NCBI GenBank assembly: GCA_050084515.1
Contig: CM114271.1
Span: forward strand, 31,682,001-31,746,000
Source: Blasia pusilla
Taxonomy: Eukaryota
Length of the DNA stretch: 64,000 nucleotides
Direction of reading: 5' to 3'
Within the stretch, counting starts at the first letter, position 1. Each line of letters starts with the position of its first letter. The notes beneath the pieces were generated by a model. That model saw only the letters and a list, made by a program, of their open reading frames with translations, was not told the DNA's origin and searched no databases. A program made the position numbers and the translations under genes. Positions 1-64,000 of this stretch are shown piece by piece.

Positions 1-1048
1 GCATGGATGACCACCTGCAAACCTCATAACGTTTGATTTTGGTGAATTTTGACTCAAGGCTTGCTAGCGACGGCTTCGAATGGATCGAAGACATGAAATT
101 CAAACGTCCAGCTCAAATATGGAACCCTTGTTATGAACATGTAACATATATCTGTGGATATGCTTCTGTGATTGGTTGTTGGGTATCCCAACTTACAACG
201 ACCCAGCGACTTGCCATGGACTAATTCGATTTGGACCTGGGCAGAATTCGTTAACATCACAGACTTGTAAACATCTAACAGTGCCCATCGCGAAATGACA
301 TGACAAGCCAACGTAGTTAAATAAGAAGTGCCTATATATAGTCGGTTCAGTCGGGTTTATTCGGTGACTCGAATCGTCTATGGTGCGAAATTTTTATTTT
401 TATTTTTGTATTCTCGAATGGTTCGAAATAGATATAATGTCACAATCGAATCGAGTTAATATGTTTCGTTGTACCTGTCAGATTATTCCAGTCCATCGTC
501 CTGATTCCAAAACAAAAAAATACCCGTACGATCGCTAATCAGTATTAAGTAACCTCTCGTTCTTTAGGTATGTGCTTGATTAAGATCTGATACAACTACG
601 TAGGCTTGCGGTGCGTTGATCCCTACCACTGGCACGACTATAGTTTGTTAAGGGGATCAAACGCTTCTGACCTTCATTCAATAGGCAAGTCTTCAAACAC
701 ACGCAGGCTGAACTCCAAGACTTTCGATTCTACTTCAGTCCTGGATCGATTTGTAGCAGGAAAAGTTATCTGACCTGCAATTCACTCCTAGGTTTTCCTA
801 TCCTACGCAGATTTTCTCCGATCGTTTCTTCGATAATTCGATTTTACACTTAACAATTGTAAATTGTAGTTGTAGATTCGACCAACCTTGGATCCACCAG
901 ATCTCTGTCATTTGATTTCGTCTAGCATATCACGTTAGCGCTGGATGAATTATGATAACCTGGTACACGTACAAGTAGCGTTACTTTTGATTACTTTCAT
1001 GGCGTTTCAGCGTACTAATATATTTTCTTGTTTACTGTTTTGGAGCAG

Positions 1049-4000
1049 GCATTTTTGGAGGCTTGGACTGCTGCATGTGCTACAGCGGCCGCTTATGTGC
1101 ATGCACCGTCAGATTATACCTTCAAAGTGTACCCAGTAACCTTCAAAGGTCCTTGCTTGGCGAACATCACTATGAAGGTAATAGCCATCATCTCATAATA
1201 CACTGCTTGCATTTGGCCTTACCTTCTCTTCGACTCAATTTTGAAACCAGATGCGCAAGCCGTCTCAATCAAAGCTGAAATCTCTTGTGTCTAGAGCTCG
1301 ACTGACGCGTGAGAGATGCTGTTGTCGTACGTAGTCCAATCTCTTAACCAGTGTCGGGTTCCCGTGGCTATTCCCTGTTTTCTTCAGTTTCTGCACCACT
1401 CTTCACCATCCAGGTGGGAGGGCGTCCCCGTTGCAGCGGCCACTGGTTCCTGAAGTATACATGTTAGTTTGCTGTCAGTTCACGCTCAAGTTGACACGTA
1501 CAACCGCAAGTATTGTGTGGGTAGTCATCAGCCAATCATTGGAAACTACAATCTTTGAAATAGGGACTGTCACACTACGGTTCCGTTCATATATGTGCTG
1601 TGAATTAGAATTCATGCATGTATCCTCTAGAAAGGTGACAGAGTTGTAGTCGCCAATACGTTCGCGAATATTGCAATGGGCAGTTAGGGTCTGTGTATCA
1701 GTACTCATCGTACTTCCGTGCGTTTGATTCTTCTCTCGAAAAACCTCATGCCAACCTCGGCCAACCAAGCATGTGGAAGCTTATATCCTAGTTCATGGGC
1801 AGTTTATTAAATATTAATTATGTCTGATTGCAATGGATGTAGATAATTCATTCTATGGTATCATCTTGACACTGCAAAGTACTTGGTCTTGTTTAGTGTA
1901 TGATCCTATGAGCTTATATTATGTGCAGTACGGCGATCGTTCAGGGGATCTTGGACGGTCATGGATATGAGATACTGAATGAAGAATCTGTCCATTTGTT
2001 GATCGAACTAGTAAGCGCAAGAGTGACAATCTCACATAAGTATGGGATGGAGTGATTGATGTTGTGCAGATCGATGGCATGCTCATGGCACCCTCGGACC
2101 CTAATGTTTGGTTAAATGCGAGCTCAACTGTGTGGTTAGACTTCAAAAGGGTATCTGTTACCATCCAGGGAAAAGGTACCATAGATGGACAAGGCCAAAC
2201 TTGGTGGGCAAATTCCTGCAAGACCAATTCAAACAATGTACGTACCACGCAGGCCACGATTCTCTTCTTACACCAGATGCGAGGTCCCTATGAATTGTAA
2301 AGATTTCAAATGGAAAACTTTTCCCCATTTACCAGTTGAAGAGTGTAAGTACGTTTCAACACATCCAAAATTTAAGACAAGATTTTTGAAGTTTACAAAG
2401 AATAACCTTGAGGTTTAAACTCAAGCTGTAAATCCACATCCATTGGTTAACTCACGTCAGCCCTTACGGCAGTTCCATACTTGCAGTGGCGATTAGATTA
2501 GCTTTTCAATCTCAATCATCTCTATTTCTCATTTCTTCGTGGGGCGCCGAAGTGCATGGATCCAATCCTCTATGGTCGTAGCCACACTTATAACGGCTCC
2601 CATTTTTTAAGACTAACACGCGCTTGTGATGTCCTTACGCTAGATTTAGTTTTATGCTGTTCTTGTCATGCTTACTTTCTTTTCACTTTTAATCTAAGGT
2701 ATGGTACTGATGTTTTTTGGTCTTGCAGTCTTGCACCTCCGGGCCTACTGTAAGTTTATCTACATCCAATTCTTTTAATAATTAGGAAATATATTTTGTA
2801 TTAAAAAAATTTAGTATACTTTTTAATTTATTAAATCCTAAAATAGTGATAACATTTCTATTTGAAAGTAATTTTATTTCTAAAGTAATATTTCAATAAT
2901 ATCAAACTCCCTTAAATAATTAGCCTTCTCCATAAAATTTTAAACCATACCTACTCTTCCTTTTCCATTCTTCCCATCAAAATAATATTCATGGATAAAT
3001 TGTATAAAGTTAGTTTTAATAAATAAAATAATATTTTTTCATTAAATTTCGTTTTCATTCCCTCAAATGTGAATAAATATGATTATTTAAAAAAATTTAT
3101 TTTTCATTTAAAATTTAAATAAAATCTCTATTTTTTGAAATCTTAGAAGACTCCAAGAATAATAACATTGGTGCTCTTCTAAATATTCTCCTCCTGAATT
3201 AAAATCTAAATGGTACCCAATTCCCTTAATAATTCAACCCTTCCATAAAATTTAAAAAATATGTGTTTCTTCTCTATTAAAATTAAATTCCCTTCCCGTC
3301 AAATTTAAACATGTTATTATTTTTATAGGCTAGGCTATAAAAACATATATGATCTCCGTTAAAGGGTTAAATTTACATGACCATGTTATGCATTCATGAC
3401 TTCCCACATACATTAACTGATTTATTTGTAAAAGACCTTAGTATCAAAACTTCAATGATCCAAGGAATTTCTTCGAGAGAAGGAATTATACTCATGAATT
3501 ATTTTTCAGTTCTTATTGTAGTGTGAATTCAGTTAGCTTCTAGATATCTGGGAATTTTCTTTCATTAATTAAGGTGATTGGTATATTAAAAAATTGATGC
3601 CTTTTGAAACCATTATTCAGTAATTAATAAGAAAACTACATTTTAAGCTTGGTCTATATCGGTACTTATTTTCCTAAAATTCAAAAAATCGTGTATTGAT
3701 ATTTCTATTTTTAAATCTTAATTTTCATACTGAAAAGTAATTATATTCTAATATTTTAACTTGCTGTAACTTATTTTTTAACACAATGCTCAAAATTTGT
3801 AAATAGCTTCTTGGAAAATGGTTCGCTTTTACGGGTGCTCGAAAAGAGTTTAAAATGGCCTAAAGGAGTTTAAACATCAATATACATACCCATCTCGGAA
3901 TTATGAGGTCTTGTATAAATATCGCATGACTTTAATACATTCATCTTGTTAATAATTTCTTGACTAATTTAAAAAAGAAATTAGACTAGTACATATGAAA

Positions 4001-6440
4001 ATCTTATTATTGTTTTAGTTTTGTGCTATGACCTGAAACGTTGAATGACCAACTTTCCCGGTCAGAATCGAGGAAAAGTATTACCGTTTTTCATCACTTT
4101 AATACATTCATCTTGTTAATAATTTCTTGACTAATTTAAAAAAGAAATTAGACTAGTACATATGAAAATCTTATTACTGTTTTAGTTTTGTGCTATGACC
4201 TGAAACGTTGAATGACCAACTTTCCCGGTCAGAATCGAGGAAAAGCATTACCGTTTTTCATCACTTTTCTCGATGCATAGAAGCCCTTTCGTGTCATGTC
4301 TCGGAATGCATAGCATCCGAGGATACGAAAGCAGCTGGGTGCATGCGTAACCCAAGCAAGGTCTATCTCGAGTGAAATGAGTCGAATGCCCACGCTAAAG
4401 AGTCTGCCGGTGTGAAATCCTGGAAGCGTGGACATTCTATTGGGAGTAATCGTTTATTCAAACCGCCACGTATGCACGTTTCTACACACTAACATTCCAA
4501 GAAAGCGAGCTCCTTGACCTTGTTTTGATGAAATTTCCGAGTAAATTTTGTGCTTTTGGACCGGCAGGCGCTCACGTTCGATACTTGCACAAACGTTACG
4601 GTGAAGTACGTGACGATAGTGAATAGCCAACAAATGCATCTTGCGTTCTTAAAGTCATCAGGTATTAAGGTGACTAACGTCAACATATCAGCTCCTGGTG
4701 ACAGCCCCAATACTGACGGCATCCACCTTCAAAGTTCCACCACGGTGACCATAGAAAACACCATCATTGGAACCGGTAGGTTTATGAGATCATCCCGGTC
4801 ACGAATTCGAGTAAACCCTCCTCTTCTGATCTGCCGGATTAAATTTCTCCGACTCTTGTTAGATTGTGTCAAATTCAGAAACTTTGATTTATGGAAGGTA
4901 GAGCAAGTGAAATGTGTGAAATGATTTGGACACGCCACTTTTTATAACTCAACTATGCAAAAGCTCGAATTTAAGTACTATCTTAGTTTCTTGTCCTTAA
5001 GGATGTTATATATTGTATCTCATTTGTCTTTTTTCCTTCATGTTTTGTGCCCCATGCTAGCCTAGCAGTACTTCAGAAACCAGCCCCTTCTCACGCGCTC
5101 TTGGCTATGTTGTACATATGAAATTGCTTCACTTAGTCTGGCAAGAAACATTAATCGATGGAGGCTAGAATTGAGGTGAATATCTCAACAATGTTGGCCG
5201 TTATGGGGACTTCGCAGGTGATGACTGCATATCCATCCAATCTGGGTCTTCTGGAATCACAATAAAGAACGTCACGTGTGGACCCGGGCACGGTATCAGG
5301 TACAAAACCCTGAATTGCAACTTGGCGAGAAGAGTAACGATGAGGCATCCCTAATTCTTACGCTTGTTTTCATTTTTCATCCGCTTGCGTTTGAACCTTT
5401 TCCTTTGTATCTCGTTATCCGACGATTCGAGTTCTGAATGTGCTACGTACGGTGGATGCATGCATGCGGGTGCAGTGTTGGGGGCTTGGGGAAGGCCAAT
5501 GCTTCAGCCACAGTGTCAGATGTGGACGTATACGACATAGTTATCACTGACGCCTCAAACGGTGTCCGGATAAAATCGTGGCAGGTAAGGATCTATCCAT
5601 CACTAGCCGCAAAGAGTGTCAATGTTGAAGCTAACCAATTCCATTTCAAGGACAGTCACTGCCAAGGTTCTTGCTTCCTCTGGACTAGTCAGGGCGTTTC
5701 GATCTGAAGAAGTCACTCGTTTGTCGGTATGTTTTTCCTGCAAGTGAGGCAGTTGAGGAAGTTATAAGTTTGGAAGAAGCACTACACTTTGGTAGCGAAC
5801 GTTCACAAGTTTTGAACAATTTCTTAAAATGTGCCGAAAACGTTTCAACAACTGTTGGAGAGTGTCAATCATCCACTTCCGTTCTGGGTCTCAACCTTGG
5901 TTTTCTCCCTCCACTGCCTCCTACGTTTTTATCACATCATATGGTTCGCAATCTCAGGATTGTTCATTCTAACCTTTTTTAAAAGCTCCCACCTTCTTGC
6001 CATTCCTCGAACTTGAGCATTGCTGCAATGAATGAATTCCGATGGTTGTTGGGTCTAACGATGGACAGTTCTGAATGAGGCAGGGATCGTCAGGAACGGC
6101 GACAGGATTCACTTTTGAGAACATCCGGATGAACAATGTGAAGAACCCAATCGTAATCGATCAGTACTACTGTGATTCCCGCAGTTCTGGATCGTGTGCA
6201 AATTTTACATCGAATGTGGTGATATCCGATGTGATCTTCAAGAACATCACGGGGACGTCAGCATCCAAGGTTGCAGTGAAGCTCTCCTGCAGTGAGACGG
6301 TGGCATGTAAAGGAATCACTCTCGATGTCATAGATCTCGTCCAGACGGGAGGTGAGGCTGCTGAATCCTCTTGTACAAATGCCTGGGGAGTTACCGCTGA
6401 CACCGTCATTCCATCGAGCTGCCTCCAAACATCCTCCTGA
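1049..6440 (+). CDS. Polygalacturonase (glycoside hydrolase family 28), spliced; exons 1049-1177, 2070-2237, 2729-2749, 4568-4775, 5218-5299, 5476-5584, 6084-6440; 5' exon not found in window
   Basis: GT-AG bounded exons join in frame without stops. All four GH28 motifs are present: SPNTDGI, GDDC, CGPGHGISVGGLG and RIKSWQ. Exon sizes 21/208/82/109 nt are typical of plant PGs, and the C-terminus is Cys-rich (DQYYCD...CSETVAC...CTNA). Confidence 0.95.
3930..4266. repeat. Near-identical 167-bp direct tandem duplication in a PG intron
   Basis: 'tttaatacattcatcttgttaataatttc...ccgtttttcatcac' starts at 3931 and again at 4098, with only a few substitutions. Confidence 0.9.
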
Positions 6441-7427
6441 TTGCTCATCACCATCAACCATTTAATTGTTTGATACCCTACACGTGTACAAGTGAATCAT
6501 TATCTCTCAAGTAGTTGTAGCTGCTTAGGATCTGACGATCGAACTCCTCGAGTGCTGTACATACATTCTTTCTGTAACTTTGATACATTGACCTCTACTA
6601 CATCAGTCGTGCCTGAACTAGGATTACATTACTTTACATTCATCATCCTGTGATTAGATACCCATCGCCATGTCAGGTGGAGTGGCTTGCATTTCTGATG
6701 GGTTCTCCGTCTCTATATTGTGTCTTTCTCTTGAACGAGGCGTGATATCTTGTATCTTGACCGGGGGATCTTAAAAATCGATGCATTTGATGGCCTACCC
6801 CCAATAACTTGAGCGAGCGTAAATTAGATGGGCTATTCACTATGAGGAGGGGTAGGGTCATGGTCAATCTACATTTCATCTACGATACCGTGGCTCGAGG
6901 ATTATTATTGGTGCGATGGTTTGCCAAGTGTAGAAGACTAGTGCAAGTTTGTAATCCCATGCTAGGTATCAATTACCTCCCATAATTAATTTTCAAGATG
7001 AACCTAATTTCTAATGATCCTAGTGATCATTTTCAAAATTCTCAAGTACTATTTCAAACTAATTTCCAATGATTCTAGTGATTGAGAAGGCTAGCCATCC
7101 GAGTGAGTTTGCACGCCAAAGTTTGAGTAACTCGTTTAGTCGGTGTTTGTGTTGGCTAGTTGTCATTTTTCTTTTCATTCCATTGTACATTTTTTGATTC
7201 TCTTTTGAAATGTTATTACCTTTCTTTGTACTTCTTTTAGGTTTATTTTATAATAAAGCGGATATATTGAGTCTCCAATAATAATATAGATATGAAACAT
7301 TCTATCTTGTCGCGCAAGCGCATCTCCATCCCAAACACCTATACTCTATAAGACGGCTAATTCTAGACATTAATAAGTATTATGGACCCCATAAAGAAAT
7401 CCGCAACTCCAACACAAGTCCTAAATT

Positions 7428-7717
7428 CATGGTTGCACCAAAACGGACGAGTCTTTCCTTAGGACGGACATGGGTTCCAAGAGGTGGGACCCACACTTTT
7501 GGTCCATGATGGAAGGCAAGGCAAGGCAAGGACGAGAGGAGCAATTAAGGAGAAGGGAGTGGAGGTGGAGGTGGAGGGAGGAAGAAATGGAGGAGTATGG
7601 AACACGAAGGCAAGTAAGGAGAATGAGAAGGAAAGGAAAGATGGGCCCATACGGAAAAGTCCTTCCTTAGGACGGACATAAGTACACGGACATAGAGTTT
7701 GTCCACATGCAACCTTG
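7428..7717. mobile_element. hAT-type MITE (non-autonomous), copy 1
   Basis: Termini CATGGTTGCA...TGCAACCTTG form an imperfect TIR. Flanks cctaaatt/cttaaatt are an 8-bp TSD (7/8). The element is homologous, in opposite orientation, to 24468-24797. Confidence 0.85.
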
Positions 7718-8911
7718 CTTAAATTATGCCTCTTATTTATGAAATAAGAAGCTATGGTCATTCAGTCGCCTCTCACTCAAGGGGACCATGTCACTTAGTC
7801 ATTGTCAACAATGAAGGTGCCTAGTCCCTCCACTTTCCAATTCTTTAATGTGTCCAAGTTTTTCAATAAGATTTCACAAATATAACAATCTTTCTCGTGG
7901 AGTATAATGATCCAAAGTCCTCCGAATTTATAGCAAGGACAAAATTGAGTAAAAAATACTTCCTCCCAATACAAAGAGTATGTACAAGGAAACAACCATA
8001 TCATGTATTCATTTGAGCCCATCATTCCACCTAATGAGGATATTAGCCTAGAGCTAGAAGATTTGGAAGCTCTAGATTGATCTTTGAAGAAAAAAACTAG
8101 ATTTAATGTCAAGTCAAAAGATAAAGGAAAATGCTTGTAACCTTCAACTTGAAGGCCCTTGGAGTTTTATGTGTTTTATTTTCTTTCCAATGTAATTCTT
8201 TTTTTTTTCTTTCTATTTGTACATAGTATTAAAGGATGAATGTTTTATCATCTTGTTTCATATGCTCCTATTATATGATCTCGATCGGATCTTTGGTCCA
8301 TTTGTTCTTGGAATTATTTCTAACCTCCTTGCTGGTGGATATCTAACCCAAACTCCAATAATTCAATGGTGATTCTAGACCTAGGTGATTCTATGCACTA
8401 GAAAAAAAGGGCTTGCATATTTTTCATTTGTTCCAAGTATATGCTTTTGCCCTAAAATTTTGTCAACTTTTTTATATGAGTGTTTCCAAAAACCTTGCAA
8501 ATAGCAAATAGATATTCCGAATTAACCAAGTCAAAAACTACGAAGGTCATTCTAGACCTTGATGATTTGATTTTCTAAGAAAAAAGGACTTGTGTATTTT
8601 TTATCTTTTTCCAAATATATGCTCTTGCAAGTCTTGCCCCAAAACTTTGTGAACTCTTTTTAATAACAAGAGTTCACAAAGTGCAGTGAAATACTCATAT
8701 AATATATAAGTTTTTCACAAAACCTTGTACAATTTCATGGCAAATGGAACATCAATTTAGACAAATCTTGTCCTTTAAAAAACTCGGTTTTTCATCTAAT
8801 GTCAATATTTATGGATCAAAGGGTTGAAAATTTGCAAGTATTTCTACATTGGTCTCCCCATCATCAATTTTTTTCATAAATTTTTGGATTTTTTAGGAAA
8901 TATTTTATTCC

Positions 8912-11900
8912 AAAAATTTTCTATTAATAGAAACAAAGAAAAATAGGTAAAAACCCTAGTTTTTGCCAGTAGTCAACTAGTCGGGAGCCGTAGCGATAGC
9001 GCATTCTCGTATGTCGAGTTATCTCCATGTTCACGTTCCATCGAAGCTCTTCTGTGAGCGCACGGACGGACTAGGCCACTTTGTATCTCAAAGTTTTGTA
9101 AAACTTTCAGTGATTTCGTCACTTTCTGTTTTCTCACATGGTATTAGAGCAGTAGGTTTTCCAGTATTTTGTATCTGGCGATCTAGTGCGTTTGCACAAA
9201 ATCTTGAGAGATGGCTACTTCTTCGTCAGTTCGCGCTCGCCCTCCTCCGCTGGGTGAAGGGAAGTTAGATGGGTCTAACTATACGTTGTCGAAGTTCAAA
9301 ATGAGAACTGTCCTCGAATCATTTGAGATCTGGGAAACGGCCACAGGGGTTGATTCAAATCCACAAGCTAGTTTGAGTTCTGCATGTTCATCTTCATCTG
9401 GGGATATCGATCCTGTTGTATTGTTGGCATGGAGACCCAGAAACGCTGATGCTCTATATGCGATTGTCACGAATGTAACTGATTCTGTCATGACTCCCAT
9501 TCAACATGCAACCACTGTTGCTGAGGCGTGGAACATTTTGAAGAATCAGTATGAAACAAGGAATGAGACTCGGATTCAGAATCTGGACAATCAACTTACG
9601 TCCGAGAAATTTTCAGAAGGATAAAGCGCGGAGCAATTTTTGACAAGGATCAAGAATCTTCAAGATCAGATGGCGTCCGTAGGAATTTCAAAGTCTAGCA
9701 AAGATTTGGCACGTCGGTGCATAAGGATTTTGCCTCCAAGGTATGACAGTTTAGTCACTACACTGAATACTCAAGTAAGACCCACGCCGCTTATTTTGAA
9801 CAATTTAGTGCAATGTTGGTAGAAGAGGAAATGCGCTTCAAAGCAAGAGAGGGAAGTGATGCAACATTTATTGCCAACATATAGAGAGGTAGAAATCAAG
9901 ATTACGGTTCAAATATCAAGAAGAAATTTCCAAGGAAAGCCTTCAAATGCTTTTATTGTGGTAAGATAGGTCATCTTATCAAAGATTGTAGAAAGAGGAG
10001 TTAGGATGAGAAGAACGGTTGTTTAAGACCTAAGAAGGAGTCTGGAAATTCTGTAGAACAAGAAGAACATGAAATAGATGCTTGGGTAGCAATAGAAGAG
10101 TTTTACACACACGCAGAACATTCCACTAAGTTAAAGAGTGAAGATGCATGGGTGCTCGATAGTGGAGCATCTAGGCTTATGACCAATCATAAGGATTGGT
10201 ATAGCTCCTTACAACCGTTACGGGAGCCCATCGTTATTACTGTTGGGAATAATGCAAAGTGCACTGTAGAAGGGAAAGGAAAAATTTCTTTAGTCTCACA
10301 TAAAGGAGATGAAAAGAAGTTAATTGATGTACTGTAGGTACCAGAGTTGAAGCGAAATTTGATTTCAGTGGCAGTATTATCTGATCCTGACCTACAAGTT
10401 CATTTCAAGAAAACCATAGCAATCATTGAGGATGCCAATGGGAAAGTAGTGGGCGAAGGTATACCACGAGGAAATATCTATGCGTTGTATGCTTTCACGA
10501 CAAGTGTAGGTATAGATCTTAGTAGCAGTAAGTTGTGGCATGAAAGATTTGGTCACCTAAGCTTTCCCTTACTAAGTCAGATGCAGAAATCAGGCATGGT
10601 TGTTGATTTACCAATAATTTCTGGAGTGTCAGATACTTGTGAAGCTTGTATGATAGACAAGCAACACCGACAACCATTTCCACAAGAGTCCAGCAATAGA
10701 GCAAAGGCTCCTCTAGAGGTGATACATGCTGACCTCTGTGGTAAAATGAGAACAGTGTCATTAGGTGGTTCTTCCTACTTCTTTTTAGTTGTCGACGATT
10801 ATAGTAGGAAGATGTGAGTGTATTTCCTTCGTGATAAGGCAAGTGCTTTTGGAAAATTTAAAGTATGGCACAAGATGGTTGAGAATGAGAGAGGAAAGAA
10901 GGTACAAAAGCTTCACACCGATCGAGGAGGAGAATTCTTATCAACAGAATTCAAAAAATATTTGGGGGAGCATGGAATCAAGCGACAATTAACCACGGTA
11001 CATATACCACAACAAAATGGAGTTTTTGAGCGTCAAAACCGTACAATGGTGGAGATGGCAAGATGTATGATGAAAGCAAAAGGTTTGACACAAGGATTTT
11101 GGGCTGAAGTTGTTAGTACTGCCGTATACATTCTAAATAGAAGTGCTACCAAGTCAGTGCAAGTCATGACTCCTCATCAATCATACTCACGTAAGGTACC
11201 ATTAGTCCAACATTTCAGGACTTTTGGTAGTGAGTGTTTTGTACATATTCTTGAAGCATCTAGGACCAAGCTGGAGTCCAAGAGCAGGAAGTGCATCTTT
11301 ATGGGATATAGTGATGAGTCTAAAGCTTATCGCTTTTGGTGTCCTGAGGAAAAGAAGATGCTTGTGATTCCTGATGTGGTGTTCTAGGAACAGCCTCGTC
11401 AAGTGGCGGATATCAGTGGTCCGTCCACATTATCATCAAACGAAGAGATAACCCACTAGAGCACACCACCAATGTTTACATCAGATCATCAAGAAGAAGA
11501 ATTTGGTGATGATTATAAAGAGCAACTTGCTCTTCCACTACGGTCGTCATACCCTAAGTGGATAAAGCAGCTCTTGGATGGTAAGGATCCACCAGCAACT
11601 GATGAAGTTGTTACACATCCAAGGAGATCCAAGAGACTAGAGGAGCATAATAGAGCTTCCGCACATCTCGTCAACATGGCCTTGATGACAGAGGTCTTGA
11701 AGGTGGAAGAGCCATCATGCTTGGATGAGGCCCTTGCTCATCCTCAATGGAGAGAGGCCATGTAGATGGAGATGGACTTTGGACTTGGACTTTTGTTGAA
11801 AAGCCAAAGGACAGGAAGATAATACGCACCAAGTGGGTGAACAAGACCAAGTAGAAGTCGGACGGTACATTGGATAAATTCAAAGTGAGGTTGGTTGCAC

Positions 11901-13719
11901 AAGGATGCTCACAAATCGAAGGTTTTGACTACTATCAGACTTTTGCTCCTACTGCAAGGATGACAACCATTCGAATTGTTCTAGCGGTTGCCGGAACAAG
12001 ACGTTGGCCTGTATACCAATACGATGTGAAGTCTGCCTTTCTGAACGGGAGTCTCAAGGAGGAGGTATATGTTTCTCAACCATCAGGTTTTGAGACATCC
12101 GGATCAGAAGAGAAAGTTTGTTTACTTCATCGAGCATTGTATGGGTTGAAGCAAGCCCCAAGGATATGGTATCAACGAATAGATACATTCTTTCAAGAGA
12201 AGGGTCTCATCAAGAGTCCGTCAAAAGCAAACTTGTATGTGTTTTGCGAAGATGGGATGTATATGTTGATAGTTCTGTATGTGGATGATCTTATCATCAT
12301 ATGAGACCACAGTAAGAAAATAGAGGAAATGAAGGGAGTGTTGAAATCTGAGTTTGAAATGTCAGATTTAGGTCTTCTGCACTAATTTATAGGGCTGGAA
12401 ATTTGGCAACAGTCAGATTCTATTTTTCTCTCTCAACAGAAGTATGCTAGAGAAATCTTGAAGGCATTCGGGATGAGCGAGTGTAAGACTGGTCTCGCCA
12501 ATGGAGGTAGAGTTGAAACTCTCGATGGAGGATGTTTCACCATTGGTAGATGAAAAGTTGTATAAAAAGCTTGTAGGCAGTTTGATATTTTTGTGTAACA
12601 CTAGACCAAACATTAGCTTCCCTGTGGGAGTTTTGAGTAGGTTCTCAACTAAGCCTCGTGAGAACCATTGGAAGGCAGGGATACGTGTGTTGAAGTACAT
12701 CAAAGGCACTATCGAGTACGGCATCACATATGGAGCAGGGACGGAAATGACAGGTTTTTGTGACTCGGATTGGGCAGGAGATTCAGATTCTCGAAGATCA
12801 GTTTCGGGTTATTGCTTCTTGGTAGGATCAAGTGGGGTGTCATGGGTCAGCAAAAAGCAACCTACAGTGGCTCTTTCTTCTACTGAGGCAGAGTACAAGG
12901 CGGCTTGTTATGCTTATTCTGAAGCAGTATGGTTGAGATGGATATTGGAGGACATAGGAGAAGCACAAAAAAATGATACTGTAATGTGGTGTGACAATCA
13001 GAGTTGCATTGCCATAGCACATAATCCTGTGTTTCATACTCGTACAAAGCACATAGAGATCCAGTATCACTTTGTTTGTGAATTGATAGAGAGAGGGGTT
13101 TTGAAGTTACTCTATTGTCCAAGAGAGGATAACCGTGCAAACATCTTCACGAAAGTTTTGAGCGGAGATCAGCTTCACCAACATCTGAAGGGTCTTGGCA
13201 AGACAGTAGTCCACATGAGAGTGGATATTGAGGGGGGTGTTGGATTCTCAACATCCACTTCTCTAAGCACCATTAATCTGATCGGCCCCCTTGTATGAGG
13301 AGAAGCCTAGATTGATGGTTCCGACTTAGACGTCGAAGGAGTCATAGTAATATGACGTAGATGGTTTTAGGAGTAGCGTTACTAGGTTTATCTAACCCTA
13401 TATTGCATCAGGGTGCGGGGCACCTTGATGCGTCACGGGGGTCTGGGGGCGCAGCCCTTGGTATGCCAAGACGGCACGGGGGTCTAGGAGCGCAGCCCCC
13501 GGAAAATTTTTTCTATTAATAGAAATAAAGAAAAATAGGTTAAAACCCTAGTTTTCCCGAGTAGTCAAACAGTCGGGAGCCGCATTCTCGTATGTCGAGT
13601 TATCTCCATGTTCAGGTTTCATCGAAGCTCTTCCGTGAGCGCACGGACGGACTAGGTCACTTTGTATCTCTAAGTTTTGTAAAAAATTCAGTGATTTCGT
13701 GACTTTCTGTTTTCTCACA
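8912..13719 (+). mobile_element. Ty1/copia LTR retrotransposon, family A copy 1 (degenerate; 5' LTR truncated)
   Basis: Partial 5' LTR ~8912-9138 ending CA, then PBS tggtattagagc 9139-9150 (tRNA-iMet). Coding fragments: gag, CCHC knuckle, protease (LDSGAS), GAG-pre-integrase (LWHERFGH), integrase (HTDRGGEF), RT (LYVDDL) and RNase H (CDSDWAG), with many stops. PPT attgagggggg precedes a 3' LTR at 13238-13719 (TG...CA). Confidence 0.95.
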
Positions 13720-14129
13720 CTCATGATAATGATGTTCTCATTCCTATGGTTCCAAATTCTAAACCCATCAATAATAGCATGGATAGTTCATACATTTCCT
13801 CCGATTATGAAACAACTGCAATAGGAACTCTTCGCCGATCCACCCGACTTCAAACTATTAAGCCGCCAAATTAACGCTTACATCTTAATCCACCGAACTC
13901 AAACATAGACCTAGACTAGAAGAGTAATTAGTGAATTTAGTGAGACGGATTAATAAATAGTTATAGCAAACTCTCTTTTTGTTGACTTTTGTAAGAATGT
14001 CATTTTTATGACATTCCTTTTTATAACCTTCTCGCTAATAAAGCAATGATTTTTACATTGAAGGTCAAATTGGTAAGTGTAATTTCTGAGCTCGTGGTCA
14101 AAAATTACACTCACCAATTTTGGAGGTTT

Positions 14130-17100
14130 TGGTCACAAATCCATTTTTCTTGAAACTTAGCTAGGGTGAAACATGCAGCTTTGGAACCATGTGGGCCAAA
14201 TTTTAGCTGAAGATGGAAAAGTTGGATAAGATAAAAACTGAAAAGACCTTCTTTTCATTCAAGGTTTGATGGTTCAAATCCAAAAAGGACTTTTAAATTT
14301 TTGAGGTTTTGCTCCCCATTCCATTTTTCTTGAAACTTGGAGACCATGTGGGAAAAATTCAACTCAAGCTGTGAAAGTTTGAAAAGATGAAAAATGAAAA
14401 AACCTTATTTCCATAGAAGGTTTGATGGTTCGGGTCCAAAAAACATTTATTAATTTTTGAGGTTTTCTCACAACTCCATTTTTCTTGAAATTTGGCAAGA
14501 GTGGAGCATGCACCTTGGGGACCATGTGGCCCAGAGGTCAGCTTAAGATGGGAAAGTTGGACAAGATGAAAAATGGAAAAACCCTATTTTCATTGAAGGT
14601 TTGATGGTTTGGCTCCAATAAGGAGTTTTTAATTTTTGAGGTTCTGCTCCCAACTCTATTTTGCTTGAAAATAATATAGAGTACTAGATGCAGCTTGGAG
14701 ACCATGTGGGACAAATTTTAGCTCAAGATGTGAAAGTTGGACAAAATGAAAAATGAAAAAAAAACCTTATTTCTATAGAAGGTCTGATGGTTCAAGTCCA
14801 AAAAGGAGTTATTAATTTGTGAGGTTTTGCTCACAACTCCATTTTTCTTGAAACTTGGCGAGAGTGGAACATGCACCTTGGGGACCATGTGGCCCAGATT
14901 TCATCTCAAGATGGAAAAGTTGGACAAGATGAAAAATGAAAAAACCATATTTTCATTCAGGGTTTGATAGTTCAAATCCAAAAAGGAGTTTTTAATTTTT
15001 GAGGTTTCCTCCCAATTCCATTTTGCTTGAAACTCAAGAAGAGTGCTTGATGCAGTTGGGAGACCATGTGGGCCATATTTTAGCTCAAGATGAGAAAGTT
15101 GGACAAGATGAAAAATAAAAAAAAACCTTATTTCTATAGAAGGTATGATGGTTCGGGTCCAAAAAAGAGTTATTAATTAGTGAGGTTTTGCTCAAAACTC
15201 CATTTTTCTATAAACTAGGCAAGAGTGGAACATGAACGTGGGGACCATGTAGGCGAAATTTCAGCTTAAGATGGGAAAGTTAGACAAGATAAAAGATGAA
15301 AAAACCCTATTTTCATTCAAGGTTTGATGGTTTGAGTCCAAAAAGGACTTTTTAATTTTTTGAGTTTTGCTCCCAACTCCATTTTTCTTGAAACTTGGTA
15401 AAAGGGGGAGCATACATCTTAGGGACAATCAAGGCGAGATTTCAGCTCAAGATGGGAAATTTGGAGAGGATGAAAAATGAAGAAACCCTATTTTCATTTA
15501 AGGTTTGATGGTTCCGGTCCAAAAGGGAGTTATTCATTTGTGAGGTTTTTCTCACAACTCCATTTTTCTTGAAACCTACCAAAAGTGGAACATGCGCCTT
15601 GGGAAGCATGTTAGCTAAATTTTAGCTCAAGATGTGAAAGTTGGACAAGATGAAAAGAAAAAAAACCTTATTTTGATAGAAGGTTTGATGGTTCGGGTCC
15701 ATAAAGGAGTTATTAATTTGTGAGGTTTTTCTCACAACTTGAATTTTCTTGAAACTCGACAAAAGTGGAATGTGACACTTTGAGGACCATGTTGGCTAAA
15801 TTTCAGCTCAAGATGGGAAAGTTGTACAAGATGAAAAGTAAAAAAACCTTATTTTGATAGAAGGTGTGATGGTTTGTGTCCAAAAGGACTTTCCACTTTT
15901 TTAAGCTTGTGGTCCCAACTCCATTTTTCTTGAAACTTGTCAAGAGTGCTAATTTCCCCTTAAAGAGCATGGGGGCCAAATTTCAGCTCAAGATGGGAAA
16001 GTTAGACAAGATGAAAAATGACAACTTTATTTCTATAGAAGGTTTGATGGTTCGGTCCGAAAATAACTTACCAATTTTTTAGCTTGGGGTCCTGACTCCA
16101 TTTTTCTTGAAACTTGGCAAGAAAGCTAGATGCACCTTGAAGACAATGTGGGCCAAATTTCAGCTTAAGATGGAAAAGTTAGACAAGATAAAAAAATAAA
16201 AAGACCTTCTTTTCATTCAAGGTTTAATGGCTCAGGTCCAAAAAACAATTATTAATTTTTTAGGTTTTGCTCACAACTTCATTTCGCTTGAAAGGTAGCA
16301 AGAGTAGAACATGCAGCTTGGGGACCATAAGGGCCAAATGGCATCTCAAGATGGGAAAGTTGGATAAGATGAAAAATGATTTTCATTCAAGGTTTAATGG
16401 TTCAAGTCCAAAAAGGACTTATTAATTTTTGAGGGTCTGCTCACAAGTGAATTTTTCTTGAAACTTATCAAGAGTGTAATTTTCACCTTGGAGACCATGT
16501 TTGCCAAATTTGAGCTCAAGATGGGAAAGTTGGACAAGATGAAAAATGAAAAAACCTTCTTTTCATTCAAGGTTTTATGGTTCGGGTCCAAAAAAGAGTT
16601 ATCTCCTTTTGAGGTTTGGCTCACAACTCCATTTTACTTGAAACTTGGCAAGAGTGGAAAATTCATGTTGGGGAAAATGTGGGCTAGATTTCAACTCAAG
16701 ATGGGAAAGTTCGACAAGATGAAAATTGAAAAAACCCTATTTTCATTCAAGGTTTGATGGTTCGGGTCCAAAAAGGAGTTATTAATTTGTGAGGTTTTGC
16801 TCACAACTCTATTTTTCTTGAAACTTTGCATGAGTGGAACATGCACCTTAGGGACCATGTTTGCTAAATTTTAGCTCAAGATGTGAAATTTTGACAAGAT
16901 GAAAAATGAAAAGACCTTCTTTTCATTCAAGGTTTTATGGTTCGGGTCCAAAAAGGAGTTATGTCTTTTTTAGGTTTTTCTCACAACTCGATTTTTCTTC
17001 AAACTCGGCAAGATTAGAACATGCACCTTAAGGACTATGTGGGAAAAATTTAAGCTCAAGATGGGAAAGTTGGACAAGATGAAAAATTAAAAAAAAACCT

Positions 17101-17255
17101 TATTTCTATAGAAGGTCTGATGGTTCAAGTCCAAAATGGAGTTATTAATTTTTGAGGTTTTTCTCACAACTCCATTTTGCTTGAAACTTGGCAAAAGTAG
17201 AACATGCACCTTGGGGACCATGTTGGCGAAATTTTAGCTCAAGATGGGAAAGTTG
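14130..17255. repeat. ~180-bp tandem satellite array, left block (~17 monomers)
   Basis: The motif ccatttttcttgaaactt...cagctcaagatgggaaagttggacaagatgaaaaatgaaaaaacc...ggttcgggtccaaaaagg recurs at 14141, 14321, 14476 (short unit), 14656, 14839, 15018 and onward. Confidence 0.95.
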
Positions 17256-20200
17256 TGTTGGATTCTCAACATCTACTTCTCTGAGCACCATTAATCTGAT
17301 CGGCCCCCTTGTATGAGGAGAAGCCTAGATTGATGGTTCCAACTTAGACGTCGAAGGAGTCATAGTAATATGACATAGGTGTTTTTTGGAGTAGCGTTAC
17401 TAGGATTATCTAACCCTATATTACATCAGGGTGCGAGGCATCCTGATTCAATATAGGGTTAGATAATCCTAGTAAAATATAGGTTTAGATAGGTTAAAAA
17501 TCCTAGTTTTCCGAGTAGTGAAATAGTCGGGAGCCGCAACGGAAGCATATTCTCGTATGAGTGAAAATAGAAATTGACAAAATCACTGAAATCTATCACA
17601 AAACTTGGAGATACAAAGTGGCCTAGTGCATCTGTGCGGTCACAGAAGAGCTTCGATGGAACCTAAACATGGAGATAAATCGACATACGAGAGTGCGCTA
17701 TCGCTACGGCTCCAGAATATTTCACTACTCGAGGAACTAGGGTTTTTAACCTATTTTTCTTTATTTCTATTAATAGAAAAAATGGCTCTTCTGTGAGTGC
17801 ACGGACGGACTATGCCACTTTCTATCTCCAAGATTTGTGATAGATTTGAGTGATTTCATCACATTCTATTTTCTTACATGGTATCAGAGCAGTAAGTTTT
17901 CCAGTATTTTGTATCTAGAGATCTAGTGTGTTTGCACAAATTCCTGAGAGATGGCTACTTCTTCACCCGTTTGTGCTCGCCCTCCTCCATTGGGTGAAGG
18001 GAAGTTAGATGGGTCTAACTATACAGTATGGAAGTTCAAAATGAGAACCGTCCTCAAATCATTTGAGATATGGGAGATGGCCACAGGGGTCAATTCAAAC
18101 CCACAAGCTACTTTGAGTTATGCACATTCATCTTCATCCGGTGACATCGATCTTGTTGTATTTCTGGCGTGGAAACGTAAAAACGTTGATGCTCTTTATG
18201 CGATTGTCACAAATATAACTGATTGTGTCATGACTCTCATTCAACACACAACCACTGTTATTGAGGTGTGGAACATTGTGAAGAATCAATATGAAACCAT
18301 GAATGAGACTCGGATTCAAAATCTGGACAATCAACTTACGTCCGAGAAATTTTTAGAAGGAGAAAGCACGGAGCAATTTTTGAAGAGGATCAAGAATCTT
18401 CAGGATCAGATGGCATCCGTAAGAATTTCAAAGTCTAGCGAAGATTTGGCATGTCGGTGCATAAGGATTTTGCCTCCAAGGTATGACAATTTGGTTACTA
18501 CATTGAATACTCAAGTAAGACCCACGCCACTTACTTTTGAACAATTTAGTACAATGTTGGTAGAAGAGGAAATGCGCTTCAAAGCAAGAGAGGGAAGTGA
18601 TACAGCATTAACTGCCAACGTACAGGGAGGTAGAAATCAGGATTACAGTTCAAATGTCAAGAAGAAATTTCCAAGGAAAGCCTTCAAATCCTTTTATTGT
18701 GGTAAGCTAGGTCATCCTATCAAAGATTGTAGAAAGAGGAGTCAAGATGAGAAGAACCATTGTTTAAGACCTAAGAAGAAGTCTGGAAATTCTGTAGAAC
18801 TAGGAGAACATGAGGTAGATGATTGGGTAGCAATCCAAGAGTTTTGCACATAGGCAGAACATTCCACCAAGTCAAAGAGTGAAGATGCATCTAGGCATAT
18901 GACCAATCATAAGGATTGATGTAGCTCCTTATAGCCTCTGCAAGAGCCCATCGTTATTATTATTCGGAATAGTGAAAAGTGCCCTGTAGAAGGGAAAGGC
19001 TCAATTTCTTTGGTCTCACAAAAAGGAGATGAAGAGAAGTTAACTGATGTATTAGAAGTACTAGAGTTGAAGTGCAATTTGCTTTCAGTAGTAGTATTTT
19101 GTGATCGTGACTTAGAAGTTTGTTTCAAGAAATTTGGAGTAGTCCTTGAGGACGCCAATAGGAAGGTAGTGGGTGAAGGTATACGACGTGGAAATATCTA
19201 TGAGTTGTATGCTTTCACGACAAGTGTAAGTACAGATCTTAGTAGCAATAAGTTGTGGCATGAAAGATTTGGTCACCTAAGCTTTCCCTTACTAAGTCAG
19301 ATGCAGAAATCAGACATGGTTGTTGATTTACCAATAATTTTTGGATTGTCGGATATATGTGAAGCTTGTATGATGGGCAAGCAACACCGACAACCATTTC
19401 CACAAGAATCCAGCAATAGAGCAAAGGCTCCTCTAGAGGTGATACATGCTGACCTCTGTGGTAAAATGAGAACAGTGGCATTAGGTGGTTCTTCCTACTT
19501 CTTTTTAGTTATCGACGATTATAGTAGGAAGATGTGGGTGTATTTCCTTCATGATAAGGCTGGTGATTTTGGAAAATTTAAAGTATGGCACAAGATGGTT
19601 GAGAATGAGAGAGGAAATAAGGTACATAAGCTTTGCATCGATCGAGGAGGAGAATTCTTATCAACAGAATTCAACAAATACTTGGGGGAGCTTGAAATCA
19701 AGCAAGAGTTAACCACAACACATACACCACAACAAAATGGAGTTGTTGAACGTCGAAACTGTACAGTGGTGGAGATGGCAAGATGTATGATGAAAGCGAA
19801 AGGTTTGACAGAAGGTGGGCTGAAGCTGTTAATACTTCCGTTTTTATTCTAAATAGAAGTGCTACCAAGTCAGTGCAAGGCATGACTCCTAATCAAGCAT
19901 ACTCAGGTAAGGTACCCTCAGTCCAACACTTCAAGACTTATGGTAGTGAGTGCTTTGTAGATATTCCTGAAGCATCAAGGACCAAGCTAGAGTCCAAGTG
20001 CAGGAAGTGCATCTTTATGGGATACAATGATGAGTCTAAAGCTTATCAACTATGATGTCCTAAGCCAAAGAATATGCTTATAAGTCGTGATGTGGTGTTC
20101 TAGGAAAAACCTCGTCAAGTGGCGGATTTTTGTGGTCCGTCCATATTATCATCAAACGAAGAGATAACCCACCAGAGCACACCATCAATGTTTACATCGG

Positions 20201-21369
20201 ATCATCAAGAAGAAGAATTTGGTGATGATTACAGAGAACAACCTGCTCTTACTCTACGATCGTCATACCCTACGTGGATAAAGCAGCTCTTGGATGGTAA
20301 GGATCCACCAACAACTGATAAAGTTGTTACATATCCAAGGAGATCCAAGAGACTAGAGGAGCAGAATAGAGTTTTCGCACATCTTGTCAATGTGGCCCTA
20401 ATGACACAGGTCTTGAAGGAAAAAGAGACATCATGCTTGGATGAGGCTCTTGCTCATCCTCAATGGAGAGAGGCCATGCAGATGGAGATGGACGCTATTA
20501 AAAGAAATGAAACTTGGACTTTGCTTAAGAAGCCAAAGGACAGGAAGATAAAACGGACCAAATTGATGTACAAGACCAAGTACAAGTCGGACGGTATATT
20601 GGATTAACTCAAAGCGAGATTGGTTGCACAAGGATGTTCACATATCAAAGGTTTTGATTACTATGAGACTTTTGCTCTTAGTGCAAGGATGACAACCATT
20701 TGAATTGTTCTAGTGGTGGCAGGAACAAGACGTTGTCCTATATACCAATACGACGTGAAGTTTTCTTTTCTCAACGGGAGTCTCAAGGAGGAGGTGTATG
20801 TATCTCAACCACCTAGTTTTGAGACACCCGGATCAGAAAAGAAAGTGTGTTTGCTTTATTGAGCATTGTATGGGTTGAAGCAAGCCCCAAGGGTATGGTA
20901 TCAACGAATAGATACATTCCTCTGAGAGAGGGGTCTCATCAAGAGTCCATCAAAAGCAAATTTGTATGTGTTTTGCGAAGATGGGAAGCATATGTTGATA
21001 GTCCTCTATGTGGATGATCTAATCATCACATGATATCACAATAAGAAAATAGAGGAAATGAAGGAAGTGTTGAAATCTGAGTTTGAAATGTCAGATTTAG
21101 GTCTTTTGCACTACTTTATAGGGCTGGAGATTTACTACATGAGTTTTTTTCTGTTAATAGAAACGAAGAAAAATAGGAAAAAAACTCTAGTTTCCCGAGT
21201 AGTGAAATAGTTGGGAGCTGCAGCGGTAGCGTATTCTCGTATGTCGAGTTATCTCCATATTCAGGTTCCATCGAAGCTCTTCTGTGAGCGCACAGATGGA
21301 CTATGCCACTTTGTATCTCCAAGATAGATAATAAATTTCAGTGATTTCATCACATTTTGTTTTCTCACA
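17256..21369 (+). mobile_element. Ty1/copia family A copy 2, inserted in the satellite; rearranged 5' LTR; RNase H and the first half of the 3' LTR deleted
   Basis: TG at 17256 and CA at 21369, with TSD agttg/agttc. PBS tggtatcagagc at 17879-17890. gag ORF 17951-18853 and integrase ORF 19010-19852. RT breaks at ~21130 and jumps into the LTR 3' half at ~21144. Confidence 0.93.
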
Positions 21370-23105
21370 AGTTCGATGAGATGAAAAATGAAGAAACCTT
21401 ATTTTGATAGAAGGTCTTATGGTTCGGGTCCAAAAGGACTTGCCACTTTTTGAGCTTGTGGTCTCAACTCCATTTTTCTTGAAACCTATCAAGATTGCTA
21501 GATGCACCTTAAAGACCATTTGGGCCAATTTCAGCTCAAGATGGGAAAGTTAAACAAGATGCAAAATGAGAATTTTGATAGAAGATCTGATGGTTTGGGT
21601 CCAAAAAGGACTTACCAATTTTTGAGCTTGTGGTCCTAACTCCATTTTTCTTGACACTTGGAAAGAGTGCTAGATGCACCTTGGAGACCATGTGGGCAAA
21701 ATATAAGCTCAACAGAGAAAATTTGGACACGATGAAAAATGAAAAGACCTTCCTTTCATTCAAGCTTTAATGGTTTAGGTCCAAAAAGGAGTTATTAATT
21801 TTTGAGGTTCTGCTCGTAACTCCATTTTGCTTGAAACTTGGCAAGAGTGGAACATGCATCTTGGGGATTATGTTTTCCAAAGTTCAGCTCAACATGGGAA
21901 AGTTGGACAAGATAAGAAATGAAAATACGTCCTTTTCATTCAAGGTTTAATGGTTCAGGTCCAAAAAGGAGTTATCTCTTTTTGAGGTTTTACTCACAAC
22001 TCCATTTTCCTTGAAACTTGGCAATAGTGGAACATGTACCTTGGGGAACATGTGGGCCATATTTTAGCTCAAGATGGAAAGGTAAGACAAGATGAAAAGT
22101 AAAAAAACCTTATTTTTATTCAAGGTTTAGGGTTCAGTCCAAAAAAGATTTATTAATTTGTGAGGTTCTGCTCACAACTCAAATTTTTGTGAAACTTGGC
22201 AAGAGTGTAACATGAACTTTGGGAACCATCTTGGCCAAATTTCAGCTCAAGATGGGAGTGTTGGACAAGATGAAAAATGAAAAAATATTTTTTTGGTAGA
22301 AGGTGAATGGTTCGGGTCCAAAAATAAGTTATTAATTTGTGAGGTTTTGCGCACAATTCCATTCTTCTTGCAACTTGGCAAGAGTGGAATGTGGATCTTG
22401 GGGACCATGTTGGCCAAATTTTAGCTTAAGATGGGAAATTTTGACAAGATGAAAAATGAAAAAATCTTATTTTGATAAAAGGTCTAATAGTTCGGGTCCA
22501 AAAAGGACTTGCCAATTTTTGAACTTGTTGTTCCAACTCCATTTTTTTGGAAACTTGTCAAGAGTGTTAGATGAACCTTGAAGACCATGTGGGCCACATT
22601 TCAGCTAAAGATGGAAAATTTGGACAATATGAAAAATGAAAAAAAATTATTTTGATAGAAGGTCTTATGGTTCGGGTCCAAAAGGACTTGCCAATTTTTG
22701 AGCTTGTGGTCCCCCATTCCATTTTTCTTGAAACTTGGCAAGACTTCTTGATGCATCTTGGAAACCATGTGGGCCAAATTTCAGCTCAATATGAGAAATT
22801 TGGACAAGATGAAAAATGAAAAAAACCTTATTTCTACAAAAGGTCTGATGGTTCAGGTCCAAAAAGGACTTAACGAGTTTTGATCTTGTGGTCCCAACTC
22901 CACTTTGCTTGAAACTTGGAAAGAGTGCTAGATGCACCTTGGAGACCATGTGGGCCAAATGTCAGCTCAAGATGGAAAAGTTAAAGATCTTTTTTTCCAT
23001 TCAAGGTTTACGGCTTCGGGTCCAGAAGGTCAATTTTTAAGTTGTGGTCAAAACTTCATTTGGTTTGAGACTTTGCAAGAGTGATAGATGTAGCTTGGGG
23101 ACCAT
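21370..23105. repeat. ~180-bp tandem satellite array, right block (~9-10 monomers)
   Basis: Same monomer as 14130-17255; it resumes in register after the copia TSD. Confidence 0.93.
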
Positions 23106-23343
23106 TTGCACTATTCTATAATTAAAATCTTAGAAGAGTTATTTCATTTCACTCTAGTAAGTAATTACACTCTTCAATTCAAATGTAAATGATATCCTAG
23201 TCCCGTAAGTAAATTTGAACCAAATCTATTCCTTCTTCATTAAAATTCAATTTCCCTTTCCATTACATATGAATCAAGCCACAAATAATTTTTTTATCTA
23301 ACATTCAATCTTTTAAAAATTTAGTAAGATTTATATTCACCTA

Positions 23344-23550
23344 CTAGTGAGGTGTCCGTGTTGTGCACGTGTAGATTTCCAAATCTCCATCATTAGCTCT
23401 CCTCAACCATAAACGACCAGAAAAACAGAAAAAGGCATACTTTAGGGTGGCACAAAGAAAAAATAATTCAAACTGGATTGGCACGTGTCGAATGGGGAGC
23501 AGGTACGAATGAGAAGGGGTTTGCTAATAATAATATATATTATAGTAGTA
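23344..23550 (-). mobile_element. Probable non-autonomous mini-Helitron
   Basis: The minus-strand 3' end reads CGTG-cacaa-CACG-gacacctca-CTAG|T (short hairpin plus CTAG). The AT-rich minus-strand 5' region 'ctactataatatatattatt' resembles Helitron starts. The 5' boundary is approximate. Confidence 0.5.
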
Positions 23551-24467
23551 AATAAATAATGAATTAATAAGTATTTTTTTTTTCTATTCCACCCAAATCC
23601 CTTTTGAATTCTACCCCATGCAATATTGGTCACTAAACATAATTCATACATGATTTTCCTTTACAATTCAATTCAAATATATATTTTCCTTTATTAATTT
23701 TGGAAAAAAATTCATCCCTTTTCCAATCCCCATCTTTCAATAAATAAAAGAAAGTCATTTATTTTGATGAGTTAGTAATTTTTGAGGAGTTTGTAATAAA
23801 TAAAATATTTAAATTTATATCAAACAAACCTTTCAATTATCGTATCTTCCACCTTTTATCCAAGGACTTATAACCCAAGAGAAAAATTTCATCCATTTCA
23901 TGAACTCGCTTCATGGACAACATTCGTGACTGACTCACATTCACAAGTCTCCTCAATGGAATATTTTGAATTTTTTTGAGAATATATTTACAAAAAATAA
24001 GGAGTACCCCACAAAACAGCTGGATTGAGAGGAACCTAATACTTATGTACATTACAAAGATATAAATATGAACTCATTCTATCTAATTTCATTCATCATT
24101 AGAGATATGTAATACCGGTGAAGACGTCTCACAAACTCTTCCTCCTCTTCCCTTAGCTCTAGTCATGCACATCCCACCTCCATGAGGAATAGTCCTTTCC
24201 AACTCAACATCGACTTCACCATCATTTTTTCTTATGTTGGCTCCGTCGGAAACATCTACCACTCTCTCTCAAAGAATCCAAAGAGTTCCTCCTGCATTCG
24301 ACGAGGGTAATAGTATGTTCGAGGATATCCGCCTTCAATCTTTTGAGGAATATCTTGCCATAAGAAAGGTGGCAAGGTCAATTCAAGTCTCCTCAAAACA
24401 AGGTCATCTACCAATAGATTTTGATGATGGTTTAGAACAAGTTGTCGAGTTGTGTTGAGGGCGTCTC

Positions 24468-24797
24468 CAAGGTTGCATGTGGAGAAAGTTTGTGTCTATG
24501 GACATGTCCATGTCTATGGACTCATGTCCGTCCTATGGAAGGACTTGTCCATATGGGCCCCACCTTTCCCTTCTTTCTCCTTCCCCTTACTTGCCTTTGT
24601 GTTCCATACTCCCCCGTTTCTTCATCCCTCCACCTCCACTCCCTCCTTCCTTATTGCTCCACTTATCCTTGCCTTGTCTTCCATCAAGGGCTATAAGTGT
24701 AGGTCCCACCTCTTGGAACCTATGTCCGTGGACATTTCCGGACTTGCCCATCCATGTCCGTCCTAAGGAAGGACTTGTCCGTTTCTGTGCAACCATG
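24468..24797. mobile_element. hAT-type MITE, copy 2 (opposite orientation to copy 1)
   Basis: Termini CAAGGTTGCA...TGCAACCATG; 8-bp TSD ggcgtctc/ggcatctc (7/8); internal homology to 7428-7717. Confidence 0.85.
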
Positions 24798-25079
24798 GGC
24801 ATCTCAAACTTTCTATGGATTCAACCCCTGAGCAAAGAAGAAGTTTTCCACCTCTCAATTTTGGAGATCAATGGCTATTCCGTGGATGAGCTCTCCTCAA
24901 TTATACATGTCAATGAAGCAGACTTGTTACGCTCGTATTGCCTGATCAATTCTCTGTTGACGAGGGATTTTTGCTTGAACCACCCTGTCTATGTTCACTT
25001 CAAGGTTATAGTTTGATCGGTGGCTACGATTTCCCGAACTAAAAGTGAAATTTTCCTGCTCTTGGGTTTGCTTGCGATA

Positions 25080-26080
25080 TGTGGGTGGTGCATTGCCATC
25101 AAGAGCGTGGAAAGATATATCGAAAAGGTGATAGTCTTTTTGACCAAGCTTGTCTACAAGCTGGACACTTGTGAGATAGTAGCATGGCCTTTTGAAGACA
25201 ATATGGATGCCAATAACAAGCTTTACATGTACCTCTCACATAGCAACCTTCTACAACAATGGGGTTGAAGCAAATAATGAATTTGGGAAATTTTTTTGGC
25301 GTGAGAGCCCCTCCTTCACTTACTACGATTTCCTTTATCCAATCCAGAAGATCTTGCATTTGTGTGCTTGGATTAAGAGGTATTGGTGGCAACATCATAG
25401 AGGCACAGTTTGCAGTGTTTGGATATATGACACTGTCCCATGTTGCGCGTAGAGCTGGAGGCCACAACTACTCGATACGTTGAAATAAGATCATTTCAAC
25501 CTCCTTCATGAGACAAACCTCAAGTAGAGTTGTCTCGGGGTGAGTTCTCCCACGTTACCCCTTGCTCTCCATCGCAACAGTTCATCCATCTCTTGTTATC
25601 GTCTTGTCATGATGTTCTCGTATGCTCTCCTCCACTGCTCCGTATGGTCAACCATTAGAGCTCTTTGCCTTCTATGGAGGTCATCACTAACAATAGATTC
25701 ATTCAAAAGTCTCTCATCTCTCTCTTCAATCTGATGTGCACCTCATATAGTTGTTCATACTTCCCCTTCAAAACGTTGTATTCCGCGACTAAATCAACAT
25801 TGCGTTGGGAATTTGTCATTAAAATCTACAACTATGATAGATGAGACATTACCTTGCTATTATCCGGAGCATTCTCCCCACAAAAGGTTTGGGGAGGAGC
25901 ACCGTTATGTACATGGAAATCAGAACTCTCCTTGGGCTCATCAAAGCTCGTACTACGACCTACATAGAGGTCATTCAAACCATCTCGTCTATCCTTTTCC
26001 CCCATCTGCACTCGCACTTCATTGATCTCCACTCTTTTCTTTTATATCTTCTTCAACACGATGATTTATTTTTTGACCAT
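25080..26080 (-). pseudogene. Coiled-coil plus RING-finger protein gene (degenerate), probable transposon cargo
   Basis: ORF 25099-25467 contains ICFNPIVVEGCYVRGTCKACYWHPYCLQKAMLLSHKCPACRQAW, a RING-like Cys/His spacing with the first Cys lost. Charged helical sequence upstream is interrupted by stops. Confidence 0.6.
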
Positions 26081-27937
26081 GAAAGGAAGATAGTATGGCT
26101 CTAAGGCTCCTTGAAAATGAGGCGCAGTAAGAGGATAGGAAGAGAGGAAGAGAGGAGAGAGGAAGAAAGGAGAGAGGAGAGAGGATACTACCTTCAACCC
26201 AAAGAGATACAATTTTATGAAGAGAGCTTCCTGTGGTTTGAAGAGAGGAAATTTTTTTAGTGAATATTTTTGCAATTCTTCTGACTCTGCTCAGTCCCTT
26301 CCACATATTTTTTTTCCCTCTTCTCCATTGTGGCAACCCGTTTGAATCCGACAGGTTGCAAGTTGCAAATTTCCAAAAAAAACTTAACAATCATTGGAAT
26401 CAATAATGTGGAAGAAATCACTTTTTCCATCCAAGGTTTCGAACAAATCTATCATTTCGAATAGAGTTCAAGCTCACGATGAACATTTTGGAAATTTAAA
26501 GTACAATGTAAGATCTCATTTTGCATCCTCAAAGTGTTTTGTTTAAAATACTTCGCACTTCTTTGAGGGACAAAATTGGTTGGTGGATTCCTACTCCTAC
26601 CTCCGAATCTCTTAAAACTACAATCAATACATAGTACATGTGCTAACAAGGGAAATATCTTTTCCCAATTGTCTCTCTTTGGACAAAGTCATCATAGGAA
26701 CATGCGGGAAAGCAACAGATGTGTACCACATACACCCCTGTCACACTTGAATTCATAGTGTTGTTCTTGACCCAATACATCCTTCCTATTCCATTGCCAC
26801 TATGAACGTCTTTTGTGGTGATGATTTCCATGTTTGCCTCTCGAGCTTATGCGATTCGCTTTGCTCTCTACACCGTTGGCCTACACATTCTGGTTCTCTT
26901 CACCCCATTTCTTGACTCGAACACAAATAGTGGATTGAGATCATCCACCTTCTGTGGGTACATGTCAATATCAATCTTGGGTTGAATCCAAAATGCAAAG
27001 GTCTCTGTAATGCAAACATGCTCCAAACTCCCTCCGTCTACGAGTCTGAAACCGGCACTTGTAAGATTGTCCACTTCCTTCTGAGTGCAATTGGTACCTA
27101 CAGCAATGGGCCAAATCGTGGAGATATTCCCTGGAGCTCCAATGGCGGCCGGATAAGACTTTCGGAAAGCGCACGATTCATTGGGCAGAAGAAGTACTTC
27201 AATTGATCCGGGGTTGCTTCGAGAAATATGCCACCGCTTGAGGTTGCAATCCACCTCAATGACCAGAATCCCATACTGTTGAACTACCCTCGAGACTGTA
27301 TGGTGGGAAGTTCCAGCAACAGAGGGGTTTTGAAATAAAACATTCATTGCTTTTGCAAAAGATAGGTCAACTCGAATTTGGAAGCAGTCCGGTGTCTCCG
27401 AATACCTGAGCGGGGTAATTTCCTCATCCAAATCAATCATCGGATTCTTTCCTCGATGTGAGGCTTGACTTGCTTGAAGTCAATGTACTTATCAGGTCTC
27501 CAAGAGTCTCGTTCAGACTACTCTACAACCATCTATATGGGACGTCTTGAAACACGCCCACAAATGTCCCCACCAATGTGGACGTATTTCTCGAGAGGAG
27601 ATCCAGCTACGCACCAATTGAAAGCTTCCACATACAATTTCTCATCCCTAGATCTAACAGCAGCTAACATAGAGCTCGTAAATCGAAGGGTCCTTTCCCT
27701 TGGTTACGCCCTAAGTGAGGAAGATGTGGGAGGCTACTGATTGTAGCATTGCTCTTGCCTGGTCTTGTTGGCATGCCTTAACAAGAGATATTTTTTGAGA
27801 TGTATGTGATGATCTCCAAGAGAAATGGACACTCTCGGCTCCGCTTGTGTTGGGAAAGAGGGCGTTTTCGTGAATGTTAAGTCCCTACACACGAAAACTT
27901 ATCAATTGATGGAGGGAACGCCCAAGTGATGAATGCT

Positions 27938-28394
27938 TGCAACCCGTCGAGATCCGATGGGTTGCAAGATTAATTTATCTTGCTTTAAGTAACCTACAAC
28001 CCGTCGAAATCCGACGAGTTATACAATGAACTTTTTTCAGAAAAAATTTGCAACCCGTCAAATTCTAACGGTTTCTAAGATGATTTTTTTTCGCAAAAAA
28101 GTAACTTGCAACGCGTCGCATTGCGACGGGTTGCATGATGAATTTTTTTTGCAAAAAAATGACTTGCAAACCATCGGATTTTGACGGGTTGCATGATCAC
28201 CTTTTCTTTAAAAAAATTGCAACCCGTCGCATTCCGACGTTACTTGATGAACTTTTTTCAAAAAAAATTTGCAACCCCTTGTATTCTGACAGGTTGCATT
28301 GCAAACTTTGTTTGCAAAAGAGACGTAACCTGTCGATTCCGACGAGTTGCTTTACCCACCTAATTTGCAACCCGTACGATTTTGACGGGTTGCA
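27938..28394. repeat. Cluster 1 of the 29-bp palindrome (~9 copies, period mostly ~52-58 bp) inside the transposase intron
   Basis: Copies start at 27938, 27995, 28049, 28107, 28165, 28218, 28270, ~28324 and 28366. Spacers are A/T-rich and related to each other. Confidence 0.9.
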
Positions 28395-28647
28395 ACCTCA
28401 AACTTGGACCATCTACTTGGAAAAAATGGAGAAAAATCACTTGTCGCATAAAGTTTCCCCATTGCCTCATACGGACGGTCCACCAACTGAGCCACGAACA
28501 CAACGAACACATGCTTTCTCCACCACACATGAAGCTCTTCTTGGCACTCCATGGCTTGTTTCAAGGTTTTGCTATCCTTGCAATGTTGAAGTAGAGCTAC
28601 ATGCTCTGTTCTCTTAGTCTCCTTCATGCAGGATTTTGTGTAGCGAG

Positions 28648-31600
28648 TGTGAGAAAACAGAAAGTGACGAAATCACTGAAATCTTTACAAAACTTAGAGA
28701 TACAAAGTGGCCTAGTCTGTCCGTGCGCTCACAGAAGAGCTTAGATGGAATCTGAACATGGAGATAACTCGACATACGAGAATGCGCTACCGCTACGACT
28801 CCCGACTATTTCACTACTCGGGAAACTAGGGTTTTTACCTAATTTTCTTCGTTTCTATTAATAGAAAATTTTTGCACATACACCACGACAAAACCTAGGG
28901 TTAGATAATCCTAGTAACGCTACTCCTGAAACCACCTACGTCATATTACTATGACTCCTTCAACGTCTAAGTCGGAACCATCAATCTAAGCTTCTCCTTA
29001 TACAAGGGGGGATCAGATTAATGGTGCTCAGAGAAGTGGATGTTGAGAATCCAACACCTCCCCTCAATATCCACTCTCATGTGCACTACTATCTTGGACC
29101 TATGCCAGACTTGAGGATGTCGGTGAAGCGATCTCGCTCAAAGCGTCGTGAGATGTCTGCACGGTTATCCTCTGTTGGACAATAGACTAACTTCAAAACC
29201 TCTCTTTCGATCAATTCACGAATAAAATGATACTGGATCTCTATGTGCTTCGTACGAGCATGAAACACAGGATTATGTGCAATGGCAATGCAACTCTGAT
29301 TGTCACACCATATTACAATAGCACTCTCTGGTGCTTCTCCTATGTCCTCCAATAGCCATCTGAACCATACTGCTTCACAAGACGCATAACAAGCCGCCTT
29401 GTACTCTGCCTCGGTAGAAGAAAGATCCACTATAAGTTGCTTCTTGTTGACCCATGATACCACACCTGATCCTACCAAGAAGCAATAACCTGAAATTGAT
29501 CTTCGAGAATCTGAATCTCTTGCCCAATCCGAGTCACAAAAACCTGTCATTTCCGTCCCTGCTCCATAGGTGATGCCGTACTCGATAGTGCCTTTGATGT
29601 ACTTCAACACACATATCCCTGCCTTCTAATGGTTCTCATCAGGCTTAGTTGAGAACCTACTCCCACCGCGAAGCTAATGTTTGCTCTAGTCTTACACAAA
29701 AATATCAAACTGCCTACAGGCTTTCTGTAGAACTTTTCATCTACCAATGGTGAAACATCCTCCATCGAGAGTTTCAACTCTACCTCCATTGGGGAGATCA
29801 CTTCCTTACACTCAATCATCCCGAATGCCTTCAAGATTTCTTTAGCATACTTTTGTTGAGAGAGAAAAATAGAATGTGACTGTTTCCAAATCTCCAGCCC
29901 TATAAAGTAGTGCAAAAGACCTAAATCTGATATTTCAAACTCAGATTTCAACACTCCCTTCATTTCCTCTATTTTCTTACTGTGGTTTCCTGTGATGATA
30001 AGATCATCCACATACAAGACTATCAACATATACATCCCATCTTCGCAAAACACATACAAATTTTCTTCTGACGGACTCTTGATGAGACCCTTCTCTTGGA
30101 AGAATGTATCTATTCCTTGATACCATACCCTTGGGGCTTGCTTCAACCCATACAATGCTTGATGAAGTAAACACACTTTCTCTTCTGATCCGGGTATCTC
30201 AAAACCAGGTGGTTGAGATACATACACCTCCTCCTTCAGACTCCCGTTCAGAAAGGAAGACTTCACATTGTATTGGTATACAAGCCAACGTCTTGTTCGT
30301 GCAACCGCTAGAACAATTCGAATGGTTGTCATACTTGCAGTAGGAGCAAAAGTCTCATAGTAGTCAAAACCTTCGATTTTTTAGCATCCTTGTGCAACCA
30401 ACTACGCTTTGAATTTATCCAATGTACCATCCGACTTGTACTTGGTCTTGTACACCCACTTGGTGCGTATTATCTTCCTGTCCTTTGGCTTCTCAACCAA
30501 AGTCCAAGTTTCATTTTTGTGAATAGCGTCCATCTCTATCTGCATGGCCTCTCTCCATTGAGGATGAGCAAGGGTCTCATCCAAGCATGATGGATCTTCC
30601 ACCTTCAAGACCTCTATCATCAAGGCCATGTTGACGAGATATGCGGAAGCTCTATTTTGCTCCTCTAGTCTCTTGGATCTCCTTGGATGTGTAACAACTT
30701 CATCAGTTGCTGGTGGATCCTTACCATCCAAGAGCTGCTTTATCCACTTAGGGTATGACGACGGTAGTGGAAGAGCAGGTTGCTCTTTATAATCATCACC
30801 AAATTCTTCTTCTTGATGATCTAGTGTAAACATTGGTGGTGTGCTTTAGTGGGTTATCTCTTCGTTTGATGATAATGTGGACGGACCTCTGATTTCCGCC
30901 AATTGACGAGGCAATTCTTGGAACATCACATCACGACTCACAAGCATCTTCTTTGCCTCAGGATACCAAAGGCGATAAGCTTTAGACTCATCACTGTATC
31001 CCATAAAGATGCACTTACTGCTCTTGGACTCACTACAAAGCACTCACTACCAAAAGTCCTGAAATGTTGGACTAATGGTACCTTACTTGAGTATGATTGA
31101 TGAGGAGTCATGCCTTGCACTGACTTGGTAGCACTCCTATTTAGAATGTAAACGGAAGTAGTAACATCTTCAGCCCAAAATCCTTGTGTCAAACCTTTTT
31201 CTTTAATCATACATCTTGCCATCTCCACCATTGTACAGTTTCGACACTCAACAACTCCATTTTGTTGTGGTGTATGTGTCGTGGTTAACTGTTGCTTGAT
31301 TCCATGATCCCCTAAATATTTTTTGAATTCTATTGATAAGAATTCTCCTCCTTGATCGGTGCGAAGCTTTTGTACCTTCTTTCCTGTCTCATTCTCAACC
31401 AGCTTGTGCCATACTTTAAATTTTCCAAAAGCACTTGCCTTATCACGATCACATAATATTGCTACTAAAATCAAATTTTGCTTCAACTCTAGTACGTACA
31501 GTACATCAGTTAACTTCTTTTCATCTTCTTTTTGTGAGACTAAAGAAATTGTGCCTTTCCCTTCTACAGGGCACTTTGCATTATTCCCAACAGTAACAAC

Positions 31601-33126
31601 GATGGGCTCTGAGAGGTGTGAAGGAGCTATACCAATCCTTATGATTGGTCATATGCCTAGATGCTCCACTATCGAGCACCATGCATCTTCACTCTTTGAC
31701 TTAGTGGAATTTTCTGCCTATGTGCAAAACTCTTCAATTGCTACCCAAACATCTACTTCATGTTCTTCTAGTTCTCCAGAATTTCTAGACTCCTTCTTAG
31801 GTCTTAAACAACCGTTCTTCTCATCCTGACTCCTCTTTCTACAATCTTTGATAAGATGACCTAGCTTACCACAATAAAAGCATTTGAAGGTTTTCCTTGG
31901 AAATTTCTTCTTCATATTTGAACTATAATCCTGATTTTTAACTCTCTATACATTGGCAGTAAATGTTGCATCACTTCCCTCTCTTGCTTTGAAGCACATT
32001 TCCTCTTCTACCAACATTGCACTAAATTGTTCAAAAGTAAGCGGTGTGGGTCTTACTTGAGTATTCAATGCAGTGACCAAACTATCATACCTTGGAGGCA
32101 AAATCCTTATGCACCAACGTGCCAAATCTTCACTGGACTTTGAAATTCCCACGGATGCCATATGATCTTGAAGATTTTTTATCCTTGTCAAAAATTGCTC
32201 CACGCTTTCGCCTTCTGAAAATTTCTCAGACGTAAGCTGATTCTCGAGATTTTGAATCCAAGTCTCATTCCTCGTTTCATACTGATTCTTCAGAATTTTC
32301 CACGCCTCAGCAGCAGTGGCTATATGTTGAATGAGAGTCATGACAGAATCAGTTACATTCGTGACAATTGCATATAGAGCATCAGCGTTTTTGCGTTTCC
32401 ATGCCATCAATACAACATGATCGATATTACCAGCTGAAGATGAACATGTAGAACTCAAAGTAGCTTGTGGATTCGAATCGACCCTTGTGGCCGTCTCCGA
32501 GATCTCAAATGATTCGAGGACAGTTCTCATTTTGAACTTCCACAATATATAGTTAGACCTATCTAACTTCCCTTCACCCAGCAAAGCAGGGCGAGCACGA
32601 ACTGGCGAAGAAGTATCCATCTCTAAAGATTTTGTGCAAACACACTAGATCGCTAGATACAAAATACTGGAAAACCTACTACTCTCATACCATGTGAGAA
32701 AATAGAAAGTGACGAAATCACTGAAATCTTTACAGAACTTAGAGATACAAAGTGGCCTAGTCCGTTCGTGCGCTCACAGAAGAGCTTCGATGGAACCTGA
32801 ACATGGAGATAACTCGACATACGAGAATGCGCTACCGCTGCAGCTCTTGACTATTTTACTACTCGGGAAACTAGGGTTTTTACCTATTTTTCTTCATTTC
32901 TATTAATAGAAAAATTAATAGAACTCTATATTAGATTAGGGTGCCCCACACCCTGATGCAATATAGGGTTAGATAATCCTAGTAACGCTACTCTTGAAAC
33001 CACCTACGTCATATTACTATGACTCCTTCAACGTCTAAGTCGGAACCATCAATCTAGGCTTCTCCTCATATAAGGGGGCCGGTCAGATTAATGGTGCTCA
33101 GAGAATTGGATGTTAAGAATCCAACA
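28648..33126 (-). mobile_element. Ty1/copia family A copy 3 (both LTRs present; internal deletion of the GAG-pre-integrase/integrase N-terminus)
   Basis: Perfect TSD GCGAG at 28643-28647 and 33127-33131. LTRs at 32693-33126 and 28648-29056; PBS 32681-32692; PPT 29057-29068. ORFs: gag 31946-32620, integrase 30938-31486, RT 29604-30332, RNase H 29089-29610. Confidence 0.96.
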
Positions 33127-34676
33127 GCGAGTCAGAGACTGTTGCCAATGGAAAGCATCCGATCTTTCCCTTTCCGGTTGAACTTCCCCCAAGAACACTT
33201 CCCTGATCGCAATCCATCCTAGTTGGGCATTGTCCGCCATGAAGCCATATATTTCAGGAGGAAGTCTTTTTTTTCCTTCACCACCTCCAGTAAGAGTAAC
33301 CAACACACCTTCAAGCTGCCAACATCGCTTTCATCTCACAAATAAAAATGGTTTTGAGACCCTTCTTCACATGATCGTAAACGTATGCACCCATGGTCAA
33401 CCATCCATTTAACACCCTGTAGCAAATATCAAAGCTAACCTAGCTCCCAAATATATCTTCTCCCTCCCTCATTCTGTCAATAAGATCGAGGATGCTAGAC
33501 AGGCCTGTAGTAGATATTTTGAAGACATAAGCTCTAGATCCCTCGTTTCCTTAGCCCATGAACTGCCATCTCTGAATGAATGGAAACTGTAAGTTGGCCT
33601 TGATCCTAGAAATAGCATCCATCTCCGAGGTCTTTCCATTAAGTATTCATATTTAACGCAGTAAATTCTTGAAGCTTTCAAGATCAACCAAGAATGCAAG
33701 ATTTTCCCACACTTGCTTCTCCTCAACTGCCATTGGCTAGGGATACCCAGCAGTTGTTCATAAATTTGTGATACAGTTGTCAATTCGATTACTCCTAGCT
33801 TTGATCCTGGAGAATTTTTGTACACCTTGGCCACTTTCTTTGCCACATCCTCCTTGATGTATCTCTTAATCGCACCCGTAACATGATGAGTGTGACACCC
33901 AACATGAATTTTTAGCCTTGTGTACTCAAACGTAGAACTGTAGTCTGGCACTATGAAAAAAATATAAGTCGGACACGCTCTAACACAAAAAGGGTAGGCT
34001 TGACACTTCAGACATCGATGGCCACCCAGCAGTATGGTCCTACCCACGGCGTAAGGAGTTTCTGCATTTTTGGGATGGAATTGGGAAGAATTCACAACTT
34101 TGTTCCTCTCAAGGATGGGGCATCCTGGACTTCTGTACTCTAAGGCTCCAACGCATTGGCAACGAGACACAATCCAAGGACCACCTGGGATTGAAGCGCT
34201 TGTCGGCTGGAGTCTGCACCATCGATTACAGTCCAATTTTTGGTCCACACCCTTCAAGCGACCTCCGTCTTTCTTTTGAGAAGGACCGACAAGTGGAGGC
34301 AGCTCAAAAATGCAGTCTCTAGCATACGTTGCTGGCAGCTCATCAAATCAGAGTGAGATAAAATGTTCTTCGACAATTGCATGAATGTCATGAGGTTGGG
34401 CTTGAATTATCTCTAATTGAGGAAGGCTTGCTAGATGACTGCCACATGTGAGCTTCACATAATTGTCCATTTGGGTGAGATCCAGAATGATTGCCAAGAT
34501 AGAGAATAAGAATGAGAATAAGAATGTTGAGTTTACTGTGAACACTGTCCATTTAAATTATGACAGAATATGTCTGACATATAGTTGGTAGTTAGGTTGA
34601 ACCATCGCCAGGTAACTGCACCTACGAGAAAGGAATATTCGGACATGCTGGATTCGGCAAGCTTCCTTGAACCCGG

Positions 34677-35410
34677 GGAGTTCCCCTTGAGTCGACATTC
34701 CAACCCGTCCGGCTTCCTGGAATGTCGACTCAAGGGGAACTCCAACCCGTCGCAGTCCAATGGGTTGGAAACTGTCAAAAGGGATGTCGACGGAACCAAC
34801 CCTAAACCCTAAACGCATGTCAATGAGTTGAATTGAGTTTGGATGGAACGGTACAACCCATCGGAGTCCGACCGATTGGAATATGAACGGCCTCAAAATG
34901 GCGCTCCCTTAGGCACTCAGTTAGGCAGCCTGGGTTCCGTGCAAGTCGTTGGAGTCTGACAGTTTACACGAATCAAGATGAATGGTCCTTGTGCAAGCCG
35001 TCGGAGTCTGACGGGTTGCAGGAAGTGGAAAAGATGAATGGCCCACGTGCAACCCGTCGGAGTCCGATGGGTTGCACAGGACCCAAGCTGGATGGACCTC
35101 GTGCAGTGTATTGATTTTGATTACGATTTGAAGGGCCGGGGACTGTCTGATTAAAAAAGGTAAAATGCACATCGCCTCCCTCAATTGCCCAGTTTACACC
35201 CTTCCATTGGGTTCTTTTTTCTCTCAGTGCAGTGCGAGGAGACCGGCGGGGGACTTTTTTTATCTGACAGTCCGTCGGGGTCCGTCCGGTTGTAGGAATT
35301 GAGCTGGATGAACCCCGTGCAACCTGTCAAAGTCCAACGGGCTGCTTGTCGGTTCGGCTCTACTGCCCAAGCGTTGCAGAATCAACCTTTCAGGCTCCGA
35401 TGGGTTGCAG
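34677..35410. repeat. Cluster 2 of the 29-bp palindrome in the divergent intergenic region, plus a perfect 26-bp inverted repeat (34677-34702 / 34718-34743)
   Basis: Copies at 34741, 34852, 34940, 34992 and 35048, with degenerate ones at ~35265-35410. Confidence 0.85.
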
Positions 35411-35757
35411 GCAGACCACACAGAACATGCACCGTAACGCTCCATCATCATATAACCGGTTCCCCGTCGTACACCAACGGTCGAATCCAACAGCTCTGAA
35501 AGTATATAAGGACCAATTTCGAGGCTTTTCACTTTTCCATTCTACACTTTTCCGCGTTTTTTCCAACTCCCCCGTTCACACGACTACTAAATCTGACTTT
35601 CCAGTTACTCAGACATTTAGATGGTTGGTCGTTGTCTTTTCATTTGGGGGCTACAACAGTTAGTGACGACGGTTTGAGTTGATCAATTCTTTTCAGAGGA
35701 AACCATGATTGAGGTCAAAACCCTTTGCGCAACGTTCGATTCTGGACTTATTTCAGG

Positions 35758-38112
35758 ATGAATAAAAAAAAAAGCCAAGCCAGCAAGGTCAGGAGCTTCT
35801 CGCCCAAGTCTGGCGGAACTCCGTCTTCTGTAACGCAGCGCGCCCGTATATGTAAAGCAAGAGAAAATCGAGCAGTGCGAGCGGAAACCAAAATGAGGAA
35901 GCATGAAATGTTGGCAAAACTATCTCTAGAGAAACTCGCGAAGCAAGAGGAGAAGCGAGAAGTGAAATTGCTTACGAATGCGGAGAAGGCCGAGAAGAAA
36001 CGCATGGTGGCAGAGATCAAGCACAAAAAGGCTAGACGTCGCCTTTCAGAAAGCTGAATTGGCAAAAGTCAAGAAGGAAAAGGCAATCACTATAGAAGAA
36101 GAACCCTCCCTACGACCCACCGAGAGTGTGGAAATGGAGGATGTGTCATCCATGAGGTCAAGTGGTCCAATGCACGAGACCAACACCGACGAGCTTCCCG
36201 AGACCAACAAGGAGGTTGTTAGAACCCCGAGTGTCGAGATCATGGAGATCTCAGAAGGAGAAGGAGAAGAATCTTCTGCATCTCAGAAGCCTGTTGAAGA
36301 ATTTGATCTCTTCAAAATTGAAGAGTTTCCAGTAGACTTGCTGGAGTAGGCTCCAGAGCAGCTTCGCTGAACTTGATACGGCCCAGTTTTTTAGCGGATA
36401 AGCATTGTTCTATAGTTCTCTCTGCATTGTATCAGTGCCAATCATTTGGAAAATTTGAATTCACAATGTGACATTCTTGCAAGTGGTGAAGCAAATGGCC
36501 TTGGTGGATGGCCCGAATGCCCCGAGGATGCCTCTTTTCTGACTCCAAACGATGGAATACGTCAGAGAAATCCAATCGGAGGAAGACATTGACAAGTTGA
36601 AGCGGTCTGTGGCAATAGCTTCATACGTTGATAGCTTCCCACCTTTCTATGTTCAACCGTATGATGAGCATGGAACCCAGGCTTTGGTAACGGAGGAAGA
36701 TCTGGAGAGTATCGATGCTTTTTTAAGGCTGAGGGACCTGGAGTTCCGGAAGGTAGTGGCAAGAACCCAGTACAAGTGGATACAAAACTGGTATTTTTTA
36801 ATTTGGGATGGCAACCTCCGATTCAAGGCGTGGTTGCAGTTTGCAACAGAGCGTCCAAACTCCCTTGAGGCTCACTTCTACGTGAGGGCGGTGGTCCTCC
36901 TTCCCTACCCGAATCACATGGCCATGGTGGAAATGGCCATGCACTCCATGAACACGTAAGTATCCTAAATCTTTTCTTCATGAAAATGAACCGTTTTTGA
37001 CTCATCGTACTCAAGAATCAAGTCATCATTAACAATAGCTGCAACCCGTCGAAAGGTGACGGGTTGCGGGAGGAAGAACTTGCTGGCGTATTTGCAATCC
37101 GTGGGACTCTAACGAATTCCTTTTGGCCGTCTATTGAGTTGCCTAGCAACTCGTTGGAGTCCGACGGGTTGCACAATCTCAAGTGTGGCCATCCCACTAG
37201 GACAGGGCCTACAACCCGTCAGAGTCCGACGGGTTGCAGTTTCAGGAGAGGGCGTGGTTTGAGTGGCCGATCATGCAACCCGTCGGACTCCGACGGGATG
37301 CATAATCTTTACAAAAGGAGTCTTGCTTGGGGCTGCTGTGCAACCAGTTGGTCTCCGACGGATTGCAAAGCCACGTAGACCCAGACCTTCTGCAAAGAAC
37401 ATTCAACCCGTTGGACTCCGACGGGTTGCAAAACCACTCAAACCAGGCCCTATCCTACCTCATATGCAACCCGTCGGACTCCGATGGGTTGCAAACCACT
37501 CGACCAGGGTTTTTCCAACCGCATATGCAACCCGTCGGAGTCTAACGGATTGCAGGGCTAGTCAAACTTGGCTATCTGCACTACAATTTGTGCAACTGGT
37601 CGGACTCTGACGGGTTGCAAGTGAAAAAACTATCGTCAAAATCCTGAACCCGGATGCAAACATAAAATCCGATGTGGGTGGCTTTGCAAACCGTCAGTTT
37701 CCGACGGATTGAATTTTTGAATTTACTGTACTCGAGGTGCTTTCCGATAGACTCTGACGAGGTGCAACCCAACCCCGGATGGTCCCGGATGCAAATCGTC
37801 AATTTCCAACAGATTGCAGGGAATAAGATTTTGGAGCAACCCATCGGACTCCAACGGGTTGCAAATAGTTGTCGTTTAGTTCATATGCTTCCAACCTGTC
37901 AGAAATCGACGAGTTGCTAGTTGTAAATTTTCTTACTTCTCATTGATGTTTGCAGCATTGTGTCCGAAGGGAATGTTACCCATCAGTGGATCCAGGAATG
38001 CGACCGAGTGAGGAAGGTTCTTACAACGCATCCGTCGCAATACAAAGGAATCCTCGGAATTCAAACATGGAATAGTATTGATTGGATGGGATATTTCAAG
38101 CATTTTGCATGA
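35758..38112 (+). pseudogene. Spliced gene with a basic/acidic low-complexity N-terminus and a ParB/sulfiredoxin-like domain; intron 36956-37955
   Basis: ORF 36552-36959 has YFLIWDGNLRFKAW, matching the ParB/Srx xxDGxHR signature with H>L. The donor ac|GTAAG at 36956 and acceptor TTTGCAG|c at 37955 give the in-frame continuation TIVSEGNVTHQWIQECDRVRKVLTTHPSQYKGILG. Upstream there is a frameshift and stops. Confidence 0.6.
37040..37918. repeat. Cluster 3: regularly interspaced 29-bp palindromic repeats (~15 copies; core of 8 copies with 32-36-nt spacers) inside the ParB-like gene intron
   Basis: Core repeats start at 37145, 37210, 37274, 37339, 37402, 37465, 37526 and 37591. The consensus TGCAACCCGTCGGA(C/G)TCCGACGGGTTGCA is a 14+1+14 palindrome. 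Confidence 0.93.
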
Positions 38113-38573
38113 AGAGTCAATAGTCCATAATCTCAACCACATCTTCTGAGAAGTTAAACCCTGAAGGGCACAAGAATCTATTGACACCATAGTCAGAGTC
38201 TTTATTAGAACCTTTCATTGAGATGAAATTAGTTTAGGCCCGGTCAAATTATCTGCCGATGTTCCTCCAACAATAATACCCCTTAGCCCGGCTTATTATA
38301 GAGCTGGCTTAGACAAGGAATGTGAAGAAAATTGGGCTCACATGGAGAGTGATGGAAGGATGTTTACAGTGGTCTTATGATGTCTACTTCTTTTTCCAAG
38401 GATGGAAAAAGAAGGTTAGTTTAGGCTCGAATGTGGTCCACTTGCTACTCTCTTCTAAAGATTTCATGAATTTGAATCAAACAAAATTTCAAAAATATCA
38501 AAAAGTTTTGAAGAGAGGAGGTGAATTCTGCCTTTTTCTTTAAAGAGAGACTCTCCTCTCTTCCTCTCCTCTC

Positions 38574-39153
38574 TTACTCTCTACTGCCAAAATACCAACC
38601 CCTTGACAATCCACCTTCGTGATAATTGCGTGATGACGCTCGTGGTGATGAAGCTTCCTCTCTTGCTCGTTTAAGGTGTGAGGGTGGGGTTATACTATCT
38701 TCTTCTCTTGGTCTCTTATCTCTTCTCAAAGACCCATCATCCACATCGCGATACTGAATCTCCATATCCTTCATCAACTCAGCCACTTTGAGTTGAACAA
38801 ATACCTTGCTCACTAACTTCCTCTTCTTCTTGGGGAGGTCTTCTTACTTTCGGACGCCATTGAACAAAGCCCAATCCTTTGTCCACAAATTCTCTTCCAC
38901 TTTCCTTGCAAATTCTCTAATCGCACGTCTCGACCACTTCAGCCGCGAATTTTTGAACTCTCCTTTCAAAACTTGTGGGTTAATGGGGCTATCCAAGTGC
39001 GCCTTCAATTCATCTTCCGTGATGAATTACGAGACGGTCTTCTTGTTCACCTTCGGAGGCATCTCTGGTGTTGATGTATCAAGGGGATCTTCCCTTCTTC
39101 CATCGTCCTCATTGTCGTGAGGGATACGGTATTCATGAGGTGGCAACTCCATC
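38574..39153 (-). pseudogene. Degenerate ORF of unknown function (about 190 codons, two in-frame stops)
   Basis: ORFs 39027-39227 and 38574-38813 lie in one frame, joined by FITEDELKAHLDSPINPQVLKGEFKNSRLKWSRRAIREFARKVEENLWTKDWALF. Confidence 0.35.
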
Positions 39154-39419
39154 TTGTCTTTTACCAAAATACAAAAAGAAAGATGATTTAGAAATGATTG
39201 TAATAATAGTGATACAATGACATACAATACATTTGTACATTAATCAAGCTTAATCATTTACAAAAATTCATACTAACACATTCATCTTTTTGAACCAAGT
39301 CTTTCATTTCTCATGGAAAATATCCAATCTTCAAACGGATTTACAATCACACTACCACTATTACTGGCCTTAACCCCAAATCTACATCGTCTACACCTAA
39401 TACTTTCGCATTTGCTCTA

Positions 39420-40600
39420 ATATATGCAATAAGAAACTCTAATCTTTTGCGATGAGAGGGATTCAGAGCTAATGCCTACTTTCGAATCATTTCCAAATAA
39501 GTAAATCTCACGTTCACTTCGGCATTCCCAACAAAGAGGTTGTATGTCACATAGTTCAAATTCTTCACAATCATTCCTAGGGCATAGATTTCAGTGGCCT
39601 TGCTAAAAGGGAGATTCTAAGGCCCTAATGTCAACTTGGATACTATATACCCAACATTATTTTTTTATTCATGCTGCCACATTCTATGAGAAGACTCTAA
39701 GATTTCATCAGCCCACATGGCATTTCCCCAATCTCCAACACCGATGTATGGGCTAGAGTTGGATCCAAAATGGATGGACACGTTCCTAGGATGGTCAGTA
39801 TGAAAAACCCCACGCTTGTGGACAGTCTCCGTGGTACCAAGATGGGCAACCACAAGCTGGATGGCATTTGATGCTATTGCGAGACATATCATCTTTTCCA
39901 ACTCTCCTAGATTACCCCCGCCGTTCTTCAAGTTATGGCATGCTTGCTACCAATTTTTGAGGTGCCCACTATTCCAATATGAAAAATTGGGAAACAGTGG
40001 ATCCTCGATCAACCTTCCCACCATGCGAAAAACACCGCGATGTAAAATACTCGCCAAAAAACTCCTCGTGCATCATCGATTTTCTAGATCATGATAGAGA
40101 TATTCCTTATACACCTTCATGCAATAGTATATTTCTTCCCTAAAGCCATGGGTTCCGTTTATTTTACAACGGTACAGAATTGCGTGTAAACCGGTTCCCT
40201 CGATATCGCTCGGGTCATATCCTACTGCTACAATCTTATCAGAAATCAATGTTATTGCAAATGGAACTATCAATGTCAGCCTTAGAGAAGTACAACGTCC
40301 CTTGAAAAGACGTTGAGCACTTCTTAACTCTTCACAGAATCTTTCTATGAGAGCCCACTCTACAACATTCTGCTTCTCATCCTTATATGTCTTAAGATCG
40401 ACATATGCTCTCTCCAGGTTAACACCTTTTTGGGCACAAATTTTAGTTAACCTATTAGCCTCTATGGCATCCACTTCCTAGTCAAATGCCTTGGCCACTC
40501 TATTGGACAATCTCTGCAATTCCAAGGTGTAGTCATGAAAACCATCCATACCCCTTGAAATGTAGGATCGTCTCTTATCTAAAGAAAGCTGGAAAAACCA
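39420..40600 (-). pseudogene. Protein-kinase-like gene, apparently intronless, degenerate
   Basis: Subdomains appear in order: Gly loop EGTGLHAILYRC, VAIK-like YCMKVYK, hinge-like FSYWNSGHL, catalytic loop VHKRGVFHTDHPRNVSIHF, DFG-equivalent IGVGDWG, and subdomain IX-like FSKATEIYALG. Confidence 0.7.
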
Positions 40601-41299
40601 ATCTAATCATGCCTCTCTTACGGCCACGTCGAAATCAATCCTCAAATTTGCTCTTTGCCTCTTGGCACCAAGGTTGGACTCGTTTTGGTTCTCTCCCGCT
40701 CTTGATGACCCAGCCCCACTAGACATTTCCCTCGGATGAAGAAGATAATAAAATCTTTAAAAAATATAAGGGAAGAAATGTAGGGGTTGAGATAAGTAAA
40801 TATCGAAAAGATAATGACGCGAGATGCTAAAACAATGGTTCAAAATCTACGGGCGCGTGAATGATGGAATGGCAGTCTAAGTATAGGGTTGGGCACTCAA
40901 AGGAAATAGGTAGATATGGGTGTGTTTAGATAAGGTTTCTTGATCACCTCCACATCCCCAATGTGCTAAGGAGAACCAATGAAACAAATCAAAATAGTCC
41001 GGTGCATAAATGAGAAATCTCACAATCACCAAACAAGTTTAGTGAAACAAGAGATTTCCACACTTACAAACACTCACCTAATGTGGAGTCAATTGGAGTT
41101 GCATTAGGATGCAACAAGGAGCGCAAATGTCCAAGTTGGTCCCAAAGAAAATCCAAGTACCCCCAAAAGGAACCCCACGGATTTTCCCAAAATTCCTAGT
41201 AACCTTAAAAGCCCTTAGCTATCAATGCACCATAAAAATTTGGAGTCTAATCTAAAATATCACTTTAAAACTGGATAAATAGGGGAAAATAGTGATAAT

Positions 41300-42042
41300 T
41301 AGGTAATTAATCCCTAAACCCCCCCTCCATATGTACATTTTTGGGGCCCCTTGTGGGCCTTTCCCTTATGGGTTTTACCCAAAAGGGAGAAAAGGGGAGG
41401 GAAGGGGAGTGCAGCCAAGTTCAAACTTGGCCCCAACCACTCCCAGATCGTCACGTATTCCCGCGGGGTTCGCGGGATGCGGGCTCCATACGGGCTCCAC
41501 GCGGGCGCCAACGATTGGGCCGTTGACGGTGAGACCAACGGTGGGCTTCCATGCCAGCTTCGGTAGGCGGTGCCATATGACGCAGGCTCAAGGCTGATTG
41601 GGCTAGGGCTAGGCCGGGAAGGTGGAGGCTCCAAGCGGGCAGGTGCGGGCTAGGGCGGGCAGGCGCGGGGTAGGGCGGGCAAGCGTGGGCTCAAGGCATT
41701 CAAGTGCGGGCTCCACGCAAGCAGGTGCGGGCTCAAGGCATTCAGGTGCCCGCTCCAGGCAGGCAGGCGCGGGCTCAAGGCTGATTGGGCGTGGGCTCTG
41801 GACAGGCAAGTGCAACCTCCAAGTGGGGAGACGCAGGCTCTAGGCGGGCAAGGCGCCGGCTTGAGGGCCCGCAAAAATTTGGTCCGTTGGACCAAAAGAT
41901 GTTGTGCCGAACCAAAATTTGCGGGCCACGCAATGGGTGCAGGCTTGAATGCCGGCCTCGGATACGCGGGCCTGTACGGACATGTCTGTCCATAAGATGG
42001 ACATAAGTCCGCGGACACGGACATTGTCAATGTGCAACCTTG
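41300..42042. mobile_element. Terminal region of a longer hAT-related element (GC-rich subterminal repeats plus TIR)
   Basis: Ends ggacataagtccgcggacacggacattgtcaatgTGCAACCTTG, matching the MITE end at 7670-7717. Repeated gcgggctcaagg units occupy 41580-41800. The partner end was not found. Confidence 0.6.
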
Positions 42043-42440
42043 TGTATGGCTGAGGGTTTAGGATGTAGGGCAAATGGCTTAGATTTAGGGCTTAAGGTGT
42101 ATGGATTAGACTTATGTTTAAGGCTTAGGGCGTATCGCTTAGGGTGGAGGATGTATGGCTTAGGATCCATGGCTTACCCATGAGGGTGTAGGGTGTATAA
42201 CTTAGGGTCTAAGATGCATGCACTATAGGGTTTATGGCATAAAGCTTAGGGTTTAGGGCTTATCCCTTAGGATGCAGGGCGTATGGCTTTGGTTGAGGAG
42301 CTAGAGGCTTAGGGATTATCGTTTAGGGCATATGACTAAGGACTTAGGGTTTAACATGATTTATGGCCAATGAATTAATAGGGCATAGCTTAAGGGTTTA
42401 TGGTTTATGATTTACGGTTTATGGCTTAGGATTTAGGATG
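42043..42440 (+). repeat. Degenerate interstitial telomere-like (TTTAGGG-derived) tract
   Basis: Run of ~7-nt units such as tttaggg, cttaggg, tttatgg, tgtaggg and tttagga. Confidence 0.7.
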
Positions 42441-44374
42441 TCATGGTAGATGAGGGGTAGGGTGAGATAGTATCAAGGCCTTAGTAGGGACTTGTATTTC
42501 CCTATTTTGAGAGGTCATATGTGACCTGCTTTTAGGAGGTGACTTACGAGTATAGGTCACCCATCCTTTATGAGGAGTGGCAACCTTGGAGAAGTTGACC
42601 CTCCTAGCCATGTATGGCTCCACTTGCGCCTAGACGGTCGAGGGTTAGCTTGTAGTTAGTCTCATGAGGGGACCACATGTGTAGTTGTTAGGGAGTTAGT
42701 ACTTTCTGTACTACAGGTTGTTAGTGACCTTCTGAGAGGTGGTGACTTGTGTATACACATCACCCATGGAGGTAAGCGGGGGGGTATACCTCGGAGGAAG
42801 CTCATTTGGAGCTAATCTTCCTTAGGATCGGACCTGTGTTGGGATCTGTGATATAGTGCAACTTGCATGTATTGAGCCTGGATTCTCTCTTGAAGAGTGG
42901 GCTAGGATTGATCGGAGATCACACACATTTTGGGAGTCCTTTGTACACTTTCTCCAGCTATTATAACACTGTGTATTTGATTCATGGATATAGTTTTTTA
43001 GATGCCGCATGGTTGATTGCAGATTTCATTAGAGTTTACAGTTCATATTCAACTTTATATGATAAGGAAGGTGCACACTAATTCTCAATATCAGAGAAAA
43101 TGGGACTCAATTTATGGTGTAGAGCGCAAGTGAGATGCCGTGGGTTTGAATGAATTGCAAAGTGTATCTTGACCATGTGGGAGGACATAGGGTAGAAGAA
43201 TTGTTGAAATCGAAGTCAGATGTTTAGAATTGAGAAATTTGTGAAGTGTAGCAAATTTGATAGGATTTGACGACGGGGAGGCTTCTCAATATTGGTGGAG
43301 TTGCTCAAGAGTGGATCAATGGAGGATCATATTGTAGGGACAGATTTCCTAAGATGATTCTAGTGAGGAAATTATTATCAATCGTGATCTGATTGAGTGT
43401 GGACAAGACAGCAAGTGCATGGGCACTTTGTTGCTTATATTGAGTGAGGTGTGCTTGATTATGGACCAAATCGGATGAATGTTGGGCAAGAGGAAAATAA
43501 AGCAAGAAGAAAAAGTAAGGAGGGCACAATGGTGTTCAATTGTGTAGGATTTTATGAGATCTGAATTTGCCATTGGAACGATCGCAAAGTTTTTTTATGT
43601 TTGAGAAATGTTGGATTTGATATTTTTGTGGATTGTGCTTAGAGTGTACTTAACACTGTTGAATTATGAGTAGGATAGTGGGAGGGAGTAGGCTAGGGGG
43701 ATGACAGATTAGCTGATTGAGCTTCTTGCTCAATTAGGGGTTCAATTCCCCTTTGTCATAGTGTAAGGACAACATGTTGGATGTTAACTTAACTTGGTAC
43801 TTTTCTTTTCTTTCAAGGCCTTATTTATTTCAAGTGATTGCTTTACTTAAATAATTTTAGAGGTACTAAAAATGAAAAATGACTCCTTTAAAGGACATAA
43901 GGGTGAGAATGTTTTTTTTCACTTATAAGTTAGGAGGTCTAGACCTTAAAACGTCGTAGGTGATGTAGAGCCTTTCATATAGTGATTCCCCCCCTCCCCC
44001 GAGTCTAAAACAAGGACTCCTAAAGGTAAAATCCCTCGGACTTGCACAATTGTGTGTCATGTTGTCACGTCCAATGTCGTCGACGCTGTTTGTTGTAGGT
44101 AGACAGAATTGTCAGGATGGAATCGCCAAATCCCTGGTTGATAGCCTCCTCCCGACGTAGTTGCGTATCTTAAAGTATCGCGATGCTGAGCAATAGCCAA
44201 GTTCTCAAACACCATAGGCATGACTCTTCGAAAGAGCTCAGCTCGTTGAGAACACGCTTGCACCCATACGTCTGGATCATTGTGGTCAAGTTCCTCAACC
44301 ACATCTCGTCGAATAGACAACGGTAACTTAGGCTCTCTCCCATAGAGCAAGAAATATGGTGAAAATAATGCTAA

Positions 44375-47300
44375 GTCCACAACTTGACCTAACACCTGTC
44401 TGTAGGATGCCTCTGCCATCATACGCACCGTCGTCGTAAATGTAGAGAACCCCATAGCTCTCTCTCGCTTGTCAACGTTGGGCTCCACTAGTGTACTTTC
44501 CTGCTCATCCCATATCATGCCCGGTCCTCCCTGACGAAAAGCATGAGATGACGGAAAACTCACCAATGTGGCCAATGCTGCCCTCTGTTGACCCTCCTGA
44601 TTGGCCACTGCCACCGGTGGTAGATGGTCGCGAGTAACAACTTGAGATCGCTGCCCTGGATCCAAGATTATATCCACTATAAGTAGTGATGGTCTCTCGA
44701 CTCCATTATAAGCCCGCCTTAGCAACTCGGAAGGTAAAAGGTGTAGAAAACTGCTAAAGAAGCATAACTGGTGGGAAACGGCTCTCACACTTACACACCA
44801 CCATGGAGAACGAAATTTTGCAATAAGAGAAAATGAGTGGAGGCTGGTCTCCTTCTCAATTATATAGGGTATGTACAAGCAACCCTAACCCTAATCTTAA
44901 CCATAATCTCAAGTTAGACTAATTGTGATTAACTAACCATGGTTAAGATAATCACGCTTAAGTGACTAACCAAGATTAACCTTTCTTACTTCGTATGAGT
45001 AGCAAATGTAGCAATTTAGGTATCTCATGAGCTTTAATGTAACTCAACCTTCAATACTTCCCCTCAAGCTCATATCGATATCTCTAACGCCCAAATTTTT
45101 TCTAAACATCTCAAACTTATCTCTAAACAATGCCTTTGTAAAGATGTCAGCAATTTTCTGATCTGTACCTATATGCACAAGATCAACATCTCGTGCAAGC
45201 ACTTTCTCTCTAATAAAATGATAGTGCATCTCAATATGCTTTGTACGAGCATGAAACACAGGGTTATTAGCAAGTTTGATGCTACTAATATTGTCTGCAT
45301 ATATTACACTAGGTTCTAAGTTACTAACATCAATCTCAACAAGTAATCAACGAAGCCACACTGCCTCTCATGTTGTATTGATTGCTCCTCTGTATTCAAC
45401 CTCTCTTGAAGATAAAGCAACTGTAGGTTGCTTCTTTGAAGCCCAACTTATAACTACGCTTCCCAAAGTAAATGAATAACCAGATGTGGAGTGTCGATCA
45501 GACATGCTTCATGCCCAATCAACATCTATGAATCCCTACAATTGTAAACTCAGAGAAGGTTCAAATTGAAGCCCAAATTGAACAAAGAATTTCACATACC
45601 GCATAATCCTCCTCATGGCATCAAGGAGAGATTTTCGAGATGCTTGCATAAATTGGCTCACTAGACCAACTGCACATCTCAAATCTGACTTGACTATAAT
45701 TAGATAGATCAAACTTCCAACCATGCGCCTCTACATATTAGAATCTGCAAGAAACTCTCCTTCATCCACTCTTAGCTTCACACTATGGTCCAACGTTGTA
45801 GAGATTGGCTTACAAGCCGTCATACGATATTTTGAAAGCATGTGAAGAGCATATTATCGTTGTAGTAATCACATGCTCTCTCCAACCTTGATAAACTTAA
45901 CACCAAGAAAGTACTTGAGTTCTCCCAAGTCCTTCATATCAAATTTTTCTTGTAATTTTAGCTTGACTTGTTGTACCATATCCTCAGTACTCCCAGTAAT
46001 CAAGAGGTCGTCAACATACAACACAATGATAACCGTATGATCTTGTCCTCTCAAGACATATAACAAAGAGTCAGAATCACATACCCAAAAACCCAACTCT
46101 CGTAAGACATATGTAATCTTGCCATACCAAGCTCTAGGAGCTTGTTTGAGCATGTATAGAGCTTTCTTCAACCTGCATACACAAAATGGAAACTCAAGAT
46201 GCTCATATCCAGGTGGTTGAGTCATATATACCTCCTCATATAGATCTCCATTCAAGAAGGCATTCTTGACGTCCATGTGATGTAAACTCCACTTCTTACT
46301 TACTGAACTTGAAGGGTAGTTATCATATATGCATGATGTGTCGCAAAGAAACCTTTATTTATGAATCTATGAACAGGATGTGTGACTCTACTTGATCTAC
46401 AAAGTTTTTGTTTAGAGGTAGATGCCTCTCACACCTTACTCGAGCTCTACAATGTTTGTTGGTTTACAATTATATTGTCCCCCTCAACAGACAAGTTTAG
46501 AGGTGGAATAGGTTCAAATGGAGCATACCGTGACTTTAGCTCATCAAAGACAACATCGCGACTAATAATAAGATGCCGAGAGGATGGAATGTAGCACTTA
46601 TACCCCTTAGTTCCATCAGCGTAGCCATTGAATATATATCTTTCATATTTGGGATCTAATTTTTGACATCTTTTAGAAGGAAGATGAGCATAACAAATAC
46701 AACCAATACTTTCAGGAAGGAAAAATCAGGTTTACTTCTTGTGAAGACTTCGAATGGAGTCTTATCATGAACTCATGCTGTTGGAGTTCGGTGGACTAAG
46801 AAGCCTATACACACTACAGCCTTTGCTCAATACACCTTAAGCATGTTCTTCTCATTCATCATAGCTCGTGCCGCCTCAGAAATATGTCGATTCTTCCTCT
46901 CAGCCACTCCATTTTGTCGTGGGATGTAACGGCAAGTCACTTGACGTTGGATGTCATTCTAATGTAAGTAGTCATCAAACTTTGTTGAAAGATATTCTCC
47001 TCCTCCATCACAACGCTATTTCAGAATGTGTTCTCTAGTCTGCTTCTCTACTAGAACTCTGGATCTTTGGAATACTGAGAATACCTCTGGCTTGGATTTC
47101 AGAAAGTATACCCATATATACCTAGAGAAGTCATCAATAAATGAAACAAGTACTGGCAACCACTAAGGCCATATTGTGATTCTGTCTAGAAATCATTGTG
47201 AATCAACTCCAATATCTTGGATGCAAGATATGTATGGTCAAATTGACCAATAAGTCACAAATGTGTGGCATAAGAGAATTGGACATATGAATCTTCAAAG

Positions 47301-50150
47301 ATTACAGAGTCTTTCATCATCTAATCTAGTAATAGGACTTCCTCAATTAGCAAGTCTTGCTACGTTAGAGGTATGTCCTGCTTGCCAATTTGGAAAACAA
47401 GCTAGATTTTCTTTTCCAAAGCAAGATAGAAGAGCATCCAAGATATTGGAGATCTGTGACTTGTTGGCAAGTTTGACCATACATTGTTGTCTGATACTAT
47501 TGGAACTTTGCTGGTAAGCATGATATGCTGTTGAATGTCATCTCCTGTGAGCACAATTACAAGATCTTTCACTGGCTCCATACTACTGAACCATTTAGCT
47601 TGTGAGGTTATGTGATTTGATGCACCAGAGTCAATATAACAATCTACTGTCGGGTCTGTCTTGACCATTGCTCTCATATGATGAGTCATGATCAAGAGAT
47701 GCTCAATTTGTGAATATTTTTGTTCTTGGTACAGCCCTTGGTGTTGTTGCTCCACATAGTTTTGTTGCAGTCAGGCTCATATTCTCATATCTGCCTTCTT
47801 CTTGAAATAAAACTTTGCATAGTGATCCTTTATCCCACAATAATTTCAAGATCTAGGGACCCTTTGTTGCTGACCTTGACCCCAATAATTTTCACCATCA
47901 CCAAAATTTTGGTGGTGATGGTGAAAATGGAGGAAGAGGCACTCAATATAGTATCACTCAATCAACTACGAATCAGTACCAAACACAATCACAAGGTCTT
48001 GATTCATAGTTGATTGAGTGATACTATATTGAGTGCCTCTTCCTCCATATGTTTGATATCCACCACAACCACGGAAGCTTCTACCACAACCTCTGCCTTT
48101 ATTTGATCCATAACCTGCAAATAGCGCACTCTCTTGTAGACTAGACGAGCTACCGCTACCTACTAGATGCATCTCTTCACTGATTAACAATGGGACTAAC
48201 TCTTGAAAGGTTTGATATTTCTTTCTCACATAGATAGAGGTCTCAAATGACTTGTAATCCTTTGGAAGGCCTTAAAAAGTAAACAAAATCAGATCATCAT
48301 CTTCACCTGTCACTCCAATGTTATTCAACTGATCAACAATATGTTTGATACTCGAAACATAATCATTGATGCTCTATGATCCTCTCCTCACTTCGTTCAA
48401 TTTTTATTTCAATTGAAGCTTTCTGGCCTTTGTAGATTTCTGGAAAAAAAATTCCAATACATCCCATGCCTCCTTTGGAATATCAACATCTTGAATGTAA
48501 CCTATCATTGGCAAACTGATCGTTATTGAAATGTAGTGGATTACTTGCGTTTGCGCGTTTGTTCCAGGCGCGAACATTCAAGTCTCCTGAGTCACCTTCC
48601 TCCTTAGCCTCATCTTTTGTGACAAGCTCCCATAGTTCTTAACCCATGAGAAATGATTTCATGCGAAACTTCCAAACATTGTAATTGTGCTTATCTAGCT
48701 TCTCGCTTGTGATTGTTGTTGAGGAATATTCCATGACGAATGATTTCACTCACAAAAAGGTAATTTCAAGCTCTCCACTGCTCCAATTGAAGCATAGACC
48801 ACTCCTACATAGAAATCGACCTAAAATTTGCCAAAATTGATCAATTGTATGAAAGAACTAGTCAAAATTGGCCTGTAGAGAGCAAACTGCACAACATTTA
48901 TCTCTAGCTACACTTTCCTACACTGAAATTGCTATTGCAAGAGCTCCGAATGTCAGAATCAAGCGATTTTGGATATGTTGGAAAGCTCTCAAGGATCTCT
49001 ACATGAAAATTAGAAAAAAAACCTTCAATATTGTTTTGACTGATGCGGACCTACATGGATAAATCGACTGGAAAAGCCCTAAAAATGCCTCCAAAGTTTT
49101 ATCACCGTCAAAGCTCACGTGAAATCTGCACCTACTGAGCTCTGAACGAAATTTCCTTCTCCCAAACTTAAATTTTTCCTTCTCTTGCCTCTCTTCTCTC
49201 CTCAAACACCAAGAATTTGAAGTGATGTTCTCCTATCGCTCTGATACCATGTAGAAAACTACTAAAGAAGCATAATTGGTGGGAAACCGCTCTCACAATC
49301 ACACACCACCATGGAGAACAAAATTTTGGAATGAGAGAAAATGATTGGAGGCTGATCCCCTTCTCAATTATATAGGATATGTACAAGCGAACATAACCCT
49401 TATCTTAACCATAGTCTCAAGTTAGACTAAATATACGTGATTAACTAACCCTAGTTAAGATAATCACGCTTAACTAACTAATAAAGATTAAGCTTACTTA
49501 CTTGTTGTGAGTAGCAAATGTAGCAGTTCCAGTATCTCATGAGCTTGAATGTAACTCAACCTTCAATAAAAGGTTTGTCCATCACAATCATGGACGGTAT
49601 GTGCGCGATCGAACACTTGCCGCATCCAACATCACGGCCGGTCCTATCCATGTCCACATTTGATGTACATTCGCCATCACTCAGGCTCGAGTGTCACCTA
49701 ACATTAGGATGTTCTCCAAGATATAGGCTGGAGAACATCTATGGGTAGTCTAAAAGAGTCGAAGAACTCGTAACATCTCCCAAACCATGGTCGGCCACGG
49801 GTCCTGCATACCAAGTTCTCGGAGAATGACTTTGACATGGCCACCCTGCCACCACCAAGTGTATCAGACCAACCCTATCCAAATCAGGCGCCCCTAATAA
49901 CGAAATGTCTGCCGAAAATATATATTGATATCTCCTAACTACAAACACTTGCAATAATTGAGGATACTGTTGGACGAGTCTTGACACATGACGTAATGAG
50001 ACTCTACGTGTAGTCTCATCCCTCTCAACATACAAGTAATGTTGTACTTATACTCCGGTCCGCAACACTGTAGTCAAAGTTGTACTAATCCCTCCAAAGA
50101 GATCTAGTATACGTACGTATACACCCTCCTCGGGATACTTCCACACAATT
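44375..50150 (-). pseudogene. C5 cytosine DNA methyltransferase domain of the gypsy element (interrupted by copia 44742-49568)
   Basis: Motif I ILDLFGGIS, motif II-like YLYVERD, motif IV AGWPCQ, motif VI YILENI, motif VIII RTYRP*L*WTNLL (continuing PSELLRRAY after removal of the copia), and motifs IX-X EPNVDKRERAMGFSTFTT...RQVLGQ. Confidence 0.8.
44742..49568 (-). mobile_element. Ty1/copia family B (degenerate, with internal inversions)
   Basis: Perfect TSD AAAGG. LTRs at 49250-49568 and 44742-45056; PBS tggtatcagagc at 49238-49249; PPT adjacent to 45057. Coding fragments: protease IDSGAS, RT MDVKNAFLNG...LYVDDL, RNase H FHARTKHIE. Confidence 0.93.
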
Positions 50151-50773
50151 GGTGTGGTGTCCAAGGGTATCAATGTCTCCACTCCTAGAGCATGTGGTAC
50201 CTCTGTCCCATCTTGCTCAAGAGCATAGGCTCAACTCCACGCCTACCTCATGATCTTGTTTGCTCTCCTATGTAAATCAATGCCCGTTCCGCACAAAGCT
50301 GAAGAAGTATCGCCAATAGCTGTAGCCAGGCTCGTCATCGCATGCCACTTGTTATGAATATCCTCTACAAGAGTATCCTCTGTATTGGCATTTCCCTCCA
50401 ATAAATCTCCAGGCCAACATAATATGCCACAATAAGCAAAACATGTGGTGGTCCACCCTCAAAGTGAACCATCAAGTCTTCTTGCATACTACACGGGTAG
50501 CTCAATGGCTCGTCCCTCACTTGATTGCCAAGCAGGTCGATAGGAGGCTCTCTCCTCCCAAAATTCAAGTGTGAACCCTAGAGGATACAATATGGTAGCT
50601 CCTACCAAAACATCATAAGACTCGTCCGATGTCACAACCGCTCGCGTCCGCACCATTGTACTATAAGTAGGATGATTGGGCAGAATCCTCACTACAATCT
50701 CATCGCGAATCATATGTAGTGTCATGGATGTGCCTTGCAATGAAGTCTAAATGTGGAATGGACATGGAGTGAT

Positions 50774-53700
50774 TGTGAGAATTGCGGAATGAATTGAAAT
50801 TGCGTTTGTACTCTCTGTGTTTTCTATATTGATAGATTGAAAGTCGATAAGTAGTAAAGTCTGCTCTAAACTAAGAGCTGTAATCAAAAGACATGACAGT
50901 AACTGTGTCACTTCATAAATGTCTCATAGCTACGTATCGTTTCGCAAGATGAAACGTTACTAGCAGTAATCAATGGTCATAAACAAAACATTGATCCTAA
51001 TCTAATCTAGATTGTCCGTATGGATTGATCCGTGGGATCAATTCTTGGATCAGTACTCTAATGATTTGTTTCGCTGGACTAATTGATTTCCTACACTCCT
51101 ACTCAGGGGAACAAATCAGCCATTTTCATTACTAGTTAAACCTAGAGATTTAGTATGTTTTTTATGAGGTCCTTTCTGTAAACCCTTAGTAAAAATGTCT
51201 GCAGTCATCGCTGCAGTTGAAATATAGGTCAAAATAATTTCGCCACTTGATACTTGATCTTTGATAAAGTGGTATTGAATGTCGATGTGTTTGGTGTGGT
51301 CATGATGTTTTGTAAAACTGACCAAAGCAATAGCACTCTGGTTGTCACAGAAGATCTTAATTATCTTCTGAGCAAAATCAATTTCGTAAAGTAATCTTCT
51401 GATCCAAATAGCTTGAGCTAGTTTTAGTCATTGCAATGTACTCGGACTCGGTACTTGAAAGAGCAACTAACTTTTGTTTTCTACTTGCCCAACTAATCTT
51501 GCTCCTCCTGCAGGAGAAAGCAAAATCCGCTAGTAGATTTTAGAGTCGATATTGTCTCCATAGGCGACATCGAGAATATCCTTGAAGATGAAAAAGGAGT
51601 AGATGAGCGCAGATATTGGAGAAAGTAATGTTTTGTCCCTTGTAGATACCTGAAAATACGTTTGACAGCAGTCCAGTGTATAGGACCATGATTGGTCATG
51701 AACTGTGCAACAATGCTAACAGAATAGGCAATATCGGGGCGAGTGCACACCATTGCCCACATTAAACTTCCTGTAGCACTTTTATAAGGAATAGAAGACA
51801 TTGTTGCAATGTCAGCAAGATGAACAGGAGATTGATCTTGACTAAGATGAAAGCCAAAATCAAAGGGAGTGGAGATAGGTTTGCAGCCCAACATGTAGAA
51901 CTGTTTGAGTTTGTTGGTGATGTAAGTCGTCTGGTTGAGCCTGATCCATCCTTGTTTTCGGTCTCGTTGGATATGAATTCCCAGAACATGATAAGCTTCA
52001 CCGAGATCAGTCATTTCAAACTCTTGGCGGAGCTTCTTTTTGACAAAATGAAGCAGCACAGAACTAGAGCTGGCGATGATAGCGTCATCTACGTAGAGAG
52101 CAAGGTTCAGAAAATTGGAGTCCTTGTTCAGAATGTGAATATTAGAGGTAGCAGTGGTGCTGACAAAACCAATGTCGAGTAAAACATAGTGACAGCGTTC
52201 ATACCACATACGGGCTGATTGCTTCAAACCATAAATGGACCTTTCGAGAAGGCAGACCAAGTTACTATGGGGAACTGGCAAGCCTGGAGGAAGGGCCTTG
52301 TAGATCTTGTGTTGCAGGAATCCATATAGAAAAGCAGCGATTACATCTAATTGATGCACTAGCGACAGCAATAAGAATACGAAGAGATTGAAGTTTAATA
52401 GTAAGAGAAAAGGTCTCGTCGTAATCAAGATCAGGAACTTGAGTAAATCCTTTAGCAACCAGACGGGCTTTCTACTTGTGGATCGTGCCATCCACATGAG
52501 GTTTAATTTAAAAAACCCAACGGCAGCCAACTATGCTTTGATTAGGAGGAAGGGGAACCAAAGTCCAAGCCTTCATTCTAGTCATATTCTGAAGTTCAGC
52601 AGAAATGGCAGCCTTCAAATGTGAAGAGTCAAGTCCAGAGATAGCCTCTTCATAAGATTGGGGTTCAAGAAAAGAACAAGTAGAAGAGAGCAAGGCCCAA
52701 CGCTTCTCTGCAGCTCGCTTCTTGTTCTTCTCAGCTTCAATAAGTGCATCGTAACGCTCAATAGCCCGAGTAATGCGAGGACTTTTTCTTGAGCAAGAGG
52801 AGGAGAAGGAGCTCGTTGTCTTCTATCATAGTAAAGATGGGTACGCCTATGACCAGGTACGGGGTGTGCAGTGGAAGAGACCGTTGGTGAAGGCATATCA
52901 TCTGGCTGTGGCAGACTTGAAAGAGGTTGAACTTCCACTGAAGAAGACATGGAAGGAGAGGTGGTTCCCACTGAGGGAATAATCGGGGAAGTAGCAGGAA
53001 TAGGCAAGGAAGTTTGAGGATTAGGGAATGAGCGGAAAAATAGAGGATCAGATCTGATAGCCAGATCTTCTGCATCAAAAGAAGCGAAAGATGGAGTGGT
53101 CTAAGTAGTCTGATCTTCAAGAACTACAGCATCACGGGAGAGAATGATAGTTTTGTCTCTCAGCCTCTCGAGACGCAAGGCTTTGCTTTGGCACTGTAAC
53201 CAGGGAAAATGCATTCCTCAGTGCGAAAATCCAGCTTTGAATGAGGATCATTGATTTTAGCAAATGCAGGGCTTTCAAAAATACGAAGATAAGATAACAC
53301 AGGTTTACGATTAAACCATAACTCATATGGTGTTTTGGAAAGTGGCAATGCTTTGCTCGAAAGACAATTTTGCAAATAATTAGTAGTGACAAAAGCTTCA
53401 CCCCAATAAGTCTTGGGGAGAGTAGAATGGAAAAGCAAAGAACGGACAGAATAAGCAAGAGTTCTCTTCTTACGTTTTGAAACACCATTTTGCTGTGGTG
53501 TGTGGGGAGCAGTGAACTGCCTGGAGATTCCTTGAGAATGGCAGAAGTCTAAGAAAGAAGATGACTTAATTCCCCACCATTATCATATCCCAATGTCTGA
53601 ATGCGTCGAGGTTGATGTTGTGTCTCTACATTAGCCACAAATTGAGTGAAACGGGAAAAACCTTCAAATTTGTAATGGAGGAGGTAAACAGTAGTATACC

Positions 53701-55937
53701 GGGAGAAATCGTCAATAAAGACCATGAAATAACGAAAACCCAAATGAGTAGGGGGAGAAATAGGCGTGCAAATATCTGTATGAATTAATTCTAAAACATT
53801 GAGAGCTCTATAGACTGGAGTAGTGTTAGAAAAAGGTTTGTGAGTCTGCTTGCCATGTAGGCAGGCTCGACATGAAGAAATCTGAGAGGGATTATGCCGT
53901 GGAAGTCCGACAGCCATTTGCTAATTTTGAAGTTGAGGAACACGAGCGGCGCTGATGTGACTCAAACGGTGATGCCACAGATCAGCAATCGTGGGAAGAA
54001 TCGCAGTGGCTGCTGTAATGGGAGAAAATCGGGAGGGTGGAAGGGCAGCTTCTTTGAGTTTGTACAAATCATTGATTAAATAACATGTTATGATGATCTG
54101 GTCTGTACAATCATGGAGTATGCACTTTCCGTTGTGAATCAAGGTAGATCCTCCAGAAGTGTCTTAGTTGCTAGACTGAGAAAAGATTTTTCTTCAAGCT
54201 TGGTATAAAGAGGACATTCCAAAGAATGTATCGAATACCATTAGCCAAAAGGATCTCAACGTGTCCAGATCCTTTTATCTCCAGACTAGAGTTATCACCT
54301 AGGAAAACATACAAAGATTTTTCATACGGAGTGTAATTGGAAAAGTAATCACTGGAGAAGGCCATATGATGAGTAGCACCGGTATCAAGATACCATGTAT
54401 TATCTTGCATATCTAAAGCCGAAGTTGAATAGGCAACGGTAAAGAAGAGATGAGACGTAAAATTTGCTTTTGGAGCAGACAATCTGGACTGCATTTGCTG
54501 ATCTGCAAGACGTTTTCCGAAATCTTTAATATGATGCCCTTGCAAATTGCACTAGAAACACATGATTTTTTTATAAGTGTTCTGCTGATTGGAGGATGAA
54601 GCCTACCAATCAGCTTGATGATTGGACGATTCGCCATGTGGAATCGTCATAGAAGCAGGAACAAATCTTGATTTGAAAGGACCAAAGCCTTTGTGAGGAG
54701 CTTTGCCTCGACTGTAACTTCTGAATGAGCCCCCTTGCATCGAATTGCCAAATTAGGACTTCGATTGAAAAGGGGCAGAACCTCGTCCAACAAAAAAAGT
54801 TGAGGACGGTTCAGCAGTCTATGTCTTCATCATTTTCTCCTCCTTAAGAAGGAAAGTGATCACAGATTGCAAAGTAAGATTACTCTAACCTCGCAATGAG
54901 GTCAATAAGTTGCGGTAACTATTGGGCATTGATCGCATCAATGCAAGATACTGATTTTCATCAGAAGTCATTGATCCAGCAGCGTGGAGTTGATCAATCA
55001 ATGTCCTAAACTGATGGACATATTTGGTAACACTATTTCCTTCTTTCATCTTAAGAGTCTGTAGATACATTTCTGTGACACCGTCCTGGGCTTGGTATAA
55101 AGAATCTAATGTCGTCCAGGCTTCATTTGCGCAATCGAAAGGAGGCGATATGATGAACTTGCAAATTGTCTAAACGATTTGCTATGAAGGATAAGGCAAT
55201 TCGGATGAGAATCTCCCATTCGTGGACACTCCCAGCGCCAGTGGCAGGAGCGGTAGTCGGTGCTGGATTTGGAGTTGTTCCTTCTACGATGCCTACTAAA
55301 TCTTCGGAATCAAGGTACAATCTCATGCGTAATTTCCAGATATAGAAATAGGTTCCGTCAAATTTCGGGATGTCGTCAATCTTGAGGAACATGTTAGAAT
55401 TCACCATCGTGAATTGATGAAAATGATAGAAAACGGGTCAAGGACTTCAAATTCGTAAGAATCGGAAGTTTGCAACCACCAAGCAATGAGAAAAGAGAAA
55501 GGCGTTTGAGCAGAAGACGTCCCCTCTACTCTAGGAATGTTGAAGCATCCCTCAAATTCCAATCCTTTCTTGAAAATCGTAAAAGTAGTGACTAGCGACC
55601 ATCTGATACCATGTGAGAATTGGGGAATGAATTGAAATTGCGTTTGTACTCTCTGTGTTCTCTATATTGATAGATTGAAAGTCGATACATAAGTAGTAAA
55701 GTCTGGTCTAAACTAAGAGCCGTAATCAAAAGACGTGACAGTAACTGTGTCACTTCATAAATGTCTCATAGCTACGTATCGTTTCGCAAGATGAAACGTT
55801 ATTAGCAGTAATCAATGGTCATAAACAGAACATTGATCCTAATCTAATCTAGATTGTCCGTATGGATTGATCCGTGGGATCAATTCTTGGATCAGTACTG
55901 TAATGATTTGTTTCGCTGGACTAATTGATTTCCTACA
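50774..55937 (-). mobile_element. Ty1/copia family C, full-length with two similar LTRs, ORF disrupted
   Basis: Perfect TSD GTGAT. LTRs at 55612-55937 and 50774-51095 differ by about 8 substitutions and one 4-bp indel (manual count). PBS tggtatcaga. Coding fragments: gag KFDGTYFYIWK, protease LDTGAT, integrase LELIHTDIC, RT LYVDDA, RNase H TKHIDIQYHF. Confidence 0.95.
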
Positions 55938-58900
55938 GTGATCTCACACTTCCGCAATCCCATCGCTACACATGCCGCCTTCCCCAACATAAGGGGTTAT
56001 GCTCCTGAATCAAGTAGCACCCACTAAGGTTGATACACAACTCAAGACCAACCAACAAGAAGACTCCATCTCGGTTTTCCAAGACAACAATTGTTGGTGA
56101 GACGGCTGCACTCTCTATTGCTGGTCTTGCTGGCAACTCGGCCACTCTAGCCGCTGTTGCATGCTCACTCACTGTGTATCTCGTCCCGAGCACCTACTCC
56201 AAGGATACATCTGCCACATCTCTTATGCGAGTCTCAACACTAGAAGAACCAAACTCATCGCTCTCACAGAGCTTCGCCGCCAAGCGGAAAACCTCGTCTG
56301 ATCAACCTCCACATGTCAACAAATCGCTGGCCGTAAAAAGTGGGACGCTACATAAAGCTATCGCCATCTCTCGTAACATGCCAATGCTAGGCTGTGTCAA
56401 ATGGTGCATTGGCCTGGTAGATGTACTCACCTCATCCGCTCCTCTAACTACATTGGCATCTGCGACAACAACACTCCTCAAAGGACCATCAAGGGATCAT
56501 CGATGGGGTCCGGAGAGCCTTTGACACTATAAATGATTGAGGGACTCTAGCATGTCTTCCAACTTCTCCCCTCTAGGGATCCAACTCCACGTCAGATCCT
56601 CGTGGCTCACAAGCTCTCACTATGCCTCTTCTAACCACTACAACTGCATCGACTTGTGCGGTGTTGCAAAGAAATCCGATACCTTCTAGATCTCATGCTA
56701 TATCCTAGGCTTGAGAAGATCCGTAAATTGACGTGCCCCCTGCACTTGATGTAGATGCCAGTCGGCCCGTCATAGACTGAAGGTGTTGCTCCAACTGAGC
56801 AATCCTCACCATAACTGCCTCTGATGCAAGTGCTGCACTCGCTCTGGCAAGTGATGGGGTTCTGCCTCTACCACGTCCTTGACCTCCTACACCTGGTCCT
56901 CTACCACCTCCAGATCCTCGACCTCCCTCTAGGTATAGCTCGAGATGGAGCTCAAAACATCTCTCACATGTGTGCCCATATCTCTGGCAATGATCATGTT
57001 GAGGTAAGGGTGGCCTCCCCTGGGCCGCCTCATATAGATCTGTCAACTGAAGGTGCTACCTGCACTCCACTCTACTGTCCACAATCTCGTTGATGGTGTG
57101 ATCCTCCACACATCCAACAAGAAATACCTCAGCCCTGCTACATGAATACACTAAACTGGTCGTGGTCTTGGCTCCCAGTATCCTTCTGTAGCCCTCAATC
57201 CTATGACTCTATCTCGAGTAGTGCGCTGCAATGGAGATACGGTCACTTGTGTCATCTCCCTCAATGATGACATGCCCGTCATAAAATCTCTCTGCTCAAG
57301 TATGTTCAACTTAATCTGCTCCGCCAAAAAAATATAGACTTGAGAGTATGCGAACCAACATGTAAAAGTGTTGCATCCCACACTCTCTTCCGCAACTCAC
57401 GGTCTAGCATCACATACTATAAGTGAACCTTTTGTGCCTCTATCACACCCTGAGTTGCTGTAATCAACCGTGGAAGCCGTGCATAGGCCTCTTGAAGACT
57501 CTCTCCCGCTCTCCGTTGAAACTCATGAATCGCCTTCAGCTTGTCGATCCTCACCCCTTGATAGTTCCTCCCCAACTCTTAGAAGAACTCAACCAACCGG
57601 TTGCACGCGAGTGGTACTTGGCTGGTCCCACTCATAAGACTCGGGTTGCATTGACAACTCCTCCAAGTGTCTCCTTCGTGCGGTTAGTGGGTGCTATTGC
57701 AATCGCCACATCATACATCACACGCCCTGTGAGGGATACATATCCTAGAGACCATAATAGTCTCCACGCCTCAATCTTTGCCTCATGGAGAATCCAAAAC
57801 TTGTGGTAATCATCCATGGGAGGGCCCTCCAGATGCTGAAAAAGTAACTTCCTCGCCATGAAAGGGTCCGCATCCTCTATGCATCACATCAACTTTCGGA
57901 CTCAAATCTGAATGTATGTAATCAAAACATATAAATCAACTAAATCAAATATATATATTTTATCTTGTACTTCTGATTTCATTGTCAAGTTCATATTAGA
58001 AACCATCATTTCAATAACAATCCATTATACATCTATTGCATCATAAATGAACAAGATTTTGTTGTTACCATGACCGGAAAACTTGTACCAATTACACATA
58101 ACACGACAAATGATTTCCTTCTCTCCAAGAGGAGGCACAAGTCTGTCCAAAAAGTTCAAGGCTTTTCTACATCTTGATTAATGTGAACCATTCTTTTGAA
58201 TCATAAACACAATACGCCCCAACCAATACTCTTTCTTTACAATTCCTATTTCCATTGCAAGTTATCTGTTTTCCTTTCTTTTTCTTTGAATTTGTTGATC
58301 TTATGAAAGGGCCCATATACACTATAGATTCAAACAAAACTCAGATATCACTAGCAACATCAACTAAGCAAATTCAGCAATTAAGATCACATTTTTTTTC
58401 CTTGCCAATGGTGTAATATGACTTTTGGACTATGCGAGTTGGCTTGTCTTTGACATCAGAAAATTGCAAGGGTGGATTTATAGATAATCTTGCCTTCATA
58501 AGTTACAATAGACACTATTGCATGGGAAATCGCCACATTAGTCTATTCCACGAGACATATCAAATTCATAGACACTACCCTCTACAAAATAGATTACAAA
58601 GTCCCATCCAAGCAAATCCACCTTTTGGTTGTCGACCCCATATAAATCGGGGTCCCTACACAATCCATGTGAACTCAATCACAACCAAAGAGTAGAATAT
58701 TAACACAAATCTCACCATACAATCAAGGCTTCAGGTGACGTCCCCTTTCAGCAATCACCTTCCACTGAACTGTATGAATGCTTTACTAGTCCTGACATAT
58801 AAAGCCAGTTCTACATTGGAATCGTCGCTTATCAGACTCATATTAGTCATAACACAATGTCTACTTTCACACTGAAATGCTTACAGAGAATGGCATATGA

Positions 58901-59263
58901 AGTGTTCACAAAGTCCAATGCAGATTAAAAATGCATGGGCAAAAGACTTCAGTACACCAAGAGAACTCTCGTCTGCTTCAATTGCCAGGTGTATGATTAC
59001 AACCTGGGTAATTACAACCTGTGATATTACCACATTTTGGAGTACTCAAGTGCCATACCAATTTCGGTCGATTTAACAAAACAATAATAATTACAATAGT
59101 GGAGCCAACAGAACTCCCCGAATCCTGCCAGACCTGTTCAGGCCTCTTAATCCGTTATGTGACTTCCCCTGATCCATTCATGATTCAGAAGACAAACAAT
59201 AAAACCCAATTTTGTGACTAATCACATCGTCTGGAAAGCGATTTTTGACAAAAGTATGTAGAA

Positions 59264-60346
59264 CTAAGAACAACAATTTGAAGCAGCAGATGTGGGTCGA
59301 TCTGAGAGAGAGATGCTTGTAGGCTGTGTTGCTGGTTGCAACTTTGGCAATCTTTTGGCTGCACATGAGAAAAGGATCAATTGTCATCATCCAGACATGA
59401 AGATCCTCCCATCACCCATGGATCCAACATACAAAAATGACATTTCTTTGAATCCTAGCTGATGAATTGAAACTTACATATCATGGTGTGACAGTGTTGC
59501 CGTTAAAGAAATTTGATTTTAAGACAGATCAGCCATCAGCAATTGCATAGTCAGTCAATCAAAAATACAATCAGATCAACCAGGACCTATCTCAGACTAT
59601 TACCAAGATGTTTGCCTGTCTTCCATTACATATCTTGCAGCATCGGGTAGTATGTATTATTGGCCATATTTCATGTATCCACGGCTGAATAAATGAGGAT
59701 TGCAATCCATCCCATTAAGACTGCTACTAAAATGTCTTGATGCAATGGATCCGTGCATGAAACTCACCTATCTCATAGAAAAGTTCGTTCACATTCTGAG
59801 CTGTCTTGGCTGATGTTTCCATGAAAAAAAGTCCATTCTCTTCTGCATATCCCCGGGCATCCTGCAGTTGTTTGCCACACCGTGTCAATCCTGGTGCAAA
59901 ACTGCTTCACAAAACACGTATCCATCGAGTTTTCCAGAACAACTCAAGACCTCCAAATTTTACTACTCGACAACCCCATCTCTAATGATGAATGGTTTTG
60001 CTTGCAAGAAAGGAAAGGTAATCCACATGGCTCACCTTAAAGTGAATATGAGAAAGCAGTTTTCCATTAACATTTGACACGAATATCTTTAAAGCTTTAC
60101 TCTCACCTCAGATTGAGTACTTCTTTTGGCATCTAAGTCTGCCTTGTTTCCAGCAAGCGCCATAACCAAGCTTGAACTTCCTTCATAACAGAAAGATGGC
60201 ATCGAATAAGCAAAATGTAACTTATATTTCACACCAGTAGAAACAAAAGTATCCTGCATGTTTAGATTCTCTATTTTGAAGACCATGGAACCTGTACCTT
60301 GGCTTTGTAGCTCCTGCACCCACTTTTTCGCTCGAGTAAATGATTC
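59264..60346 (-). CDS. RABF2: Rab5-family small GTPase (RabF2/ARA7-RHA1 type), last four coding exons 60298-60346, 60107-60180, 59768-59861, 59264-59358; 5' exons not found in window
   Basis: GT-AG exons join in frame to give [103 protein letters not shown]. This includes G4 NKAD, G5 ETSAK and the C-terminal CC prenylation motif. Confidence 0.92.
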
Positions 60347-60672
60347 CTGCAAGAGGCAAAAGAGCAGACAATTAGAAGACCAGTATGTCTCCTCTGTAAA
60401 TTTTACAATTCTGACCATCCTTACCATTTCACTTTCCTCGCCTAAGTATTGGCTCTAATCAAAAGTAGTTATTTTCCCAACCTTCTGACCATACACACCT
60501 TGTACTGCTTGACAGTGTTAGAGACTGATGGGTGCAGAGTGCTGGAAGTAAGAGAAATAAAGGACCTGGTATCACAGCTGCTTATGAACTGTGAGTAACT
60601 TCAGAGGCTGATCTCAGTTGAACCCCAGACCATATAATAGCCTAAATAGTAGCTACAGAAAAAATAAGCTAC

Positions 60673-62100
60673 TGTATTGGATCACCACCACCCAAGTGGG
60701 GAATTGGCCCACAAGATTGTGATGCAACTTTAGGAAAGTGGGCAAGTAGCACTGTAATCCTCCGGTCATGCATCCAGAGTAGCAATAGCCCAGTGACTCA
60801 AAGGGGATGAGTCACTACCACAACTCAACATCATGAGTCACAAAGAGCGGTACCACCTTTACAAACATTAGGGAGCCCGGAACCTTCACTCAAAGAGTAT
60901 TCATCCCACTCAACAAAAATGGTCTAGCTGAAAAAGCATGCAGCTGACTAAAGTGTCATATCTCCCACTCAAGTATATAACCTAATATTTGAATCAAAGA
61001 TCAGTATTCCTCCTTGGTGAGACTTTGGGTGAGAACATCCGCAACATGGACTGAAGAGAGACATTCTTGAAGATGGATGAGCCATTGTTGAATATGTTCT
61101 AAGATAAAGAAAAATTTAAGTTCCAGATGTCTAATCTTGGAGTTGGAGCATAACTTCTTTGAAAGTTGTAGCTTGGTTGTCTTCATCAAGAATCATCGGA
61201 GATTATCGTGGAAAACCAATTTGAGCAAGTAGATCTTCACTAGCCTCACTGAGAGATGTATATTTGGCTTGTGGTAGACTCTACGGTAACTATCTGGTTC
61301 CTTGAGGCCCAATGCACAGCCCGAGCTCCCATTATAAGGGAAAACCCAGAAATAGAGCTTCTATCATAGTTAGATGAGACAAGTTAGTGGAGGCACAAGC
61401 TCTGAAATATGCATGCCCATTACCCATACTACATATACAGTAAGTAAAAGCAATTGGTCTGTAGAAGACCATTTGTAGTAGAGACAAGGATCACATGTAC
61501 TTCTGAAAAACCCTGCAGAAATTAGGTACTCATCCGTCTTTCTATACCAAGCCCAAGAAGATTGCTTCAAGCAATAGATGTCCCCTCAAGCTGTCTTGAG
61601 GGGACTTATTCATGGACCTTGACGAGTTCCCTCCAAACCTGGAGGTTGGTGTATGTCACCATGAAGAAAAGCAGTCTTGTCATTCCTTTGATGTAGTTCC
61701 GCATTGCGAAGAGCACCAATGGAGAGGATCATCCAAAGAGCAGTGATGTTTACAATAGGAGAGGATGTTTCTTCATACCTGTTACCTTCCTTTTGTTAGT
61801 AGCCTTTGGCTATTAGCCTGGCCTTGTGCCTGAGGATACTTCTGAAGCAAAAGCATGACCTTAGAAACCCTCCCAATGAAAGCAAGAAACAATGCTTACG
61901 GAGTCAGTGAAAGGCTTGCACTCTTTGGGGTTGGGGACATGAACCTAGATTCTGTTTTGAATAAGAGCTAATTTCAGCTTCCATTGCAGTTTGCCATTGA
62001 TGAGTGATTGGCCTAGACAGAGCTTCCGTCCTATTGGTTGGAATAGACTGGATGAAGGTCCAAATGAGGGTGTTTGGGTTGGCAGCATCACACATTCTTA
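60673..62100 (-). mobile_element. Old copia relic (RT/RNase H fragments, PPT and probable 3' LTR) in a Rab intron
   Basis: Fragments WQTAMEAEI, KQSSWAWY...CDPCLYY...LLTVYV and KIRHLELKFFFI...ADVLTQSL. PPT ttgagtgggaga at 60961-60972. Confidence 0.7.
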
Positions 62101-62667
62101 CTGGTATAGATTTTTTTGAGGACAGGTAATTTTTCTAACACAGTTTTACCTGTCTCTGACAGAAACCCTCACACTGTATCAGGATATTTGCCACTACTTT
62201 AGGAAGTGCCTATCGTTCCGGAGCTTACAATGAGACAGACAACATAAGGCCTAGGAGCGGGAAGGGAGAAGGAAGATGTTGTAAACACAAAGTACTTTGG
62301 AGTTTACTATAGTGAAAAGTAACTTATAGAATTACTATAGTAACTTACTATTTACTACAGTAAATAATAATTTTTTGTTACCATAGATTTACCTCAGTAA
62401 TTCTGTGAATTACTGAGGGCCGCAGGCCCTAACCCTAAAACATAGAACTTCATCCTTATGGCTATATATAACCCCTTGAGGGTGCCCTGCGAAATTACAT
62501 TCTCACACCTTTTGTATACAACTCTCTCAGCTTGAGGAGCTGATTGAGCAGCACTGAGTGGAATGTTCTTCTGACCTCACTAGTGCAGTGTGCTTCTGCA
62601 TACAGACTGAGAGGTCTGCTGACCTGGGGGGTTCAGTGAGTCTTGTGATGCAAGGTGTCTAGTAGTA

Positions 62668-62893
62668 CTAACCTGAGTGGTTGCTATTGAGATGTCTCTC
62701 TACTGCTGCTAACCTGAGTGGCTGCTATTGAGATGTCTGTCTACTGCTGCTAACCTGAGTGGTTGCTACTGAGATGTCTGTCTACTGCTGCTAGCCGGAG
62801 TGGTTGCTATTGAGATGTCTGTCTACTGCTGCTAACCGAGTGGTTGCTATTGAGATGTCAGTTTACTGCTGCTAACCTGAGTGGTTGCTATTG
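62668..62893 (+). repeat. 41-bp tandem repeat (~5.5 copies) within the family D LTR
   Basis: The unit ctaacctgagtggttgctattgagatgtctgtctactgctg starts at 62668, 62709, 62750, 62791, 62832 and 62872. Confidence 0.9.
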
Positions 62894-63588
62894 CACTAAG
62901 TGTGCTTATGAATGCTAGGTAGTCTGGTGGTACAGGATGCCTAGTGCTTTCCTCTACAAACTAACCTGAGTGGTTGCTATTGCACTAAGTTTGCTTGTAA
63001 GAGCTAGGTTATAGAGAAACTCTGATATTCTAAAAGGTTATGGGCCCACAGGGCATGTCATCAGGCAATGTCTCAGGATATCCTGGTGTTAATCAGACCA
63101 TAGCACATTTTGATGGTACTAACTATAGACACTGGTCTTTCCAAATGAAGCTTCTCCTTCAGCAGAAGAGACGAAAGATTTGACAACAAGAATAGTGATG
63201 CATACTCCACCATTTGTCTTCATACAGAATGGTTTATAGCTGCAACTCTTAGGAAAGAGAGTCTAGATTGGAAGGTTAGGCAATTCTTGCAAAACCAGTA
63301 TGAGAAAGTTATTGTATGTGAAGGGTTACAACTCTAACGAACTTTCAGAACAATGGAGTTTGAGGAAGGTCAGAGCATGCTAGTTCATGTTGTGCAGGTT
63401 CGAGCTATGCAGTTGAAGGTGGAAGCTGCCCTGCAACTCGACTTTGAAGGCAAGAACTCCATCTTGCATTTCTTAGGCACATTACCTCCTAGGTTCAATA
63501 CAATCATCAAAATCCTTCACAACAAGGATGCAGAGCTATCTTGGGAGTATGTGACAACACAAGTCATTAAAGAGGATGAAGAATTGAA

Positions 63589-63754
63589 TGAATGAATGAA
63601 TGAATGAATAGATTTTTTGTCCACGGGGACCCCACAGGGCCATGGGACTTCGTTTTGACACTTAACAACAAATTTGGAGAGAGAGCAAGCACCAGCGAGG
63701 GCCTAAGGGGTCCTCAGAGCCAGGTGAGTGTCCCTGGTCTTCACACAACTATGC
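63589..63754 (-). mobile_element. Short non-LTR retroposon (SINE or 5'-truncated LINE) with an (ATTC)n 3' tail
   Basis: 10-bp TSD aagaattgaa at 63579-63588 and 63755-63764; (gaat)n run at the left end; removing the insertion restores the gag frame (KEDEELKKDEEAHSALL). Confidence 0.85.
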
Positions 63755-64000
63755 AAGAATTGAAGAAAGATGAAGAGGCACATTCAGCTCTGTTATCCCG
63801 ATTCAAGTTCAAACCTGCAAAGTGGACTTCTAATGAGAGGAGAGACACAAGAACAGATACACAAATCTGTTACACATGCAGGGAAAAGGGACATGTATCT
63901 TCTCAGTGCCCCAAGAACAAGAACTCCAAAATGAAGAAGAAATTCATCAAGAGATCCCACAAGGAGGGTGCAATGATTGCTGAGCATGTTGCAGATGCAA

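Follow-up and report, generated by a model that had tools for sequence, protein, structure and literature searches.

The segment between 24.1 and 40.7 kb of the window, i.e. of the 64-kb stretch of DNA analysed here, raises the question of whether a transposon has taken up a set of regulatory genes as cargo, or is confined to the part that carries its transposase. A preliminary description had proposed a single four-gene mobile unit of about 12 kb with transposase, RING, ParB-like and kinase genes, marked by one palindromic motif. Here we find that the zone marked by the palindrome (26334-37916) includes the transposase and the ParB-like gene but none of the other proposed genes. We consider that the core at ~26.3-38.1 kb (~7.3 kb without a nested copia element) is probably a dead autonomous-type transposon of a divergent Mutator/IS256-like family, in which the palindromes would act as self-marking sites.

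The dead DDE transposase gene, split by copia, occupies 26541..34365 on the minus strand, as mapped by tblastn with homologues. Its pieces run from 34365->33751 through 33724->33332 (with the first catalytic D and in-frame stops), 33255->33127 (with the second D), 28666->28423 and 27881->27672 (with the catalytic E in 'GAESVH') to 27293->26541, which bears the SWIM-type motif. From the N to the C terminus, the protein had a Cys/His zinc-finger region, a D..D..E core of RNase-H-like type and a SWIM-type motif, and its C-terminal part, where the Cys/His residues of the SWIM-type motif lie, matched the Riccia protein P0015 (BLASTP, E 8e-31). A [D/C]xxH motif follows the second D, and the catalytic residues are spaced by ~66 and ~130 residues, as is typical of the Mutator/MULE superfamily. 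An intron (27884..28440, minus strand; GT at 28440, AG at 27884) lies within the catalytic domain, past the second D and ahead of the E. The GT falls right after the codons homologous to the point at which most homologues' gene models end, and the AG right before the exon aligning to residues 313-381 of homologue P0004. With 73 homologues, the intron and the SWIM-type motif, the spliced DDE/SWIM transposase proposed earlier for the minus strand was confirmed. The copy is inactive, bearing in-frame stops, frameshifts, the copia insertion and decayed palindromes.

The nested Ty1/copia-type LTR retrotransposon (28648..33126, minus strand), so labelled from its ORFs and from the earlier call, also stood up to analysis. 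Its LTRs (28648-29056 and 32693-33126) are 87% identical, its ends are TG..CA, and the 5-bp duplication GCGAG is present on both sides (28643-28647 and 33127-33131). When copia and one copy of the duplication were removed, a single HSP to homologue P0078 crossed the joint (residues 568-652, 48% identity, E 4e-27), thereby showing that the transposase frame is continuous over the empty copia site. This empty site was also present in contigs of other copies (joint 28641->33126), two in set X1 and two in set X3.

A phmmer search of 1.84 billion representatives gave the 73 transposase homologues at E<=1e-3, the best at 5e-18. Riccia sorocarpa accounted for 8 and Calypogeia fissa for 2 of the 20 whose organisms were looked up, and the relatives are proteins of liverworts and metagenomes that carry no annotation. 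None of 60 relatives matched any Pfam transposase family; the MULE, Transposase_mut, DBD_Tnp_Mut, FAR1 and SWIM models found no match in the window or in the 60 homologues, which sets the protein apart from known Mutator/IS256 and VANDAL transposases. The AF2 model of P0078 (pLDDT 79.5) had as its top Foldseek match the IS256-family transposase ISCth4 (6xgx, 6xg8, 6xgw; E 2e-4, probability 1.00), followed by Hermes and then by a GCM domain (probability 0.97), with VIA-align Z values of 7.9, 6.8 and 6.3, respectively. These scores for a predicted fold (Z <8) are middling; they are not clearly above those of retroviral integrase cores or hAT Hermes and cannot tell IS256/Mutator and hAT apart. 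The N-terminal zinc finger is of the WRKY/GCM1 type. Such a GCM/WRKY finger together with a C-terminal SWIM motif, here CxC..CxH, is described as MULE transposase architecture in PMC1702500. Together with the DDE core, the motif past the second D and the catalytic spacings, this supports a transposase of the Mutator-like DDE/SWIM type, with the difference that neither long terminal inverted repeats (TIRs) nor a 9-11-bp target-site duplication (TSD) was found here. The family has so far been seen only as unannotated genes of liverworts and plant-associated metagenome contigs. If our reading is true, the element is a dead member of a Mutator-like family of bryophyte type about which little is known, and it has a private palindrome.

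The palindrome has the 29-bp consensus TGCAACCCGTCGGA-N-TCCGACGGGTTGCA and is perfect, with two 14-bp half-sites. Searching the 64-kb window with the core pattern (<=3 mismatches) revealed 26 copies, as compared to 0.00 expected from 100 shuffles, and the half-site (<=2 mismatches) occurred 39 times against 0.16 expected. All 26 palindromes lay within 26334-37916 and all 39 half-sites within 26347-37863; outside this zone neither was found anywhere in the 64 kb. The copies have sharp conservation edges, core positions being common to 18-26 of the 26 and flanking positions to 7-15, and the palindrome is retained across arrays that have different spacers. The motif is CpG-rich and shows C>T/G>A decay. 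Substitutions within decayed copies were compensatory in 4 cases and one-sided in 82, and therefore offer no argument for selection on the palindromic site. The observation that the motif occupies four non-coding places and is absent from the rest of the window was thus reproduced, which supports the palindrome as a specific cis-mark of the non-coding DNA of the element.

A single palindrome (26332..26360; core match at 26334) lies ~180 bp downstream of where the transposase homology ends. Array 1 (27938-28394, with 7 core matches at 27940-28392) holds 7-8 palindromes (TRF period 58, 6.6 copies) and nearly fills the transposase intron. Array 2 (34741..35409) is situated between the 5' region of the transposase and a divergent plus-strand gene, and contains 6 palindromes with <=3 mismatches (34743-35407) and 2 weaker copies. 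Array 3 (37040-37918), with 12 palindromes at this threshold (37042-37916) and 2 weaker ones at a TRF period of 63, sits in a putative intron of this gene (36956..37955, plus strand; GT at 36956-36957, AG at 37954-37955). Array 3 is shorter in other copies, where contigs join 36964/36966 to 37274.

The divergent accessory gene (35713..36959, plus strand), delimited from its ORFs, is the putative ParB-like gene of the preliminary description. Its N-terminal part (35713-36349), with one frameshift, is Lys/Glu-rich and then acidic, and the ORF at 36543-36956 (138 codons) is the one earlier called ParB-like. Past the AG of the putative intron the frame is open for 51 codons, and a putative last exon (37956..38112, plus strand) was placed there on the strength of this frame, whose phase follows from the GT..AG pair. 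Pfam, PDB sequence and homologue searches with the accessory gene were all without match, and no helix-turn-helix domain was identified in its protein. The ParB-like label could not be upheld, being without a Pfam ParB match; it goes back to a weak lead from the Atlas feature search, in which ParB_N clusters came at rank 10 with a score of 0.92. A single-sequence AF2 model reached a pLDDT of 40, with no usable fold, and a tblastn search of 72,556 plasmids yielded 6 matches at chance level, of which none fell on a ParB gene. The accessory gene has multiple copies in the genome, as variant bases were seen in 5 X1 contigs at 35940 and in 7 X3 contigs at 36711.

Palindromes were also present in relatives. 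The matching intron could be resolved in two related loci, L001 and L021. The nearest relative, L001, is 62% identical in the DDE piece, and its intron carries another palindrome, of 28 bp, in three copies; that of L021 has none. In the L028/L030/L076 family, ~10 palindrome units with a period of ~63 bp lie ~2 kb upstream of the transposase match, and L035 has 9 units upstream with a period of ~51 bp. The families of L028 and L035 are more distant than L001, and their arrays are candidate parts of their transposons.

The cargo hypothesis, in which one ~12-kb element (24.1-40.7 kb) mobilises transposase, RING, ParB-like, unknown and kinase-like genes as a regulatory toolkit, draws on five adjacent genes, four of them on the minus strand, and on the palindrome at 26334, which stands where the transposase has ended and the RING gene is still to come. 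Both flanks (24100-26331 and 37919-40700) contained 0 palindromes and 0 half-sites despite ample non-coding DNA. The downstream fragment (25099..26101, minus strand) has a weak RING-like Cys/His stretch at 25099-25467 and, in a different frame, a stretch that looks helical; a contig of X6 (guessed to be RNA) is colinear over 25143-26013 at ~88% identity. When all six frames, read through with X, were searched with Pfam, zf-RING_2 was the sole match, below its cut-off (E 9.5e-4, 19.8 bits against 27.3), which does not bear out the RING label; the ParB, kinase, MULE and SWIM models gave none. On the other side lie a candidate ORF (~39150->38574, minus strand) and the kinase-like pseudogene (~40724->39350, minus strand), which is one frame with several stops. 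The segment 38574..40724 had neither a Pfam nor a PDB match. The kinase label goes back to a weak Atlas lead, the ten best family-bearing matches being all of the protein-kinase clan (scores 0.88-0.91); like the ParB lead, it agrees with the label that the cargo hypothesis uses.

In the proposed co-occurrence check, tblastn with each piece detected transposase pieces in 18/80, 30/80 and 5/80 related loci, and the ParB-like, RING, coiled-coil, unknown-ORF and kinase-like pieces in 0/80, a weak test of accessory-gene linkage as these loci are distant (25-63% identity). Every segment is multi-copy, with several to tens of variant-bearing contigs each (low-coverage contigs of the same organism), as a cargo element would have it, but the depth of look-alike contigs varies up to ~250-fold along the stretch, with summed values of 142 for RING, 18-130 (X1) for ParB-like, ~170-230 for kinase-like and 566-4447 for transposase. 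No TIR or 9-11-bp TSD was found around the stretch, which speaks against one unit of this length; by the same token no nearer terminus was found, so that the flanks may conceivably be cargo. On balance the single ~12-kb unit is unlikely, and the RING segment and the ORF/kinase-like segment are most likely neighbouring repeats.

It is similarly improbable that the ParB-like gene belongs to a separate non-autonomous element of ~3.2 kb (34.74-37.92 kb), mobilised in trans by the adjoining transposase. Arrays 2 and 3 would then be subterminal end-recognition sites without a regulatory role, as in Ac or in En/Spm, where subterminal sites are bound by TnpA; repeat arrays of this kind are common near the ends of plant DNA transposons. 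The two arrays do bracket the plus-strand gene and have inverted matches to each other (e.g. 34992-35043 with 37187-37238, 52 nt, 75%), and the depth of the bracketed segment is far below that of the transposase. However, array 1 lies inside the catalytic-domain intron, an arrangement kept in L001, so that arrays are not only terminal, and the upstream arrays of L028 and L035 go with the transposase gene itself. In addition, the GT..AG around array 3 gives an open frame, and no TSD was seen at 34.74 or 37.92 kb. That the arrays are ordinary minisatellites or slippage-expanded hairpin DNA, placed by chance and of no role for the element, is very improbable: they are tandem (periods 58 and 63), vary in length between copies, lack a compensatory pattern and in array 1 match long-hairpin miRNA precursors of Rfam weakly (36.8 bits, far below the gathering score of 144), but within the 64 kb one 29-bp unit is confined to four separate places, where its spacers are unrelated, and palindrome arrays of their own occupy corresponding places in three other families of the transposase group.

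If the core is a dead Mutator-like transposon, its palindromes may have been densely spaced sites bound by a dimeric, element-encoded protein, either the zinc-finger domain of the transposase or the accessory protein being a candidate reader. They would not be cleavage termini; rather, like the VANDAL21 arrays on which VANC acts, they would tag 'self' copies to be transcriptionally activated or protected from silencing, and motif and binding protein would change together from family to family. The self-recognition or anti-silencing system suggested in the preliminary description is a reasonable reading of private palindrome arrays in like places of related families; a binding role is one that we infer from analogy.

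The closest known analogue is provided by the motif arrays bound by VANC21 in VANDAL21 (Hiun) of Arabidopsis. According to PMC5735166, VANC21 binds a short motif in tandem arrays of introns, intergenic and terminal non-coding DNA, the motif being 9 bp long and arrayed in one orientation, and motif and VANC protein co-evolve (on VANDAL elements with anti-silencing VANC, see also PMC10398659). Both systems are Mutator-like, with a transposase and accessory gene(s), and a short family-specific motif is tandemly repeated at high density in their introns and in upstream and intergenic DNA, while their exons are free of it. Related families have different motifs in either system, and array copy number varies between copies (from contigs here, and from the text on Fig. 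4 of PMC5735166). In contrast to VANDAL21, the motif here is a perfect palindrome of 29 bp, no relative of the accessory gene was detected, the host is bryophyte-like and not a flowering plant, and binding and anti-silencing are by analogy.

By analogy, En/Spm (CACTA, TnpA) and AtMu1 may also be compared, since they have many copies of a short element-specific site read by an element-encoded regulator of its own copies; the AtMu1 transposase is described as a sequence-specific activator of cognate copies in bioRxiv 10.64898/2026.08.24.746577. Their sites are concentrated at element ends, whereas here one array lies in the catalytic-domain intron. ParB-parS is a likeness in idea only, a gene with a faint ParB-N-like signal being bracketed by clusters of perfect palindromes; the absence of a ParB_N model or PDB match, of a confident model, of a helix-turn-helix and of plasmid matches on a ParB gene sets the two apart.

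In the downstream flank, the MITE of the preliminary description was recovered as a MITE-like short repeat (24507..24729) with an inverted copy at 7464-7696 (82% over 234 bp), and contig counts were high at 24523, within this repeat.

Searching the window for the 29-bp palindrome gave 26 matches to its core at up to 3 mismatches, as against 0.00 expected in 64 kb, and 39 matches to the half-site at up to 2 mismatches, as against 0.16 expected, and every match of either kind lay within 26334-37916. The consensus of the 26 copies, TGCAACCCGTCGGA-N-TCCGACGGGTTGCA, is a perfect 29-bp palindrome made of two 14-bp half-sites. The preliminary description had named four sites for this motif; repeat as well as pattern searches bore out the motif itself and found it to be far commoner. 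A single copy was located by pattern search at 26334, and the dense groups were array 1 (27.94-28.39 kb), array 2 (34.74-35.41 kb) and array 3 (37.04-37.92 kb). The edges of the motif were sharp, core positions being common to 18-26 of the 26 copies and flanking positions to 7-15. The tandem repeat period was 58 in array 1 and 63 in array 3, with unrelated spacers. G>A or C>T accounted for 64 of the 118 substitutions from the consensus, a bias that fits the decay of a CpG-rich methylated repeat. Compensatory changes numbered 4 and one-sided changes 82, and the palindromes of this dead copy therefore carry no sign of hairpin selection. Between 23 and 42 kb, Rfam returned only two far sub-threshold miRNA-precursor matches, both on array 1, and ARAGORN found no tRNA. 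The first copy of array 2 is adjoined, at 34677-34743, by another inverted repeat, which is perfect over 26 nt around a 15-nt loop and differs in sequence from the 29-bp palindrome.

The transposase gene was traced by tblastn of fuller homologues on the minus strand from 34365 to 26541. From its 5' start it has a Cys/His-rich N-terminal region and the first D, followed by the second D in 'FMADNA', by 'SDAFHW' and by the copia insertion (28648-33126), and then a stretch that ends with 'RQWGNFMRQ'. After an intron (GT 28440 to AG 27884) come an exon carrying 'GAESVH' and, last, a C-terminal region that includes a CxC..CxH SWIM-type motif. 'FMADNA', 'SDAFHW' and 'GAESVH' are all kept in the window. 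The C-terminal region aligned over 220 residues (E 8e-31) with the C-terminus of P0015, a homologous protein from Riccia that is named in UniRef as a SWIM-type domain protein. The CxC..CxH motif is visible in P0015 and is present in decayed form at about 26.6-26.7 kb of the window, although the Pfam SWIM model matched neither the window nor the homologues. Since P0015 also has the N-terminal domain, the two ends of the gene belong to one gene family. When the copia element and one copy of GCGAG were removed in silico, a single alignment to the homologue P0078 spanned the joint, which means that the copia element entered a gene still whole at that point. The copy is now dead, as in-frame stops and frameshifts testify. 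Pfam searches of six-frame read-throughs of the window, at E<=0.01, gave no match to MULE, Transposase_mut, DBD_Tnp_Mut or FAR1.

We used a 420-residue read-through of 33088-34347 in a phmmer search, which returned 73 relatives. Among the 20 relatives looked up, 8 were hypothetical proteins of the liverwort Riccia sorocarpa and 2 were from Calypogeia fissa, the remainder being Logan, ENA or JGI predictions; a word-indexed search of longer proteins with the N-terminal ORF of the transposase found nothing. Alignment of the family (A2) revealed invariant F571, M572, A576, W580, R598, H603 and S607 and a nearly invariant D574, with D or C three residues before H603, giving a [C/D]xxH motif after the second D. 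The family thus has the RNase-H-like core with D, D, E and [C/D]xxH that marks Mutator/MULE (IS256-like) transposases. Curated Pfam models of transposase families matched none of 10 homologues at E<=0.001, none of 4 at E<=1 and none of 60 at E<=0.1, none of 60 family members matched the Pfam transposase, FAR1 or SWIM models, and a profile of the family found no match among PDB sequences.

With 60 relatives included, AlphaFold modelled P0078 at a mean pLDDT of 79.5, and residues 455-680 of the model aligned to the cores of ISCth4, Hermes and integrase. The top match in Foldseek was ISCth4, a transposase of the IS256 family (E 2e-4 to 8e-4, probability 0.98-1.00), followed by Hermes of the hAT group (E 2e-2) and then by a GCM DNA-binding domain (probability 0.97). 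VIA-align gave Z values of 7.9 for ISCth4, 7.6 for retroviral integrase, 6.8 for Hermes and 6.3 for GCM, all below 8; a wide search by the same method returned mostly helical-bundle matches to residues 604-685 and was uninformative. The predicted fold thus shows an RNase-H-like DDE core together with a GCM/WRKY-like zinc finger, with fold values that do not by themselves settle the superfamily. When the N-terminal finger and the SWIM-type tail are weighed together with the [D/C]xxH motif and the catalytic-residue spacing, the family best fits the Mutator/IS256 group, as a branch that we call divergent because of the empty Pfam and PDB searches. The literature searched, which lies outside subscription journals and Repbase, held no description of such a transposase family. 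In the P0078 model, the N-terminus (residues 26-117) is predicted to fold as a small beta-grasp (ubiquitin-like) domain, matching DWNN, Raf-RBD and USP15 UBL domains with Z 5.6-7.5; no equivalent exon was found in the window.

Array 1 fills the transposase intron between the second D and E, and it is precisely at this exon border that the gene models of most homologues break off, in keeping with a conserved intron. The closest relative from metagenomes, L001, is 62% identical in the DDE piece; exon matches fix the position of its corresponding intron, which carries a different perfect palindrome of 28 bp in three copies. The intron could be resolved at one other locus only, L021, where it is short and without repeats. 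More distant families have palindromes of their own upstream of the transposase match, in about 10 tandem units with a period of about 63 bp in one (L028/L030/L076) and in 9 tandem units with a period of about 51 bp in another (L035), and array 2 of the window occupies the corresponding upstream position. Upstream of the L028 and L035 arrays, tblastx found no accessory gene common to the window or to each other. Array 3 sits between GT 36956 and AG 37955 of the divergent plus-strand gene, with 51 codons open after the AG. The main rival explanation of the palindromes is that they are subterminal end-recognition sites of two adjacent elements. In contigs from other genomic copies, the accessory exon runs on into a shorter array 3, and bridges also lead from array 3 to the exon that follows, so that the arrays and the accessory gene are linked elsewhere in the genome as well. 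The loci L028 and L076 were colinear throughout their overlap and defined no ends, and the points where blastn alignment of two further loci, L004 and L038, broke off were considered as family termini and found not to be true ends. A short palindrome of CATGGCA units (L004 6785-6815) stands near where these two 82%-identical copies cease to align, and it may be one more instance, in this group of transposases, of a palindrome close to an element end.

The window accordingly holds a dead DDE transposase gene and a private palindrome confined to the non-coding DNA of the element, and related families repeat the design with other palindromes. A parallel is offered by VANDAL21, where VANC binds a 9-bp motif with which it co-evolves, and the motif accrues as tandem repeats in the introns of VANB and VANC and upstream of the transposase gene (PMC5735166). 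Like the VANDAL motif, the palindrome is specific to its family, dense in tandem arrays of introns and intergenic DNA, and rare elsewhere. In addition, a recent preprint reports that activation in a sequence-specific manner is within the reach of a transposase itself, that of AtMu1 (bioRxiv 10.64898/2026.08.24.746577). On this analogy, the palindromes are putative binding sites for a dimeric protein encoded by the element, and probably serve both recognition and regulation of 'self' copies. A fuller reading, which we consider rather unlikely, is that of an undescribed group of bryophyte Mutator-related transposons, each family filling its promoter and introns with its own palindrome of about 30 bp, spaced about 50-90 bp; a dimeric element-encoded protein, here perhaps the faintly ParB-like orphan between two arrays, would read these sites and reactivate (anti-silence) copies of its own family only. 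Were it true, it would provide an independent, palindrome-based counterpart of the VANC system. If the palindromes are indeed read by an element-encoded protein, family-specific motif arrays of this kind would extend from the VANDALs of Arabidopsis to a distant plant lineage with a different type of site, which would suggest that Mutator-like elements repeatedly resort to self-recognition arrays. The reading would also bring in a transposase family absent from present domain libraries, as the 0 of 60 members matching Pfam indicates. The family is abundant in liverwort genomes and in moss-associated metagenome contigs. Palindrome arrays recur across this uncharacterised transposase family.

The preliminary description had further proposed a 12-kb unit with a cargo of four genes. 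Several results speak against such a unit. Neither the RING segment nor the segment of the unknown ORF and kinase-like gene contains a palindrome or a half-site. Among 80 related loci (726 kb), transposase pieces were present in 18, 30, 7 and 5 loci and each accessory piece in none, which is weak evidence because the relatives are distant. Summed contig depth along the stretch ranged from 18 to 4447, two bins being inflated by low-complexity AG runs. No TIR or TSD was found enclosing a large or a compact unit; when 23000-26600 was compared by blastn with the reverse strand of 34300-42000, the matches were confined to the palindrome and a low-complexity pair rich in AG. This inverted pair (26124-26214 / 38524-38587) was rejected as a TIR, being of low complexity and unconvincing in alignment, and loose contig ends at 38476-38483 were rejected as a boundary, as they resemble window sequence itself. 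Within the core marked by the motif lie the transposase and the divergent accessory gene. Thus, what had been observed was largely right, although the domain guesses are unproven; of the interpretation, the Mutator-like element carrying cis marks has support and the cargo of four genes has none. A cargo toolkit of kinase, ubiquitin ligase and ParB is unsupported and should not be carried forward as stated.

The ParB-like, kinase and RING labels are plausible guesses, no more. The accessory gene has a Lys/Glu-rich and acidic N-terminal part followed by a 138-codon ORF, for which the Atlas protein feature search placed a ParB_N cluster at rank 10 (score 0.92, 126 of 256 features). The ORF contains a DG-x-x-R stretch, which we take to be a ParB signature. 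Both leads favour the label, but Pfam gave no match at E<=10, phmmer against PDB gave one chance match (eS10, E 0.85) and word searches at 186-594 aa and 75-242 aa gave no homologue; tblastn against plasmids gave 6 chance-level matches, none on a ParB gene. A single-sequence AF2 model of the ORF was unusable (pLDDT 40). The RING segment did match zf-RING_2 over profile positions 5-44 of 44 (E 9.5e-4; E 8.7e-3 in a long read-through), but at 19.8 bits, below the Pfam cut-off of 27.3. A coiled-coil frame, considered as akin to the coiled-coil tail of the Riccia protein P0050, showed no similarity to it (BLASTP E 0.58). For the kinase-like gene, the ten best family-bearing Atlas matches of a 93-residue ORF (39665-39946) all belonged to the kinase clan (Kdo, RIO1, APH, Pkinase; 0.88-0.91), a lead without support from Pfam, where the 376-residue read-through had no match at E<=10, or from PDB, where phmmer listed no kinase among its matches.

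A contig of sequencing run X6 matches the kinase-like gene over 40103-40440 only; its loose ends measure 255 letters on either side, and it skips 102 bp (40192->40295). It may represent a transcribed or genomic paralogue elsewhere with only the conserved core in common. Depth of X6, guessed to be an RNA run, peaks for the whole 20-kb stretch at 35107-35779 (358.7). Long loose ends occur at 35107 and 35176, and some sequence plentiful in X6 is similar to about 70 nt that lie between array 2 and the accessory gene; Rfam and ARAGORN found nothing at 35107-35779. Nearly all of 22.5-42.4 kb is repeated in the genome, as judged from low-coverage contigs of the same organism, and the sequencing runs listed for the window, none of them RNA, were five DNA runs that shared only 0.06-0.13 of the words. 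Eukaryotic and repeat-rich, the window contains a 180-bp satellite as well as one copia family in three copies. The satellite forms blocks at 14100-17255 and 21369-23108, its units being 72-80% identical, and each block is bordered by copies of the copia family that is also nested in the transposase. Beyond the kinase-like gene, GC-rich 21-bp tandem repeats at 41.6-41.9 kb are followed at 42.04-42.43 kb by degenerate 21-bp repeats rich in TTAGGG-like units, together spanning 41580-42430.

Follow-up and report, generated by a model that had tools for sequence, protein, structure and literature searches.

A 29-bp palindrome arrayed in the non-coding parts of a MULE-like transposon of Blasia pusilla: candidate dyad binding sites

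The 64,000-nucleotide stretch of Blasia pusilla DNA analysed here (the window) contains an array with the repeat and spacer lengths of a CRISPR locus, situated in a putative intron of a transposon gene, and raises the question of what such an array is for. The reading that fits best, and to which roughly even chances are given, takes the 29-bp repeat for a dyad binding site that acts in cis in a MULE-like transposon and is arrayed in the non-coding parts of that element. An array of dyad binding sites was also favoured in the original prediction made for this DNA.

The consensus of the palindrome is 29 bp long and comprises 12-nt arms (TGCAACCCGTCG and CGACGGGTTGCA) flanking a 5-nt centre. With up to three mismatches allowed, this 29-mer has ten matches in the window, eight of which lie within 37145-37863, while none of 100 dinucleotide shuffles contained any match at the same tolerance and none is expected by chance. 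The main array (array 3; 37040-37918, no strand assigned), present where the original prediction had placed it, holds 14 palindrome copies, eight of which are regular with a period of 61-65 bp. The eight are consecutive, with first positions 37145, 37210, 37274, 37339, 37402, 37465, 37526 and 37591, and are separated by spacers of 36, 35, 36, 34, 34, 32 and 36 nt, exactly as had been predicted, spacer length thus staying within 32-36 nt across seven consecutive units. Of the approximately seven further degenerate copies that had been noted, six are full copies flanking the core (37040, 37093, 37685, 37790, 37835 and 37890), and there is a half site at 37750 in addition.

The repeats of array 3 are far better conserved than its spacers, in agreement with the earlier claim. 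Mean pairwise repeat identity is 0.83 among the eight core copies and 0.75 among all 14, as against a spacer identity of 0.41, for which the shuffled null is 0.413 (sd 0.006), and the 14-nt flanks of the palindromes gave z values of -0.2 to 1.6. Two pairs of spacers are nevertheless related within the array. The spacers at 37431 and 37494, for which a shared motif had correctly been noted, are direct duplicates (period 63, 3.5 copies, 76% matches; comparison score 24), and the spacer at 37239-37273 matches 37434-37456 in inverted orientation, with 91% identity over 23 nt. With the exception of the inverted pair, comparison of the spacers with the rest of the window returned only chance-level matches of 10-15 nt. 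Some contig joints (e.g. 36964 to 37274) hint at array-length variants; their sides are only 21 nt long and could be cross-matches between palindromes, and the joints were set aside.

Array 3 lies in what is a putative intron of an accessory gene (gene 2) on the plus strand. The GT..AG interval at 36956-37955 (+) is exactly 1000 bp long and joins two open frames in phase. The upstream exons (35706-36955, +) comprise a K/E-rich N-terminal part and a 138-aa exon (36543-36955), and the last exon (37956-38112, +) contributes 51 codons and the stop. Because 35713-36057 and 35966-36349 are in different frames, the model of this gene must be regarded as provisional, unless the gene itself is disrupted. 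In the original prediction the same interval was a GT-AG intron of a ParB-like gene; the in-phase interval stands as a putative intron, but the ParB label is not supported. The ORFs of gene 2 showed no Pfam family (E<=0.1), no homologue and no PDB match, and the ParB N-terminal model PF02195 gave no match at E<=0.1. A phmmer search against the PDB returned only eS10 (E 0.85), and the PHROGs search only a family of unknown function (E 0.058). A weak language-model lead comes from the Atlas, where 3 of 30 matches fell in a set with 32% ParB_N members and the 126 shared features were fewer than the 170 typical of true family matches. A single-sequence AF2 model of the gene 2 exon had a pLDDT of 40.2 and was unusable. 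One exon of gene 2 matched P0065, a homologue of the transposase described below, at 15 of 56 positions (E 0.004 alone, E 0.12 among the set of 68 proteins); the match is too weak to use, and a transposase origin of gene 2 is no more than a lead. A sequencing run guessed to be RNA (X5) yielded only nine contigs, none of them on array 3, and a search of the literature for ParB-like proteins in plant transposable elements or Mutator found no prior description.

The palindrome is not confined to array 3, and two further arrays and a lone copy, which were absent from the original prediction, were found. Array 1 (27937-28395, no strand assigned) has approximately nine palindrome copies with a period of 52-58 bp and A/T-rich spacers that are still alike, and fills the gap at ~27897-28412 between two exons of the transposase gene, which makes it a second putative intron. 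Array 2 (34741-35409, no strand assigned) has approximately seven copies, lies between two divergent genes and is interrupted at 35077-35317 by an insert of 241 bp. Array 2 is followed by a TATA-like box at ~35504. The lone copy (26332-26360, no strand assigned) has four substitutions against the arms and lies beyond the 3' end of the transposase-like gene. Every palindrome copy sits within one element of ~7.4 kb, which is interrupted by a nested copia retrotransposon. Half-site matches are similarly concentrated, with 51 of 56 in the 26.3-37.9 kb region and five in the other 52 kb (1-13 per window in 20 shuffles). Between arrays, 0 of 382 spacer comparisons exceeded the 99% null, and the palindrome is the sole sequence that the arrays share.

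The same palindrome is found outside the window. Contigs of other genomic copies (X1 records 6 and 8) run across palindromes as well as spacers, at an identity of ~82-85% and with no more than one gap, and elsewhere in the genome there are further arrays in which the same palindrome alternates with a different spacer of 22-24 nt. A metagenome scan found two loci, both of them single palindromes on high-GC, bacterial-looking contigs and unrelated, and literature searches with the 11-mer arms gave only unrelated primer matches, as judged by titles and abstracts.

The earlier view that the genome is plant-like and the region part of a transposon is supported. The region holds copia elements and a MULE-like gene with introns. 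The N-terminal exon of the transposase-like gene (33745-34347, -) has 64 homologues at E<=1e-3 and is predicted to encode a Cys/His-rich zinc-finger DNA-binding domain of the WRKY/GCM1 type. The AF2 model of this domain has a pLDDT of 91.7, and its best seven VIA rows are all WRKY or GCM (Z 5.0-7.4; next row 4.4), with a Z of 7.4 to 2ayd over 76 of 76 residues and of 6.5 to the DNA-bound GCM domain 1odh_A. The best Foldseek rows were 1odh_A (E 0.015) and 2ayd (probability 0.98). VIA Z values below 8 are modest, and the assignment carries weight because seven rows agree and the target domains are fully covered. On the modelled structure, the element encodes a sequence-specific DNA-binding fold.

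The remaining exons of the gene resemble those of a Mutator-like (MULE) transposase. Exons at 33127-33637 (-) were matched by tblastn to residues 422-596 of P0065, the catalytic-core region, and in the Atlas the ten best named clusters for the features of P0065 all belonged to MULE/SWIM families, with scores of 0.87-0.93. We take the motif patterns of P0065, like those in the translation of the window transposase, to be MULE-like. The exon at 27672-27881 (-), matched by residues 313-381 of P0003 (E 3e-9), carries a ...GAESVH... motif, which we take to be the catalytic-E region of MULE/hAT-type enzymes. The C-terminal exon(s) at 26541-27185 (-) were matched by residues 524-735 of P0013 (E 1e-25), which is named a SWIM-type domain protein in UniRef. 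The Pfam SWIM model had no match in the window ORFs or in five homologues, and the Pfam MULE model PF10551 had none in the window ORFs (E<=0.1), in ten homologues (E<=0.01) or in five homologues including P0065 (E<=5). Homologues of the transposase are found in liverworts. MULEs are typically marked by terminal inverted repeats and an 8-10-bp target duplication, and a blastn comparison of 22.0-27.95 kb with 37.9-46.0 kb detected only a CT-rich simple repeat, so the ends of the element were not found; VANDAL-type MULEs, to our knowledge, are without long terminal inverted repeats.

In the favoured reading, copies of the palindrome would have been amplified into the intron of the transposase gene, the region between the divergent promoters and the intron of the accessory gene. 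An element-encoded protein would probably occupy each palindrome, either dimerised or as a pair of monomers; candidates are the transposase, via its WRKY/GCM1 zinc finger, and the product of gene 2. What the sequence analysis establishes is the layout of the arrays, their place in the element, the contrast between conserved repeats and unconserved spacers, the occurrence of the spacers in other genomic copies, the DNA-binding fold and a decay of the methylation type. We infer that the palindrome is bound, by one of these proteins, and that binding has the following effect: dense sites would provide family-specific recruitment over the whole element, which could lead to self-activation or anti-silencing, as for VANC on VANDAL21, and possibly to transposase loading as well. 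In the MULE Muta1, transposase binding and excision rise with the number of subterminal repeats (PMC5499845), which is in keeping with this reading. The arrays would grow and change through tandem duplication, inversion between palindromes and deletion, and selection in the active lineage would retain the palindrome and its approximate spacing, but not the spacers.

The elements in which sequence-specific anti-silencing by arrayed motifs has been elucidated to date are those of the Arabidopsis VANDAL group, joined more recently by Spm. In VANDAL21, VANC21 motifs occur as tandem repeats in the introns of VANC21 and VANB21 and upstream of VANA21 (PMC5735166). VANDAL21 and VANDAL6 are multi-gene Mutator-type elements with a short, family-specific motif in tandem repeats, which lie upstream of one gene and within introns of two, and the number and content of the repeats vary between copies (PMC5735166, PMC10398659). 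The original analogy with VANDAL and VANC is an apt one, with arrays here in the transposase-gene intron, the divergent promoter region and the accessory-gene intron, and the layout is of the VANDAL type. The layout itself is already known from Arabidopsis VANDAL; the present element is a very divergent one and its motif a long dyad. Among titles and abstracts on repeat arrays of MULE or liverwort transposases and on anti-silencing, there was no prior description of such arrays. The motif here is a 29-bp palindrome rather than the 9-bp YAGTATTAY of VANDAL, the spacers of one array are fully diverged, and the nearest protein relatives are in liverworts and not in Brassicaceae. In addition, no VANC-like protein was recognised, since the searches placed gene 2 in no family. 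The locus offers a second concrete case for asking whether self-recognition arrays are general to the Mutator superfamily and which protein reads them, and the long dyad motif makes for an easy in vitro test.

A bolder version of this reading, for which the chances are slim, is that of a self-recognition system whose evolution was independent of VANC. Its accessory protein would belong to no known family, perhaps with a fold that is ParB/Srx-like or derived from a transposase. It would bind long parS-like dyads arrayed over the introns and the promoter and coat the element against silencing, in the manner of ParB spreading from parS. Bacterial ParB-parS systems and plasmid centromeres have palindromic sites, sometimes in tandem, that are recognised by a dimeric protein whose gene lies next to them, and the palindromic sites are arrayed here too; however, the ParB nature of gene 2 is unsupported apart from the Atlas lead (3/30), and the setting is eukaryotic. 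If such a system did exist, Mutator-type transposons across land plants would have used sequence-specific anti-silencing by motif arrays repeatedly and since ancient times, and not a peculiarity of Brassicaceae.

The alternative that survives best, although unlikely, is that the arrays are neutral internal minisatellites, in which a unit of 52-65 bp arises via slippage or unequal crossing-over and the palindrome appears conserved solely through promoting its own duplication, inversion and conversion, the arrays having no role for the element. Tandem repeats are common within DNA transposons, and array 1 retains the character of a plain 57-bp tandem repeat whose spacers resemble one another, the spacer flanks giving z values of 8.1 and 4.8 and 19 of 42 spacer comparisons exceeding the 99% null. 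The direct and inverted duplicate pairs retained among the array 3 spacers fit the same process. Array 3 as a whole does not, its spacers being at the shuffled level (0.41 against 0.413) with repeats at 0.75-0.83, and the three arrays and the further genomic arrays have the palindrome alone in common. Moreover, conversion through hairpins should preserve arm complementarity, yet arm pairing is 81.4%, compared with 81.0% in the shuffled control.

The decay of the palindromes bears on the same issue. They differ from the consensus at 131 of 840 positions, and the mismatches are mostly C>T/G>A, a pattern indicating that this copy of the element was probably methylated. From the 131/840 figure it can be calculated that spacers identical at the time when the palindromes still were should remain ~70% alike; they do not, and the spacers must already have differed while the element was active. 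Within the palindrome, conservation is highest at A/T or non-CpG positions. Mutation bias therefore accounts for the conservation seen within this copy, and the argument for selection draws on the comparison of arrays and not on this copy alone. Old amplification with constraint on the palindrome, as originally suggested, fits better than spacer acquisition, the spacers being duplicated and shared by other copies. Should the arrays be neutral after all, they would still be a clean example of palindromes shaping array turnover by duplication and inversion.

A less probable explanation is that the palindromes are subterminal repeats that load the transposase and are needed for transposition, as in Muta1, and have no regulatory function. 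The TnpA sites of En/Spm are transposase-loading subterminal repeats of this kind. The transposase does have a predicted DNA-binding zinc finger, and array 3 ends ~300 bp before the point (~38230) at which the contigs of other copies diverge. In the MULE Muta1, more subterminal repeats led to more transposase binding, cleavage and excision, the short-repeat arrays being bound cooperatively by the MULE transposase, with the palindromic pattern of importance for the terminal motif (PMC5499845). The repeats of Muta1 are 12 bp long, 3-4 bp apart and within 145-bp terminal inverted repeats (PMC5499845), whereas the 29-bp dyads here are 52-65 bp apart and internal, occupying introns and a promoter and not termini. 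Array 2 occupies a central place with a gene on either side, and array 1 is set inward of the lone copy at 26332 by ~1.6 kb. The search for terminal inverted repeats connecting the two sides detected none.

Slightly less probable again is a source of structured RNA, in which the intronic palindromes form hairpins or 29-bp duplexes that are diced to small RNAs silencing or tuning the family. The array folds at -258.8 kcal/mol (z -16 against shuffles), but this is a trivial consequence of the palindromes, and the methylation-type decay of the copy would also be compatible with such silencing. The arms, however, show no compensatory change (4 pairs with double changes as against 5.2 in shuffles), a 14-bp stem is, as a matter of general knowledge, short for dicing, and array 2 is upstream of a promoter and not obviously transcribed. 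A search of 26.0-39.0 kb against Rfam (E<=1) gave seven matches, all far below the gathering scores (best 36.8 as against 144 bits), and the proposal of hairpin-processed intronic RNAs gained nothing from these analyses.

A CRISPR-like adaptive array that acquires spacers from invaders is refuted, the predicted likeness in repeat length, spacer length and palindromic repeat being superficial, since introns, copia elements and a MULE-like gene mark the surroundings as eukaryotic, 0 of 17 ORFs scanned (24.4-44.9 kb) had a Cas family match, as foreseen, the repeats are only 75-83% identical, the spacers 37431/37494 and 37239/37431 are direct and inverted duplicates, respectively, and other genomic copies inherit the same spacers, which excludes CRISPR-style acquisition.

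The copy of the element in the window is dead, eroded in its palindromes by C>T/G>A changes and broken by the copia insertion. The latter is a nested Ty1/copia LTR retrotransposon (28648-33126, -), with LTR pairs and Pfam matches for gag and RVT_2, which interrupts the transposase gene and is outside the palindrome system. Its insertion is marked by a 5-bp target duplication, GCGAG, at 28643-28647 and 33127-33131.

Within the window, the palindrome (29 bp, two 12-nt arms around a 5-nt centre) is confined to 26.3-37.9 kb. With up to three mismatches, its consensus 29-mer has 10 matches in the 64 kb, eight in 37145-37863 and two others at 34992 and 35048, and none of 100 dinucleotide shuffles of the window contained any match, so the palindrome array originally predicted is real. 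A search for both 12-nt arms, with any 5 nt between them and at most three substitutions in each, recovered 25 copies, namely 13 at 37040-37918 (array 3), five at 34741-35346 (array 2), six at 27938-28394 (array 1) and a lone copy at 26332; a repeat search revealed a few further degenerate copies. Half-site matches are concentrated in the same region (51/56, with five across the remaining 52 kb), against a background of 1-13 matches per window in 20 shuffles.

The region from 26.3 to 37.9 kb is one element, split by a Ty1/copia retrotransposon at 28648-33126 with LTR pairs, Pfam gag and RVT_2 matches and an intact 5-bp target duplication (GCGAG) flanking both sides. The copia lies in the transposase-like gene and its LTRs are 92-93% identical in two paired stretches (repeat pairs D7, 224 nt, and D20, 131 nt), and the host element was therefore inactive already some time ago. 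A search for terminal inverted repeats found none and the element's ends were not located. Multiple copies of the element exist in the source species: contigs matching at 80% identity or higher number 967, 509 and 711 in three DNA runs and cover all 30 bins. For its minus-strand ORF at 33469-34347, 64 homologues reach E<=1e-3 (best 1.4e-16, ~30% identity); of the eight looked up, six belong to the liverwort Riccia sorocarpa and are hypothetical proteins, one of them named as a SWIM-type domain protein in UniRef, and the other two are a protein of the liverwort Calypogeia fissa and an unnamed assembly product. Mapping by tblastn with all 68 collected proteins placed the gene on the minus strand at 34344-33745, 33730-33461, 33637-33326 and 33246-33127 before the copia, and at 27881-27672 and 27185-26541 past it. 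The exon at 27881-27672 encodes a GAESVH-containing stretch that matches the homologue P0003, and a further exon at 28604-28518 (minus strand) is indicated by a weak alignment to residues 610-638 of another homologue, P0065 (E 0.028, single comparison).

No Pfam family was matched by any window ORF of the element or by the 13 different homologues scanned, and the family is therefore very divergent. Three lines of evidence point to the Mutator superfamily. Besides the SWIM-type annotation of one homologue, the language-model features of P0065 had all 10 of their best named clusters in MULE/SWIM families (scores 0.87-0.93). Thirdly, the N-terminal exon, modelled from a 51-row alignment of the window ORF and the 50 of 68 proteins that cover the domain, has a predicted fold (pLDDT 91.7) whose best seven structural alignments are all WRKY or GCM domains, including 2ayd (Z 7.4, rmsd 3.4, 76/76 aligned) and two structures with bound DNA, 7z0u_A on a W-box (Z 6.7) and 1odh_A (Z 6.5, 121 aligned); the first unrelated row has Z 4.4, and Foldseek E-values for the model were weak (best 0.015). 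Among Mutator-type transposases, the N-terminal DNA-binding domain is usually a WRKY/GCM1 zinc finger.

The three arrays occupy non-coding positions around two genes. Array 1 (27937-28395) takes up the space between two exons of the transposase-like gene, which is thus a putative intron of ~515 bp, and array 2 (34741-35409) lies between this gene and a divergent plus-strand accessory gene, gene 2, and is closely followed by a TATA-like box near 35504. Array 3 occupies a 1000-bp GT-AG interval of gene 2 (36956-37955), a putative intron whose flanking frames join in phase, in agreement with the intron originally predicted; the "ParB-like" label given to its gene found no confirmation in Pfam, homologue, PDB, PHROGs and structure searches. 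Gene 2 had no Pfam match at E<=0.1, no homologue in a screen of 327 longer candidates and 20 of similar length, one PDB sequence match (a ribosomal protein, E 0.85), one PHROGs match (an unknown family, E 0.058) and a single-sequence structure model of pLDDT 40.2. The sole support for ParB is a language-model lead, in which 3/30 Atlas matches fall in a set with ParB_N in 32% of members, sharing 126 features where true family matches typically share 170. An equally weak rival lead may be seen in the similarity of gene 2 to P0065 (15/56 identities, E 0.004 in a single comparison).

The eight regular units of array 3 start at 37145, 37210, 37274, 37339, 37402, 37465, 37526 and 37591, and re-measurement of their spacers returned exactly the predicted lengths of 36, 35, 36, 34, 34, 32 and 36 nt. 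Repeats are, as had been claimed, much better conserved than spacers: mean pairwise identity is 0.75 for all 14 repeats and 0.83 for the eight core repeats, compared with 0.41 for spacers, which is the shuffled level (0.413, sd 0.006), and 14-nt flanks in the same or inverted sense gave z of -0.2 to 1.6. Tandem Repeats Finder called only 37339-37554 (period 63, 3.5 copies, 76% matches), which fits mostly unrelated spacers. In all-pairs local comparison in both orientations, 3/156 comparisons exceeded the 99% null, namely the direct pair 37431/37494, whose likeness had been noticed earlier, a previously unreported inverted pair 37239/37431 (91% over 23 nt) and a weak inverted pair 37174/37431. 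Array units can thus flip, as is expected if palindromes recombine, since each is its own inverted repeat. The spacers of array 1 are A/T-rich and still alike (19/42 comparisons above the 99% null; flank z 8.1 and 4.8). Between arrays, 0/382 spacer comparisons exceeded the null, and the palindrome is therefore the sole feature common to all three.

Array 2 is cut by a 241-bp insert (35077-35317), in which no Rfam family was found. Two adjacent ~70-bp pieces of it correspond to interior parts of two different contigs of the presumed-RNA run X5 (records 27 and 28; depths 3860 and 35), with 2 differences for 35107-35176 and none for 35176-35247, and both sides of these contigs diverge from the window; 35107-35247 resembles host or organelle fragments captured in the style of a Pack-MULE or filler DNA. 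An inverted repeat at 34677-34743, on the left boundary of array 2, has 26-bp arms that match perfectly around a 15-nt loop, and the loop and the bases after it resemble palindrome half-sites. As the rest of the element is eroded, this perfect identity suggests that a foldback or repair took place recently.

The uniformity of the palindromes is best read as constraint, and of the readings considered the array of dyad binding sites originally proposed is the best supported on sequence evidence; we would give roughly an even chance to the arrays being binding sites of this kind for the transposon. By our arithmetic, ~16% per-site divergence from the consensus would leave once-identical spacers still ~70% alike. 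Those of array 3 are at random level, and so already differed in the active ancestor, whose palindromes were uniform and kept 32-36 nt apart. The three arrays share the palindrome but have unrelated spacers, and contigs from other genomic sites carry it with yet another, conserved, spacer of 22-24 nt. Mutation bias accounts for part of the conservation within this copy, because the invariant palindrome columns are A/T or non-CpG positions. In an alignment of 30 palindromes (the 25 from the arm search and five more degenerate, excluding a frame-shifted copy at 28326), 131/840 positions differ from the consensus; 76 of these changes are C>T or G>A and 6 are T>C or A>G, with 45 in CpG context. 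This excess is the signature of methylated-cytosine deamination, and the copy appears to have been silenced and to be eroding. There is no sign of selection on a hairpin, as the arms change independently (81.4% of cells paired vs 81.0% in shuffles; 4 pairs with double changes vs 5.2 expected). CRISPR-like spacer acquisition is ruled out and the predicted resemblance is superficial, because other genomic copies share the spacers of array 3: contigs cross its palindromes and spacers at ~82-85% identity with no more than one gap (in run X1, record 6 over 37016-37237 with 40 differences and record 8 over 37212-37469 with 38).

Comparable arrangements are described for other Mutator-like elements. 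In VANDAL21 of Arabidopsis, VANC21 localises to non-coding regions, its YAGTATTAY motifs are tandemly repeated in introns of VANC21 and VANB21 as well as upstream of VANA21, and copies differ by repeat gain and loss (PMC5735166; PMC10398659); the layout is the same as in the Blasia element, whereas motif, protein and host lineage are different. The mosquito MULE Muta1 has nine subterminal repeats of 12 bp that enhance cleavage, excision and binding by the transposase, and binding is also affected by a terminal palindrome (PMC5499845). According to a 2026 preprint, AtMu1, a Mutator transposase, is itself able to activate cognate copies (10.64898/2026.08.24.746577), so either the transposase or the gene 2 product could read the arrays. 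Our literature search found no description of this palindrome or of such arrays in bryophyte-type MULEs.

Just past the lone palindrome, a minus-strand ORF (25099-25467) has a weak RING-finger match (zf-RING_2, E 9.5e-4; 19.8 bits, under the 27.3-bit cutoff). Elsewhere in the window, a ~180-bp satellite forms large arrays at 14046-17275 and 21395-23105 (up to 27 among the copies listed, 60-92% identity), adjoined by two further copies of the nested copia's family (~8.9-13.7 kb and 17.6-21.4 kb). A tandem array of ~6 units with a 41-bp period lies at 62656-62900, and a direct repeat pair at 44742 and 49250 is 88% identical. A second pair, 50847-51095 and 55689-55937 (249 bp, 98% identical, 4.8 kb apart), probably represents the LTRs of a younger retrotransposon.

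Follow-up and report, generated by a model that had tools for sequence, protein, structure and literature searches.

A Mutator-like transposon family of Blasia pusilla with palindrome arrays and an accessory gene for a predicted ParB/Srx and methyltransferase-fold protein

Sequence features of the locus

The window, a stretch of 64,000 nucleotides of Blasia pusilla DNA (assembly GCA_050084515.1, contig CM114271.1, positions 31,682,001 to 31,746,000), contains a decayed copy of a DNA transposon. Elements of this family have two divergent genes, a transposase-like gene on the minus strand and an accessory gene, and arrays of a palindrome occupy the non-coding DNA. The surroundings, with copia elements, telomere-like and satellite repeats and spliced genes, have the character of a land-plant genome. 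The features are listed below by window position and, where applicable, strand.

26110..26118: left target-site duplication of 9 bp, agreeing with the right one at 8 of 9 positions
26119..38601: decayed Mutator-like element in its entirety, ends aligning with bounded sister copies
26598..27664, minus: last exon of the transposase-like gene, broken in the window; SWIM zinc finger in sister copies (Pfam E 0.005, below the cut-off)
27938..28394: palindrome array in the transposase intron, 8 copies, with one more copy at 26332
28453..28666, minus: end of the main transposase exon, cut by the nested retrotransposon
28648..33126, minus: nested copia LTR retrotransposon, outside the system; LTRs at about 28648-29056 and 32693-33126, 87% alike
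33127..34386, minus: main transposase-like exon, frameshifted, encoding the Cys-rich N-terminal part and the D...D core
34741..35409: palindrome array between the divergent genes, 8 copies
35755..36448, plus: first exon region of the accessory gene, with a charged, low-complexity N-terminus, broken; span of the tblastn match
36483..36955, plus: predicted ParB/Srx-fold exon, with a stop at 36540-36542, DGNLR instead of DGNHR, and the acceptor CAA
36956..37955, plus: GT-AG intron, 1000 bp, phase 2; splicing of its counterpart on sister copy L051 seen in RNA reads
37040..37918: palindrome array, 15 copies of the consensus TGCAACCCGTCGGANTCCGACGGGTTGCA, mid-array spacing mostly 61-65 bp
37956..38058, plus: remnant of the long exon; its remainder and the whole predicted methyltransferase fold are deleted in the window copy
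38066..38601: 3' terminal segment of the element, attached via the internal deletion
38602..38610: right target-site duplication

The window copy is dead. Its lesions are the in-frame stop at 36540-36542, the upstream acceptor CAA, the change from histidine to leucine in DGNHR, the copia insertion in the transposase, and an internal deletion of 3.0-3.8 kb from about 38058, which joins the second exon to the 3' end of the element and removes the entire methyltransferase part. A sequence-only reading of the locus had proposed a ParB/Srx-like gene with a spliced in-frame second exon. The motifs on which it relied (FYVQP, FLIWDGNLRFKAW, VRAVVL and AMHSMN) all lie in one frame at 36543-36956, the leucine codon of DGNLR is indeed CTC (36816-36818), and the splice sites are as predicted, with the donor GTAAG after the exon end at 36955 and the acceptor TTTGCAG before 37956, in phase. 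The second exon does start at 37956 in phase, but its homology to sister copies ends near 38058, and the stop at 38110-38112 is not the true end of the gene because the internal deletion follows about 38058.

Element boundaries and classification

The transposon setting given in the same reading was borne out by bounded copies with target-site duplications. Of six sister copies with both ends, four are flanked by exact 9-bp duplications, one by a 10-bp duplication and one by a duplication matching at 8 of 9 bp; those of the Mutator superfamily are 8-11 bp, and several MULE groups are without terminal inverted repeats (PMC6446971). The left terminus starts with G and is GA-rich, the right terminus ends with C and is CT-rich, and the putative terminal inverted repeats are imperfect and accompanied by subterminal repeats. 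The element is about 12 kb long; a unit length of 12-13.8 kb was common to ten copies inspected in 20-kb views. The ParB exon had 2,631 first-look candidates in the 390-Mb source genome, and the 150 of these that were scored showed 69-84% identity, the window itself aside. Inspection of 30 left ends, each with 1.5 kb of internal sequence, showed no short non-autonomous derivatives.

The transposase-like protein has no match to the Pfam MULE profile (PF10551), and a profile comparison with a canonical MULE family from the source genome gave none either. In a forced alignment (z 1.1-4.0) the two aspartates and the xxH motif line up, with D-D spacings of 67 versus 65. A protein search with the transposase returned two relatives, neither of them a Riccia protein, and when sister families that lack the accessory gene were sought, the matches listed were 36-40% identical to the query, much like the family's own transposase. 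The element is called Mutator-like here, a DNA transposon with many copies, because of its duplication length, SWIM finger and motif order. These elements are a variant of the Mutator-like type that carries an accessory gene, and no description of their protein and site system was found in print.

Accessory gene and its predicted protein

The accessory protein of about 1,200 aa is predicted to consist of a ParB/Srx fold, a helical middle and a beta-class N6/N4 methyltransferase fold; this fusion, and the spread of the palindrome arrays through all of the element's non-coding parts, are features beyond the sequence-only reading. Gene models of Riccia of 1,100-1,240 aa unite the ParB, middle and methyltransferase parts and read through the same junction. 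An AlphaFold model (pLDDT 88.7) of the intact exon of sister copy L020, which shares 75% identity with the window copy, gave VIA-align best matches to KorB (Z 8.6, rmsd 2.1, 91 residues aligned), PadC (Z 8.2) and sulfiredoxin (6.9). Judging from their titles, 13 of the 14 chains listed as structural matches are members of the ParB/Srx superfamily. In Foldseek the first ten rows were all ParB/Noc, yet none reached E <= 0.001, and a viral structure library returned ParB-like and ParB-methylase proteins at similar strength. The model thus supports the ParB/Srx fold first proposed from sequence, with the KorB score of 8.6 being middling. Searches at the sequence level gave no Pfam ParB match, only chance matches in PDB (E 0.25 or worse), and no match among longer proteins in a word search; in an Atlas search a ParB_N cluster came twelfth with a score of 0.92, which serves as a lead only.

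The GxxR phosphate-binding motif reads DGNHR across the family and GNLR in the window copy. The expectation that intact paralogues would carry DGNHR held: 30 loci were fetched, of which one was the window and L012 was left out, and of the 28 copies read 27 had DGNH and 26 DGNHR, with DGNH in 27 of 30 in a second, partly overlapping set. Among distant homologues the phosphate-binding positions were kept as R in 21 of 24, the arginine of DGNHR in 27 of 29 and a later N in 26 of 29. By motif position these correspond to R54, R95 and N127, the phosphoryl-binding residues of Myxococcus ParB, in which CTP hydrolysis uses Q52 and E93 (PMC13229309). The equivalents of Q52 and E93, again by motif position, are a variable residue and an invariant N, so that the hydrolysis residues are not kept.

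A homodimer model of Riccia P0041 (160-520) scored 0.32, exactly at the mark, with pLDDT 53-57 and a best control of 0.00; contact agreement was at least 47%, and the helix after the conserved N contacts the box-I region of the partner. Of 30 solved pairs 21 score that high, and none of 23 single chains does (for eukaryotes 17 of 29 and 0 of 30). Structures of ParB dimers exist already, and a score just at the mark with low pLDDT may reflect what the predictor has memorised of them. Canonical ParB clamps have a central helix-turn-helix and a C-terminal dimerisation domain; in the middle region of the accessory protein no DNA-binding domain or helix-turn-helix was found by Pfam, and Atlas gave no usable match.

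In fuller copies the gene runs via the long exon into a last exon that matches N6_N4_Mtase (PF01555) at E 1e-4, below the cut-off. The model of the methyltransferase part of Riccia P0042 (pLDDT 69) matched CcrM (Z 15.2), MboIIA (15.1) and PvuII (14.8), with a Foldseek E of 1e-10; motif IV precedes motif I, as in beta-class amino-methyltransferases, and matches to PHROGs DNA methyltransferases were weak (E 2e-7 to 1e-5). In canonical beta-class amino-methyltransferases the catalytic motif is (D/N/S)PP(Y/F/W) and the SAM-binding motif is FxGxG. Motif IV of the family reads DLPS in 17 of 21 readable copies, DLPL in three and DLPW in one, leaving the aromatic residue absent; it reads DLPT, DMPS, DMPT and DIPT in Riccia, and DIPE, DVPS, DVPR and DVPE in distant loci, with the Asp and Pro retained in almost every readable relative. 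The SAM-binding motif likewise departs from the canon (DLVGLSG, DFAGGWG, DITASTG). With D-[LIVM]-P-[S/T/E/R] and this motif I, the relatives examined depart from the canonical methyltransferase motifs, and catalysis by the predicted enzyme is doubtful.

In a comparison of the subfamily to which the window copy belongs with a younger subfamily, dN/dS was 0.045 for the ParB part (133 codons), 0.030 for the middle (178 codons), and 0.042 and 0.035 for the methyltransferase halves (91 and 82 codons), with dS saturated at 1.7-2.6. These ratios indicate that the entire accessory gene is under strong purifying selection; the odd methylase motif is ancient and selectively kept and not a product of fresh decay. 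The proposed junction also agreed with RNA reads skipping the equivalent intron on sister copy L051 (1, 3 and 2 in three runs; placed at 80% likeness, 6-12% of each run, most less than 95% alike), although the runs were chosen by species label and may derive from a relative of the source genome. Read mates on L051 mostly matched the strand of the gene they covered, the accessory gene on one and the transposase on the other.

Palindrome arrays

The 29-bp palindrome occurs 32 times in the whole window, from 26332 to 37918, all within the element (up to 9 mismatches allowed; five shuffles gave 0, 0, 1, 0 and 0). The claim of an array in the accessory gene's own intron holds, with 15 copies at 37040-37918, but it captured only one part of the pattern, since arrays lie in all the other non-coding parts too: five or six clusters per element were found, in the transposase intron, the intergenic space, two accessory-gene introns and the 3' parts. 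None of 214 palindromes in six bounded copies fell in coding DNA, which makes up 51% of their length. Genome-wide there are 424 perfect 27-bp copies versus 0 for the control, and the first 15 loci listed with perfect copies (some overlapping) are all in family DNA. The palindrome is absent from 25 loci of 3.3 kb of the canonical MULE family.

Array periods peak at 64-67 bp. The consensus is identical in both subfamilies, the outermost base excepted, and spacers are unrelated between subfamilies (0.34 versus 0.34 when shuffled), which argues that the palindrome itself is selected. Within subfamilies spacers are inherited between copies (0.60-0.88). They resemble adjacent spacers and include inverted duplicates, and therefore do not look like acquired guides; 1 of 94 had a 15-nt match outside the arrays in the limited DNA tested. 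A reading as guide arrays of CRISPR or TIGR type was accordingly unsupported. A reading of the arrays as RNA hairpins was also tested and was unsupported. The intron folds far better than shuffles (z -14.9), and both-side changes in the palindromes number 388 versus 235 expected, a figure inflated by kinship and methylation decay. Transcribed arrays have no strand bias in G-U pairs (15 versus 14, the clusters not being independent), which weakly favors double-stranded DNA sites over RNA hairpins, and Rfam gave no match for the arrays.

Relatives in other genomes and metagenomes

A phmmer search over 1.84 billion representatives found 38 relatives; the 28 that were looked up comprised 11 from Riccia sorocarpa, two from Adiantum and 15 without an organism label. 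At full length a search returned 27 proteins, every one from Riccia, and the source-genome protein clusters with Riccia proteins (some rows are frameshifted, and L105 is unreliable). No relative was found in viral contigs (0 of 38 candidates), and sequence searches reached no prokaryotic relative. The single match among prokaryotic genomes, L247 in a bacterial bin, has a near-intact spliced gene with the same intron position, a methyltransferase half and a four-copy array of another palindrome; it was rejected as a prokaryotic donor, its GT-AG introns marking eukaryotic DNA in the bin.

A metagenome scan retained 78 loci at 24-41% identity, of which 22 have the methyltransferase half downstream and eight (five distinct) a related transposase upstream on the opposite strand. 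The source-genome palindrome is absent from all these distant loci. Twelve of 53 non-redundant loci have their own, different 24-26-bp palindrome in 5-17 copies each, against 0-1 in six control stretches. Most of these copies lie 0.8-3 kb ahead of the ParB exon end and some 2.0-2.5 kb beyond it, places that match those of the source family. At least six different motifs are represented, sorted by protein clade, an agreement that is expected from kinship alone. Fewer than five copies were found in 41 of the 53 loci, including 16 of the 25 with at least 2 kb upstream, and many loci are short or decayed. Four of the five transposase-linked loci are likewise among these 41, and only L135 unites the gene, the transposase and an array.

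Comparison with known systems

The closest parallel in layout is VANC, which in Arabidopsis binds motifs in the introns and intergenic DNA of VANDAL elements (PMC5735166). VANDAL is likewise a Mutator-type element with an accessory gene, in which short family-specific motifs cluster in intronic, intergenic and terminal non-coding DNA and arrays turn over by duplication (PMC5735166); the site layout in the present copies mirrors that of the VANC targets. In contrast, VANC motifs are 9 bp in a single orientation, whereas the sites here are palindromes of 24-29 bp, and the available part of PMC5735166 reports neither a ParB nor a methyltransferase fold for VANC. Anti-silencing is a property of the VANDAL system and a proposed one of the family described here.

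The protein has its parallel in phage and prophage fusions of ParB with N6_N4_Mtase, a phage-enriched architecture in a study whose ParB tree includes eukaryotes (10.1101/2025.10.10.680097). The same two folds stand in the same order, as also in the ParB-Tls locus (PMC4738411). The plant gene differs in being spliced, in encoding about 1,200 aa that include an extended helical middle, in its non-canonical methyltransferase motifs and in its place in a eukaryotic transposon. With KorB, VirB, Noc and the canonical ParB-parS systems the family shares the predicted ParB fold, the phosphate-binding R, R and N, clustered palindromic sites and possibly a homodimer. It differs from canonical ParB in having DGNHR and not GERR, in not keeping the hydrolysis residues, in its setting of eukaryotic chromatin, and in that no helix-turn-helix and no ParA partner were found for the accessory protein. 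The palindromes are also longer than parS, a site of 16 bp. Bacterial members of the ParB fold load at palindromes, spread and counter silencing. VirB is such a ParB-family anti-silencer (10.64898/2025.12.19.695565).

Prokaryote-derived amino-methyltransferase folds are known in eukaryotes from Marchantia DN4MT1, rotifer N4CMT and the DIRS1 methyltransferase, the last being also a case of a transposon that retains a probably inactive methyltransferase (PMC4738411, 10.1101/2021.02.12.428880). DN4MT1, however, has a TSPPY motif and is a host gene, the DIRS1 enzyme is of another class and lies in a retrotransposon, and a ParB/Srx fusion is undescribed for these proteins in the available parts of both sources (PMC4738411, 10.1101/2021.02.12.428880). 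No description of a ParB-methyltransferase gene in a plant transposon was found in the literature, with subscription papers, repeat databases and supplements mostly outside the scope of the search. The departures from the canonical ParB CTPase and methylase motifs lower the case for membership in these groups, not for likeness in working.

Proposed function and alternative explanations

The reading preferred here, to which a probability of roughly 0.4 is given, is that the accessory protein forms dimers that bind its own family's palindromes and has a regulatory role on the element comparable to that of VANC or VirB/KorB. Symmetric, selected and family-specific sites suggest a dimeric binder encoded by the element, and the accessory protein is the first candidate because its predicted fold is that of palindrome-loading proteins that act at a distance, because its three phosphate-binding positions are kept, and because its homodimer model reaches the mark. 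It would be the self-recognition factor of the element, sitting as a homodimer on the two-fold symmetric palindromes. The ParB pocket could work as a switch, with an NTP that need not be CTP, on which the protein would close on or assemble along the DNA; its action could then reach over the 12-kb element, most likely keeping transcription open against host methylation silencing. The methyltransferase fold would most likely be a non-catalytic reader of DNA or of a base, sites and protein would drift jointly between families, and the dead window copy could be a target in trans only. Two published results speak against it: of 28 orphan ParB proteins that were purified, 17 failed to bind any NTP (10.1101/2025.10.10.680097), and a phage ParB activator still worked when its NTP site was mutated (PMC13229309). 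A fuller claim takes up the load-and-spread hypothesis of the sequence-only reading: a phage-derived ParB would be a true NTP-gated sliding clamp in plant nuclei, loading at parS-like arrays and spreading over its own element, together with a module of methyltransferase fold for reading, shielding or rewriting marks on DNA. This claim, a subset of the preferred reading, is unlikely, as the hydrolysis residues are not kept and no helix-turn-helix was found.

The palindromes might instead be bound by the Cys-rich N-terminal domain of the transposase, for synapsis or self-activation, with the ParB-methyltransferase protein doing something else or being recruited by the transposase. Arrays do lie in the transposase intron and 3' of that gene, and the AtMu1 transposase alone binds, de-methylates and de-silences its own copies (10.64898/2026.08.24.746577); that transposase, however, binds ends (10.64898/2026.08.24.746577), whereas the arrays here are internal, and the 25 canonical MULE loci of 3.3 kb are without the palindrome, this being the only one sought. 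Both genes travel together, so co-variation cannot separate the two candidate binders, and on balance binding by the transposase is considered somewhat unlikely. Distinctly less credence is given to a methyltransferase that is active with an altered motif, whose 4mC or 6mA self-mark on the element, set at the palindromes or from them, would block host 5mC or license transposition under a ParB part acting as a nucleotide-dependent regulator, the arrangement of phage ParB-methyltransferase fusions. The beta-class fold of Riccia P0042 (matches at Z about 15, Foldseek E 1e-10), the low dN/dS of the domain (0.035-0.042), the retained Asp and Pro of motif IV and the production of 4mC by liverworts (10.1101/2021.02.12.428880) would fit such activity, but an aromatic residue is missing from motif IV in the family (DLPS, DLPL or DLPW), in Riccia and in the distant loci, and the SAM-binding motif is off-canon as well.

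The ParB/Srx fold could also be an enzyme of nuclease or kinase type (as SspE, GmrSD, Osa, SerK or Srx) for excision, repair or counter-defence, with a separate array binder. We take DGxHR to be closer to these non-clamp members than to GERR, and Srx, SerK, SbnI, SspE, BrxU and Osa are all among the structural matches; they score Z 2.4-6.9, however, under the 8.2-8.6 of KorB and PadC, and the arrays would be left without explanation, which makes this improbable. Lowest of all stands the idea that the arrays are RNA or single-stranded DNA hairpins, or a source of CRISPR- or TIGR-like guide RNA. A 29-bp palindrome with a spacer of about 35 bp does resemble CRISPR, and the folding of the intron and the inflated excess of both-side changes agree with a hairpin, but the spacers are inherited and neighbor-like with one outside match in 94, the G-U bias and the Rfam match are lacking, and arrays also lie between genes, so that it is very improbable.

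Conclusions

VANC raises the open question by what means a single transposon protein locates an entire 10-kb element and lifts its silencing. The family described here offers a candidate fold and natural pairs of protein and site in which binding, nucleotide use and spreading are directly testable, with a possible use as sequence-specific tools for epigenome work. If the preferred reading is true, ParB switches would be extended from prokaryotes to eukaryotic mobile DNA, and a plant transposon would be seen to have taken up a phage-type ParB-methyltransferase gene and retained it over a long time. If the fuller claim is true, load-and-spread of the parS/ParB type would operate in eukaryotic chromatin across liverworts and ferns, with orthogonal protein-site pairs in each family.

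Genomic surroundings of the element

The element lies among repeats and spliced genes, and one of the several decayed copia retrotransposons in the window (28648-33126) is nested within its transposase gene. The exons at the two ends of the window were judged from their translations and are presumably of the types named.

4532-6440 (+), exons resembling polygalacturonase
9208-13298, 17948-20607, 28648-33126 and 45869-54551, decayed copia retrotransposons
14336-17255, 180-bp satellite array, 16 copies, on one flank of a copia element
21379-22982, 180-bp satellite array, 9 copies, on the opposite flank of that copia element
34677-34743, perfect inverted repeat with 26-bp arms separated by 15 nt, at the start of the intergenic palindrome array
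41581-42440, GC-rich 21-bp tandem repeat, then degenerate TTTAGGG-like 21-bp repeats
60092-60454 (-), exons resembling Rab-type GTPase

Element copies and palindromes

Element copies often adjoin or nest within each other (L039, L182, L185, L190 and L207). A segment of the sister copy L032 (about 6450-7200) has only 67-70 % likeness to the long exon of the accessory gene; this genome therefore holds an additional subfamily that has diverged further. In the sister copy used for RNA-read mapping (L051), a single palindrome at 4450-4513 was covered by many reads whose remaining sequence is unrelated, as would be expected if a different transcript contained one palindrome. A second kind of palindrome, of the GGAGTCAAA...TTTGACTCC type, occurs in dispersed copies near distant relatives (L137, L145, L147, L164 and L172), and may belong to another element.

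Relatives of the accessory gene and other ParB-fold candidates

A near-intact family member with introns and its own palindrome array was located in a cyanobacterial genome bin (L247, contig CADCWO010000058.1), and is most likely eukaryotic contamination. Three Riccia proteins of the family (P0041, P0042 and P0050) are labelled trimethylguanosine synthase in UniRef, a name that looks wrong because they combine ParB with the fold of a beta-class DNA amino-methyltransferase. Compared with the Atlas clusters, the ParB/Srx-fold exon matched viral DUF6551 and fungal DUF3723 at scores of 0.90-0.91, and DUF3723 may be a further eukaryotic ParB-fold family.
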